A program made the position numbers and the translations under genes. A DNA stretch of 64,000 bases from Selaginella moellendorffii (lineage: Eukaryota; Plantae; Lycopodiophyta). Under the pieces are notes generated by a model. The model was not told the origin of the DNA, searched no databases, and was given only the letters and a program-made list of their open reading frames with translations. This document shows, piece after piece, positions 1 to 64,000 of this stretch (the first letter of the stretch is position 1; every line of letters begins with the position of its first letter). Location: the NCBI RefSeq assembly GCF_000143415.4, contig NW_003314405.1, positions 82,282 to 146,281 of the forward strand, given 5' to 3'.

Positions 1-87
1 AACTTTCTTGAGCTGCTTGTAGTCGCAGTACTTCACCCGCCACTCTGGGACGAGCTGGCTCTCCAGCTGCTTCTGGAACTTCACCAT
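1..87 (-). CDS. PHO1: 5' end of a PHO1-family SPX(-EXS) phosphate exporter (runs off the window)
   Basis: Manual translation from the ATG at 87 gives MVKFQKQLESQLVPEWRVKYCDYKQLKKV, the SPX N-terminus typical of PHO1 (MVKF.K....QL.PEW.....Y..LKK). Confidence 0.85.
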   Translation of the reverse strand, partial: MVKFQKQLESQLVPEWRVKYCDYKQLKKV

Positions 88-1083
88 GCCTGAAAGCTTG
101 GATTACCTGAGGCGAACATCGTCAAGAAAACGATCAAGCAAGAGATGAAATACCTGGAGGAAATGGTGTCAAGTTCAGAATGCCTCTTCAAACTTTTCTG
201 GCGCCTGTGCTCTGGAAGCAGAGGAAGAACAGCGGCAGTGAGCATATGACGAGACAAATGGTGGCGTGGAATCATCAAATGCATGGTGCTGGGGAGGAGG
301 AGCACCGATTCTCACAAGAAAACAGCGTCTTAAGATCATCTCTGGAGAAAAGGGGGAAAGCCTTCGTTTCTCGCCGAGGCCAACGAACAATTACTTAAGA
401 ATACGTTTTCCCGAGTGAAACTGACGAAGCAGAGTGCAAGAGGAGAGAAGAAGCAAGCGATCCATTGGCCTATGGAACAAAAAAAGGAAGCAAAAGGACA
501 GGGAATGCAGGGGAATCTACATGAAAAGAAGCTGTCATAAGTTACACACTTACACACACACAGCTCTCTCTCTCACACACACTTCAACTCTTTTCTTGTC
601 AACACGAGTAATTTATGCGAGCGAAAGGGAATGAAAGAATCATTTGAGCATCTAAAGCATGGAAGGAAGCGAGGCACGTACTCTTTCTGGAAATCACGCT
701 TATGGAACGTTTTTGTTTCGTCGGAGTGGCGCAACCAAACTGAAAGAATCACAAGCTCAGAACCACGAAAACAGAGGCAAAACAAAACAAGCTTACTCTT
801 GAAAGGGGACGAAGAGAAGAATAACCAAAGGAGCCAAGCTTGGATTCGAGAGAGTTTGTCGAGTTCTCGAGGTGAGAGCCCTTTGCTCACTCAAAAACTC
901 GGAGCCTTCTCTCCTTTGCGAGAGGAAGAGGGAGCGGGGGGAGTTTGCAATGAAGGTGGTGGTCGCATTTTATACTCTGGTTGGCCGACTAGAGACACTC
1001 AAGACATGGAAGAATAGTGGTGTGATAATTGCCCGACTATCATCAAAGGGGGTATAAGGGTGAGAACTTTGCTTTGAATCACT

Positions 1084-1105
1084 GGATATGCAGCTCGGGA
1101 TATGC
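1084..1105. promoter_or_regulatory. Tandem P1BS elements (GNATATNC, PHR1-binding)
   Basis: GGATATGC at 1084-1091 and again at 1098-1105, about 1 kb upstream of the PHO1-like ATG. Confidence 0.6.
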
Positions 1106-1934
1106 TGAGAGAAGTCCCCCATACCACGGAGAAAGAAAGAGAACGAAAATAAATGCATTTTAGCTTATCTTCCATTCGCAATGCTCCACCTTGTTAGTGG
1201 CCCGATTATACTTTTCCTTTTCCTTGCCAGATTCTGCACGATTCTTCGCTAAGAAAGCCAAAACTTCTGGCTGTAAAGCATTGCACGTACCAGCCTGTGT
1301 GTTTTTAACATTGATCCGCATCGTTTTGTTGACGACGTGGACCCCAACCCGCCGGGTTTTTTCTCCTTCCATTTGCTGTTCATCGAAAGCTTGCTGAGAG
1401 ACGCGATTTAAATCCAGAATACAAACCTCTCCGTTGCTACTGATGAGTTTGATCCCTGTCGTTCCGACCTGAGTGTGCCTGATTCTCGCTTTTGATCCTG
1501 ATGTCACCCTGTTCTACAGCAACCACCATGAATGGATGAGTATAAATGTGTAAACATACCCTCGTCTTGTCGCAAGTGACACTACCGTTTGGAGTGGATT
1601 ATTAAAGACTTGTCGATCATAGATGGAATGTACACGCGTGTGCGTTTGGATCCACATTCCATTCCATTAAGTGTAGAACTGGCTCCTTTTCAATGCGTTG
1701 TAAGTCGACCTCGACCATCGATCGTCGCAGTAGGGGCTCCACACTGGCCTGAGTGGGCATCTGTCTCGTTTTTCTTCACCATATATCAATCTCAGTAAAC
1801 CTGGAATATATTTGTATGCCACTGCACACACAGCAGCATCCACAAAATTAGATTCCAGAGCTGATAACTTTTACATGGTCACCTGGCCGATGACTCGTGC
1901 TTATTTTTCGCCTATCGTTGGCTGTGCCTCCTAC

Positions 1935-2985
1935 ATTAGGACCAAAGGTCTTCCCGCATAACCATCAAGCCACGTTTCGTAATACACTCGCATAAGGCAT
2001 GTCATCCTGTAAGAGAAGCAAAGCTGAATAACTCCACCAAAACAAAGCGATAAGAACGCCACCTTATATTGAAACACGGCAGTTGTCAAGCGATAATTCA
2101 GCTCTTCGTCTGGAATGCAAAAGAATAATGCATATGACTCAGAAAGAACTTAACGTACCAGTTCGCTAGCACTTATCAAACTTGACAACCCAAGTAACGT
2201 CCCCAACCTTCGTCGCACGAATTCGATCAACCTACATACAGAAGTTCTTTCCCCTGTGAATACCGTGGAGGGGACGTAGAATCTCAACGCTCCTACGTCT
2301 TCTAGTCCGCACGGAGTGACCAGCGTTGAGTCAGGGGCCTGCCAGCCATTTCATTGCTGAAGCATCCAAAACTACTAAACACGAGGAACTTACCATTGGC
2401 CTTTTCAAGTGTTCAAACACCTCATGGGAGCTTTCAACCTCGCCTCATAACCATCTCACACAGTAGCACCACTTCACGTCAGATCAACCATCCAGCAGTG
2501 AGCTGGCTCCAGTAAGTCGGCATCCCTGTGCGAAACACAAGGATCAAACTTGAACTCTCGGATAGCTTGTAAGATTCCTGAAGCCCATCTTTCAGTGGCA
2601 CGAAAGATCAGCGCCTCTGCCAAAGATCTCGAAAGCTGCTCAAGGGAGAACCTCCCTTTCCTGTCCTCCACTGTATATGATTTTACCATCCAACTGGAAG
2701 AAAAAAAAGAAAAAGGATTAGATCACAAAAGCTTTGAACGATCCTCTAAAAACTTGCCCCACTCATTCAATCTCTTCAACAGTGTCTCCACAACCCGAGG
2801 AGCCTCTGCCTTCTTCAGCTTGAAGCTGACTTTGTGAGGTCGCTGTTCTGTTAGTTCCTACAGGAAAAAAAATAAAAAAAGCCAGGACGAGATAGAGAAA
2901 AACGTTGTAAACACAAACAAAGAGAGGATATGGAATCTTTCTACCTGGAACGTAAGCTCTGGAAACTTGGAAGTCTCAAAGAAAT
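1935..2985 (-). pseudogene. SPP: Sucrose-phosphate phosphatase pseudogene fragment (5'-truncated, internally deleted, introns retained)
   Basis: Exons translate to TSKFPELTFQ / ELTEQRPHKVSFKL / RATERWASGILQAI / WL*GEVESS / GKNFCM*VDRIRATKVGDVTWVVKFDKC* / ETWLDG. These are SPP HAD and C-terminal domain motifs with in-frame stops. Confidence 0.85.
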
Positions 2986-3600
2986 ATGCAAAGATACCTT
3001 ATCAACTTATACTAAGAAATGTAGCATAATTATAATAAAAATAACATTCTGCCATAGCTATAACTATATAGAGGACGTTTGATTTATCATTGCCTTGTCA
3101 AATAGCCTCAAAAATCAATATAATCAATGATTTATTTTAAATGCCCTAATAGTCTCTGTTAGATAAAATTAAAAATATAGATATACTTCAATGTAAAATA
3201 CCTTTGTAAATTCATACTGTTTTATTATCTAAGGTTATAAGATGGATATTAAAATATTTGTCTTCTGATCACCTTTTTTTCCCAATTTTAGTTTTCATAT
3301 TGAAATGTTGTTAATATGAAATCATTTGATTAGATTTTCCTTCACTTAGATTATTAAGCATTCAACACTGAAATAAACTTGGAATATTAGAATAAATATG
3401 AAGAATATTTTAGAGCAATAATATAAACTTACCTCATCAACTTCTGCTACAAAATAGAACCCAATCATATTAAAGACATATAGTAATAACTATATAAAGC
3501 ATATTTATTTACCTTCTTTTTGCAAAACCACCTCATAAAAATATAGATTAATGATCTGCTTTAGAATAGTATTTGTTAGATAAAACAAAAAACTTAAATA

Positions 3601-6600
3601 CTAAATACCTTTACAAACCCATATTTTTCTTCCCTCTAGGATTATGGGATGAAGAGCAAAATGTTTTTCCATGATCGTCTCCTGCTTTTCTTCTTTCTCA
3701 AATTTAGTTGTCACTAGCTTAAATATTTCTTGCACATCTTCTGCTTTGGGATTTGTAGTTAGCTTGCTTTTGAGAAGACATGCATCCAAAAAGCTTATAA
3801 AGCTTCCCTTGGTCTCATCCACCATTGCATTCACTATTTCTCCAACACCAGCAAAATGTCCTCCAACTTTAGCCCCAATAAATAATAGGATCAATGTATA
3901 TTTAAGTACTGGAGCAAATTTCTTGAGCCAATTTGGTGGGAGATCCAATTCAACACCTTTAGAACTCTTCACTTGATGACCTTTAGTTCCCTGAGTATAA
4001 GTTCCTCCAGGCCATTCACACAAGTAATGAAGTTTAACATGTGTTCCCAGTATTTTACTGTAATTTTTCCACCTGTTATTCTCATCAAGAATATATGGAT
4101 ATTTTGGGCAATCTGTCTCCAATTTCAATAATACCTGCAAACATGTTGTATGGATTGTATTCACTTTTTCCATGGTAAACTTGAGTTCATTCTTGAGCTT
4201 GTTAATGCTTACTTCAATGTCATCAAGTTTCATATCCACCTTATCAAAACGGTTCTCCATTTTATCAAACTTCTTATCAAAATATCTGAAGAATGCATTG
4301 AGATTTGGGTCTTCAATGTTTGGAAACTCAACAACATTTGATGGTGCTTTGGGAATTGTGACTTCTCCAACCTCCTCATATTCCTTCAAGAGTTCACGAA
4401 GTTCAACAAGCTTATTCACCACTTCATATTTTTGCTCATTGGGCATCAATAGCTTAACCAAAGCATTCTCATCTGAGACCTTCAAATCATTATTCACATC
4501 CCAGCTCTCTACTTCATGTGAATAATTCCAAGTGTGGGAGTATTCTAGACCTCTTTCTTTTGCTTCACATTTGACTTCTTTTAGTGGACAAATAACTGAA
4601 GCCCATAATTCTAGTTTGTCCCCCTTATTTAGTATCCTTCTCCATACATAACCACGTCTCATCACATTTTCTTCAATTTCCAAAGATGGGCAATCCTCCA
4701 TACATACCCCAATAATGCAATTTCTAATTTTTTCCATCCATCCTTCAGCTTCTTTTTCCAAATCTGGCCTTGGTGCATTCTCTACCTCTTTTGGGTAATA
4801 GACGATGACATCAACCCATTGCCTATCTTTCCAATTGTCTGTGTCTCCCCCAACTCTCACAATTGTCTCGATAAGGTTCTCTTTCAAAGCCACCCATCCA
4901 TTCCCAGGCCTAAAACCTTTCTTGCTTAATTTGTGAAGTTTAACTTGGATCTTTGTGAAAATACTTGCAGGAAACAATTTCAAGTCCTTGTCTTTGCATT
5001 CAAACCTCCTGCCCCAGTAGTTGTGGTTTTTTTGAGTGTCAATTGACAATAAATATCCTGGAGGTGAATAGTCTTCTTGCAATAGTGTTGGCATTATCAA
5101 CTCTTTGGGCAAGTTATGCCAATTCCCATCCCATGTATCATCCCAAGGCAATATCACTCCCATCTCATGGAGCACTCCAAGAATGTACTCCACTATTTTG
5201 TCTTGGTTCCCACATTGTTGCTTCAACTGAAGTTTAACTTTATGTGTTTCCATTTGACTTTTGAGTTTGCTTGTCTCAGGATGTATGAAGAGTTGCACCA
5301 CATCCTTGATAAACCATTGGACATCTAAGATGACAAATTGAGACACAATGTCGTCCTCTTCATGTCCCAAGCCAAAGTAAATTGCATCACCAGAATCATG
5401 TAGAAATTGCAAGACGAATTTGAGAACATTCTTGGAACTCCTGTGAGGCAAGAGGATTTTGCCAACTTTATCTAGGGGTATGACCTTCTTGTGACTTGGA
5501 TCTTGTACCAATTTCCTCTTTGCTTTGAGACATTCCCGTGGTATTTGTTGGGCTGACAGCAGTTCTTTCAAGCAACTCCCCAACATGGTTTTTATCCCCC
5601 TTAAATCTTTCACTTGAGTGGCCACCACCTCAAAATAAAGATCTATCCCAATCTCAAGTACTTGCCCATAGCCTTTGTCGGAGATTATTGCAGAAACCAC
5701 GTCCTTTGGGGCAAAGTCGGGTTCTGGAGTGAAAAAGTTCGAGGCAATCAAGACCCTGGGCTTCCTTTTGGATGAGGCTGACTGATGTGAAGCAATGAAC
5801 CTCAGCCAATAAACCAAATTCTGCTTGAAAACCTCACAATTGCCATCCTCCACCTTGCATACGATCAAGAAGAGATCCTTCTCACTTCCTCTGAGAAAGT
5901 ACTGGTGGAAAGCATGGAACTCTTCCTGTCCAGCCAGGTCGCAAATGAGCAGCTTTTGTTTGGTGGTCGCATAGACAAGTGGTTGCAGCTCAATGCCTGC
6001 TGTTGAAGCATGCCTTTGGAGACATGATGGAAACCAAGACACTCTGCGGCAGAGGTTTTTTTTTATTGTGGTCTTTCCAACCCTGCTAGCACCACACAAG
6101 AAGAGCTTTGCTGTTGACGGGTTGTCAAAGTCTTTGAATGCACTCTGCTGGAAGATTGCATTCCGCTCTAAAAGACCAGAACACCTCTGCTTGAATGCTT
6201 CAGAACCACGGCCTATCTCAAGCAATTCCACGATCAGGCTTTGGTAGTTTTCCTCCAGGGCAGCCAGAATTTGTCTTTTCTGTGCATCGCTATCAAGAAA
6301 AGGAGCCCTGAATCTGCGCACCTTGCATTTTGGATCCCCCAGCAACTGGCAAAGATCCTCCAGTTTTTCAATTTCTCCCTGACGTATTTTTAAGTCTTCA
6401 ATGCTGCTTCCCAAAAGGCACCTCCATGGCAGTTCCGAGTCACATGACAAAGCTTTCAGATACTTGCAGCTGCTGATAGCTTTCCAAAAGAGCTCCCCAT
6501 TCGTGATTTTGCAATACCATATACCCAAATGCTCCAGTTGGCTCTTCTCTATGCCCTCGGCAAACTCCAACGTTAACTCATCTTCTCCCTTGCTAGCCCA

Positions 6601-7977
6601 TATTTTCAAATGGCGCAGCTTACAATGTGGACTTGAGAGAGCTGACCACAGACTGCTGTCACCGACCATTCCTCCTCCCTCGTTGGGCGGAAAAAGTACA
6701 AGATTGATCAGCTTGCAATTGGAATTTTGTAGCGCTTTGCCCAACCATCCACCACCATCACCTGGATAAAGAGTAACGCGGAGTTCCTCCAAGCCACACT
6801 TAGCGCTGCACAGGGCCTCACCCAGGCCCGTTGCATTGCTCAGGTCCTCACTCTGTCTCATTTCTCGGCAATGTAAAACTGACAGGCTGGTGCCCTCCTG
6901 AAGAGCCTTGCATACCCATGGCAACACTCCAGGATCACTTTTCCGATCCAGGTATAGTCTTTGCAGTGAACAGTTTGGACTCGTGAGTGCCTTGAAGAGT
7001 GCTTCACCTGCCTCCTCTGGAAACAGTGCCACCAGTACCACTAGCTTATTGCTAATGCCATGCTGAAATGCCTGTTCCCACCCTTCCTTGCCAATGTCCG
7101 TATCAACGATGGATAACTCTTCCACCTTGCACTCCTGACTTGCCAGATCCCTACTCAATTTCCCAAATCCTTCCACTGTCATCCTGTTCCCCTTCAATTC
7201 GAGATGTTTCAAGTTGTTTCCTGCTTTCCTAAGGAGTTGGCTAAGTAGAGCCTCTGGGTTCCGAACATTGCGCAAGCAGAGCTCTGTCAAGCAGTCGAGC
7301 TGAGCAAAGACCAACTCAAGCTCCTGAGTTGGTGTGAGGATGTCTTCGCCTATCCACCAGATTTGTAGCCCTTTTAAGACTTTGAATTCCTCTGTCATCA
7401 TCAGCTTTGCAAACCTCTGCACCTCAATCTGGCGAATATCCTGTCCCTGCTGAGGAGGAGCAATGCCCTCTGCCACCCTTTGCATTCGATCACTGGGAAT
7501 GCCCAACCTACAAGCGACCCTGGCAGCGAAGTGGATGAATCTGATGTCGAGCTGTGGTACCAAAGCGGCCTTGAGAATGTCAATGTGAGCAGCAGCAGCA
7601 GCAGACGAACTGCCATCACCAGGAGCATCTCCCACATCCAGAGCCCCGTCTAACCAGTGTGGGTTTGAAATGTACCAGTTGAGCACACCAATCAGATCCT
7701 CCTCTGTGCCTCCAAACCACTGGACGGTAGCACTCACCTCATCAACAAACTCACCTTTGGATGTGTCAAGCGCCTCCAGCCTCCAGATCTTCCCACAATA
7801 AAACCGAATCGCATTGAAGTGCCGCTTGTTGTCCCGCTTCGCTGCGAGAGCCTCCTTGATCTCCTTGACAGAATGACAGGGGATCCACTCTCGTCGCTCC
7901 TCCTCCATGGAAGTTTGCCCTGGATCGAAGGGGCAGTGGAGAGCACGAGTAAAAAGTGAACTTTGCCAGCAGTGCAT
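3601..7977 (-). CDS. Intronless TORNADO1-like LRR-Roc-COR (Roco) protein, 1458 aa
   Basis: RI-type LRRs (ALSSPHCKLRHL, ALTSPNCSLQRL); P-loop GASRVGKTT; STAGIE; DLAGQEEFH; COR-like region; coiled coil; TRN1-like C-terminus (KLHYLCE...KKFAPVLKYTLILLFIGAKVGGHFAG). Confidence 0.88.
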   Translation of the reverse strand: MHCWQSSLFTRALHCPFDPGQTSMEEERREWIPCHSVKEIKEALAAKRDNKRHFNAIRFYCGKIWRLEALDTSKGEFVDEVSATVQWFGGTEEDLIGVLNWYISNPHWLDGALDVGDAPGDGSSSAAAAAHIDILKAALVPQLDIRFIHFAARVACRLGIPSDRMQRVAEGIAPPQQGQDIRQIEVQRFAKLMMTEEFKVLKGLQIWWIGEDILTPTQELELVFAQLDCLTELCLRNVRNPEALLSQLLRKAGNNLKHLELKGNRMTVEGFGKLSRDLASQECKVEELSIVDTDIGKEGWEQAFQHGISNKLVVLVALFPEEAGEALFKALTSPNCSLQRLYLDRKSDPGVLPWVCKALQEGTSLSVLHCREMRQSEDLSNATGLGEALCSAKCGLEELRVTLYPGDGGGWLGKALQNSNCKLINLVLFPPNEGGGMVGDSSLWSALSSPHCKLRHLKIWASKGEDELTLEFAEGIEKSQLEHLGIWYCKITNGELFWKAISSCKYLKALSCDSELPWRCLLGSSIEDLKIRQGEIEKLEDLCQLLGDPKCKVRRFRAPFLDSDAQKRQILAALEENYQSLIVELLEIGRGSEAFKQRCSGLLERNAIFQQSAFKDFDNPSTAKLFLCGASRVGKTTIKKNLCRRVSWFPSCLQRHASTAGIELQPLVYATTKQKLLICDLAGQEEFHAFHQYFLRGSEKDLFLIVCKVEDGNCEVFKQNLVYWLRFIASHQSASSKRKPRVLIASNFFTPEPDFAPKDVVSAIISDKGYGQVLEIGIDLYFEVVATQVKDLRGIKTMLGSCLKELLSAQQIPRECLKAKRKLVQDPSHKKVIPLDKVGKILLPHRSSKNVLKFVLQFLHDSGDAIYFGLGHEEDDIVSQFVILDVQWFIKDVVQLFIHPETSKLKSQMETHKVKLQLKQQCGNQDKIVEYILGVLHEMGVILPWDDTWDGNWHNLPKELIMPTLLQEDYSPPGYLLSIDTQKNHNYWGRRFECKDKDLKLFPASIFTKIQVKLHKLSKKGFRPGNGWVALKENLIETIVRVGGDTDNWKDRQWVDVIVYYPKEVENAPRPDLEKEAEGWMEKIRNCIIGVCMEDCPSLEIEENVMRRGYVWRRILNKGDKLELWASVICPLKEVKCEAKERGLEYSHTWNYSHEVESWDVNNDLKVSDENALVKLLMPNEQKYEVVNKLVELRELLKEYEEVGEVTIPKAPSNVVEFPNIEDPNLNAFFRYFDKKFDKMENRFDKVDMKLDDIEVSINKLKNELKFTMEKVNTIHTTCLQVLLKLETDCPKYPYILDENNRWKNYSKILGTHVKLHYLCEWPGGTYTQGTKGHQVKSSKGVELDLPPNWLKKFAPVLKYTLILLFIGAKVGGHFAGVGEIVNAMVDETKGSFISFLDACLLKSKLTTNPKAEDVQEIFKLVTTKFEKEEKQETIMEKHFALHPIILEGRKIWVCKGI

Positions 7978-8034
7978 ATGCCAGCTGTAGTGTAAGAGTT
8001 AATTTAGGAATTAAACGGAAAGGACAAGACCATA

Positions 8035-8580
8035 AACAAACATAAAATGATTCCATTTGGTGGATTTTATGACACGCTGAGGGAAGAAAGGTCAGCTGTT
8101 TCAGCAGTGTAAATGTTTAATATTGAATTTTTGACACAGGTACTTCAATGATCTTTAAGTGTGGATTTAGACAATTGTAAGGTTTGTTTCTGTCCCTCAT
8201 CGTTCTTCCTTGTTTTTTAACAACGAAACTGATTTCCTTTTGCAGTGGCAAAGCTTCCTGGCCTTCAGCTAGAACTGGTTTTCAGCTTGCTGTTTATTTA
8301 GATGAGATATTTGTGCGTGTTGTCCACAAGAGACGAGCCATCTTGTTTGGCGGTGTAGTTGATACTGATGATAAAGGTTTGAATGCATGTGTTGGTCATC
8401 AGAAAAACTAATGATTTTTGCCTGCACAGCGTTTTTATGAACGAGATGTATGCGTTCCAGGTGGACAATCGCAGATGGTTTGTATCTCATCGATTTTTAT
8501 GAGATAAAAATTATCTAAACACCATCGCTCGCAGGTATCCTTTGGAGCTTCGCAAGCCAAAGAGCCTAAAGATTAAGGTA
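8035..8580 (+). pseudogene. Kelch domain-containing protein 4 (KLHDC4-like) pseudogene fragment
   Basis: Exon pieces FGGFYDTLRE / YFNDL* / SWPSARTGFQLAVYLDEIF joined directly to VHKRRAILFGGVVD / FMNEMYAFQVDNRRW / YPLELRK. Has a stop and an internal deletion; no start. Confidence 0.8.
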
Positions 8581-8777
8581 CGGCAATCCGAGATTGTGTA
8601 GTGGTCAAGTGTGCATCCAAAGCAGAAGAGCGTACCAAACCTTCCAAAGAGCGCAGCAAGAGTGATCTCTGAAAGTTATAGCTGAAAATTAAATGAATAG
8701 ATTACAGTTATTCTCGGAGGCATGGTGTCCTTTTCTAGAGGCAATGCCATTGACACGAAACCGCTAGTATACAATCT

Positions 8778-10145
8778 CTATCTCTCGTCGTCAATGGTGA
8801 TAGAATTTTGCCTTTGCTCCTCCGAAATCTTGGATTTCTTGGAGGCCGGTTCAAGGCACTCGGCGTCTGACGAGACGCTAGCTGCAGCCTCGGTTACTGT
8901 CGACTGCGGCGCTGCTGGAGCAGCCTCCTCTGGCTCCTTCTTGCACTGCTGGTTCACCTCAACCTTTTGCTGGAACTCAAACATGTTCTTCAAGTTCTTC
9001 GCTTGTGCTTCAATTTGGAGCTGTAATTGTCGTTGTAGCTGGAGAAAGAACAGGACCCGGAGTTTTACACTGGAAAGAAGAAAGGGAAAACGTTACCTCC
9101 AGCTGTGCGTGTAGTTGCTTCTGTACTTCTATTTGCACCCTCAGTGCCCTGCCATAGCAAGCAACAGAGAAAGAAATAAGGAACAAGTACTAAAAAGAAA
9201 GAAACTTCCTCCAAGAGCTTACGCGTCAAAGTTTGGAGCAGTGTTTCTCTTCTTCTCTGGTTTTGCTGAAACACAAGCACAAACACGGGTTTAGTCATAG
9301 CATGAACTATTCATGTCCGGACGAAAGCTACCTTCGCCATAATTTGGAATGTCCTTTACGAGGCGATACTTCTGCAAACAAAAGCTTGACGCTTTGGAAT
9401 GAAAGCTCAATGCACAAAACACACCTGGAGGTGGCTTTTGACATGGAGAATGTTTATCCCCTGCACGTCCATGACTGTCAAGATAGCCTTTGGCGTCGCT
9501 TCTATCATCAAAGAAAAGAAAAAACACATCAGAGAATGGATGGGTGGGTGGATGGATGTATCAAAAGTACTTACTTTCAGCGCCACCGAGCTTGCTCACA
9601 GCATCCACAAACCGCTCGTGTAGCTCCGGAGTCCATCTCAAACGCTGCTTGAGCATCGGTGAGGTGGTCAAGGCAGCAGTGCCAGCGGACGTCGATGGCT
9701 GGCTCGCAAATCCAAGAGCGTTTGACGGCATGTCACTAGCCTCCTACACAGAACAAAGCTCTCGATCGATCACAAACAAGAGAAAACAAGGAGCTCATAC
9801 CTGTGGCAGGCCACCATTCTGGCTGGGAAAGCCATTCCAGCAAGTGGCAATGATGTCGTCCTCTGGAACAAGCTCCGCCTCCGCCCAAGTCGGCCGCTCC
9901 GAGCCAAGTGGAAAATTCTCGCCCGGATTGGAAGAATCGTCCGGGAAGCTTAGCAAGGCCTCCAATTCGGCCTCTTGCTTGAGGGCGGAGAGGTGCTGGG
10001 AATTCAAAGGCAGCGACGCGGGGAGATTACCCGCGTAGGGCTCGGCCGGAATCGTCATCGGCGGCGCGAAATAGCTGGATGGAGCAGCTCTGGAAGAATT
10101 CGCGTAGGCTCCCGCGAGATGATGAGATTGCGGGAATGCATCCAT
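8778..10145 (-). CDS. PHR1/PHL-like MYB-CC transcription factor (multi-exon)
   Basis: [55 protein letters not shown] across GT-AG introns; coiled coil ALRVQIEVQKQLHAQLE-LQRQLQLQIEAQ. Confidence 0.9.
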
Positions 10146-10341
10146 AGCTCTGCGTCGAATTTCCGGTACCTTTTCTCTCGGCGCGCTACCTCGCCATCGC
10201 CATCGCCATCGCCTCCTCCCTCTAAACCCTAAAGGGAGCTAAAAAAGCTCCAATTGTCCACTGGCGCGAATCGACGGCCCAGATTCCATCAAATCGACGG
10301 ATTCATATTCTACCATACAGTTAATTACCGTGGCAAAAATT

Positions 10342-12215
10342 TTACGTAGCTCTCCACCAAGGACTGCTTGCGTGGAAGCTAAAGTTACTTTGTGAGCTTT
10401 CTCGATCAATCGGTTCTTCGTCCACCAGGAGGATATCGATGGTTGTGTCGCCAATCCACGAAATGGACGATGCCTGGAGGCCGATCGCTAGCTTGGGAGC
10501 GCTGGATCCATGGTGAAGGATCCATCTCTCTTCTCGCTCTTCGCTCCACTGGCCATCGTCTCGAAGAACCGGATCGATCGCACGGTTTTGCCGACGAGCA
10601 ATCGCAGCTGGGATGTAAATCGTGTCGCCGAGAATGGGAGCTCCGAGAGCAGCGAATTGAGCTCGAACCTGAGAGTTAAAAAGCTTGGTCTGTATGTCGG
10701 AGAAGAAAAGAGAGAGCTGTATAGAACCTGGTGTGTTTTTCCGGTGAGAAGTTTTACTTCGCATTCGTAAGCGTGACCATCGTGCTCCAACTCGCAATTG
10801 CTGACACCATTCTCGCGTAGTCGTGCCTCCGACGGCCATTCTACTTGGTGGCATTGCAAGACTTCCATCGAGCACAAGTGCCATCCTTGGCGTTTGTCTA
10901 CAAAGGTGATTACTTAGTAGCAGTCTCTGGCATGGTTACTACGATACCTTGACTTAAAAGATGAGGAGCGAAATGATCCGGCCGCATGTAATGGCTCACG
11001 ATTCCTAGCGGAACTGGGAAAGCCGCCAGAACAAGGTACCGTTTGTCCACCTTTCTAGTCTGTTTTTTTCCAATCTGTTAAGCTCGGAATCGAGAAAAGA
11101 TAAAAGTTTTCAATCTCAGACCCGTAGCAGCCGATTGAAGTTCGAGACGAAATCCTTATCCTTGGCAAGAACGACACTACGCCAGCAGGAAAAAGAAAAC
11201 TTTTTGAGAAGAGAAAGCAATGAACTAAGTAAGTTTGCAAAGCAAACCTTTACCATCCTTCAGTGCAGTTGTCAATCTGGTGCGTAACGAGCAGAGGAAA
11301 CGCCATGCCAAGTGCTCGAGATGCAAAAGTGACACACGATTCCTCCAGATTATCAACACTGCCTCCAACCTGAATGAAACTTTCTTTCACGAATCCATTC
11401 TAGATGAGAATAAAAAAAAATTCACATACCGACACACCAGCTGGTTTGTCCAAGACCACAAAGAGATCATTCTCGGCCAGGATCCTGGATTTCCAGTCCA
11501 CTTCATAGCATCTAACCACAAAGAAAACACGAGTATAAACAAGAGAGAAAAAGCAACCAGCCAGAGTTTCTTGCCTGGGAAAACGCCGGGGATGGACGTG
11601 TACTCGCATGTAAGAGCCAGCCTCAACTTCTTCGTGCTTACTCACGATTCTTCGAGCCTTTTGTGATTCCTGGACCGACATTCCTTTCACGCGAGGCAAA
11701 TCCATAGCCAGAGCTCTCTTGTAAAACTCCATATGCTCCTTTGGAGCGGTCTCGGGCGGCTCGGAGCATCGCAGCGCATGGTAGACAGCTCCAAACTCGA
11801 TCAAATCATTCACATATCTGCACAAACGCGAGAAAAGAATAAAGTTACTCACGCAATGATACGAAGAACAATGCGTGCTACTCACAGAGATGGCAGTGAC
11901 AAAGCCTGGCAAAGGTAATCCACCACATTCCCATTCTTTTCCACGAAGAGATGCTCGATCCGCACTGGGAGATCATCGCCAGGGCAAGGGAGGAGGCGAT
12001 CGTAGCAGTAGCTCTCTGGCCTGCTCCAGAAAGAGATCGATTTCAGCTATCGTTGCGCTGCCATGATGCAAAAACTCACATCGATCGATCCATACCTCGC
12101 CTTGGCGACACGGACGCGCTGCTTCTTCCAGATGAGATCGTGGCGCCGCTTCTTGAGCGGCACATCGCACAGATCCCTGGCGCACGCGCGCAAACCTAAA
12201 AAATGGAAGCGCCAT
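10342..12215 (-). CDS. RluA-family RNA pseudouridine synthase (PUS6-like), copy A, multi-exon
   Basis: RVHVHPRRFPR-CYEVDWKSRI, VVLDKPAG, catalytic HQIDNCTEG, VKLLTGKTHQ-VRAQFAALGAPILGD; N-terminus MALPFFRFARVRQGSVRCAA. Confidence 0.88.
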
Positions 12216-12347
12216 AGCGCACAAGACGAATCTATTGAGAAGAATGCCATCTCTTTTAAAAGAGCCCATAGAAAACTAAGTCCAAAGTATACACCACCAA
12301 GAACATCGATGATTCGGAAAAAAATTTCTTCGAATTTACAAACCTCT

Positions 12348-13974
12348 CTACTCGCTACAAACTCTCAAGAATTGCTCCGCTGCCCACGCTTCTCCAGGTT
12401 GCAACACCACCTTATCAAGCTAGACACACACGAATTCCAGAATTCCAGAGCGAAAGAAATGGATGAATCGAATCGAGCAAAAACTTACTTTGGCATTCTC
12501 GACGCAGACGAAGTTCAAGTAGGATTCCTTCAAAGTCAGGTATGGATTCCAGAGCACTGCGTCCGTCCACCTGAAGTTTGCGAGATTTGAGAGGCCAAGC
12601 TCAAGAAAAAAAAAAGGACTCGTAAGTTACGTACCCTTTGTTTCTGATCGAGATGGTATTGCCGAGGCCGTTTTCCAGTATCACTTCTCTCGGGGCATTC
12701 AAGTACATACAATCGTAGAATCCTGAAAACGTTATCTCGTCCCTGGAGAAGAAAACATCTTAGAGAAGTATCATAGCGATGATCAAAAACGAAAAGAATA
12801 AAGCGATATCACTACCTCTTCTCGACACCGGGTGTTGGATTCTTGGGATCGGGGTCTTTGTTCAGAGTTTTACATCCTTTCAAACCTTTGATACACACAT
12901 CACCAATGGCTGCCTGGAAGTTAAACTTAGTCCTCCACAAGCCAAGCAAGTAGGATAGAAGCTTACGTGAAAGTAGTTGTGGAGAGCTGTGGTGAACGAG
13001 AATTCTTTGTTGTCGACATTTTTTACATGAATGTGTGTTTTGAGAGCTTCCGGCTCTAGTGTAACCTGAAAAGAAAGCGGGAGATCATAAGTCCCAATGC
13101 TCTAGATCAGTGGAGAAAAAGACACCTTATACTCGATTTTGAAGTCGCAGTCCCACATGTTGCGGCTGTAATCGGAGGGCCCGAGCTCCAGAGTAACGGA
13201 GGGACAGCCGGAATAGTTTTCAGTCGTCGACAACGTCCATGGAACATTTCTCGCGAAACCATGCTGTTATCGAAACGATTCATAGATAAGCGAAGCGTAA
13301 GAAAAGCATGCACACACCTGTTGCATAACACCTGGTCCAAACTGAGGAAAACAATGAGGGATCCCACCACTACAAAAGAAAAAATTCGCAAGTCATCAAT
13401 CACTGCTCGAGAAGCTTGAAAACTCGTCACCTGATTGGCTTCGTTCCATCAAAGACCGCATCTGGCCTCACGAAGAGCAGCTCGTCTCCAGAAACAGTTC
13501 TCCACGAGGTGATACACGCTCCAAAAAGATAAATCTCTGCAGTGCTGGAAGAAGAAAAAAAACGAAAAAGTTGTAGAAAAAAATCCAAACGCGAGTAAAA
13601 ATCACTACCTTCCTTCAGAGCTACACAGCACTACCTTCGGAAGATCCCCCAGACCACTCTCAACCTCAATGCCTTTGATTCCAAAGTGTTTGTTCATGCT
13701 TTCCACTTCCGAAAATCTAGACAAACAAAAAGGCACGCGGTCATCGGAGCTGAAAATGCAAATCTTTTCGCTGGAGCGAAAAGCAAGCCAAATCCCCAGC
13801 CACATTCTCGCGATGCGATCTCTAGAGAGAATCTTACTTGGATCGCGCAACCAGCGCATTGGCACGGCGCGCTCTCGCCGCCGATGGCACCGCAAACGCT
13901 CTCCGCTGCCATCGATCGCCAAACCCTAGCGGGCGTAGCGCCGGCGCCGAGCACTTTGGGGCCACCCCAGCCAT
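12348..13974 (-). CDS. Putative plastid glucose-6-phosphate 1-epimerase (aldose 1-epimerase family), multi-exon
   Basis: Transit-like MAGVAPKCSAPALRP...; AEIYLFGACITSW, LLFVRPDAVF, GIPHCFPQFG, HGFARN, ALHNYF, VLWNP, FVCVENA. Confidence 0.85.
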
Positions 13975-14119
13975 CGTCCTCCTCTCCAGAGTAGGGCATC
14001 TCAAGTCAAATTTCAAAGCATATTCTTCAAACATCCCTAAGCTCTAAGTGTTTCAAATGATCTTCCAATGTTTCATTGAAGATTAAAACATTATCAATTA
14101 TAAGAATAAAGGATAAATT

Positions 14120-15403
14120 TCAACGAAGGAACTTTGCAGCAACACTTTTTGCTTCTCCAAACATGTGTGCTGCTTTTAAACAATGGATTGCCCCCATGCA
14201 CGTCTCATAGTCTGGGTTATCCACCAGCAGAAACGAGAGTAGAAGACTCATAGGCACAAAACACTTATCCTTGCGCATAACTCTGAAGGGTGTGAAGAAT
14301 TCCTTACAACATAAAGGATAGACCCGGTAATCACCTGATGCAACCAAGCTCTCAAAAAACTCTTGTATTTGTGATTTTTCATATCTGATCCTCAGACTCT
14401 TCATAACAATTGCAGCCTTTTCATCGTAATTTCCAAATTCCATGAGCAGTGCAACAGCATCAGGCACCCAGTGAGACACCACTAATTCAAACACACATTC
14501 TGTGACATCCAAGTCGTCAACTTCCATGGCATTCGTTCGCTTTACTTCCTTCACCACCTTCATTGCATTGTCAAAACTCCCTTTGCAGCAATGCTTTAGC
14601 ACTAACCTGTAGCACTTTGGTGTTGCTGCAACCTCACATTCATCCGCCATTGCAAGAAACAGATGAAACGACTGGGATGGAGCAGATGTTATCAACTTGT
14701 CATACAGCTCAACTGAAGGCTTGTACCCAAAAGACTTCATTTGCTGCAGTGCTTTTGTAGCCTTTTCTGTCGAAGAAGATGCCATCTCTATGATGATCTT
14801 CCCGTAGATAGTCTCCTCCGAAGTAGAATCGCCAGCCTCCACTATTAAACTCGTAGCCCTAGCCATCTGTGAGGGATCCTCTCCCACTAACCGGGCTGCA
14901 AATCTGATTGCGTTCAGCTTCAAGCCTTTTGACCGTGCCTCTCTCACAAAAGCAAGAGCCTCATCACAGCTTTTACACATGTTTAGCATGTAGTCATATA
15001 ACCTTGTTGCCCCAGCCTCATCGCCTCTCATGAAAAAATCAATCTCGCCTCTCGCCTCCGAGAACAAATCAAACGCCATCTCTCGTGATAAATTCCACTC
15101 CGTTCTTGCTCTCTCAAACAACCTAAGGTTGCGTTTGTAGCTAAGGGCCTTCATTTGCTTTAGCACGTCCCTTGCGTCCCTTGCATACATAGCAGAAACC
15201 TCCTTCGGCAAGCTAAACAACACCATCTCAAACGTTTGAGAATCACATCTTTTGTTGAGATTTACCAAAGCTGTCCTAAACCATCCGGATTTCACCAAAT
15301 GTTGTACCACTTCCTGGCGATAATATCCCTCTGTAGCTCTGTCAATTTTAAGGAGATCCTCAGGCGCCAGATACTCCATCACCAATAACAAAGCCATCTT
15401 CAT
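14120..15403 (-). CDS. Degenerate P-type PPR-like helical repeat protein, 427 aa, intronless
   Basis: PPR-like units such as YGKIIIEM...KALQQMKSFGYKPSVELYDKLI and CYRLVLKHCCKGSFDNAMKVVKEV. Confidence 0.6.
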   Translation of the reverse strand: MKMALLLVMEYLAPEDLLKIDRATEGYYRQEVVQHLVKSGWFRTALVNLNKRCDSQTFEMVLFSLPKEVSAMYARDARDVLKQMKALSYKRNLRLFERARTEWNLSREMAFDLFSEARGEIDFFMRGDEAGATRLYDYMLNMCKSCDEALAFVREARSKGLKLNAIRFAARLVGEDPSQMARATSLIVEAGDSTSEETIYGKIIIEMASSSTEKATKALQQMKSFGYKPSVELYDKLITSAPSQSFHLFLAMADECEVAATPKCYRLVLKHCCKGSFDNAMKVVKEVKRTNAMEVDDLDVTECVFELVVSHWVPDAVALLMEFGNYDEKAAIVMKSLRIRYEKSQIQEFFESLVASGDYRVYPLCCKEFFTPFRVMRKDKCFVPMSLLLSFLLVDNPDYETCMGAIHCLKAAHMFGEAKSVAAKFLR

Positions 15404-15476
15404 AGTAGGGTAAATATTCTCACTATCAAAAGTTTATAAAAGTTTATTTATAATCTTAAGCTAAATTAGAGCAATG

Positions 15477-17429
15477 CTATGGAAAAGTTTCTTGGCGATC
15501 CAACTGCTTTGCCTCTGCCTCTAAGCCCAGCTCCACAAAGGACATGAGGAAATAGACGTAGAGGAGCGCTCCAACCAAGAGCAGCCCCACGAATGAGCAC
15601 ACCATCCAAAACACGATCCACTTTGGAGTGATCTGGATGCTCGAAGTGGTCGTCACCAGGAAGTAGATCTCGTTGGACCTCTGAAGAACAGTCCCCGAGG
15701 TGGCCAACTCGGGCTCCGTCTGGATGTCTCCGATGCTCTTGTAGAGAGCAAACATGCTCCACATTGCAGCTGTGCAAATCACCACTCCCCGGATCCCTGT
15801 TCGAAAGAAGTGCATCCCAATCCTCCGCTTCACCCAGTCCTTGAAGTCCGCGGCCCAGTCGAGCACCATGTCTTCCACGTCCTGGAGCTTCTTGCTCAGC
15901 ATCCCGGCGACGGTGAGGAGCAGTGCCAGCAGCGTCGTCACAATCTCGATCGAGACGTCCGACCTCTTGGACGAGCCTTTCTTCCACTCCCGCTCTCCAA
16001 CCCGTTTCACGTCCGCCACTCGAGCAAAGGCTTGGAGGTTCTTGAGCAGCAGCTCCGCTTCTTGCTTGGTCTTCACCTCGTCCAGCCCCAGCAGGCAAGT
16101 CTCGCGATCGATCTGGCCACGCTCGATCCCGCAGTGCACGTCGTCCGTGACTTCCACTGGCACTTTGGCTTCCAGAGTGTCTAGAATCGCTCCCTCGAGG
16201 ATCCGCTGCTGGTACTTCTCGAAGACGCTGGCGCTCTTCTTAATCGCCTCGAGAACAACTTCGCCTGGTCTCGAGCAGAAGCTCAAGAGAGCAGCGCCGT
16301 CTTGAGCACCTGGCTTGGTTTCCCGCTGCTGCAGCCACCCGTGGACACAGTCATCCACACGCTTCTGTGCCTCGAGCATCTCTGACACGTTGAAAGTCAC
16401 GTTGATCCCCAAGTGTAGATCCCACCGGGAGCTGTACGAGAAGTAGACGATCGAGACGAGGACATCGGCTATTCTCGGTTCTCCCCAGAAAGAGTTGCTA
16501 TCCTCGCAGCGGCTGGAGTTGAGCTTCACGCGCAGATCTTCGTCCGAAGTCGAGCTGCCGGTGATGTTTAGTCCCACGAAGCAAACCGAGCCCTTGCAGG
16601 CACACTGGTGGCTCGGGAACGCAAGGTACGAGATGATGTCCGGCGTGTAGACGATCGGTGTGGACTTCTTGCATGGCTTGCCGGAGTAAATGTACTGCCA
16701 GTAGCGTCCCTTGTCGACCCGGTCGTTGATCATCAGGCACTGGCTTGTTCTCGCGTTCCCAGCAAAGTTGCTCAGGTAGCTTCCATGCTTGGCATAAGGA
16801 TTTCTCTCCTGGTACGGGTTGGCCGAGGCTCTTCGAAACGGGACCGCGGACATGAGCAGTGCAAATTCGCCTTCTTTTCCAGTCCAGACGATTGGAGTCG
16901 TCCACAGGCAAGAATTCTGCAGAGGATCGGTGGTGGTGAAGCAGATTCGGACACTCATCCCCCAGTTGATGACCATAGTCCATATCCAGCTGCTGCTTTT
17001 CCGAGCTATGACCCCTCCCAAAACGTGTGGATCCGGCGAGTTGTAGAAGAAGCTGGTGTTGTGCCGTGTCATATTCCCGGCAACTCGCCATACACTCGCT
17101 CGCTGGTAACCGAGAGTAGCACGCTCGATCGGAAGGTCTTTGAAAGCAGATGGTAGCGACGTGCTGGCGATCCATTTGTAGAACGGGTCGTAAGTGGTGG
17201 CAAAGAAGTTTGTTTCCCAGCAAGTAGAGCCTTCTTCCTGGATCAGATCGCTGTAAAACTCTGGCGCGAGGCTCTGAGCTCCAAAGAAGCGTATTTTGCC
17301 GAAAATCATCACGGCTACTGCTGCACAGAGCGCGCCGACCATCACGAGAGCCGCCACTATTTTATCCTTTCGTGACAGCCACGTCCGAAGATTTGTTGCT
17401 TGCCTTTTCATGTTGTCATTGGAAGCCAT
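15477..17429 (-). CDS. Orphan membrane protein, 650 aa (one N-terminal TM, large Cys-rich loop, three C-terminal TMs)
   Basis: Long GC-rich intronless ORF. Hydrophobic segments IVAALVMVGALCAAVAVMIFG, IVTTLLALLLTVAGML, GVVICTAAMWSMFALY, WIVFWMVCSFVGLLLVGALLYVYFLM. Several N-x-S/T sites. Confidence 0.75.
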   Translation of the reverse strand: MASNDNMKRQATNLRTWLSRKDKIVAALVMVGALCAAVAVMIFGKIRFFGAQSLAPEFYSDLIQEEGSTCWETNFFATTYDPFYKWIASTSLPSAFKDLPIERATLGYQRASVWRVAGNMTRHNTSFFYNSPDPHVLGGVIARKSSSWIWTMVINWGMSVRICFTTTDPLQNSCLWTTPIVWTGKEGEFALLMSAVPFRRASANPYQERNPYAKHGSYLSNFAGNARTSQCLMINDRVDKGRYWQYIYSGKPCKKSTPIVYTPDIISYLAFPSHQCACKGSVCFVGLNITGSSTSDEDLRVKLNSSRCEDSNSFWGEPRIADVLVSIVYFSYSSRWDLHLGINVTFNVSEMLEAQKRVDDCVHGWLQQRETKPGAQDGAALLSFCSRPGEVVLEAIKKSASVFEKYQQRILEGAILDTLEAKVPVEVTDDVHCGIERGQIDRETCLLGLDEVKTKQEAELLLKNLQAFARVADVKRVGEREWKKGSSKRSDVSIEIVTTLLALLLTVAGMLSKKLQDVEDMVLDWAADFKDWVKRRIGMHFFRTGIRGVVICTAAMWSMFALYKSIGDIQTEPELATSGTVLQRSNEIYFLVTTTSSIQITPKWIVFWMVCSFVGLLLVGALLYVYFLMSFVELGLEAEAKQLDRQETFP

Positions 17430-18442
17430 CTTCGAGTAGCAGTGTTGATCGCTTGAGGAATAAGCTAGGGAGAAAAGGAGAAATATGAGGACCAGACAAA
17501 AGCAAGTGAGAAACTAGTCTTACTTTGTGAGAAGCCTCGAGAAGTGAGAGTTTTCTGGCTGGTTCAGAGTGTACACTGCAAAACAGATGCGAGAAGGAAA
17601 GTGAGATCGAGAGTTCTGTAAGAGATGAGTTTTATACGAGCACCTTAGGAAGAACCACTGCAGCAAGGGAGCATTATTGCTAGTCATCTTCGAAAACGTG
17701 GCTATAGCTTCCTTGCATGGAAACCATAGCTGTATAGAACGTATGTCCTCTAGCTTTGAGAACCATACAGAAGCAAAGTACCTGTAGCATTTTGGAAAAT
17801 CATTGCAGTAAGATCATCCAGGGCCGCGAAGCTTACTTCTTTTAAGAAATTAACGACAAGGGCCATGTCGCCTTCGAATTTCCACTCACGAGTGAGTACC
17901 TGGGATATTTTTTGACAATCCATCCAGCCTATGGATGAAGGGACCTGCTACACTGGAGACCTGGCATCCACTACCAAACCATCAATGTCAGGTATTGATC
18001 ATCCAAGAGAAAAGAACACCAAAAACTCGCCTGGAATTGTTCCACAAGAGCCAGAACCAGGATTGTAGGCGAGTTCCTGACTTCCTGTTCATAGAGGCAC
18101 CAAGCCAGGGGTTTTTTCTTATAGCAATGCGCTTACCTCTCTAGAAAGCTCCATGAGACGAGCCACGAAAATGTATGCCCTCCATTTGATGATGCTAGTC
18201 GCAAGAAACATGGGAGGATTTTGCAGCGCGCCTTGATAATCCAAACCACGAGCCTGCGCTGCCAAATCGATCATCTTTTCCCTCCTGCGAAGAGATCATC
18301 TAGAGTAAGAACCCTAGAACGCGAAAGCGGGAAAATGAAAACCCCGATACTGCCAGGATTCGAACCCACGAAATCTAATACTCAGTAAAATTTTAATTCT
18401 GGCATATTCGCAAGATATGCGCTAGGGTTTTTGGAGAGGTTT

Positions 18443-20413
18443 ATGGCCGCGGCATTGCTGCGCCGAGCTCGTCGCTTTGCTTCGCCGCTCTCGCAATGCC
18501 ACTCCCAGCAGCAATCTCGCGGCCTCAAATATCATCTCAAGCCCTCCGCGCAGAAGATCGCGGACGAAGAGGCCGCCTCCATTGCGACGATCTTGACGAC
18601 TCCAGGAGTAACATCTGCGGATAGGTTTGCTACATTTCCTTCTGCTGTTCAAACGAAGCGTAGCACATATTTTCTCTAGGTAAAGCTTTCAAATTTTCCT
18701 CTTTGTTCTTCCAGGCCGGGCACTGGATATAAGCGCTTGCTTCCTTGCCCTTCTACACAACTTGGCCCACGAATCGAGCATCTCTTGGTCAAGAAAAAAG
18801 GAACCGTGCTGAGTATCGTCAGCGAAGTTCTCAAGCTTCCATCAGAGTAAGCATCGAAAACTTTCCCGGTTTGTTTCTTCGAAAGGAACTTGGCTTGAAA
18901 GCTTGGGTGGTTTGCGTAGATATGTGGCCGATTTGATGTCCTTTGGCGCTGTCCATCACGCATTGCGCTGTCCCAAGCCTCCGCTCAACCTCACTCCTCA
19001 GCAAGTCCAGCTCTTCAAGAAAGCTTCGCCGAAGAAATGGCCGGTTCTTGACAGAGTTTCTTTGGTGGAAGCACGAAAGCCTGAAAGGGTGACGGATCCA
19101 AATCACTATGCCGAGCCCGGATCGTACATTCGTGTCCACGTCCATCCCAAGCGGTTCCCGAGGTTCCATCAGAGTTGTTCTACTGAGTTGTCAGAGTTTT
19201 CTTTCTCCCGTTTTTCCAGATGCTATGAAGTTGACTGGAGATCAAGGATCATTGCCAACGAAGAGTCTTTTGTGGTGCTAAACAAGCCAGCGGGTGTGTC
19301 GGTACGTTTGTTCTCGAGTTTTTATCAGCCGTGCTCATGCTTTTGATGCACAGGTCGGTGGAAGCGTGGATAACGTCGAGGAGATTTGTTCGACTTTTGC
19401 CACACGAGCCTTGAATCTTGAGCAGCCGCTTGTGACGACGCATCAGCTGGACAATTGCACCGAAGGCTGGTAATTTTTTTCGACAGTGATACCATCTGTC
19501 CTGATATTCTTGTGTGCTTTTCTTCCTCAAGCCTGCTACTCGCAAAGAACAATGAGTTTGCCTCACGCTTCCACAGGTTTCTCAAGGTCGGCTTTATAAA
19601 ACTCGCAGTAGCTAAAGCAAGGCACTAACTTCGAAAAGCTATGCATTCATCAGGAAAATAAAGTGGAGAAGTTTTATCTGGCGCTGGCAGCAGCTCCAGT
19701 TCCTCTCGGAAAAACTGCTCACTACATGCGATCTGATAAGTACCCGCCGCGTATCATGAGCAACAGTAAGCAAAAAGTTCTCTTTTCTAGTCTTTGTCAT
19801 GGCTTTGCTTTTCTCTAACTTTTATTCGCCGTAGACGAACGCTTGGGATGGCAGTTGTGCGTGATGCACGTCCTCGAATGCAAGCAGGTTCCGTGGCCAT
19901 CAGAAGCCGCGCTGTCCGAGTATCAGGTACAGCCTTGCGGGTGGACAAAGTCCAAGTTTGCGTACGAATGTAGAGTGAAGCTGCTCACGGGTCTAACACA
20001 TCAGGTGACAATAATATTTTTCGTGGTCATTGCTTACGTGTGAAACAAATTTTTTCCTCCAGCTCCGTGCACAATTTTCAGCTTTGGGATCTCCACTGAT
20101 AGGGGATTCTCTCTACATGCCAGCAGCGGCAGCGCGGCTGGAAAACCCCGAGCTAGATCCATTTCTAGACACAAGGAAGAAGGAGATAGCCGATGAAGAA
20201 GCGGGGATTGAGAAATCTCCGGCCGAGTCCAAGCAGCTCGAGAAGAAGTGGATCTCTCTACATGGTTCTGAGCCGCTGCTGGGAATAGGCCTCCAGTCCT
20301 GTGAAATCGGCTGGAAAGACGAAGGAGAAGTGTTGAGGTTTCGAGCTGGGAAGCCATGGTGGAGAACCGAAGAACACCAGGAAGAAGCAGCTACAGTGCC
20401 TTGTGAAAGCTAG
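18443..20413 (+). CDS. RluA-family RNA pseudouridine synthase (PUS6-like), copy B, multi-exon
   Basis: RVHVHPKRFPR-CYEVDWRSRI, VVLNKPAG, HQLDNCTEG, VKLLTGLTHQ-LRAQFSALGSPLIGD; N-terminus MAAALLRRARRFAS. Confidence 0.88.
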
Positions 20414-20898
20414 CTACTTTGGCACTTCTTACAGCTATAGGGGGTGTTTACCGGCAGGATCAACTCTCTGGAAGTCTAGCTCTTCGCAGATCAGCTTTCC
20501 AGGCACAGGGATTTACCAGGGACAAGATTAGAGTGGTGATAGATAGCTCAACGCTGAGTAGATGCGATTCTGGGGCCGGGAAAAAAAAAGGTAGAAGATA
20601 TGGTGCTCTGAAACGGATCGGCTATAAAGAATCTCGAGCTCATCCGGAAGAACGTGGCATGTTTTGTCTGCCGAGTTTGATTTTGCTGGTGGTAAGTAAG
20701 TCGTTGGTAAGCAATGACTGGTAGCAGCTCTCAAATCATGTTGATTTAATCTTTCTCTTTCGCTCACCAGTTTTTCGTGTAGATTCTAGAAAGATTTGGC
20801 TAGTTCCCCACTTGTCTGGAGAAAGTCTCTACACTTGTGCTGTTTAAAGAAAGAGTTTTTCGCCTCGAGGAAGAACAGTTTTTTCGCCTTTTGCAGTG

Positions 20899-21526
20899 AT
20901 GGGCCTTTTTTCTCGGCTGCGACACAGGCATCATCACCACGAGGTATGATTGATCGTTTAAAGTTCGCTATAGAAATGCTGTTCCAAGTTTCTAAGTTCT
21001 TGTTCTCCAGGAAGAAGAAGAACACTCAGCAGGAAAAGACCATGTTTCCAATGAGCAAGAGCTCATTGTCGAGCAGCAGGAGCAGCAGCAGCAGCATCAC
21101 GAGAGGAAGCCGGAGAATGAAATGCTGTTGCCACTGGAAGAGCCAATTGAGCCCCCAGAAAACATCCTCCCGATCAAGTGTCCGCATCCAGAGCCGTGCA
21201 TCGTTCATGTAAGTTCTTCCTCTCTAAGTCTTGTTCTTGCTTAGAACTTCCATCGACTGGATCGGAGAGAGCTCACAGCGATGGCCACTTCGCCTTTGTC
21301 GGTGTAGGATGGAAGGATCTGGAAGGAGCGAATCGCCGCAAAACGCTCGAGCAGCGTTGGAGCAAACACAGATGGAAGAACGCATCACTCTCGAGCTGGA
21401 AGCATGCGTCTAGAACTTCTTCCGCGCAACCATGTTGGTGTCCAGGCCGCGCACACTCCCGCATCGCCCACGGTGATAACTTCGTACAGCGCTCCAGAGA
21501 AAGCGTTAATAACGATGCTGGATTAA
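20899..21526 (+). CDS. Small conserved plant protein of unknown function (3 coding exons)
   Basis: Spliced translation MGLFSRLRHRHHHHE / ...EPIEPPENILPIKCPHPEPCIVH / DGRIWKERI...SYSAPEKALITMLD*. The CP.PEPCIVHDGRIWKER and SAPE motifs are recalled from an uncharacterised land-plant family. Confidence 0.7.
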
Positions 21527-21637
21527 TTACCATAGTGGGATTTTGGCTAGTGCTAAATAAACACGGGTTAATCCTAGGGCGGGTTTTACAGGGGTTTAGG
21601 GCTCTTGGGAGGAAATGTAGATCGTCCTGGGCGGGCG

Positions 21638-23183
21638 ATGGAAGCAGGGGCGATCCTTCGAGCGCCTGGCGTGGATTTGAGCCGCCAGGGAGTCGATAGA
21701 TCCACGGCGGCACTGCCTAACAGAGGTATGCTCGGAAATTTCGATTCTTTGCGCGAGATTTCAAGAAATGCGCGTGGCTGGAGTGTAGGATCTCTCGCGT
21801 TTCCCAGGGCGCGGAGCTGGCGACCGAGCGCTGTGTCGAGCGAGACTACTGGGAATATCGATTCCAGAGCGCAGCCACGGCCGCAATGCTTAGAACACAA
21901 TCGCGATGGTAATGACAAGAAAATCACAAGGGGAGTTTATGCCCAAGAACTGGAAGTGGCTGCTCGAGCTGTGCAGCTGGGTTGTATGCTCGCGCAGCGT
22001 GTCCAGGAGAGAATTCTCCGGAAAGAAGAGAATGCCGGTTCCAAGGACGATAAATCGCTCGTCACAGTCGCAGGTAATCCATTGCGCGAAAAATTCTTCT
22101 CGTTTGAGCTCATTCTCTCTGGCTGTTCTTGCTTGTTCTAGACTGGGGAGTCCAAGCAGTCGTTAGCTGGGTGCTCTCCCAAGCTTTTGGAGAGGAGGTA
22201 TCGATCATAGCCGAGGAAGACACGAAAGGCCTGAAAGGAATGAATGGAATCCAGACGCTCCAGCGGGTCGTAGCAGTGGTGAATGAGTGCCTGTCCCAAG
22301 CCTCGGTGGTCGGTCTCACTCCTCCATCGCGCAAGCTCGGGACGATCGAGGTACTCCGAGCTATCAACAAGGGAAACTCGGAAGTTCGCTCCAGCAGGAG
22401 CTGGGTCTTGGATCCCGTGGATGGAACTCTTGGATTCGTGCGTGGCGATCAGTATGCTATTGCTCTGGGGATGATCGAAGACGGCCGAGTGGTGCTGGGA
22501 GTTCTCGGCTGCCCGAATTATCCGATGAGACCGCAGTGGTTGAACTATCACCAGAAGTACTACCGACTTGCCAGTAAGATCGCACCACCACCACCGGGAA
22601 AATGGCACAAAGGCTGTGTTCTTACCTCTGCGAAAGGAGCTGGACAGGCATGGATGGAGCCCCTGGTTTGGAACTCGGATGGCTCTTTCTTGCTGAATCC
22701 TCCTCGAGTGGTAGCAGTCTCTCCGGTGGATGATCCAGCGCAAGCTACTTTCTGCGAGCCCGTCGAGAAGGCCAACTCAAGCCATTCATTCACGGAAGGA
22801 GTTGCTGACAGCCTTGGCCTGAGGTACGCGAAAGTCTTTCTCTGCGAGCGGCAAAAACTAACTTTTGTCTCCCTGGCAGGAAACGTCCGTTACGGGTCTA
22901 CAGTATGGCGAAGTATGCAGCAATTGCTCGTGGCGACGCGGAGATCTTCATGAAATTCGCAAGAGCGGGTTACAAGGAGAAGATCTGGGATCACGCTGCC
23001 GGAGTGTTGATAGTGGAGGAAGCCGGGGGAGTGGTAACTGACGCTGGCGGTCGGCCTCTAGATTTTTCAAAGGGACGGTATTTAGAAGGGCTGGACAGGG
23101 GGATCATCGTGAGCTGCGGGACGGGCCTGCACAGGAGAATTATCTCAGCAGTGGACGCGAGCTGGAATTCGTCCAAGCTGTGA
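21638..23183 (+). CDS. 3'(2'),5'-bisphosphate nucleotidase, HAL2-like (AHL/SAL family), 3 exons
   Basis: [50 protein letters not shown]; introns at about 22074-22141 and 22824-22879. Confidence 0.92.
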
Positions 23184-23344
23184 CAGACAGGACGGCGGTC
23201 TATGGAAACACGCGTCTTTAGATGATGAAGAAAATGGAAGAACACTTGGCCCAATGAGGAGAAGACACGCTGCCTTCGGAGGTTCGTGACAGATACATAA
23301 GTTGTGTTTGTCCTCGAAGGATCGTCACTGATTTCTGGTTTCCA

Positions 23345-23647
23345 ATGGAGGAGCAGGAAAACCATCAGCAGCAGCAGCAGCAGCAGCAGCCGCGAAGGGG
23401 ATCAAACGCTGTCAAAGCAGCCGTGGTCGAAGAAATTGCTCAAAGCGTAGTCTCGCTCTTCACTGCCGTTCAAGAGCTGGATTCCAAGAGCGAGGAGAGT
23501 GGTGGTAGTGGAGCCGCTAGCTCAAAAAGCCAGGAGGAGGAGAATCGGGCTCCAGGCCGCGAGAGCGAGAGCTCGAGATCAAACTGCCAGGAACAGAATG
23601 GAGCTGCAAAGAGCGATGTTCCTGGAGATCAGCGTGGTGTAAGTTAA
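23345..23647 (+). CDS. Possible small Gln/Glu/Ser-rich protein, 100 aa
   Basis: ATG-initiated ORF with polyQ and one helical stretch, filling the gap between the phosphatase and MED21; no family recognised. Confidence 0.3.
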   Translation: MEEQENHQQQQQQQQPRRGSNAVKAAVVEEIAQSVVSLFTAVQELDSKSEESGGSGAASSKSQEEENRAPGRESESSRSNCQEQNGAAKSDVPGDQRGVS

Positions 23648-23705
23648 TTGTCAGGAGTTTCTGATGTGAATAGGAAAACTCTACTCACCTCCTCGAAAGC
23701 TTTTG

Positions 23706-24401
23706 TCATTGTAACTGCTTGAAACGAAGGCAGTCATCCGCAGCTGTGTGGAAGAGCTCCCTCATTAGTTTGAGCTCTTCTTCTGTGTTTTTCAATCAAA
23801 CACGCAGGAAAAAAAAAACAAAAGACGAGGTTTTGTGTCTAGTTTGTTTAGCTGAGAGAAATATCAATAGTGAACCTGCAAGATCCAGCTCCAGCTGTAG
23901 CTCTTTCCCAATCTCCTCATTTTCTGCCTGCTCAATAGGAGATCTTACTTTGTTTTTGCTATCAATGAAGAAAAAAATAAGAGTACCTGGAGCTCCGCAA
24001 TTCGCTTGAGCTGTGCCTCTTCACCACCTTCGGCTATTGGCAAGGCAGCCACAAGCGCATCAAACTGAGAAAAAGCGCCAGCAAAGAAAAAAAAAAATGA
24101 GCAAGAGCGAAAGAAAAAAGAAGCGAGAAATCCAAACCTGTTTTGCGGCCTGGACGAGAGTCGATGCCATTTCCGGGGCTTGTTCTTGCTGCTGTTGTGG
24201 CTGCTGTGATTGCTGTGCTTGCTGCTGCTGCTGCTGCTGCTGGCCGGGCAGAGGAGGCGCGCCAGGAGCTAGTGCCTGTGGATCCGGGTAGTTTTGCGAG
24301 AGGCGGACCGGCGCTGCATCGCGCTGCAAGGATCCGACGCTGTTGAAGGCGAGGAAGGCGATCTTGTTCACCTGGTCCTGGAGTTGCGTGATGATGTCCA
24401 T
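23706..24401 (-). CDS. MED21: Mediator subunit 21 (4 exons)
   Basis: MDIITQLQDQVNKIAFLAFNSVGSLQRDAAPVRLS...LVQAAKQ / FDALVAALPIAEGGEEAQLKRIAELQ / AENEEIGKELQ / EEELKLMRELF; polyQ insert. Confidence 0.93.
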
Positions 24402-24729
24402 GACCATGAGCCCTAACACTCAAGAACCCTAAAAGGTCTCATATTATTATCACCTTTAAGAACACAAGCTAATTATAATTAGGGATTGTGGAAAAGGGAT
24501 AAAGGTGGCCATTTTCTGCATGCCACTTCTATAAAGATGGAATCTTGGAAAGGAGTATACAAAGTAAGAATCATTTCTTTTCTCATCCACATTGCACCTA
24601 ATGGATGTCATACAAATGCACACAAATGGATGTCATACAAAATCTAGCACTTTCATATTGCACCTTTTCTTTCAAGAGTGACAGCTTTCCCACAATCTTA
24701 GGTGTAACAAAGAGTAAGAGCATACATTG

Positions 24730-25700
24730 ACTAGGGTTTGAGTGAGAGCTCTTTGTGTGTAGGTAACCATGTGTCTTATTCTTTTGTGTGTTATCTAGGC
24801 ACAACATAGGCACTTGAAGAGCAAGAGTAAGCATTGATCAAGTCATTGCACACCACAGTATAACTCTTGTTCTTTTGTGTTTTGGTGTGTTGTGCTATCC
24901 TTGTATGACATGGGCATATTTTGAGTTGACTTACATCAGATTGTTGGTTGGGCTTTTTATTTCTTACTCAGATACATTGAAGTAAGTAGAGTTATTATAT
25001 TATAATGCCTTCATGTGAGGAAGTGCAATGCAAGGAGATGAAGGATATGCCTTCATATGAAGAAGTGTAATGCAAAGAAATGAAGGAAGAGTCTTCATGT
25101 AAAATGGTAAATGAAAAGCTTTAAATGTAATAAAAGATCACCAATGAAAAAGTTCCACATGAAATGGTGGAAGCTCCAACCACATGATATAATATGGAGG
25201 CTCTAATAGTAGAGGTGGAAGCCAAATCAGACTGATGGACACAAGCTTGAGCAATATATGGCAACACATAAAAATGGGGATGCATGTTTGTTTGTCTACA
25301 TCCATATGAGAGTTGTGGCTTCTTCTCGTGGGCCATATAACCTCGTGACATCACATACATCATACAACCTAGGGTGGAAGCTTGTATTTTTGTGTTGATT
25401 ATGACTTATTTGCATGGAGAGATACTCTTCACTAGTGAAAACCTTGTTTATATTTCTAATGTTAATATATAAATCATAGTTTTACCCCTTAAAGGCATTT
25501 GTTGTTACTTGCTAATAGCACTATAAGTGGATGGCAAAACACAAGAAAAAAAAACCTTGGCTAACAATCTGATGTAGGGCTCTGATTGCAAATCCATACT
25601 AAATGCAATAAAAACGCCCATATAGCACAGGAATAGCACAACACACGCTTAAAACAACAGCCATGCCACCTACTTGCAAAGAGATCTCACTCATGGATTT
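24730..25700. repeat. Degenerate inverted-repeat (MITE/foldback-like) element with internal ~42-bp tandem repeats
   Basis: Blocks in 24738-24950 are reverse complements of blocks in 25560-25695 (aacaatctgatgta; atagcacaacacac; caaagag.tctcactca). Unit gccttcat.tga.gaagtg.aatgcaa.ga.atgaagga is repeated at about 25007-25100. Confidence 0.55.
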
Positions 25701-26317
25701 TTGTTCACAACAAAATCTAACAAAGGGAATCTTGTCAAGATTTATTTTCTTTATTATAATTCAATTATAAACCACACATTTATACAGTCTAAACCTGAGA
25801 TGATGATGATGATGATGTGGCATCAAAGTGGCAAGATGAACATGCATGCTCATACATAAAAAAAATATTCTCAAATGATTTCATAAGTTTACACACACCC
25901 GTGCCTTTTACAGAAATCTTTTTCATACTTTTACCTGAAAAGACATGTGTTTCACCAATCCTGCTGTACCTGTACCTGGTGCCATATGGTGTTAACTGCT
26001 AACAACAAATTAATTGCCATAGATCACCCAAATATATCATCCAATATACACCATAAACTCAAGAACTAAGGCAAATGAGAAACTCTCTAGATTGCAATTG
26101 ATTATGGTAATATGAGCAAACTCTCTATTAGCCGATCCAACAGAGCTACTATTCACATCGCCCAACTATTTGATCATGTCCTCATCCTGCACTTGTTTTC
26201 CCTCAAATACCCAGCATGTAAGGTTCTCAAATAAAGTGAATATATTGCATGAAGGACACCCTCACACCCACAGACACTCACACATTCACTCGTACAAGCA
26301 ATTGGAGGCACCAAAGA

Positions 26318-27874
26318 ATGTCCCAAGTTCACATCCTGGCGATGCCATTTCCAGGACAAGGCCACATCTCTCCAATGCTCAATCTCGTCAAACACTTGAT
26401 CTCGCGCTCCACAAGCGTTGTGGTGACCATTGTCAACATTGATAGCATCCACCGCAAGCTCCACGCAGCAACACAAACTTCTCCATCTCCATCTCCATCC
26501 TTCGATCAACTTCGCTTCGTTTCCATCCCCTTCCACTGGTCCATCCCGCACGGCTTCGATGCGTACTGCATGCAAAACATGGTGTCCTTCATGGAGGCCG
26601 CCGAGAGCATGAACGTCGAACTCGAAAAGCTCCTCCGCGAGCTCCACCCCAGCTCCAACTTTTGCTGCCTCATCTCCGACTACTTCCTCCCCTGGACGCA
26701 GCGAGTCGCCGACAAGTTTGGAATCCCCAGAGTGGCGCTCTGGTGTGGCTGCGCTGCCTGGTCCTCGCTCGAGTTCCACATCCAAGACATGGTCTCCAGG
26801 AACCACGTTCCAGGTGATCGATCACTCGTGATTCATTCTCCGGAACTTCTAAGCTTTTTCTCGTCCTGTTTCCCTGCAGTCTTGGAGCTCGACCAAGCCT
26901 CCTTCCTCGTCGACTATATCCCCGGCCTCCCTCCACTTCACCCGGCTGACATTCCCACGTATCTCCACACGGCCAGCGAGCGATGGATCCAGATGATTGT
27001 CGAGAGAGCCCCGTTGATACGTCAAGCTGCCTGGGTCCTCGTCGACTCTTTCAGCGAGCTCGAGCCTCAGGTCTTTGAGGCGATGCAGCAGCGTCTCGGC
27101 CACAAGTTCGTGTCGGTCGGACCGCTCTCCCTGCTCCACAGCTCTAGCTCCACCATAGCTTTGCGACCGGCAGACGAGCAGTGCCTCGAGTGGCTGGACG
27201 GCCAGGCTCCAGCTTCCGTAGTGTACATTTCTTTCGGAAGTAATGCCGTACTGTCCGTGGATCAGTTTGAGGAGCTCGCCGAGGCGTTGGAAGCCATGAA
27301 GCAGCCGTTCCTGTGGGTGATCCGTCCGGAGCTCGTCACGGCCGCTCGTCCGGATGTTCTTCCACGATTGGACGAGAGCGACGTCGAGCAGAGGAAAGCA
27401 GCGTTCCTGGAGAGAACCAGAAACTTCGGCTTCGTCACTGCCTGGTCGCCGCAGCTCAAAGTTCTCTCGCATGCTGCCGTAGGATGCTTCGTCACCCACT
27501 GCGGTTGGAACTCCATCCAGGAGAGCATAGCCAGTGGCGTTCCAATGGTCGGATGGCCTTGGGCTGCCGAGCAGAACTTAAACTGCAAGCTCATGGCCGA
27601 GGACTGGAAGCTCGGTCTCCGTTTTCGTCAAGTCACCGACACCGACACCGACACCACCGCTGCTGTTAATGCCGCCAAGAGAGGCGGCGTGATAAAATCT
27701 GTCCAGATCCAGAAGATCATACGGGAGATCGTGGAAGATCACGAAGTTGCAGCCGAGCTTCGGGCAAAAGCCAAGCAAATGAAAGACGTCGCCAGAGCTG
27801 CTGTCGCGAACGGTGGCTCGTCCTTCCAGAACTTATCTCGTTTCTGTGAAGAACTCGCGGCCACGTCGTTCTGA
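26318..27874 (+). CDS. Family-1 UDP-glycosyltransferase
   Basis: HILAMPFPGQGHISPM; PSPG box WSPQLKVLSHAAVGCFVTHCGWNSIQESIASGVPMVGWPWAAEQ; probable 66-nt in-frame intron at 26814-26879. Confidence 0.95.
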   Translation: MSQVHILAMPFPGQGHISPMLNLVKHLISRSTSVVVTIVNIDSIHRKLHAATQTSPSPSPSFDQLRFVSIPFHWSIPHGFDAYCMQNMVSFMEAAESMNVELEKLLRELHPSSNFCCLISDYFLPWTQRVADKFGIPRVALWCGCAAWSSLEFHIQDMVSRNHVPGDRSLVIHSPELLSFFSSCFPAVLELDQASFLVDYIPGLPPLHPADIPTYLHTASERWIQMIVERAPLIRQAAWVLVDSFSELEPQVFEAMQQRLGHKFVSVGPLSLLHSSSSTIALRPADEQCLEWLDGQAPASVVYISFGSNAVLSVDQFEELAEALEAMKQPFLWVIRPELVTAARPDVLPRLDESDVEQRKAAFLERTRNFGFVTAWSPQLKVLSHAAVGCFVTHCGWNSIQESIASGVPMVGWPWAAEQNLNCKLMAEDWKLGLRFRQVTDTDTDTTAAVNAAKRGGVIKSVQIQKIIREIVEDHEVAAELRAKAKQMKDVARAAVANGGSSFQNLSRFCEELAATSF

Positions 27875-27917
27875 ATCAAATGTCAACTCTAAGATGTTGT
27901 CCTAGCACTTTTTCTGC

Positions 27918-29753
27918 CTATAGCTGCTGTAACTCTTCCTCCTCCTGGTCGCTGTCTCTCCAGATGCTTGATAGCAACACATAAGGTGAGGAAGGCCCGA
28001 CCGGATCCCCGCCTTCCATGACTTTTCTTGCGATTCGAGCTCCTCCTCTGAGACTTCCCTGTGTCTTGCATCCATGAAGCAAGCTCGCCAGCTCCAAGCC
28101 ACTGGCTTCAAACGGCATGCTGCTCATCAATTCTTCTGCGTCGGTCAGCCTCCCTGCTCGGCCCAGAAGATTGATCAGACACCGAAAGTGACCTGCCACC
28201 GGAGCCATGAAAAAATCCCCGGTGATAGAGACAAAGCACTGCCTTGCGTACCCGAGCAATCCAGAGTGGCTGCAAGCCGACAGAACGCTCATGAAGGTGA
28301 GTTCGGACGGACTTGTTCCATCTAGCTTCATATCCTGGAACAGAACCAAGGCCTCCTCAGGGACTCCATTTTGAGCGTACGCTGTTATCAAAGCGTTCCA
28401 CGTGATGCTGTCCCGGAGGCCCATGCTGTCGAAAACTTTCCTGGAATCCTCAAGGGCCCCGCACTGTCCATACATGTGGATCAAAGCGTTGTCAAGCTCG
28501 AGTACCAATGGAGCCTTGAAGTTCACGCGGATGCCCTCGTGAAGCAGCCTTCCCTGTCTCAGCGCCGGGATGCAAGCGCACGCATCCACCATGCTGACGA
28601 AAGTAACTTCGTTCGGTAGCAGGCCCTCCAGATCCATGTAAATCCCCAGCTCGAGAGCTTCTTTCCCACAGTCGTTCTGAGCATAAGCAGCAACCATGGC
28701 CGACCATGTCACCACGTTCTTGTGAGGAATGCTGTCGAAAATCTGCTTTGCATCGTTAACGCTGCCACACTTTCCATACATGTTGACGAGCGCGCTTGCC
28801 ACCTTAACATCGTTGTGGCATCCTGATGCGACTGCTTTGGAGTGGATATATCTCCCGTCTTCCAGAGCGGAAGAGCTCGCACATACCTCCAAAATGCTGG
28901 TAAACGTCACGGGGCCGGGCCCAACTCCTTCCAGATCCATGAAGCGAAACACCAGCAGAGCTTGCTTACGGGATCCATTCTGAGCGTATGCTGCAACCAT
29001 GGCATTCCAGGAGATCAGGTTCTTCTCGAAAATCTCGCAAAAGGCTATCCGAGCACTTACCAGGCAGTGGCATCTGCCATACATGGTGACCAGCGCTGTT
29101 CCAACTTTCACGTCGTCTTCAAGGATCGTCCCTGAAACTGCCTGATGAATCACCCGACCGTGTGCGAGTTCAGTACAAGCATCCAACGTACTCAGAACTG
29201 CAATGCCATCGACCTGGACACCCTCCAAGTCCATCGCTTTAAACACGTCCAGAGCTTCACCGTTGCAACCATTGCTGGCATAGGCAGCCACCATCGTGGT
29301 CCAGGAAACCAGATCTCTCTGCGGCATTTTGTCGAACAGCTCCCTTGCCTGTAGAACATACCCATTGTGGGCAAACGCCGCGAACATTATCGTCCACGTG
29401 AAGAGATTCTTCCGCTCGATGCTCTCGAAAGCCGCGACAGCATCATCCAAGCTCTGGCACTTGCCATACATTTGCACCAGCAAGTTTCCCAAAAACCTGT
29501 CCCCGCGGAAAGTCTTTCGGGAAATGAGAGCGTGGACCTTTTTCCCCTGTTCCAAGGCCCTGTTGTCACCACACTGCCGTAGAAAGCTAGCGTAAGTGTC
29601 GTAGGAGCAGCTTCTGCCGGATCTGTCGAGCTCGTCGACAGCGCTGCTTACTTGACGATCGTCCAGGCAAACGTGCTTGTCATCCTTACTCAAGCTCAAA
29701 AGAGCAGCGGCTTGCCCGGGTCTACATCTTTCCCTTCTTAAAGCATGGATCAT
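27918..29753 (-). CDS. PLS-class PPR protein with E domain, no DYW (organellar RNA editing factor type)
   Basis: Repeated ALV.MYG.CG...DA...FD and SWNAM.AAYAQNG motifs; terminal HFRCLINLLGRAGRL...PYVLLSSIW. Confidence 0.92.
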   Translation of the reverse strand: MIHALRRERCRPGQAAALLSLSKDDKHVCLDDRQVSSAVDELDRSGRSCSYDTYASFLRQCGDNRALEQGKKVHALISRKTFRGDRFLGNLLVQMYGKCQSLDDAVAAFESIERKNLFTWTIMFAAFAHNGYVLQARELFDKMPQRDLVSWTTMVAAYASNGCNGEALDVFKAMDLEGVQVDGIAVLSTLDACTELAHGRVIHQAVSGTILEDDVKVGTALVTMYGRCHCLVSARIAFCEIFEKNLISWNAMVAAYAQNGSRKQALLVFRFMDLEGVGPGPVTFTSILEVCASSSALEDGRYIHSKAVASGCHNDVKVASALVNMYGKCGSVNDAKQIFDSIPHKNVVTWSAMVAAYAQNDCGKEALELGIYMDLEGLLPNEVTFVSMVDACACIPALRQGRLLHEGIRVNFKAPLVLELDNALIHMYGQCGALEDSRKVFDSMGLRDSITWNALITAYAQNGVPEEALVLFQDMKLDGTSPSELTFMSVLSACSHSGLLGYARQCFVSITGDFFMAPVAGHFRCLINLLGRAGRLTDAEELMSSMPFEASGLELASLLHGCKTQGSLRGGARIARKVMEGGDPVGPSSPYVLLSSIWRDSDQEEEELQQL

Positions 29754-29894
29754 ATGGACACGTTTACCACTTAGCCAAGCGAACTTAAGATATCGAGAGG
29801 AGACTTACTTGTTTCGCTGTCAATTTTGAGCAAGCTGTCAAAGGACGATTAGCTTTTTCTTTGCAGAAAGCAAACGAAAAATACTCACCAGTTT

Positions 29895-31247
29895 CTAGCC
29901 GAGATCCACCGGAGCGGGCTCGCTGCCACAGCTATAGACCTGCCTTATATCGTGCAGTAAGTGATGCTTCCTCCTCCTCAAGAGCGAATTTCTCAATGTT
30001 GGATTCGCCACCTCGCTTGCAATGGCTGGATCCCCGGTCACGAACACAATCTCCTTGAAATATCTATCCACGATGAAGCAGTAGTCGAGGTCCGGCCAGC
30101 CAGCCCTGGACAGCGCTGGATACTCGTTATCAAACTCCGGACATGACTCCGGCCAAGGGAGTACCTTCCAGCCCCTGGAATTCACCACAACCACGTCCTC
30201 CTTCCTGGCCTTCAATCCCTTTCTCCTCGGAACCATCCAGTCTCTCACGTAGAGCTTCCCACCTTCGAGGCACTTCCTCGTCCATTTTCCCAGCTCGCTC
30301 TCCGGATCGTCAAACTCGTTGTTGAGATTCATGTAAGCTCGAAAGTCACAGCAGTAGACAAGCCTCCTCTCGTCCGGCTTGTGGAGCTTAAACCACGCAT
30401 GTTTCCTGTCCCAGGGACGTTCTTCCGCGTCGGGTAGACTCTCCCAGAATTTCTTCTCCACGGGAAACTCGTCACACCAATCTGGAATGCTGTGAGGCAG
30501 TTTCTCGATCGCGACCTCGAAGCTGGGCTGGAAGAGCATCACATCCTTCCTCAAATCCATCCCAAAGTGCTCGTTGATCGACATCTCTGCCGGCTTCCCC
30601 TCACACTCGTAAACCTGTCGTAGCTGTGGAAGATCAAAGACTCTCTCGTTGGAGAAGCAACTCTCCTCGAAATATTTGAGGAGCCTCATCCAGATCTCGG
30701 GCAAGACCACAGCCTCTCGGATCAAAACCCGCGATCCCGTCACGAACAGGCCTTGCCGCTCCACGAAATCTTCTTTCATGCCACGCGCTTGGATCAAATC
30801 CGCCAGCCCGACGTCCAGCTCCTCTGGAGTGCTCTCGAATCCCAGATATTTCCTGGTCACGCGACGTACCTCGTACTGCGATGGACGCACCGAGCACGGC
30901 AGCCAGCCCTGTTCTTGATCCATTTCCTCGGCCGTGGTGTAGATCCTGCCCTGTTCTAGCCGCTCCTCCACCCAGCGGAAGAGCGGATGCCTCTCGGATG
31001 GGATTTCCTGGAACTTCTTGTACGCTGCGGTGTCCCAGACGTAGAAGAACTGTGATTCCGGCCGTGGACGCTGCGCCGCCTCAACCCTGGCCTCGATCAG
31101 CGTGCGATGCAAATGCACGAGCAATTCCTCGTCCGTGACCTCCACCGGGAATGATGTGCGCACGACACCGTAGTAATCGAATGGATCGAGCGACCTGTTC
31201 CACTTCGCGAGATTGCGGAGCTTGGCAAGAGCGCGCTTTGGGCTCAT
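29895..31247 (-). CDS. Orphan intronless protein (~450 aa) with an internally duplicated motif
   Basis: Long ORF with coding-like composition; first ATG at 31247 (MSPKRALAKL); no family recognised. Confidence 0.7.
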   Translation of the reverse strand: MSPKRALAKLRNLAKWNRSLDPFDYYGVVRTSFPVEVTDEELLVHLHRTLIEARVEAAQRPRPESQFFYVWDTAAYKKFQEIPSERHPLFRWVEERLEQGRIYTTAEEMDQEQGWLPCSVRPSQYEVRRVTRKYLGFESTPEELDVGLADLIQARGMKEDFVERQGLFVTGSRVLIREAVVLPEIWMRLLKYFEESCFSNERVFDLPQLRQVYECEGKPAEMSINEHFGMDLRKDVMLFQPSFEVAIEKLPHSIPDWCDEFPVEKKFWESLPDAEERPWDRKHAWFKLHKPDERRLVYCCDFRAYMNLNNEFDDPESELGKWTRKCLEGGKLYVRDWMVPRRKGLKARKEDVVVVNSRGWKVLPWPESCPEFDNEYPALSRAGWPDLDYCFIVDRYFKEIVFVTGDPAIASEVANPTLRNSLLRRRKHHLLHDIRQVYSCGSEPAPVDLG

Positions 31248-31435
31248 CAAGAACCCTAAACCCCCAACGGAATATCTGAGATTCAACGGTCACGATTGAT
31301 TGTATCCTGGGCGCCTGTTCAACGGCCATGATTGTTCTTCTCGAGTATAAAGCAAAGGATAGGGCAAGGGTTTGCCACAATTTGTGGGCGGTGGTTGCGT
31401 TTCTTGGTGAGTGGCTATGGCTATGGCGGTGATGA

Positions 31436-32713
<1,278 letters not shown>

Positions 32714-33044
32714 ACACTCTCTCCCATGTCATTTCAAATAACCTCTCTTCCATTCTAATAAAAACCTCACCGCTTTCTCTCATCTGTTTGATTTATAATG
32801 ATCTTCACCCGTCAATTTGTATCTAGCATTATTACCTAGTTAATAATTTGCTGCGTAACGCTTTGTTTGCTTAAATTATGAATTTAATTAATCAAATAAA
32901 AATATATAATTATAAATATGTATATAATTTAGATGGTAGAATAATTAGAATATACTAGGAGGTTATAAATTATAGACATATTTACAAATTATAAATATAA
33001 AATTATTCACTTAAAAGTTAAAATTTTTAAATGTTAAACCTATT

Positions 33045-33795
33045 GAGCACTCTGCAGTGTTGAAAAGCGACCAAGAGTGCAGTGTCTCTGGGAAAATGCG
33101 AGTAAAAATCACTACCTTCCTCCACCTATGATTCCAAGGTGTTTGTGCTCATGCTTTCCAGTTAAATCTAGACAGAGAGAAAAACACAGTCGGCTATGGA
33201 GTTCCTGTGACCATAGTGAAGCTGCAATTGCAAGGTACCTCGAACGTAGTGGAAAATCCGCTTCACAGCTTGGCAATGTGCAAGTCCGGGGTGCTCGAGG
33301 AACTGGGAGACCATCCCAACAGCATAGGCGAGATCTGGTCACGTTCCCAGCATCAAATAAACAATACTCCCCACAGCTTGACGATATGGCACCGTGGCCA
33401 TGTACTCTCGTTCTTCCTCTGTGACAGGGGCCATGTCACGGCTGAGTTTGTGATTGACCTCAAGAGGTGTGGCCACGGGAGAGCAGTCCAGCATATTGAA
33501 GCGTTCCAAGATCTCCCTTGCATAGTGAGCTTGTGTCAAGCTCAAGGTGCGTGCTCCTCGATTGCGTATAATTTGGATGCCAAGGAAATGGCGAAGCTCG
33601 CCCAGGTCAGACATCTCAAATTCTTCACTCAGCTTCTTTTTCATCTCGTCCAGCAGGTGGCGGGTTTTTGCACCGAGAATGCAGTCGTCAACGTACAATG
33701 CTACCAGGAGAAAATCGTCACCACACTTGTACAGGTACACGTTTCCTTCCAAAGGCTTGCGCTTGAGAGAATAAAGGCGATATCCTTTCATGCCT
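33045..33795 (-). mobile_element. Ty1/Copia relic (post-integrase KGYRLY motif joined to RT), deleted
   Basis: LYVDDCILG, FEMSDLGELRHFLGIQI, PYRQAVGSIVYL, followed by frameshifts. Confidence 0.88.
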
Positions 33796-33799
33796 TCCA

Positions 33800-34483
33800 A
33801 ATATCCCAGGAATTCAATGCTGAATAAATAGAGAGCAATAAAAAAACATAAAACATACCTCTCAAAGTAGCAGTGTAATATACATGGTATCCTGGAATCT
33901 CCTTAGCTTTGTGAGCCTTCATCATCTTCTCATCCACCAAACATCTATGGTGGGTAGAGCAAAAGCAGCCGTCCTTGTGGTAAACCACACCAGCCAAGGG
34001 GTGGTGTATTCTTTCATCTGCAAAATGCTGCACTGCTGTCCTAACTGCCATACCTTTGTATGGCCGGATGCCATTTGGAAAAAATTCGGCGAGAAAAGCC
34101 ATTGCTTCGAGCACGTGAACATTGTTCTCTTGGGATCTGTGGTCTATATACCACTCCTTGTATCAATCGTCAAAATTGAAAGCCTTTACTATAGTAGCTG
34201 TAAGCAGCTGTGAGAGACGAAAAATGAACTGGCGGCACATTGCAACCAACAAGTGAAGTGCACAATACTGGTTGCAATATGCGGCCAGTTCGTACCACAA
34301 GGCTTCTGAATCAAGAGCAGTAAGTGATGAAGGTACGCCTATCTTGGGGACGGAGATGCTTGATATCTCCATCTTCAACCCTGGGCGTATGCTTCTCGGA
34401 TTGCGTAAGTCCAAGTTAAGAGTTTTTAGGGCAAAGTGTTTTTTAGGGTTAGGGCTCATGTCGGCGTGAGAGTGTAAAGCCAT
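33800..34483 (-). pseudogene. Frameshifted gene of unknown family, head-to-head with the kelch-like gene
   Basis: ORF pieces 34163-34483 and 33788-34114. An alternative frame (PRVEDGDIKHLRPQDRRTFITYCS) matches ORF 38877-39107. Confidence 0.45.
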
Positions 34484-34657
34484 AGATCCAGATGAACCCT
34501 AGATAATTAGGTTGGGGTCTTTAGGGATTTCAGGGCCATGGGTCGTCTCGTTGCATCTTTCTGGGCGCCAGGGAAGGGTGGTGATGATGGTGAGTCGGAG
34601 ATTGTCTCTGATCCAGGGCTGGAGCTGTTTCCATCGGCTAAAGGTTCAGCGGTTAAA
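34313..34657. repeat. Direct repeat copy A (partner at about 38966-39288)
   Basis: Shared blocks aagagcagtaagt.atgaaggta.g.ctatcttggggac, ataattaggttggggtctttagggatttcagg and gagattgtctctgatccagggctggagctgtttccatc. Confidence 0.9.
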
Positions 34658-35530
34658 GTAGCAAATAGGATAGAGGAGATGGATGATTCAAAGACCTGGG
34701 TCCTCGTTCACAGAGACAATGGCACAGACGATTGCACATTAGCATGGAGCCCGTGTGATGGAGAACGTCTCATGATCCCGGAGCAGTTAATTGGAAGCCA
34801 TGGGCTACGCTTGGCCCCTTCCTGCCACGAAATGGGTCCATTCTCTTTGCTGCTCGACAGATATCATGATCAGCTCTACGTTGCGTACGAAGGAAGCCAC
34901 GGTTGCTTTCTCTACGTCTCCTCCACCGGGAGCTGGCAGCCTCTGTTAGATGTTGGAGGGGAAAAAGACGTCGAGCTTGAGTTAATGGACGCTCAAGAGG
35001 TGAGGGAGATTGGAAATACGTACATTCCATCCGTCTACTACAACCCCAAAAATCAATCATACAAGCGCTTGCCGGCGGTGCCAGATAATGTTCGTCTTAA
35101 GGGTGTCCACTGGCACGAGGGCAGCTTCTACATGATGTCTTGCATACCTTTTGAAGAGTTTCAGGTCTTCAGCTGGCAGGGTGGTGAAGAAGGGTGGCAA
35201 AAGGTTGCTGCACATCCCATATACCAGGATGGGGTTGACAGAGTAGGTGGTGACTTGTTTTGGTTTACGGCAGGTGGTCGCTACGCTTGCATATCTCAGG
35301 GGAATATGAGCTATCCGGATATAGACTCTGGTCGCTTCATTGTGGTCTACGACTTGGAGGAGAGGCAGTGGCATTACCACACCATGCATGCTGATTCTGG
35401 ATTTGGTATTCCAAATGTTGTTGTGTGCAACCGCGTTCCAGAGCTTGGTGATTTGGAGGCTACCACCTTCAATGCAGTTTGGGCTGAAGATCGTGTACTT
35501 CTGCAGCTACCGCCCATTTCTTCTGCATGA
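34538..35530 (+). CDS. Kelch/F-box-associated beta-propeller-like protein, 330 aa, no evident F-box
   Basis: YYNPKNQSYKRLPAVP, VFSWQGGEEGWQKV, VVYDLEERQWHY blade-like motifs; intronless. Confidence 0.6.
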   Translation: MGRLVASFWAPGKGGDDGESEIVSDPGLELFPSAKGSAVKVANRIEEMDDSKTWVLVHRDNGTDDCTLAWSPCDGERLMIPEQLIGSHGLRLAPSCHEMGPFSLLLDRYHDQLYVAYEGSHGCFLYVSSTGSWQPLLDVGGEKDVELELMDAQEVREIGNTYIPSVYYNPKNQSYKRLPAVPDNVRLKGVHWHEGSFYMMSCIPFEEFQVFSWQGGEEGWQKVAAHPIYQDGVDRVGGDLFWFTAGGRYACISQGNMSYPDIDSGRFIVVYDLEERQWHYHTMHADSGFGIPNVVVCNRVPELGDLEATTFNAVWAEDRVLLQLPPISSA

Positions 35531-36264
35531 CTTTTGATGCAATAGCATGTTAATGCTTGTTGTTTAAATTGAAATCCAACTCACGAAAGTGCACTGAGCA
35601 CGGTGTTTATTTTGTCACAGGCCTCGAGAGCATGGCTAAGGAAATACATCCATGGTCTTCCTAGTCACAGCTCAATGACGGCTAACGAGAAAGCGTCGCA
35701 CGGGCATGAAGCAGATGTGGATGAACTTCGGGCATACATGAGTTTTTCTCCTGAATGCCACATTTACTGTAGATGTGGATGATCAAGTTTGAGAGGCGAG
35801 TGACATGTTCAAGTTTGTCTGTCAGATCTTGTCTATTGGACGGTGCAGCACAAGACCATCAAGAGTCGAGACCGGTGTTTGATCCAGTATGAGGAGATCC
35901 GGGAGAGGGAAAGGAGATCAAGAAGATTTTCCTTGACATGGCTGTGCTGGTGGAAGCTCATTGAGATATGATCACATGGCGGCCAACTACGTCGACAGGG
36001 AACTCGCAGCCACTATGCCAGAGGAGCTCCCGGAAGTGCGCGCTCATTGCGATCATCCTGCTGCTGCTGGTGCTCATGGTTACGACTCACCATTCTTCCT
36101 CGCGTGATAACGAGAAAGATCCACCGACTTTGAGACCTCCAGCGTACATCCTTGGACCCTGTCCCTGACTACGAAGCTGGAAGAAACGTTTTACGAGTGA
36201 AGTCGATCGAGAACCGCAAGCAACAAGAGCTTTTAGTTCAAAGAACCGAAGTGTATATATATTC

Positions 36265-38281
36265 TCATACCGGAGGGGCCTGTGCTGCGACTTCCACAGC
36301 GTAAATCCGGGCCCATCGGTCGGACGCGAGGATAACATCCAGGCTTGGCTCCTTGACAAAATCTCACTCGTGCGTTTTGCAAGTCTTCTCGATCAATCTG
36401 ATGATGTCGAAATAACCAATCATGAGAAAAGAATCCTTGGAAACCAACTATTTTGCTTACTTCTCGTCTAGGAAGAGCTCCACTGCTTTCTCGTTGGCCG
36501 CACTCATGACTCCTGTCATGGTTCCTCCCATTCTTCCAGCTGTGTAGGATATGTCCATGGATGGATCCTTTGCTCGGTCGGGAGCTTTGAACGTTAGCGA
36601 TCCAGTCCTGTTTCAAAGCTCCGGTGTGAATAAATGTTTCCAAACGACAAGGTGATAAAATGTGAAGCTTACTTGCCTTGGCCAGGTGATTTCTGAGCAT
36701 GGAATCCTATCCGGCCGTGTAACGAATAGGTAGTCGCATGTCAGGCCGCCCCAATTGCACCAGAATGGAGGAATCCTGTATTTAATAGTTGTGTGTTGAC
36801 GCAGCATTCAACTAATATTACCTGTGTCTTGATTATGGAGGGTATAATCGATTGGGGATGGATAACAATGTCAATGTCATCATAGTCAGCTCCAAACAAA
36901 TAGTGAGCTTCAATGACCTCAAGTCCCTGCCAGCAGAAGATGTTAGTTCAAATGTTTTTTATACCTTGTTCATCAAGGTTGCCGAATCCACTGTAATTTT
37001 CTTTCCCATACTCCAGTTTGGATGCTTCAGCGCATCTGCTGGTTTGACGTCCTTGAGCCTTTCCACTGGCCAGTCCCTGATTTTTAAAGAGAAGTTCAGT
37101 TTGGATTGGTAAAGTATAACGAACCTGAACGCCCCACCAGATGCTGTGAGAGAAATCCTACGCATTCCGCCCTCTGGAAGCCCCTGAATGCACTGAAATA
37201 CGCATGGTTGAATGTTAGAAACAAGCACTGTTGGAGGAAAGAAAATACATCACCTGGAAAATTGCGGAATGTTCTGAGTCCGCAGGTAGGATGTTGATTC
37301 CGTGTTTCTTTGCAAGAGGTAGAACATATGGACCGCCGGCTATGAGAGTTTCCTTGTTGGCTAGAGCAATATCCTTTCCAGCTGCTATTGCTGCTACTGT
37401 AGGCTGCAAAGAATATTATTGTACATGTTCAAGTGCTTGATGTACGCTTACCTTGAGGCCAGCACAACCAACGATTCCTGCCACAACTTCTACTGCCTCT
37501 GGATGACACGCTATCTGAAGGGCAAAAAAAGCAAACACAAGAGAAAAAAAGAAAGAGAAAGAACAACTGAGAAAATCGAAGTACCTGTACAATTCCTTCG
37601 TCCCAACGACAATCTCTGGTTTTTCGTCAAGATCAGCAATGGCTTCTTTCAATTCTGTCTCGAATCCCAACCATGCTTGGTTTGAATCTCCTGACCTGTT
37701 GATTGGCAGTGTAAGCTCGTATAAAACAGATACGACGGCCGACCAATTCGTAGTTTACCTGATCAGCAACAAGTGTAACGTTTGAGCCAGCAGCCAGGCC
37801 AACAACTTTGAATCTGTCAGGGTTTTCCAAGACGATGTCAAGTGTCTGGCACAACACCACGTTAGCATCCTCATCGCTTGCATTCTAACCTGTGTGCCGA
37901 CGGAGCCCGTGGATCCAAGAAGTGAAATGGGCTTTGGTCCATCCCAGGATCTTTTCCTAGCTCCATCCACCATTGCTCTGCCTGGCCAAGCTGAAGGAGG
38001 ATCATTTGACGACAGCGTATCTTAGAGGAACCAGCATTTCTTGGGTACTCCTGCGTACTGGAGGAGGTACCACATTGAGCGCCTGCAAACATGCAAAGCT
38101 AGAACGAATGAGCACTGTCGCTGTCGAAAACGTGTCTCACACACCTGTTACTGCCAATTTCCTTCCTGTGAAACACGACCTGGAGCTCGAGCTCAGCTGC
38201 TGCAAATCCCCCTAGAAAGAAATTTCCACATCCATGAGAAATCCCAGCTCCAGAAAAGCATTTGCTAAAGACAGCCTCCAA
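36265..38281 (-). pseudogene. DXR: 1-deoxy-D-xylulose 5-phosphate reductoisomerase pseudogene (near full length, introns retained)
   Basis: [70 protein letters not shown]. Frameshift plus stop after GIRD (~37655), frameshift at ~36718, stop in the last exon (THE*DF), TTG at the apparent start. Confidence 0.9.
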
Positions 38282-38379
38282 AGCGATCGGCAGCTCCCAG
38301 AAATCGCTAGACGCGCGGTCAATCGCTCGAAATATCGCAGCCTTTGCAACGACAAACCAAGAGCCCTAAACTTCCTTAT

Positions 38380-38640
38380 CGCCGGAAGGGAGCACTACTG
38401 CTGCGTGGCTGACATCCTGGGAAGAGTTGGGAAGTTAACGGAGGCTCACGAGTTGCTGAATTCGGTGCCTCTCAGGCCTGGAGCTATCGGCTGGATATCC
38501 TTCGTTGGAGCTTGCATCACACACTCGGATGGCATTAGCTCCGGAGTCGAGGGAGCGGAGAATGTTTTGGAGACGACTCACTCCAAAAGTCTGGGGAAGC
38601 ACTTGCCTTACGTGATGCTGGCAAACGTTTTGAAGGAAAC
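38380..38640 (+). pseudogene. Isolated C-terminal PPR S2/E-domain fragment
   Basis: REHYCCVADILGRVGKLTEAHELL...GWISFVGAC...PYVMLANV with no upstream PPR array. Confidence 0.7.
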
Positions 38641-38965
38641 ACCAACATATGCTTTTTGCTTAATTCTTTTTGTTCTTTGGCAGGGATGGATTACGGTTCT
38701 TCTTCATGAGACAATCAAGGCGCTCTACAACTCCTTTCACCACTGTTATGGTGAATAGGATTTACTTTTTACAATTGATGCAATCTTGAAAGTCCAGTCC
38801 TTGCCCTTTATGATCCATTTTATATCTTAATACTAAGAAAATAAAAAAAATAAATGTTATAAAAAAAATATATCATTTACCTCGTGATCACAAAATGATA
38901 CGAACGGCCACTCCTGCGCATTCCACCACATAGAACCCAACTTGTAGAACCTAGCTTGTGATGAT

Positions 38966-39288
38966 AAGAGCAGTAAGTAATGAAGGTATGTCTATCTTGG
39001 GGACAGAGGTGTTTGATATTTCCATCTTCAACCCTGGGCATATGCCAATCAATACCAAGCAGCTTCTCAGATAGCGCCAAGTCCAAGAGCTCCTCAGTGT
39101 AAGCCATAGATCCTAGATAATTAGGTTGGGGTCTTTAGGGATTTCAGGACCATGGTTACACTCGCCCGTTGAATAGTCATGGCATCTTTCTGGGTGCCAC
39201 AGAAGGGTGGTGGTGATGATGGGTTGGAGATTGTCTCTGATCCAGGGCTGGAGCTGTTTCCATCAACTAAAAGTTCAGCAGTTAAAAG
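38966..39288. repeat. Direct repeat copy B (partner of 34313-34657)
   Basis: Same blocks as copy A with several C>T/G>A differences; both gene starts it carries are truncated. Confidence 0.9.
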
Positions 39289-41149
39289 GACATTACATGG
39301 GATGACGTGGAGGATGATATTTATAGTTAGAGATATATAATTAATTATATGGCTCACAGAAAATTCAAAAATAAAAAAAGGTGAAAAATAAGAGCGCCAA
39401 TAAAAAAATTAACAAGAATCTATCATAATAAGGAGGAGTTGCCGAACTTTCTGAGCCACCAGATCCAGCCAATCGTCCAATGGAGGGTGTGTTAGTGAAT
39501 AATTGCACTGATGTTTGCTCCTGGCCAATGGGAGGTGGCCAAATCACAAGTGGTGGGAGAGGAAGGCTTAACGATGCATGTCGTATGCAAATGTGTTGAC
39601 TATAGCTGCACTTGTCTAGGCATCATGATCGCTCAAGTAACAGCAGCAGCCCAAGGCCACGAGGAAGATCTGGTGACTGGAGCAGGATTGATCAGGTGAC
39701 AGTGTGCCAGTTTGGAAGAGTTCTAGACGTGGTGACCAGGTATCTTTCTCTCTTTTTCTTTTTAACCATTTTGGCGATGAATGCAAGGGCATTTTGCGCT
39801 CCTCCAGGTACTAGGCTCGGGCCGGCAGCAACATTGCTTGAACAAGAGGGCTGTAGAAAGATCAGGGATCAAGCAGCTAAAGAAAAACTATAACCAGGTT
39901 ATACTTCTCAAGATCGTCTCCTAGGACCGCCAGGAGCTTTTTAGGAAGCAATGCAGAGAGCCCATCATCAAGAAATCCATTGAGAACAGGGAATTTTTGC
40001 TAGGAAACCATTTGAACTGGAGAACACAGCTAGGAAAGCAGCCATGCTTTTTCGGCAAAGTCCCAAACCCGGTGAAAGTATGAGATCCCTCATTTCTTTG
40101 TCATAACTCAAGAAATCCAACCCTTTCGACTCAGATTTTCCCTTCACCTGTGTGCCTAGCCTGATCCTGTGCTGCTGCTGCTGCTGTTGGAGTGCTTGAT
40201 GCTCTCGAAAATCTAGCATAGACTACAAGGAAACTTTTGTCACCGGAGATCTCTTGGCAACCAGAGGGGGATTGAAATCCATGGCACTCTTGTGGTCAAT
40301 CCATAGCCACTGATCATGATTTCCATGCCTTAGATCAGCTCAGCACTTGGAGAGACGAAATTTCATTGCTTACACTATACTGCAAGAGCTCCACTGTGAT
40401 TGACCACTACTTACTGGTAAGAAGAGAATCATTTAATTTTCATAGCCAAGCTTTCTTACTGTTGCTCTGTAGTGGCATTGGAGATTCTTGAGCTATGGCA
40501 ACCAATCTGACACCGCTACTGCTGTAGCTAAGGTAGCAACAAACCTCGATACCTTGCGATGCTGATTGCCCAAAAGGGCCAGATCCAATCCATCACACTT
40601 TTTTAGCTCTTGCTTCACATAACCCTAAATCTCATGATTAAGTTTTGGGCTTGAGGGCACTGCCAGGAATCACAACAACTTACAACATAAGGTCAATCTT
40701 TCTTCTTAGTTTGTGGCACACCCTTCATTGGCAAGCAATTGGAAGACCCTAGACAGGCACAGAGAACCAAGCACACAACAAGTTCATGTTTGTTTATATC
40801 CTTAGCCTCTATAAGGATATACATCTCTCTTACATATTTCTCTTGCAAATTCAAGTTTGTTTACAAACATGAACTTGTATAAGCTATAGTTTTCTAGCTT
40901 TGTACTTGAAAATTTCAATGCCTCGCCTTTGTCATTTTCTTATAACTATAAGAAAAGCCAATCATTTTGATAAGAATTTCGATACCAACAATTCTGATAA
41001 ACATCCGAGCCACTTCAAATTACTTCAGATCAAAATGAAATATATACATATCAAGCAATATCCACTACACCATCACCACCTTCACAAACGACACTAGCAA
41101 GTCATACTATTTACAAAGATTAAAAAATTTCAACTTTTGAAATTAGTCT

Positions 41150-43410
41150 TTTATTATCTACTTGTGTTTTTTGTAATGCATCACATTTTAAAGATGAGAA
41201 CATTGCTATATGTTGTTAACATGGTCAAGTGATATTGCCACCTGTATTACCTTTGCCAAATACTTTATTTATGCTTTACAAGCAAAACAAAAACTCAAAT
41301 TTCAGAACTAATATTAGACACTATAATAGTGCCTTTGCATTTGCATCAATGGCTACTAACACTAACACTTTAAGGGGTAATGGTCCTTAATTAAAAAATT
41401 AATTATGAAACAACATTTTCATTTAATGGATATTCAGATTATTATAGACCAAACAATAGATGTACAGTTTTTAAAAATGGTTGTCATATGGATTGTACCT
41501 TATAACAAGTACCTTTATAAAAAATATAAATATTGAAATATGTGCAACTATAAAACATATTAAATATTTATTTCAATATGTTTACAAAGGCTATAACTGA
41601 AATCCATTCAACAACTCAACAATATGATAATAGTTTAAACTGAGGTGAAATTTTAAATTTTCTAAATACCTATTATATTTCTGCTCTATATGCTATATGG
41701 AGACTTTTTCAATTTAAAATGCATAACCATTCAACACCTTTAACTTGTCTTCTTGTTCATTTGAAAAATTTTCAAAATATCTATTTCATTGAAGGTAATG
41801 AGCAAATTGAACTTCAAAAAGCTGCTCAAAATGGTATTATATTAACAAAATGGTTTGAATTAAATAGATATGATATAAATACAAGGCAGTATACGTATCC
41901 TGAAATTCCTCTACATTATATATTTAAAAAACACACTCACCAGTGGCAAATTAAATATCAACAAAATGGTATCTCACTTGTGTATTATATTTCCCCATCT
42001 ACTATTGAACTTTATCATTTATGTTTTATATTGTTTTATAAAAGAGGGGCTAATTCTTTTAACGATCTAAAAATAAGTCATAATACTTATTTCGAAACAT
42101 TTCAATTGACTGCATCTGCTATGAGACTTCTAGCAGCTGATACAAAATGGGAAAAATGTTTAGAAGATGTTTGCTCTTTCAAAATGCCACCATAATTAAG
42201 ACAATTATTTACTTTTTTATGTGTCTTTTATAGTCCAAAAAATCTTTATTCCTTATGGGAAAAATTCAAAAACTCTTATTTTGAAGATTTTGTGCTAATA
42301 GATCCATTAGTTTGTTATGAGCGTGCTTTATATGATATAAATAGGAAATTCAATTTATATAGAAAATCCAATCAAGACTATAAATTGTCTTTATGTTGAT
42401 ACAGATAATCATATTAATTTAACACAATTCATTCATTCTGTAGAACAAAGTTTACTTCAATTTAATAATGAAAAATAGATTATATACAATGATATCCTCA
42501 GTATGATTAACAACCCAACCGAGAAAAATTGATATATTTTCATCAATGGTCCTGGTGGTATTAGTAAAATTTTTCTCTTTAACACTTTTATACATATGTG
42601 TCAACTTCTAAATAAAATGTAATTAGTATGGCTTAAATAGGTATTGCAAGCACTTTATTGCATAATGGTATATAACTTTTAAACTTCCTGTTCTAATAAA
42701 TAAAACTTCTACTTTTGCTATTACAGTTAATAGTGAGGTAGGCCAGAAAATAAAAAATGCACATGTGTTAATATGGGATGAAATTAGTATGGTTCACACA
42801 CATGAATTTTTTGCCATTAACTTAGCATTACAAGATATAAAAAAAAATGATTTACTTTTTGGAAGAATTATTATTATTACAAGCGGTGACTTTAGACAAA
42901 CACTATCAATTATTCCACATAGTCATCGAGTACAAATTGTTTCAAATTCAGAAAAATGAATAGGATGTAATTATTACCATTTCCAATTTGAAGAAGCCAA
43001 TCAGCCCATATAGAATTATTTTCAATTAGTCTCATATTCTTTTTTAGTGGAAGTGTTCTAAAAAATTTCCATGAATTTACCCAATTTTTCAGAATCTATT
43101 ATATTACCTTACACACAAGTAATAATGTCTTCTATTGTTGATTTTGTTTTTCCATCTTTACAAGATATTTTAGACCCCTATGTTGCATTTAATAGAGTCA
43201 TACTTACCCCACTTAATGATGATATTTATCCCATTAATAATGCTATAATCTCTTCCTTATCTAGTGACATACATATTTATGAAAGTGTTGACTTTGTTGA
43301 TATTGAACACCTAGAAGATTTTTTTATTGAATTCCTAAATTCTATTACTCCTTCTGGTCTTCCACTATATAAACTCTTGCTTATAGAAGGTATTATCCTT
43401 ATTCTATTAA
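41150..43410 (+). mobile_element. Decayed Helitron RepHel (PIF1-like helicase) relic
   Basis: RHYNSAFAFASM, KYLFQYVYKG, LTKWFELN...YTYPEIP, decayed Walker A FINGPGG, LIWDEISM, GDFRQTL, ILTPLN, EFLNSITPSGLP; many stops; AT-rich. Confidence 0.88.
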
Positions 43411-43469
43411 AAGAAGCCCACATTCTCACGATCAGATCTCACTTGGATCGGCCTTCCTAAAGTAACGTC

Positions 43470-44075
43470 CTGGACAAAGTGAGGGGCATATTGCCATTCT
43501 TGATATAGCCCCTGAATTCACTCAAAAGCCTGTTCTTAGTCCCTTATCTGCTCCAACTTTGCTTGGCGACTCCTCGGGGATTTGCTGATACAGGTGCCTG
43601 ACTATGAAGAGTGCGGTGTCTAGATCGTGCCAGTAGTTCCTGTGAGAAGAAGCCAATGCTTATAAGCAAATCAAGGAAGAACAACAAGGAGTTTACGTGT
43701 GTCACTGTTATGTACTGGTGCTCGAGTGTTGAATCCTTTGATCCACAGGAGAACTTTGTCAATGACATAATAGCAAAGAGTAGAACTTACCTGTAGCATG
43801 AAGTCGACTCTACCGTCAGGACTTCCAGACAGCCTTTCTGCTACCATATCATCCTAGCTTCTCTCCTCTTTAGTGGGATTCCCCTGCAAGAACTGCATAA
43901 CTCTAAGGACACAAGAAGCATACATTTTCATCCCGACCTTAGAAACTCACTTGTCACGCAAAAGCTCAATCAGTGGAAGCCTCCTCTGCATATTCTTTCC
44001 ACCATAAAGCGACTAGCTCCTCTTCTCTCTGGCAAAAGAGGAAGAAAGGATCAAAGCTGAAAGCACTAGAATTGA
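43470..44075 (-). pseudogene. Internally deleted partial duplicate of the neighbouring SGR2/DDHD gene
   Basis: About 43470-43955 aligns by eye to about 47897-48412, introns included. About 43990-44075 aligns to about 50850-50930. Confidence 0.9.
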
Positions 44076-44588
44076 CCGGGAATACAAAAGATTGATATAC
44101 ATTGTCCACTCTTGCAAGAGTTAATTAGAAGCAACATTCCTGGGACGGAACCATTTTAGACAAGCTTTCAGGAAGTTGGGAAATGCATTGACCTGCATGG
44201 ATAGAGGAAGTATCTCAGATGCAATCTCAACTATCTGTACTTGACCTGCAATTTGTATGAGTAGTGATATTTCCCAGGTAACATACTCACTTACGTCGTT
44301 GCTGAAGAGGTCAGCATTGGTGCTCAAAAGGATTTCTTGAAGGCTAGATAAGAAGACTGGATCACGTCATTGTATTCATGGCATAGCGCATCACCACCAT
44401 TACGATTTTTCTGTCCTGGAAATGAACTGGGTACATGAGAGATCAAAAGGAAAAGGAACGAGAGAGGTAAAGAAACAAAGACTTACTTCAAAAGGACTTT
44501 GCTATTGATCAGCTGGAGCTTCTCACTCCCTCCCTATGACATCCAGCAGCGGCTCCATGCTCTTGCATGTAGGTACAGCGGCGAGGAG

Positions 44589-46622
44589 TGTTGTGATGTG
44601 GGTGGAAAGAACGCTCATGAGCTCGTTCCGACATGACTTATGACCACGTGGACATGCCACTTCAGCTGACATCTAGACACTCCCATTCTGGCTCGATCAG
44701 CTGAGAGGATGGACTACCCCTCCCACGCAGCCCAAACAAGAGGAGAGCAGACTCCCAGTGCAGCGCGATGGCGTTCAAAGGAGTCTCGAGCCAAAGCCTT
44801 CGTGAGTATATCAGCCACCATTGCCTCAGTGGGGCAATATTCCAGCGACAACTTTCCATTTTGGACTTGTTCCCACACGTAGTGGAAACGAATCTCGATG
44901 TGTTCCTAGAATGGAAGCGAGGATTGGCGGCCAGTGCAAGAGCTATCCGGCCGGTGCAAGCAGGAATCTGGGGCAGGTCCTGGGTCAACCAAATCGGTTT
45001 TTGCTGACAGCGGTTAGGGCAACGTACTCTGCCTCTCTCGGCTGGCGCTTACTGCTCCAGGACACAGCAGCCCCATGGAGCAAGAATGCATACCCGGAGG
45101 TGGAGCGCCTTGAGTCCTGGTCGCCCGCCCAGTCCGCATCCGAGAACCCATGAAGTTCCTGTCGCCATAGTGAAGTTGCAAATGCAAGGTACCTCGAACG
45201 TAGCGGAAAATACGCGTCACAGCTTGCCAATGTGCAGGTCCAGGGTTCTCGAGGAACTGGGAAACCATCCCAACAGCATAGACGAGATCTGGTCACGTTC
45301 CCAGCATCAAAAAATGGATGGCTCAGCCTTTGACTCCAGCTTTCGGCGTTGCTTGTGCGCCTAGGCAACACAGCCAAAAATGCGGAGCTGATCGTAACCA
45401 GGTGCATGACCAATCCAAAGCTTATAAGGAGGCAGGGCACGTGTCGGCAACCAGTTTAGAACATAAACAGCCGTATTAACTGCCTCACCCCAGAAAGCAG
45501 CTGACATTCCCTCATGAAGCAGCATACAGCGCGCAGCTTCTATAATGGTGCAATTCACCCTCTCGGCAGCACATTCTAGGCATGTGCATCATGGACAGCA
45601 AACTGGCACTGGATCCCAGCTTCAACACAAAACGTCTTGAATTCTCCAGAGACGAATTCTCCTCCATGATTGCAGTGGATCATATGAACTAAACAGCTGT
45701 AAAGATTTTCTACCAAAGCCTTGTTATGGCAGAAGCAGGAGAACACCTTTGACTTGTGAACACAATCAGGTACCTTGTGTAATCATCAGGAAGGTGAGTA
45801 CGTAACGTTTGCCTCCAACCATAATCAAACAAACTTCGGAGTGTACTAACTCAAGAACAGAACTTGCTCGAGAATGAGAGTCGAGAATGAGTCACCTTCC
45901 TAGATGATTACACGTGGTACCTGAACGTGTACCTGCTGGCTCACAAGTCAGAGGTGTTCTTCTGCTTCTGCCAATACAAGGCTTTGGTAGAAAATCTTCA
46001 TGGTTTTTTGATTCATGTGCTCTGTTGTGATCATGGAGGAGAATTCGTCTTTGGAGAATTCGAGACGTTTTGTGCTAAAGCAGGAATCCAGCACTAGTTT
46101 GCTGTCCCTGATGCACATGCCCAGAATGGTGTTGCCGAGAGGGTGAATCGCACCATCACAGAAGCTGCGCACTGTATGCTGCTAGGAATGCCGGCTGCTT
46201 TCTGGGGTGAGCAGTTAACACGGCTGTTTATGTTCGAAACCGGTCACCGACACGTGCCCTGCCTGGGAAGACCACTCCTATGAGCTTTGGACTGATCACG
46301 CAACTGGTTACGATCATCTCCACATTTTTGGCTGTTTTGCCTACACACACGCCCTTGAAGTAAGTGTTCATCAGCTCTTCAGGTCTCACTGGAGGAGCTT
46401 TGGGCAGAGGCATAGCTGGAGGGCGTGGAAACTTGCTGTGCAGGAAAGCAGTGCAGGATCGTCCCCAGAACATTTGGGCAAGAATGCATGCCAAATTTAA
46501 TAATCCAATACCATGTTGTGATGTGAAAAGGAGTGGACACAACACTCACGAGCTTGTTCATTGTGTTCAACTCTTTTTACATGACTCAAGGGACATGACT
46601 CATGACCACGTGGACATGCCAC
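44589..46622 (-). mobile_element. Non-autonomous Copia with ~90-110 bp LTRs and an internal inverted duplication of the integrase region
   Basis: LTR-like copies 44589-44679 and 46514-46622 (tgttgtgatgtg...gaccacgtggacatgccac). On the - strand, PBS-like TGGTATTGG at 46513-46505 and purine tract AGAATGGGAG next to the left LTR. RNase [21 protein letters not shown]; integrase AFWGEAVNTAVY. Confidence 0.82.
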
Positions 46623-47530
46623 GTCTCGGGAGAATCCAGGCTGTGCTGAAAACCGGCCCGTTCGATCGAAATAGATATCGATTTCTTCGACTCCATCTGT
46701 GAGCTCTTCGCACTCTGAAAAAGAAAAATTTAGCTGGGCCTTGCCAACATTGTGACCTTGCCAATATATTTCTTTATTCTAGCCAGATATCCGGCCAACA
46801 GATTCCCGTGCAAAACAATCATTAGTAGCTTCTTAACGTATCTCTAATTTTCACATGAATTGCGGGCGGGCATGGCGCGGAATGTTCCCTGCTCACGGAC
46901 AGAGTAATTTCCGTACAGAAGTTGCTCATCAAGGCACCCAATTTCTTGCGAAGTGTTCTTAGGAAGAGCTCCAAGTTTCCTGACAATAACAAGGAAAAAG
47001 ATCATCATCGAGCATTCACTCACTTGCAAAAACTCCAGGGTTGCATTGTCAGCACAGATCAGTACCCTAGATTCAGGCATTGAAGAGAAGTACTCAATCA
47101 CTGGGCAGTGTTTATGATCTCCAATCTGCCAAATTTCTAGAAAACACTCTTAAACTCCAACTCTTGCAACTTCGCATAGTTTCTGTCAGAATTGAATGGT
47201 GTGCTCCCCGAGACAAAAGCCGACAAAAGTAACCTTCCTGCCGCAAGGAAAACACTGTGACAACATCGGAGCGAGACAAATCCATTCCTCAAGTACTTCC
47301 AAGCAAAGCAAAATCTCTAGATAATGCTTGTAGTCTCGAGTCTCAATCCCTGCTGCATGCGCTTGTAGTGCTCTTGAGCTTTTCCATTCCAGAAACTCTC
47401 ATGAGTGAGACGCTCAAAACAAAAAGTTTTTAGTCGGGCCTTTCGCTATTTAATGAGGTAGCTGGGATTCGAGCCTACGATCTCTATCATGTCTTTGACC
47501 AAAGGATATGCTGCACCGATTCCTTGCCCT

Positions 47531-47578
47531 ATCCCACATGCCGGGGCGTCGATTGAGGGCACAAGAGCAGTATATAAA
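47531..47578 (+). promoter_or_regulatory. Plant snRNA promoter (USE plus TATA)
   Basis: ATCCCACATG at 47531 (USE consensus RTCCCACATCG) and TATATAAA at 47571, 30 nt before the U1 start. Confidence 0.85.
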
Positions 47579-47600
47579 GTAGGGCCTGGGGAAGAGATCC

Positions 47601-47761
47601 ATACTTACCTGGACGGGGTCTATTGGTGATCATTAAGGCCAATGGCCTAGGTTCGGCCTTCCCATTGCACATCGGCTTGGCCGGCCTACCATCTTCCCAA
47701 AGTGGAGGAGTGGACGTCGTAATTTGTGGAAGTTGAGGGCTCGCGTACGCGCGGCCCTCTC
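47601..47761 (+). ncRNA. U1: U1 spliceosomal snRNA
   Basis: Begins ATACTTACCTGGACGGGGTC; loop I GATCATTAAG; loop II ATTGCAC; Sm site AATTTGTGG; terminal hairpin GAGGGCTCGCGTACGCGCGGCCCTC. Confidence 0.96.
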
Positions 47762-47825
47762 CAAATTTTAAGCTCTTAAGCTGGCAGTAGTCTATCACAA
47801 ACGATCCAATTACAAGGTTTAAGTA

Positions 47826-50800
47826 TCAAACCTCAACACGATAGACCCTAGCAGCTTTCTCTGCGGCAGCCATTTCAGCAGCTATTCCTTCCTTGCTGGA
47901 GAAAGTGAAGGACACATCGTCGTTCTCGATGTAGCCACCAAAGTCACTCAAAAGCCTGTTCTTGGCTTCCTCTTCTGCTGGAGACTCCTCGGGGATGTGC
48001 TGATACAGGTGCCTGACTATGAAGAGCGCGGTGTCTAGATCGTGCCAGTAGTTCCTGTGAGAAGAAGCCAATGCTTATCAGCAAAGCAAGGAAGGACAAG
48101 AAATCAAAAGGAGCTTACGTGTGTGAACTAATCGCTGATATGTACTGGTGCTCGAATGTTGAATCCTGTTATCCACGCAAGAACTTTGTCAATGACGTGA
48201 TAGTAGAGAGTAAGACTTACCTGTAGCATGAAGTCGACTCTACCATTGGGACTTCCAGACAGCCTTTCCATCACCATACTACCGTAGCTTCTCTCCTCTT
48301 TAGTGGGACTCTCCTCGTCTACTGCAAGATCATTCCTAACTGCGTTAGAAGCAAACGCCAATGACACGAGAAGCATACATTTTCTATCCGAGCTTACAAA
48401 TGCACTTGCGACGCGATTCTGAAGAAACGGTCAATATTAGTGGCACTCGAAAGACGCTGTGACAGAAAACCATACCCCAACCGAAGCAATGGAGCTCACA
48501 AAAGCGCGTGAGCGAGCGCCCAGGTCTTCTCCAAATTCCTGCCAAGAACTTCCTTGAGCTCTGATAGCAAAACTTAGAAAGCACGATGATTACCTGCATC
48601 CCAATATGTAGACGCTTGCCTCCTTTGTGGTATGGAATAAACTCCGGCTTCTTGTCGACGAAATCCTTCGATATCAGAGGTTCCACTCTGTAATCACGAA
48701 GAAAGGATAGATGTAAACGCTGCTAACACAGAAGTATATTGATACCTGTAAGCGACAGGATCATACGGATGAAATATGTTCATCATTTGCCTGCATGCTG
48801 GCATTTCTTCTTCGATGCCTTCATCTTCCCAGTACTCATGACCCGTTCCTACGCAAACGCATTCAATCTACGTTGCAAAATCCGTAAATCACACACGTAC
48901 CCGATCCAAGGCGTACATTCCGGAGGCTGAGAAACAATCCCAGTGGCGATCCAACTGCGAAAAACGTGTCCACCTGCGAGAAAGAAACTTATCAACAGTA
49001 AAGAATCAAGCCACCATGGTGTACCTGAAACAAAAGTTTTGTGTATCGAATTTGAGGAGTATGGTATTTTCGAGAAGGAGCTCGCTCTCCTTGTTTCGTT
49101 CCCAATGCTGCGTTTGTTCCCAGTGACTTGAGCTGCTTTCTCAAGATCTCAACCTGCAAGCACGAGCTAAATCATATAGAAACGCCACAGGAGATCATAC
49201 CTCTGAACGTAACGCCTTGACTCTCTCCGTCTCCGTGTCACTCTCAGTCTCAGCTTCTGTAGTCGTACTAGCGTCTGATCCTTCCTTGCTGCTGTCTCTT
49301 GAATCATGATCCGAAGAGTGACTGGGTTGCTCTGACTCCGGTGGACGTTCATTCTCTGCGTCGGCATTAGTAACACTCAAGTTTATCTCTTGAATAGGAA
49401 ACATCGACGTCAGGGATTCCTGGTGGCATAGAATATCATATGAAAGAACGCTTCCAAGCGAGTGTCCATAGATCGATATCTGGCAAGTTATACAATGTAA
49501 ACCATCACGCAAAAAAAAAAAAAATCAAGACTCGCACCTTGCCATTATATCCAGGATTACGTCGCATAAACTTCTCGTATAATCTGTTTAGAGAGGAAGA
49601 CACCTGAAAGTATCCATTAGTAAGAACACCCCAAAAGATGTGAAGGAAATACTACTTACCGAATCGATAATGTCTTGGCAGTAAATCGGGCTCATATAAT
49701 ACAACACATCGTGCACAGTGGCACCGATCATTGTACGTAGCGCTCTTACACCTTCTAAGGTGCAATTTTCGACAGCTGCTTCACCTCCCAGCTTGAGATG
49801 TCTTCTCCACTGCAAAGGCACATTAAAAAAAGCTTGTGAAATTACGGTGATGGCACCTGGCATGGGATGAAAAGAACACGCTGCGAGTGTCGCTGATATT
49901 TCGTGAGATGCTTCTCGGCTAGCATCGCAGCTGTGCGTCGAAATGTACCAACATCATCAACCAAATTGGCCTTCTCCAGCCTTTGGCCTATTCCGTGGAC
50001 CATGAACACAAGGTGTTGTACAGGAACCTGTGCATTGAAGCTCAGAAAAGAACCAAAAAGAAAGAACCACTGATCACCTCAGAGCAATAATCGTCCATCT
50101 CCTCCTCTTTTTTCTGCCGAAGCTCATCCTGCCCAAAGCCGAAGACTAGAGACTCATCGCTGTTTTGCGGCTTGCGAAAAAGTGACTTACCTGGGAAAGC
50201 TGTGAGCCCGAGAGTATAAATCCTCGCCTCAGCTTGCATCCGGTGCCTTTAAGGCCAAGCACGGACGTGATTCCGGACGCATCCACGTTCAACCAGGCCT
50301 CCCAACTGTCCTCCTCACCCGTAAAAAGTGCGTGAAGCCCCTGCAACAGCGGCATCATCCAAACCTCGTAAGCCGGAAAGCACAGCGGATACCTGCGTAG
50401 CACCGTGAAAATCCAAACGAGCAGCAAACTGGCCAGAAGGCTGAAACGAGCGTCTCAGCCATATCTGAGAATCAAACATGTCAGCAACTTTCTCATCTCA
50501 GCTTGAAATGAAATAACGGACCTTACTGCGATACCCGAATTCCAACTGTTCAGCTATGTCCTCCCGCAGTGGAAGCCAGTCGAGACTCCCTCGTTGAGCA
50601 AACCAATGCCCTCGCAATACTCGGCGATGCTCGCCACCCCAGTAGACTGGGAAACATCGCCTCGAATCCAGATCAACCTGTTAGAGAGCAAGAGCTTTTG
50701 AGATTCTCGCTGGATGGTTTTCACTTACTTCGTAGAGTCCACCTTTCACAGGGACGCCGACAGCTTCCTCGTAGAAATCCGAAGAGTGTCTTTGGAAAGC

Positions 50801-51546
50801 CTCTGGATCATGCCTCTTGGATTTCGATGGACCTTCACTACACTCGGCGTATTCTTTCCACCACAAAGCCACTAGCTCCTCTTCTCTCTGGCAAAACCGG
50901 AAGAAAAACTAAGCTCAAAGAACTAGACTGAAAAAACACAATCACCTCGAGATAGCTTTCTTCCAGAGACAAGGAATCGCGGACACTAAACCGGAAAAAT
51001 TCACCCTTGCCGACGATCTCAGTCGATGGCACTGACGCAGCCGCCTCTGCATTGAAAGAGCAGTGATCAAAAAAAGAAGAGCACGAAGAGATGAAAGAAC
51101 GTACCATGAATACCAAGAGGTGTCTTGCAGAAGTACCATCTCACATCATCTCCATCGGATGGACTTGTGGTTTGAGCGACATACTTGGTGAAACAGGAAC
51201 GCTTCCTTTCCAAACCATTGAATTTCCCTCTTAGAGGAGAAGAAAGCCCCTCATCGATCTTCCCTGGCGATGGAGATGGAGGTGGAGATGGAGAGGGAGA
51301 GAGCTCCTCCACAATCTCAAACCCCGATGGAATCTTCTCCTCCCCATCATCCTCGCGAAATGGGGGCGGACGATCGGCGGAATCCACAGCTGCGCAGCTC
51401 CCAATCGCTCGCTCAGCACCATCTTCTTCACCAGCATCATCAAGCTTACAATCGATCGCTGGCACTGGCGCCGTAGCATCCTCCTCCTCGTCCGCATCAT
51501 CGATGAGTGGAGGCGGGCGATCGGCGTCTCGATCATCACTCCCCAT
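47826..51546 (-). CDS. SGR2: SGR2-like DDHD-domain PA-preferring phospholipase A1, multi-exon
   Basis: VRWYFCK, VPVKGGLYEV, HLVFMVHGIGQ, QWRRHLKL, VHDVLYYMSPIYCQ, lipase motif YGHSLGSVLSYDIL, NIFHPYDPVAY, SHRNYWHDLDTALFI. Confidence 0.93.
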
Positions 51547-52114
51547 GGAATTTTCACCTGGCTTGGAACCCTACTACTCAAATAAAATGGTATCTAGTTT
51601 CGATCAAAGTATATTCTATTTGAGGAGCAATGCGGAGCCGCGATCTTCTCCATTGCTCGAGCAGCGCGCTCGGCATCGCCATGGATCTCGCCAGCAGCCG
51701 GCAGGCATTGTCTTGATAATTCCCCGATCCCATCCCTGACTGGATCCAAGCCAATCATCCCCGGCCATGCCCTCTTCCAGCGGCCCACTGCTGGATCGAT
51801 TGCCCTCGAGCTTCATCCTGGTGAGAATCTAGCTGGCCAGACACTGGGGACAAAAGCCGCGATCACGGCGTTCCAGGAGACTAGATCCTGGCAAGGTCGA
51901 AGATCTCCCTCGCGCACCAGCTTCGGCGGTCTACTCTCCCCCACAACCATTTCAGCTCCTCGCGCGCTCGCTCCTTCTACCTAAATCTTAAACCCTACCT
52001 AGGGCCGGCAGCCGCGATGATCGAGTTCCAGGAGATCACGTCCCCTCCAATCCATCGGACAAGCGCTTGGCATCGCCCAAGCACTTCCCATACATACCAA
52101 TGATACCATACCGA

Positions 52115-52692
52115 TCACACTGTTGGCCACCAGGAGCTTTCAGGAGCTCCGATTCCAATCCCAGGTCCACGGTTCTGGCATGATCTCCTGGCCTCGATCG
52201 AGATCACCCAAGCTAGCACACGTTTTCGCTGCGAGAATGAGCATGATCTTGTCAGGCATAGGATGCTCAACATAGAACTCCAGCGCACTGTGATCATCGC
52301 ATTACAAGAGACTGGATTCTTGTTCTTGATCCAGTGAAACACGCCTCTAGCCTTGTCGATCTGATCACATTGTGCTGTACATGGTGACGAGATTGTTGGC
52401 GACGATCAGGGCACGTTTGCCAATAGTGGGCATCAATAGGCACATCTATTACGCCATGATTCTCGAGGGAGTGAGGCCGGAATTGCGTTGCCTTTCCAAG
52501 CGGGCCACAACTAAGGCGCCAAATCTGACGGCCCAGCATGATCATCTGGTAGAAGACGTTCTTGCAATGGAGCAACATCTGGACCAGGAGGTTTCCTAGG
52601 AACGTTTGCTGCTGGCAAGGATGTGAGCATGGATGTATTGAGTGATTTGGATTTCTTGCATTTGTGGAGGACTGTGGAGACATTGTTGTCAA
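52115..52692 (-). pseudogene. Decayed PLS-PPR gene relic
   Basis: FLGNLLVQM and FHWIKNKNPVSCNAMI fragments in different frames. Confidence 0.55.
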
Positions 52693-54899
52693 CCTTGAGA
52701 TCTTTGTGCCCTCAAGATGCTCAGATCAATCGATTGGGGGAGCAGCCCACTATGTTTTTGGTAGCATGGCATTCTTTCACCTTGGGTTTAGGGTGTGTTG
52801 AGTGATGTAGTTTTGGATTATAAAAAAATATTGCAGTCATTAAAAGTCATAATATGGTGATAAATGGTGATAGTGCTCGAAACTAAGAGGAAAGCCAAGC
52901 TCAGTTTAAAATTTAAGATTTAGGGTCATGAATAATGTTTGGTGAAATGTGTATATACATTCCTCAATGTCTTATAGGGATTAATACAAAAATTGAGTAT
53001 GCCACCCTGAACTCATGTTATCTAGTGAAACTCTCTTTCATCCAAAGTGACATTAAATCTAAAGTAGAAGTGGCTACAGTCATTGTCATTATACCATATC
53101 TAGGTCTAAGTCCCCCTTTCATGTGGACCGCAAGATCAATTTTGGGGGGCATTATCTCCACCGAACTTCTTTCTAGTCACCATCATTGAAATATGGTACC
53201 CATGTTTTCTGCCACTCCTCCAGCCACTCTAGCTTCCCCCTATCTTGGAGGATAGCATCGTAGAGCCATACCATTGCTAGTATAAGTCTCCACCACTCCA
53301 CTATCACTTGTGATACCCTGACTATATCCCATCAAAATGAACTTGATTATGTGCTTCCCACAAGGCCTAGACCCTCATTACATGCCATACCACCCATTGA
53401 GCATGGCCAAGAGCTTCCCATACAAGAATTCCTCTGCCTCAACCATGTCTTAGTAGACCTGGATCCCCTAGCCATATTGTCCTCTACACCTGATGTGTTG
53501 TATGGCTAGGCCCTGGGTAGGACCCCTCACTCCCTCAAACCAATGGAGAATGTCCCACTATGGGCCTCAAACTCTTGTATAACTCCCAACTCTTTCATTG
53601 CCTTGATGATCTATTGCCGTACTTCCTTTGCAATATCACACTCCCACAATGCATGTATGACCATCTCAATCTCACCACACTCTTTGCATATGTGACTCAC
53701 ATAATCTTGAAAGCACTATTCGACCAAAAGACCATTGTTGGCTATCAGCCATAAGATGACTGTCACTTTCTCCTAAATAGGCAATTTCTAGAAGTGAATC
53801 ATATTGTCCACCATCTACCTTGCATCAACTCCTTGTGCTATCCATTTTTGCCATAACCTCAAAATCTCCTCCCATGCATGAACAATGTTTGGTGGCCATG
53901 GTTGGATCTTTGTGGGTTAAAAGTCACCCTGTACAAGTTTAGGAGCCACTACTTCTTCATGGAAACATAGGTGGAAGTTGTGATCACAAAAATAAAATAA
54001 AGAACTTCTGGCCCAATTAATACAAATGTTATCACAAGAAAGAAATGTAAAACACCTTTCAAAAAAGGCCATCAAATCTCTTAACAAAGAATATAGAATT
54101 GGATGAAATAAAATGTAAAAGAAACTTGAATAGCTTGACAACACTTTTATCAAAAGAAATTTCAAGAAAAACTCAAATAAAGTCACTCATAAGTTCATAA
54201 AGTGTGACAACCATATACTCTAGTAGAAAAATACATAGATCTTATGGTGTAGAATGCATAATATTTTGATACATAATGCATTATAAAGATCTTAATAATT
54301 CCTTTGTTAAAATGAAACTAAAGATTCATTTCGACTACTTATAACCAAATGTGTATAAGACCACTCTTAAATTTCTCTCAAGATAAGCACAAAAAAAAAA
54401 TTGATGAAAATTTCTCAATCCCTAGCTGAATAACACATATAAGGAGTAAGAAAGAAACTTATGAATAGATCTATTTATTGAGTGTAAGAAAAATCAAAAT
54501 GATGGAGTAATTAGTGTGTGATAAATATCCAAAGTTAATACTAGTGTGTTATGAGGGTAAAATTAATTGCATGTGGTGTCTAGTGAGATAAATTAAGAAA
54601 GTTTTTATCTTAGATGATAGTTCTCATTTACATCTACAAAACTCTCATGAATTAATTATGGATGAAAAAAAATCAGTGCAAATACTCTAACAAAAGATAA
54701 ATCATGCTTTATTTTGTTAAAGTACCTACTTAGCAAAATAGTTAATTAGTATTTAATTCAGTTTATTTATTTATATTATAATACACAATCATATAAAACA
54801 TTTTATTTTGTATTTTTAACCTAACCCTCCATGTGTCCAAGGGCATTAGAGATTCAAAGTTTCAAGGACTTGGGCTACTGAATAAATGGATAGAGTTAA

Positions 54900-55310
54900 A
54901 TTTCTAAGTGTAAACAATTAATTTTTTCATTCTACTTTAGTCACTTAACTACACCTTTAACCACTCACAACCTCTATAAGTTCTACTCCCAACTTGGGGA
55001 CATGTTAGCCTCGTGAATAACATTTATGCCACTCAGCTTTTGCATTTGGTCTAAGTGCTCCACATGTCCAATCTCATGACAGACACCTCAAAGGCACCAC
55101 TGACATATCAACCTATTATGCTAAGTCCATGACTCAGACTTGGACTTGAACTTGGTCTTGAATTCAGACTCAGATTTAGTCTTAGTCTTGGTCTCGGTCT
55201 TGACCTTGATCTTGGACCCAATTTCAGTCTCTAGCTTAGACTCAACTTTGGGCTCCATTTCAAACTTGGTCTCCATCTTGGACTTGACCTTGGGCTCCAT
55301 CTCGGACTTT
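54900..55310 (-). mobile_element. Old, deleted LTR fragment of the same family as 57239 and 61282, in opposite orientation
   Basis: About 54905-55115 is the reverse complement of the LTR 3' part (~62620-62840); an eroded hexamer array lies at 55125-55310. Confidence 0.8.
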
Positions 55311-56269
55311 GGCAATGCAGATGCTAGGCTTGGCTATAAAGAAGCTTTGTGACCATGAAAAAAAATGAAGAAAAAAGAATGTGGTGGTCACTTTGATTGA
55401 GAGTGGATCTTTACTACTCCAGTGCTTCCATGATGCAAAGCAAGCTGTTGGTGGCGAGTTGTAGCTGATTGCTACTGCTGCCACTACTAACACTGGTAGT
55501 TGCTGCTAATTAGGAAAGAATGTGAACAAGTTGCTCCTCCAGTGGTGCAGCATCTAGCACACACATGAATCAAGTCACATTTAAAGTGGCCGCTAGCAAA
55601 ATAGACCTAAAATCTGGGAGAGAAGAGGAGAGATTTTCACAAACCAAATCACATTCTGTTGCTTTGGCAAGTGGCCGATCTTTAGCTAACTTCCAGCACT
55701 GTTGCTTTTGCCTTCCAACAAGCTCTACGAAATGCCTTCACCCTAAACTAGACTTATCTCCCACCGCTAGATGACTGGAATAAGATAATAGTAAATAGTT
55801 AACGGTATTTGTTATGATTTTTTGCTATCAACAACTTTAGATTTTTAAAGGTTATCTTTTTACAACAAATGAGCCTCACAAATTACTTTTCGAACATAGC
55901 TCAAAATGCTCAAATATGTGTAAGTTTTTTTAAGCTTTTCTTTGAAGAACTTACTATGAATCTTGTTGTAAGCTTTCATGCTTTATAGAAGCGCCTTTTA
56001 GGTGGAAAAATCCAAGCTAGGACAAAGCCTTAAAATGTCTTGACTCATTTAAGTTATATTTGCTCTTTTGCGTTCTGTGTTTTCCTGCATTTAGCAATTA
56101 GTTTTTAGCTTTTGATTGGTTTAAAGATTACTTAGTCGTTTGCTTTGTCACCCATAGCTTTATCCTCCATTTTTAACTGTGAGTTTTTATCCTTCTCCTC
56201 TTGCTCACATGCAACAGCAACTTTTTGCTCCTCCCTTGTCATTCCTTTTGACATTTTTTTCGTTAGCGT

Positions 56270-56712
56270 GTTTGAAGACGAGTAACTAATTTAATATAAT
56301 ATTGTACCTTTTCTTTATCCTCTGTATTTTTATCTTATTGCATGCAAGCTCTTTCTTCCTGTTCTTGGTCTTCTCTTTCCACCAAAGTTTCTTTTTATTT
56401 TTTTTCATACTTATGTTGCACAATACAAAAAGCTAAAAACAAGAACTAGTTTAGATAATAATAAAATTACATTGTCTTGCTTCTCCTCCTCATCCTTCCT
56501 TATTCCATCATCTTTCTGGACATCTTTCTGCAAATAGTGGTTAGTCTTTAGCTTGTTCGAAGATGAGTAACTATTTTAATATAAAACTATACTTTTTCTT
56601 TGTTCTTCGCATTTTTATTCTGCTACAGATGAGCTCTTTTTTGTTATTTTTGGTCTTCTCCCTCCACCAAAATTTCTCTTTCTTTTTCTTCATGCTCATG
56701 CTACATAATACA
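56270..56712. repeat. Diverged ~155-bp direct repeat pair
   Basis: gaaga.gagtaacta.tttaatataa...ttggtcttctc..tccaccaaa.tttct at about 56273-56427 and about 56558-56711. Confidence 0.7.
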
Positions 56713-57238
56713 TTTATCAACTTAGTTTTTCCATGCTACACCAAGTTTTTGTTAGCATTATAGGTATTAAGAACTAGTGCTAATACCTATTCTACACTTT
56801 AATCACCTTCTTTTGCTTATTGACAGAACTTGCAATGGCTTTTAGAATTTCATATCATATCTAGTGTCTAAGTATGATTTTCTTAGAGAAAAGCTACAAA
56901 AAAACCTAAATTCAAAGACTAATTAAAAAAAACTCAATATACCAATTTCTCTACAAACTCCATTGTAAGATTGTCAGAAGATTTTGTTATGAATGTCTTC
57001 ATAGTGCATCATGTAGACACCACAATCCACAACATTACTTTATAACAGGATTTGGAAAATCAAACAAATTCAACTAATAAATTAAAGACCAATATAAAGT
57101 ATACCTTTAGTTTCTTTACACTAACTTTGATCATGGGATTTCCACCATTGTAATACGTCCATTCATTTTCCAAGTACTTTGTGAAAATCTTGAAGGTTTC
57201 GCTACTATTATGTCTAATGTGATGCATAGAATTTAGTA

Positions 57239-57734
57239 TGACACACAAATCCCTAAGCCCCAAAGTGGAGCAAAAAAGGTGCCACATGGTAGTGGTCAAA
57301 GTGGAAGTCTAACAAGTGTAATGTGTTTAGACCAAAAGCTCTGACTTGGAAAGTCGAGAGTAGTGAAACTCCGAACAAAATGCTAGAGGAATGAGCATGA
57401 AGCAATCATTGAATGAGTCTTTAAACATGAACACAAGAAGGATAGACACATGGCAAGGGTTGTAACACATAGAAGTGTTAGGAACGAGTCTAAAATGGAC
57501 CCAAGATGGAGTCCATGATAGACCTAAGATGGAGTCGAAAATAGAGTCCAAGATAGAGACCGAGATGGACCTGAGATAGAGTCTGAGAAGGACCCAAGAT
57601 GGAGTCTGAGAAGGACTTGAGATAGAGTCCAAGGTCAAGTTCGAGATGGACATGAGATGGAGTCTGAGGTCAAGACCGAGACTAAGACCGAGACCAAGAT
57701 TGAGTCCGAGACAGAGACTGAGATTGAGTCCGAA

Positions 57735-57765
<31 letters not shown>

Positions 57766-60700
57766 ACGAGAACGAGACTAAGTCCAAGTCCGAGTTTGAG
57801 TCCAAGACCGAGGGTGAAAGCCCAAAGCATTCGTCTCCCAGACCCTACAGGGTTTGGTGAGCTCCAAAAGCATAGTAGGGAGGAGGACTTTAGTGGAGCC
57901 AGTTTGGCCTGGAAAGACCAGTATAACCAAGGAAGGTTATACCCATGTGTTGGGTGATGATATATCCACTGAGTCCAAAGCTAGAGTGAATACGGATAAA
58001 CAAGCGGGGTAGCTTGGTGAAGTGTTCAAGAGCTGATTTTAGCTCCCTTGTTAAATTGAATGGTCGATGCTCTTAATCTAAGTGTGGATGGCACTGCCTA
58101 CTTGAATACCTTGTGTAGCTCATCGAAACCTCACTCTAGCCACATGGCTAGAGCACCTAAGAGTCGAAGGTGGGAAAAGTACTCACGAGGCTCGTGTAGG
58201 GCCACGGTGTTTCAAAATGTTGTCCCAAAGTCCTGGATTATGGAAAGGAAAAAAAGTAATCCTCTGTATAGTGACCAAGAATATGGTCATATGGTAAGGA
58301 AGTCCCAGAGGTCAATGGGACTTAATGGTTAAGCTTTTGGGCTTTGACCCAGTGGCAGTATTGGCGAACACAGCTGTGGATGGAGAGGGACTTAATGGGA
58401 ATGGAAGATGGGACATTGGGGAAGGGTGTCCCCAATGTTTTTGGGCATCCTAAGGGTGCTAAAGTGTGGTCAAGGGATGACCACTCACAGATAAATGGCT
58501 TAGTCTTTGAAAGATAGAACTGTGATGCAGTTGGTTTTGGACTACCGATGTGACAAGGGTAAATGGGCATGGATTTAGCCTAACGAGCTGATATGTCGAT
58601 AGTACCTTTGGGTGTTGGTAAGGGGATCGAACACATGGAGCAATTAAACTAAATGCAAAGACTGAATGGCATATATGCCATTCACGGGGCTAGCAAGTCC
58701 TTAAATCTAGAATAGAACTTATGGAGGTTGTGAGTGAAACTCCTCCAAGTAGTTGAATGTGTAGTTAAATGACTAAACTAAAATGGAAAATTTAGTCGTT
58801 TCCAACTTGGTGTTGGAGCTATTCCTTAGTCCAACCCTTATTGGTGGGTAAGTATTGGCATTGGAAGGTCCCAGAACTGGGCTTATCCTCAAGGAGTAGC
58901 ATGTCGAAAGGGCATAAGTCTCCACTTTAGTTCATATGTGAACATGTTAGCAATGTGGTGGATAAAAAAGGGTTATTAAGGGAACAAATTTAAGATATTA
59001 GGAACAGTATAAGGTTTTCTTTAGAAAGTTAAGGATGTGATCCAGATGAGTGTTTGACTTAACAAACTGGCTAATATGGTTGTGGTAAACAACTATAGTT
59101 GGGATCATAGGAAGAATGAAGATTCCAAAATAATAAAGCAGTCATAGGATTATCCTCATATAGTTGAGGATGGTGCTTATGAATTTGAAACTATAATTAA
59201 TGACTGTGGGAGGTTAAATACAGAAGAGGACACATGTCCTTGAAATGGTAACCGGGCCTACCTTTAATAAATGCTAGAACAACCCAAGGAGTTAAGGGTG
59301 TACTTAGAGGATGAGTCAGTATTCTTATCATATGGACAGATAGTCTTAAGGGGTAAAGATGGCTTATGCTAAATGAAGAATAATCAAGTGTCAAAATAAC
59401 ACTTGCAAAGATGGTCTTTGTGAGTAGGACATGAATACAAAAAATGATATTCTATCAAGTTGGCACCTCAAAAGTAGCCCTAAGGCTAGGACATTATAAG
59501 TTGTTGAATTAATAAAGTCTAAAAAGCTAGATAACTCAAGTGTGTCAAAGAATAGTTTTAAAGGATTGGTGAAAACATCTGGACTAAGGTGTGTTATACC
59601 CTAAGAAGGATGAGGAAGATCATAAGATCCCAATATGAGAACAATGGGTATCTCATTAGTGGCAAAACATGTTATACTAAAATCGTGAAAAGGTGTTTAT
59701 GAAAAAAAAGCAACTTTAGTGAGGAGTTGTATCTAAATACTATATTCAATTGCTAATTGATAGTTGGTAGAAGAAACAACAACTATTATATTAGCAAAGA
59801 CCTAGACACAAGTGGGAAGTGTCATAAGGCTAAGCATGTAGAGCCGATGGTGTGAAGACACCAAATATGCCAAGGTGTGTGCCTTGAGGTTAAGTTAGTT
59901 GATTCATAAGAACCCCTTGCCAATGGAAATGGAATTGGCATGGCTTAAGTTGGAAGGCATACAATTTAAGTGCAGTGACCCAAATAATGATGAAGGTGTG
60001 GAAACACTAGCAATGAGTTGTTAAACTTGACAACTATAAAACAACTAAACAAAACGTGCAACATAATTAATTGGATTGGTAGAAATTAACTTCCCAAGAC
60101 CTTTTATTAGGATAAGAAAGTTAGATATATCCCTTAAGGTGATAAATTATTTATGTTGCAATATAGTGAGTGAATGTTATAAAGGAAAATGCTCATTGTC
60201 AAAAAAAGCCATCATTAGGATACATAAACACTCTAAAACACCAGGAAATAGTGTTTGGTATTATGAAGGCATTAAATAAGGCCCAAGGGTCTAAGTCCCT
60301 AACAAATATTAGATAGGAGGTGTTATTTAACATCCAAAATTATGAAGACAGAAGAAGTCCATCTATCTAAATTAGACAAAGCCAAAAAGGATTTTGGCAA
60401 GGTTAATGACGAACATATAAATGCCTATAAGTAGTAATGTTAATTTTCATATGTAACATTACAAGGTGAGTATATCCAGATTGAGGAACCACTCCCTACG
60501 CTATTGGGTAGGTTCATCCCTAAGAATACTTGCTAAAGCATGGTAGAAAGTGTAAAGTCTAGAGGAGAATAATCGAAGGACACTTGTGAGGCCAAAAGCA
60601 AGTAGTAAAAGGATAGAATTGAACTATAGTAATTGAAGGGCATAATCGAAAATGGTTATGCAAGTTGGGAGTGGAGAATCAAGTGGGTGTTCAAAAATGT

Positions 60701-61200
60701 TGCTATTAGCAATTGTGATGCCATAAAAAGTTTAAAGTATGGGATTGTCTATGTTAGACCATATGGCAATTAAAAAGTTTATAAAAGGAAAGGCTTTAGC
60801 AAGCTAAGGGATAAAATCCCTTAAATATTCCTAAAGATAAGTCTAGATAGGTTGATATCTAGAAAAACAAATGTAAATGGTTTATAGGATTGCACAAAAT
60901 CAGAGTGGTGCAATAGAAGTGTGGTCTTGAAACTTGCCATGAAGCGAGGGTATCAAGGTTAGGGAATTAGTTCCTGAGTGTTCAAAGATATAGTTTTGAA
61001 TGAAAGTCAATGATTAAGAACTTTCACACTTATGCATGAAATTATGTTACGTTGGTCGGGTGACTTGCTAAACAAGATTGGCAAGTCGGGGGAATAAAAA
61101 CCCTAGTTAAAGGTGTTGACTTCAAAAGGGGTAGCCTATAGGGCCTATAGGGCCAAATATGGAAGAAGAACTAAGTTCTTAATCTATGATTCATAGTGCA
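57239..61200 (+). mobile_element. Older LTR retrotransposon copy A (LTR ~57239-58804, decayed PBS, non-coding internal region)
   Basis: Colinear with copy B through the LTR and to about 59960; PBS TGGTGTTGGAGC at 58808. The 3' boundary is uncertain. Confidence 0.8.
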
Positions 61201-61281
61201 CTTTGGGTATAAGTTGGTGCATCAACGTGGGGAATCATATTAAGCATCCTAGATGATGCCATCTGTAAATGCATATATATG

Positions 61282-64000
61282 TGAGACACAAAATCCCTAG
61301 GCCCCAAAGTGGAGCCGAAAGGGTGCCACATGGTAGTGGCCGAAGCGAAAGCCAAACGAACGTAACACGTTTGGACTAAAAGCTTCGACTTAAAAAGGTC
61401 GAGAGTGGGAGTGGAACTCCCAACGAAGTGCTTGAGGAACGAGCACGAAGTGAGCAATAAGCGAGGCTCCAAAAAGGGACCCAAAAGGACCAACACATGA
61501 CACGTGGAAGTGTCCGAGATGGACTCGAGTTGGGGTCCGAAGTTGAGTCCGAAGTGGAGTCCGAGACGGAGTCCGAGGTGGACCCGAGATAGACCCGAGG
61601 TGGAGTCCGAGATGGAGTCTGAGATGGACCCGAGATGGAGTCCGAGATGGACCCGACATGGACCCAAGATGGAGTCCGAGATGGACCCGAGATGGAGTCC
61701 GAAGTCGAGACCGAGACCGGGACCGAGACCGGGACCGAGACCGAGACCGAGGCCGAGGCCAAGACCGAGCCCGAGTCCAAGCCCGAGTCTGAGTCCGAGT
61801 CCGAGTTCGAGTCCGAGTCCAAGTCCGAGTTTGAGTCTGAGAGGGTGAAAGCCCAAAGCGTTCGTCTCCCAGACCCTGGGGGGTTTGGTGAGCTCTAAAA
61901 GTATAGTCGAGGGAGGACTGCAGTGAAGCCAGTTTGGTCAGGAACGGCCAGTTTGGCCCAGGAAGGCCGGACCCAGTATTGGGTGATGAGCTGCCCACTG
62001 GGAAGTCCAAGACTAGAGTGAACACGGACCGACAAGCGGGGTAGCTTGGTGAAGTGTTCAAGAGCCGGCTCTAGTTCCCTCGGGAGATCGACTGGCCGAT
62101 GCTCCCAGTCCAAGTGTGGGTGGCACTACCTACTTGGATACCTGGTGTGGCTCAATGGAACCTCGCTCTAAGCCCATGGCTAGAGCACCCAAAGACAGAA
62201 GGCGAGGAGAGTACTCACGAGGCCCACGTAGGGCCACGGTGTTTCGAAATGTTGCCCCAAAGTCCCAGACTGTGGAAAGGAAGAGGAGTAGCCCTCTAGT
62301 GTGGTGATAAGGGACACAGTCACACCGTGAGGAAGTCCCAGAGGACAGTTGGACTTAGTGGTCAGGCCTGTGGGCCTTGATCCAGTGGCAATGTTGGTGA
62401 ACGTGGCCATGGACAGGAAGGGACTTGGTGGGGACCAGAAAGGAGATATTGGGGAAGGCTATTCCCCATGTCTGCAGGCATTTTGAGGATGCTATGGAGT
62501 GGATCTGGGATAGCCACTCATGGATGGATGGCCTAGTCTTTGAGAGATGGGATTGTAATGCAGGTGGTGTTGAACCACCGGGGTGACCAAGGTGAATGGG
62601 CATGGCTTTAGCGTAACAGGCCGATATGTTGGTGGTACCTCGGGGTGCCGGTCATAGGATCGGACACGTGGAGCACTTGGACCAAGTGCAAAGGTGGAGT
62701 GGCATGAATGCCATTCTCGGGGCTAATAAGCCCCAAGTCCTAACTGGGACTTATGGAGGTTGTGAATGAGACTCCTCCAAGTGGTTGGAGGTGCGGTTAA
62801 GTGACTAAAGTAAAATGGAAAAATTAGTTGTTTACAACTTGGTATCGGAGCTGTTCCTTAGTCTGACTTTTATTGGTGCTCAAGTATATCACCACTAGTG
62901 TTAGCATCGGAAGGTCCGAGGAGTGGGCCTATCCTTGAGGAGTAGCAGGTCGGGAATACATGGCTCTCCATTACAGTTCATGTGTGAACTTGTAGACAAG
63001 GTGGTGGATAGAAAAGGGCCAATAATGGAACGACTTTGGGATCTTGGGAACAGTGCAAGGTTTTCCTCATTGAGTTGAGGAAGTGATCCAGATGAGCGTT
63101 TGACTCAACAAACTGGCTAACGTAGTTGTGGTAAACAACTATAGTTGGGATCACGGGAAAGATGTAGACTCCAAAACAATAAAGGAGTCACAAGATTACC
63201 CTCATATAGTTGAGGCTAGTGCTCATAACTTTGAGACCAGAATTGATGACCATGGGAGGTCAAATACAGAAGAGGACACAAGTCCTTGAAATGATAGCCG
63301 GGGCTACCTCTAATAAATGCTAGAACAACCCAAAGAGTTGGGGGTGTACTCAGAGGATGAGTTGGTATTCTCATCACATGGACAAGTGGTCCTAAGGGGA
63401 AAAGGTTGCCCCAAGAGAACAAATCAAGTGTCTGAGTAACACTTGCAAAGATGGTCCTTGTGAGTAGGACCTGAATACAAGAAGTTGTATTTTAGCGAGT
63501 TGGCACCTCGAAGACTAAGACCTCGCAGGTCGTTGGATTAACAAAGTCTAAAATGTTGGATGACTCAAGTGGAGTCAGAGAATGGTCCTAAAGGATTGGT
63601 TGAAGCATTTGGACTGAGGTGTATGGTGCCCCATAAGGTATGGGGAGGATCATAAGATCCAAGTATGAGAACAGTAGGTATCTCATAAATGGCAGAATGT
63701 ACCATGCTAAAGTTGTGGGAAAGATGTTCCCAGAAGAAAGCAACTTTGGCCCAGAGTTGGGTGCAAACACTATAGTGCGGTGCTAACAGATAGTTAGCAT
63801 GAGGAATAACTATATTAGTCTTAGCAAAGACCTAAACACTAATAAGTAGTGTCATAAGGATAGGCTCGTGGGGCCAATGGTGTGGAAACACCAAATGTGC
63901 CAAGGTGTGATACCTTGAGGTTATGTTAGTGGGTTCATAAGAACCCCTTGCCAAGGGAATCCCAACGGAAATGGGAATGATATAGCCTAAGCTGGAAGGC
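61282..64000 (+). mobile_element. Younger LTR retrotransposon copy B (LTR 61282-62836, tRNA-iMet-type PBS, runs off the window)
   Basis: TG...CA-bounded ~1.55-kb LTR followed by TGGTATCGGAGC at 62840; CCGAGA/CCGAGT hexamer array at about 61510-61845; no long ORF after the PBS. Confidence 0.88.

Follow-up and report, generated by a model that had tools for sequence, protein, structure and literature searches.

A multi-copy LRR-Roc-COR family in Selaginella moellendorffii, distinct from TORNADO1, with candidate receptor features

What is a long gene that joins leucine-rich repeats (LRRs) to a Roc-COR module doing in a lycophyte genome? The question is raised by a 64,000-nucleotide stretch of the Selaginella moellendorffii assembly (contig NW_003314405.1; hereafter the window), whose minus strand contains an uninterrupted 1458-codon open reading frame (ORF) at 3601-7977; we confirmed its presence in the window DNA. 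A sequence-only reading of this ORF had described an unrecognised N-terminus, ribonuclease-inhibitor (RI)-type LRRs, Roc, COR, a coiled coil and a hydrophobic C-terminal helix, each of which was found, and had proposed a GTPase-switched immune sensor. S. moellendorffii is reported to have about two NLR genes (PMC3782705). In brown algae, expanded LRR-ROCO families have been proposed as immune receptors (PMC11378527, PMC3341825). On the evidence given below, we lean toward viewing the product as a cytoplasmic LRR-Roc-COR protein, and the gene as intact, expressed and part of a young family specific to Selaginella.

Gene structure and domain architecture

The ORF encodes a protein 100% identical to the NCBI entry ‘ROCO family protein [Selaginella moellendorffii]’ (P0001, 1435 aa). 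The true start is M24 of the ORF (window 7908) because all paralogues begin at the same MEEERR, and the ORF stretch upstream of it differs from copy to copy. Near the end of the coding sequence (CDS), an intron whose joint (3555>3609) is found in RNA contigs of two studies is spliced out; this removes the genomic ‘GI*’ ending and turns the protein end WVCKGI* into WVCKDH. The spliced CDS, composed of both coding exons, translates exactly to P0001. A second intron lies in the 3′ UTR, and its joint (3144>3201) is carried by a 309-nt contig with 0 mismatches to the window. The gene had been called intronless, which is accurate for the whole LRR-Roc-COR part, contained in one 4.3-kb exon, but not for the CDS end or the 3′ UTR. 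Spliced RNA contigs match the window with zero mismatches, so the gene is transcribed and is not the silent locus that the sequence-only reading had allowed for. These expression data are assembled contigs only, which speak for transcription and splicing and not for transcript level or response to pathogens. A loose contig end at 7928 raised the possibility of an intron in the 5′ UTR as well; paralogue homology stops at the same point, and the contig may therefore represent another copy. The genes neighbouring the ROCO locus are ordinary housekeeping genes. All mapped features are collected in Table 1.

Table 1. Features of the ROCO gene and its product, in window coordinates
Feature	Position	Strand	Basis or remark
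CDS exon 1	3609..7908	-	aa 1-1433 and first base of codon 1434; begins MEEERR
Intron, 53 nt, GT..AG	3556..3608	-	RNA contig joint (runs X1 and X9); sequence read
CDS exon 2	3548..3555	-	finishes Asp1434, then His1435 and TAA stop; last residue of WxCxx[H/C] motif
3′ UTR intron, 56 nt	3145..3200	-	309-nt RNA contig
N-terminal region, aa 1-176	7381..7908	-	no family match; predicted disorder 1-50, then seven predicted helices over 53-177
15 RI/NLRP-type LRRs, aa 177-590	6139..7380	-	Foldseek, sequence match; hypervariable at xxLxLxx positions
Roc domain, aa 591-777	5578..6138	-	contains the three motifs below
P-loop GASRVGKT (G1)	6070-6093	-	in Roc domain
Switch II DLAGQ (G3)	5926-5940	-	in Roc domain
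Degenerate G4 SNFFT	5728-5742	-	in Roc domain
COR region, aa 778-1157	4438..5577	-	Pfam; alignment with relatives
Conserved C-terminal domain, aa 1158-1433	3610..4437	-	contains the four features below
Long helix	4126-4308	-	structure model
LHYLCE	4015-4032	-	conserved motif
Invariant His1311	within 3970-3984	-	conserved residue
Hydrophobic helix	3853-3930	-	Kyte-Doolittle; structure model

The N-terminal ∼176 aa have no Pfam match, and their sequence relatives were found only in the seven close Selaginella paralogues. Profile comparison of the first 180 aa with the N-termini of other members of its clade gave no match (probability 0.1%), and an ESM Atlas feature search with the N-terminus returned only weak LRR-like leads under 0.9. 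The LRRs that follow are of the type seen in animal NLRP proteins and ribonuclease inhibitor. In Foldseek, the model of this region matches NLRP9, NLRP5, NLRP3 and ribonuclease inhibitor with E values of 1e-11 to 1e-9 (1e-11 for NLRP9 and NLRP5, 2e-9 for ribonuclease inhibitor), and the best PDB match by sequence is to the NLRP5 LRRs (E 1.4e-5). The likeness is limited to the RI-type horseshoe. Unlike animal NLRPs, the Selaginella protein uses Roc-COR as its switch and lacks NACHT and NB-ARC domains, neither of which appeared in a Pfam search of the protein at E values up to 1. NCBIfam and PADLOC searches gave no match.

Roc is recognised by Pfam (PF08477, 41.3 bits against a cut-off of 27), and its best solved match is the Roc domain of LRRK2 (E 1.3e-5). 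COR directly follows Roc. Its COR-A part scores 32.2 bits, just below the Pfam cut-off of 35.3; PF16095 is nonetheless present in the precomputed Pfam annotation of P0001, and relatives with both COR-A and COR-B align over this region. The simple LRR-Roc-COR order is also that of MFHAS1 (PMC4104024). The Selaginella protein differs from LRRK2 and MFHAS1 in lacking kinase, ankyrin and WD40 domains, in its degenerate G4 and in its C-terminal domain. G1, the switch I Thr and G3 are all kept, and G4 has lost the guanine-specific Asp. A classical GTP switch is therefore not assured, which leaves the ‘GTPase-switched’ part of the original proposal uncertain.

The C-terminal domain is common to TRN1 and bacterial LRR-ROCOs. 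It consists of a long helix (61 residues in the structure model, corresponding to the coiled coil described earlier) followed by a globular part, in which a C..H..WxCxx[H/C] motif may bind zinc. Angiosperm TRN1 (TORNADO1/LOPPED1) likewise combines RI-type LRRs, Roc and COR with this same unnamed domain, in which LHxxCE, the invariant His and the WxCxx[H/C] end all recur (LHMLCE ... WICRRH in Ipomoea TRN1). Two bacterial LRR-Roc-COR-A-COR-B proteins (P0082 and P0066) share the domain order and a C-terminal domain with L[RH]xxCE ... WLCDxH, but their LRRs are of the LRR_8/LRR_4 type rather than RI, and they are shorter (about 1000 aa) and lack the N-terminal region.

The most hydrophobic 19-mer in the protein, WLKKFAPVLKYTLILLFIGAKVGGHF, has a Kyte-Doolittle value of 1.56. 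The hydrophobic helix might be taken for a transmembrane segment, but we do not adopt this view: at this value the helix is borderline, contains two lysines and is modelled within the domain (pLDDT about 78-91). The ‘membrane-active C-terminus’ suggested from sequence is thus unsupported. The C-terminal domain of Ipomoea TRN1 has only a weak hydrophobic peak (1.17).

Foldseek against the PDB found no match for the C-terminal model, and VIA-align wide and second-look searches matched only its long helix (Z about 6 and below 5). An ESM Atlas feature search with the C-terminus found no match, and Pfam searches of isolated N- and C-terminal parts of the window protein, Ipomoea TRN1 and a bacterial relative gave chance coiled-coil matches only. 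With neither a Pfam family nor a solved structural counterpart in these searches, the domain is a defined target for structural work; we do not claim a new fold.

A ROCO clade separate from TORNADO1

In a Roc-COR phylogeny, the Selaginella protein falls in a clade of lycophyte and fern ROCOs (support 100/99), and the TRN1 clade, which also holds moss, fern and liverwort proteins, is separate (100/96). The lycophyte and fern clade is paralogous to TORNADO1, and the Selaginella gene is not a TRN1 orthologue. In a search of 1.8 billion proteins, Ipomoea TRN1 matched only at E 2.6e-6, over the Roc-COR-C-terminus portion. A word search with a fern TRN1-clade protein retrieved no Selaginella TRN1 orthologue. 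Two of the paralogues carry the NCBI name ‘protein TORNADO 1’. Differences in sequence accompany the difference in descent: G4 reads NFFT in the Selaginella protein and THYD in TRN1, and the N-terminal region of about 176 aa has no detectable counterpart in TRN1. A 2014 review restricted ROCO genes among photosynthetic organisms to the Tornado1 proteins of flowering plants (PMC4104024); contrary to that account, several ROCO clades are present in liverworts, mosses, ferns and lycophytes.

TRN1 is low-copy, whereas the Selaginella gene is multi-copy and hypervariable. Seven close paralogues share 82-90% identity, five of them on one scaffold (GL377608), and beyond these are three more distant Selaginella ROCOs. 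The prediction of a diverged, lineage-expanded paralogue is borne out by these copies and by a clade apart from TRN1; the opposite possibility, a single TRN1 orthologue, is not what was found. Part of the family is decaying, as two paralogues (P0005 and P0006) lack one uninterrupted ORF; the locus L005 holds an extra copy that is fragmentary.

Over 18 kb, the window has a collinear partner locus (L003). The flanks of the two loci are 98.4-99.8% identical but the gene is only 91.9-96% identical, and the divergence is confined to the ROCO gene. The nearest paralogue also shifts along the CDS, indicating that the gene is a mosaic of paralogue segments in a gene-conversion-like pattern.

Amino-acid variation on the predicted LRR surface

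Variation within the LRRs is concentrated at exposed positions. At least three residue types occur at 36 of the 75 exposed xxLxLxx sites and at 18 of the 338 other LRR sites (Fisher p 5e-18), in a register that was fixed after the variability print-out had been viewed but that is nevertheless the canonical xxLxLxx. A register-shift control gave the highest signal at the canonical register and background levels on the helical side. The dN/dS ratio is 1.6-3.7 at exposed LRR sites, 0.7-1.3 in the rest of the LRR region and 0.4-0.7 in Roc-COR-C-terminus; these values come from a codon analysis that excluded P0007 (no gene on record) and are approximate: the paralogues recombine, pairs are not independent, dS values are small and noisy, and Fisher tests on single pairs give modest significance (p 0.016-0.053). 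Purifying selection acts on Roc, COR and the C-terminal domain, while amino-acid change is in excess on the side of the LRR horseshoe predicted to be exposed. The sequence-only reading had named dN/dS on exposed LRR residues as a check, and the elevated values are confined to those positions. They lend real support to the ‘sensor’ part of the proposal; it is the switching by GTP that the lost G4 Asp leaves in doubt. The gene therefore displays the NLR-like evolutionary traits of diversifying selection on exposed LRR residues, clustered paralogues and sequence exchange, and in Selaginella one ROCO clade other than that of TRN1 is evolving in the manner of a resistance-gene cluster.

Two other explanations of this pattern have to be weighed. 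The first, which we consider unlikely, is that a TRN1-like developmental or cell-signalling scaffold was duplicated in Selaginella and that its LRR changes reflect sub- or neofunctionalisation toward different endogenous partners rather than pathogens. The LRR(RI)-Roc-COR-C-terminal architecture and C-terminal motifs held in common with TRN1, which is known only from patterning phenotypes (PMC4104024), are compatible with such a role, as is purifying selection on Roc, COR and the C-terminal domain. However, the gene lies outside the TRN1 clade, and exposed-LRR dN/dS above 1, the multi-copy cluster, mosaic exchange and high partner-locus divergence form the pattern of an arms-race receptor and not that of a developmental scaffold.

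The second explanation is that the family is redundant and decaying, and that relaxed constraint, gene conversion and repeat alignment between mosaic copies together mimic positive selection. Relaxed constraint should bring dN/dS near 1 everywhere, rather than to 2-4 at 75 structurally defined sites and 0.4-0.7 in 840 other codons of one and the same gene. In favour of this explanation, P0005 and P0006 have no single intact ORF, L005 holds a fragment, the mosaic structure is clear and dS values are small and noisy. Against it, the window copy retains a 4.3-kb open frame along with its P-loop, switch II and C/H motifs, and it yields spliced transcripts. We regard this explanation as very improbable.

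A candidate receptor built on Roc-COR

We modestly favour the reading that the protein is an NLR-like receptor in which Roc-COR, rather than NB-ARC, provides the switch, and propose it as a candidate for an immune role. As a receptor, it would use its variable concave LRR surface to bind a ligand that itself changes, most probably a molecule made or modified by a pathogen. Binding would release the Roc-COR nucleotide switch, and the conserved C-terminal module (the long helix and a putative zinc-bound globular part) would then signal, probably via oligomerisation or partner binding. It speaks against a receptor that TRN1, the nearest relative to have been characterised, acts in development, and that part of the family (P0005 and P0006) is decaying. 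Receptors for a variable ligand that does not come from pathogens, for instance ones that recognise symbionts or watch for endogenous mobile elements or viruses, would carry the same diversifying signature. We assign such ligands only a slight probability, as nothing specific indicates them and the adjacent genes have ordinary housekeeping functions.

A broader version of the immune-receptor proposal is tentative, and we hold it to be rather doubtful. Lycophytes and ferns would have kept an ancient land-plant ROCO clade, absent from the named seed-plant data used here, which would serve NLR-poor Selaginella as its main variable intracellular immune-receptor repertoire. Roc-COR with relaxed base specificity would replace NB-ARC, and the conserved, putatively zinc-binding C-terminal domain, inherited from bacterial LRR-ROCOs, would act as the signalling or oligomerisation module. 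If the Selaginella proteins are receptors, they would be an independently evolved means of intracellular recognition in a species reported to have about two NLRs (PMC3782705). They would also offer a tractable plant system for LRR control of a Roc-COR switch, a question that is open for LRRK2 too.

The LRR-ROCO families of brown algae (Ectocarpus and kelps; PMC3341825, PMC11378527) are similar in LRR-Roc-COR order, in having expanded within their own lineage, in their variable LRRs and as candidate receptors outside the NLR class. According to the titles of these two reports, the brown-algal genes diversify by LRR exon shuffling and alternative splicing. In contrast, all 15 Selaginella LRRs are encoded in one 4.3-kb exon (3609-7908), and their diversity arises through point substitution and paralogue exchange.

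Structure and transcription of the ROCO gene

The ROCO gene lies at 3601-7977 on the minus strand as a single uninterrupted ORF of 1458 codons, whose product is 100% identical to NCBI's 1435-aa 'ROCO family protein [Selaginella moellendorffii]' (P0001). No second ROCO copy was found within the window. Every paralogue begins with MEEERR, which corresponds to M24 of the window ORF (7908), and the open frame upstream of these residues differs in length from copy to copy. At the other end, annotated P0001 finishes in WVCKDH, whereas the genomic frame reads WVCKGI-stop; the genomic 'VCKGI*' ending is common to all five paralogue loci fetched. A 53-nt intron that begins directly after AAG-G and has CAG at its end gives the spliced reading ...W V C K D H stop. 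The sequence-only reading had described the gene as intronless. Strictly this fails, but it comes close: the spliced translation equals P0001, and a 4.3-kb exon is joined to a tiny terminal exon.

RNA evidence was taken from contigs of four small public runs (four studies) aligned to 3001-8800; these inform on joints and sequence match, not on expression level, strand or transcript ends. A spliced 309-nt contig matches the window without a mismatch, while the partner locus L003, which encodes the close paralogue P0002, is only 96.6% identical where this contig aligns, indicating that the window copy itself is transcribed. In contigs of all four runs, the 82 nt at 8452-8533 are replaced by the 13 nt ATGCTTTCCAGAT. 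This stretch is upstream of the ROCO gene and, from synteny with L003, probably belongs to the 3' part of an adjoining Myb-CC gene; the replacement may reflect a polymorphism or differing assembly.

Features of the ROCO gene, its product and its close paralogues
Feature	Position	Strand	Remarks
Exon 1	3609-7908	(-)	with exon 2 translates exactly to P0001
Intron 1, 53 nt	joint 3555>3609	(-)	GT..AG; RNA contigs, runs X1 and X9
Exon 2	3548-3555	(-)	with exon 1 translates exactly to P0001
3' UTR intron, 56 nt	joint 3144>3201	(-)	GT..AG; 309-nt RNA contig, 0 mismatches to window
C-terminal domain	residues 1158-1435 of P0001
P0003 nearest to P0001	aa 1-60, 258-346
P0004 nearest to P0001	aa 405-493, 1163-1252
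P0006 nearest to P0001	aa 956-1192		96-100% identity
P0002 nearest to P0001	most remaining CDS windows
P0002, P0003, P0005, P0007, P0008	scaffold GL377608
P0001, P0004	GL377709
P0006	GL377737

Relatives and domain architecture

A word search with P0001 returned seven Selaginella proteins at 82-90% identity, followed by the more distant Selaginella ROCOs P0009 (43%) and P0012 (36%) and by fern proteins. With aa 600-1458 as query, an exhaustive search yielded just 282 proteins at E 0.001 or lower, of which no more than 11 were below 1e-30; 'Protein TORNADO 1 [Ipomoea batatas]' appeared at E 2.6e-6. This TRN1 can be aligned to P0001 from Roc as far as aa 1363. Roc-COR trees were built from 102 rows by a quick method and from 47 rows with a mixture model and a careful method. 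In every tree, plant proteins with the C-terminal domain form three clades: A, with Selaginella, Adiantum, some unnamed sequences and P0001 (support 100/99); B, liverworts (100/100); and C, angiosperm TRN1 with moss, fern and Marchantia paleacea proteins (100/96). Clades B and C group together (93/86), and every one of the 11 Selaginella ROCOs retrieved belongs to clade A. The placement of P0001 there, apart from the TRN1 clade, shows that the window gene is not a TRN1 orthologue, and the trees imply a lineage paralogous to TRN1 and no younger than vascular plants. With seven close Selaginella copies, this agrees with the diverged, lineage-expanded paralogue proposed earlier. According to a 2014 review, ROCO genes in photosynthetic organisms are restricted to flowering plants (PMC4104024), and our literature search found no paper on ROCOs of lycophytes, ferns or bryophytes.

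No Pfam family matches the N-terminal 176 residues, and their only sequence relatives are in the seven close paralogues; profile comparison with the N-termini of other clade members found no similarity, in line with the unrecognised N-terminus first described. When aa 1-600 are modelled with AlphaFold (pLDDT 80, pTM 0.75), aa 1-50 are disordered, aa 53-177 form seven helices (pLDDT about 50-80) and aa 180-565 form 15 strand-helix repeats. Foldseek matched this model to NLRP9, NLRP5, NLRP14, NLRP3 and ribonuclease inhibitor (E 1e-11 to 1e-9), confirming the RI/NLRP-type LRRs read from the sequence. By sequence, the best LRR match among solved structures is the NLRP5 LRR (E 1.4e-5).

Pfam Roc scores 41.3 bits in P0001 (cut-off 27) and COR-A 32.2 bits, slightly below its cut-off of 35.3. 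The best solved sequence match of Roc is LRRK2 Roc. Three elements are preserved: the P-loop (GASRVGKT), a switch I Thr and DLAGQ. In contrast, G4 is SNFFT, compared with THLD in LRRK2, TH[YF]D in TRN1-clade proteins and [ST]xxD in the non-plant ROCO relatives retrieved; the guanine-recognising Asp of G4 is absent across the lycophyte and fern clade and most of the liverwort clade. Judged from these motifs, P0001 Roc likely binds a nucleotide, and its guanine specificity is in doubt.

The C-terminal domain is no peculiarity of P0001. The 186 fetched proteins were searched with an HMM of this region, and 85 contain it, among them the LRR-Roc-COR-A-COR-B proteins P0082 and P0066 from dense contigs with bacterial-type genes. 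Modelled from an alignment of 60 sequences (pLDDT 78, pTM 0.68), the domain contains a 61-residue helix, a small sheet, a helical hairpin and a terminal beta hairpin. Two residues are invariant in this alignment, the Cys within LHxxCE and a His located 14 residues downstream of it, and almost all members carry a WxCxx[H/C] motif at or near the C-terminus (WICRRH in TRN1, WLCDDH in bacterial LRR-ROCO proteins). We infer a putative C-H-C-H/C zinc site, the last ligand of which is provided by the 53-nt intron of the window gene. No Pfam family spans the domain, Foldseek and VIA-align returned nothing but coiled-coil matches, and an ESM Atlas shape search returned only ROCO C-terminal parts from Streptophyta and Cyanobacteria (TM 0.44-0.48). 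A membrane-active C-terminus had also been suggested. The hydrophobic segment is the first helix of the helical hairpin; membrane insertion is not supported because this helix has a Kyte-Doolittle value of 1.56, contains two lysines and belongs to the domain in the model.

Probable paralogue exchange and apparent selection on the LRR face

Three of the five copies on GL377608 are placed at 1.47, 1.55 and 1.61 Mb. Gene models of EIN3/SPX-type and Kelch/DUF4110 recur beside several ROCO loci, which indicates segmental duplication. L003 is collinear with window 3-17943, and its flanking 500-nt bins are 98.4-99.8% identical to the window, versus 91.9-96% inside the ROCO gene, with minima in the LRR and the coiled-coil part. 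Whether these loci represent two haplotypes or a segmental duplication of very recent date, the excess divergence is confined to the ROCO gene. The nearest paralogue of P0001 switches along the CDS, a mosaic that would be expected of sequence exchange among paralogues, and all copies share 98-100% identity over the first 120 codons of Roc. Neither P0005 nor P0006 has an unbroken ORF at its locus (longest 858 and 1390 aa). A fragmentary extra ROCO copy lies downstream of P0006 (L005:18240-21622), in pieces 88-94% identical to the window gene.

In the eight-copy alignment, variability clusters around the beta strand of each LRR. The exposed set, 75 sites in all, was taken from the 15 modelled strands at their canonical xxLxLxx positions. 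At least three residue types occur at 36 of these sites versus 18 of 338 in the remaining LRR region (odds ratio 16, p 5e-18), in a register chosen after the variability print-out was seen. When the register is shifted, the peak falls at the canonical one, and the helical, convex side is at background. Pairwise Nei-Gojobori dN/dS among five copies, whose pairs are non-independent and whose estimates recombination distorts, is 1.6-3.7 at xxLxLxx sites (dN 0.21-0.42) versus 0.4-0.7 in Roc-COR-C-terminus. The remaining LRR gives 0.7-1.3 and the N-terminal region 0.5-1.9, with few changes; when pairs are tested one by one, Fisher p is 0.016-0.053.

Receptors in co-evolutionary conflict, as in plant NLR and RLP clusters, show a characteristic combination of features. 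The window gene fits this pattern in its clustered, recently expanded family, its birth and death (broken copies and a fragment), its exchange among paralogues, its gene-confined divergence from the partner locus, and apparent positive selection just on the concave LRR face beside conserved switch and output domains. About 2 NLRs are reported in S. moellendorffii (PMC3782705), and a role as immune receptors has been suggested for the expanded LRR-ROCOs of brown algae (PMC3341825, PMC11378527). Together these points moderately favour an intracellular receptor, most likely an immune one, in which the variable LRR surface would serve recognition, Roc-COR would act as the switch and the conserved C-terminal domain would provide output. 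The immune role, ligand, nucleotide and output of the protein are presumptive.

Neighbouring genes

Directly downstream of the ROCO gene is an SPX-EXS (PHO1-like) gene (1-2700, minus strand). At the ROCO loci L001, L002 and L004, the flanks hold gene models joining EIN3, SPX or S6PP domains, plus Kelch/DUF4110 genes, which suggests that the ROCO-flanking segment has been duplicated repeatedly and that the models are possibly chimeric. Bacterial LRR-Roc-COR genes with the shared C-terminal domain lie near Peptidase_C14 and EACC1 on one contig (L006) and near Pkinase-AAA_16, SIR2_2 and Patatin on another (L007); such neighbours are typical of conflict systems, and the adjacency may be chance. 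Two long minus-strand ORFs of the window, at 15477-17429 (650 aa) and 14120-15403 (427 aa), gave no Pfam match with the E limit set at 1; the counterpart of the 650-aa ORF in L003 is an annotated gene with no Pfam hits. Ordinary genes occupy 22129-35530: an inositol monophosphatase-like ORF, a UDP-glycosyltransferase, a PPR protein and a polyubiquitin of five repeats.
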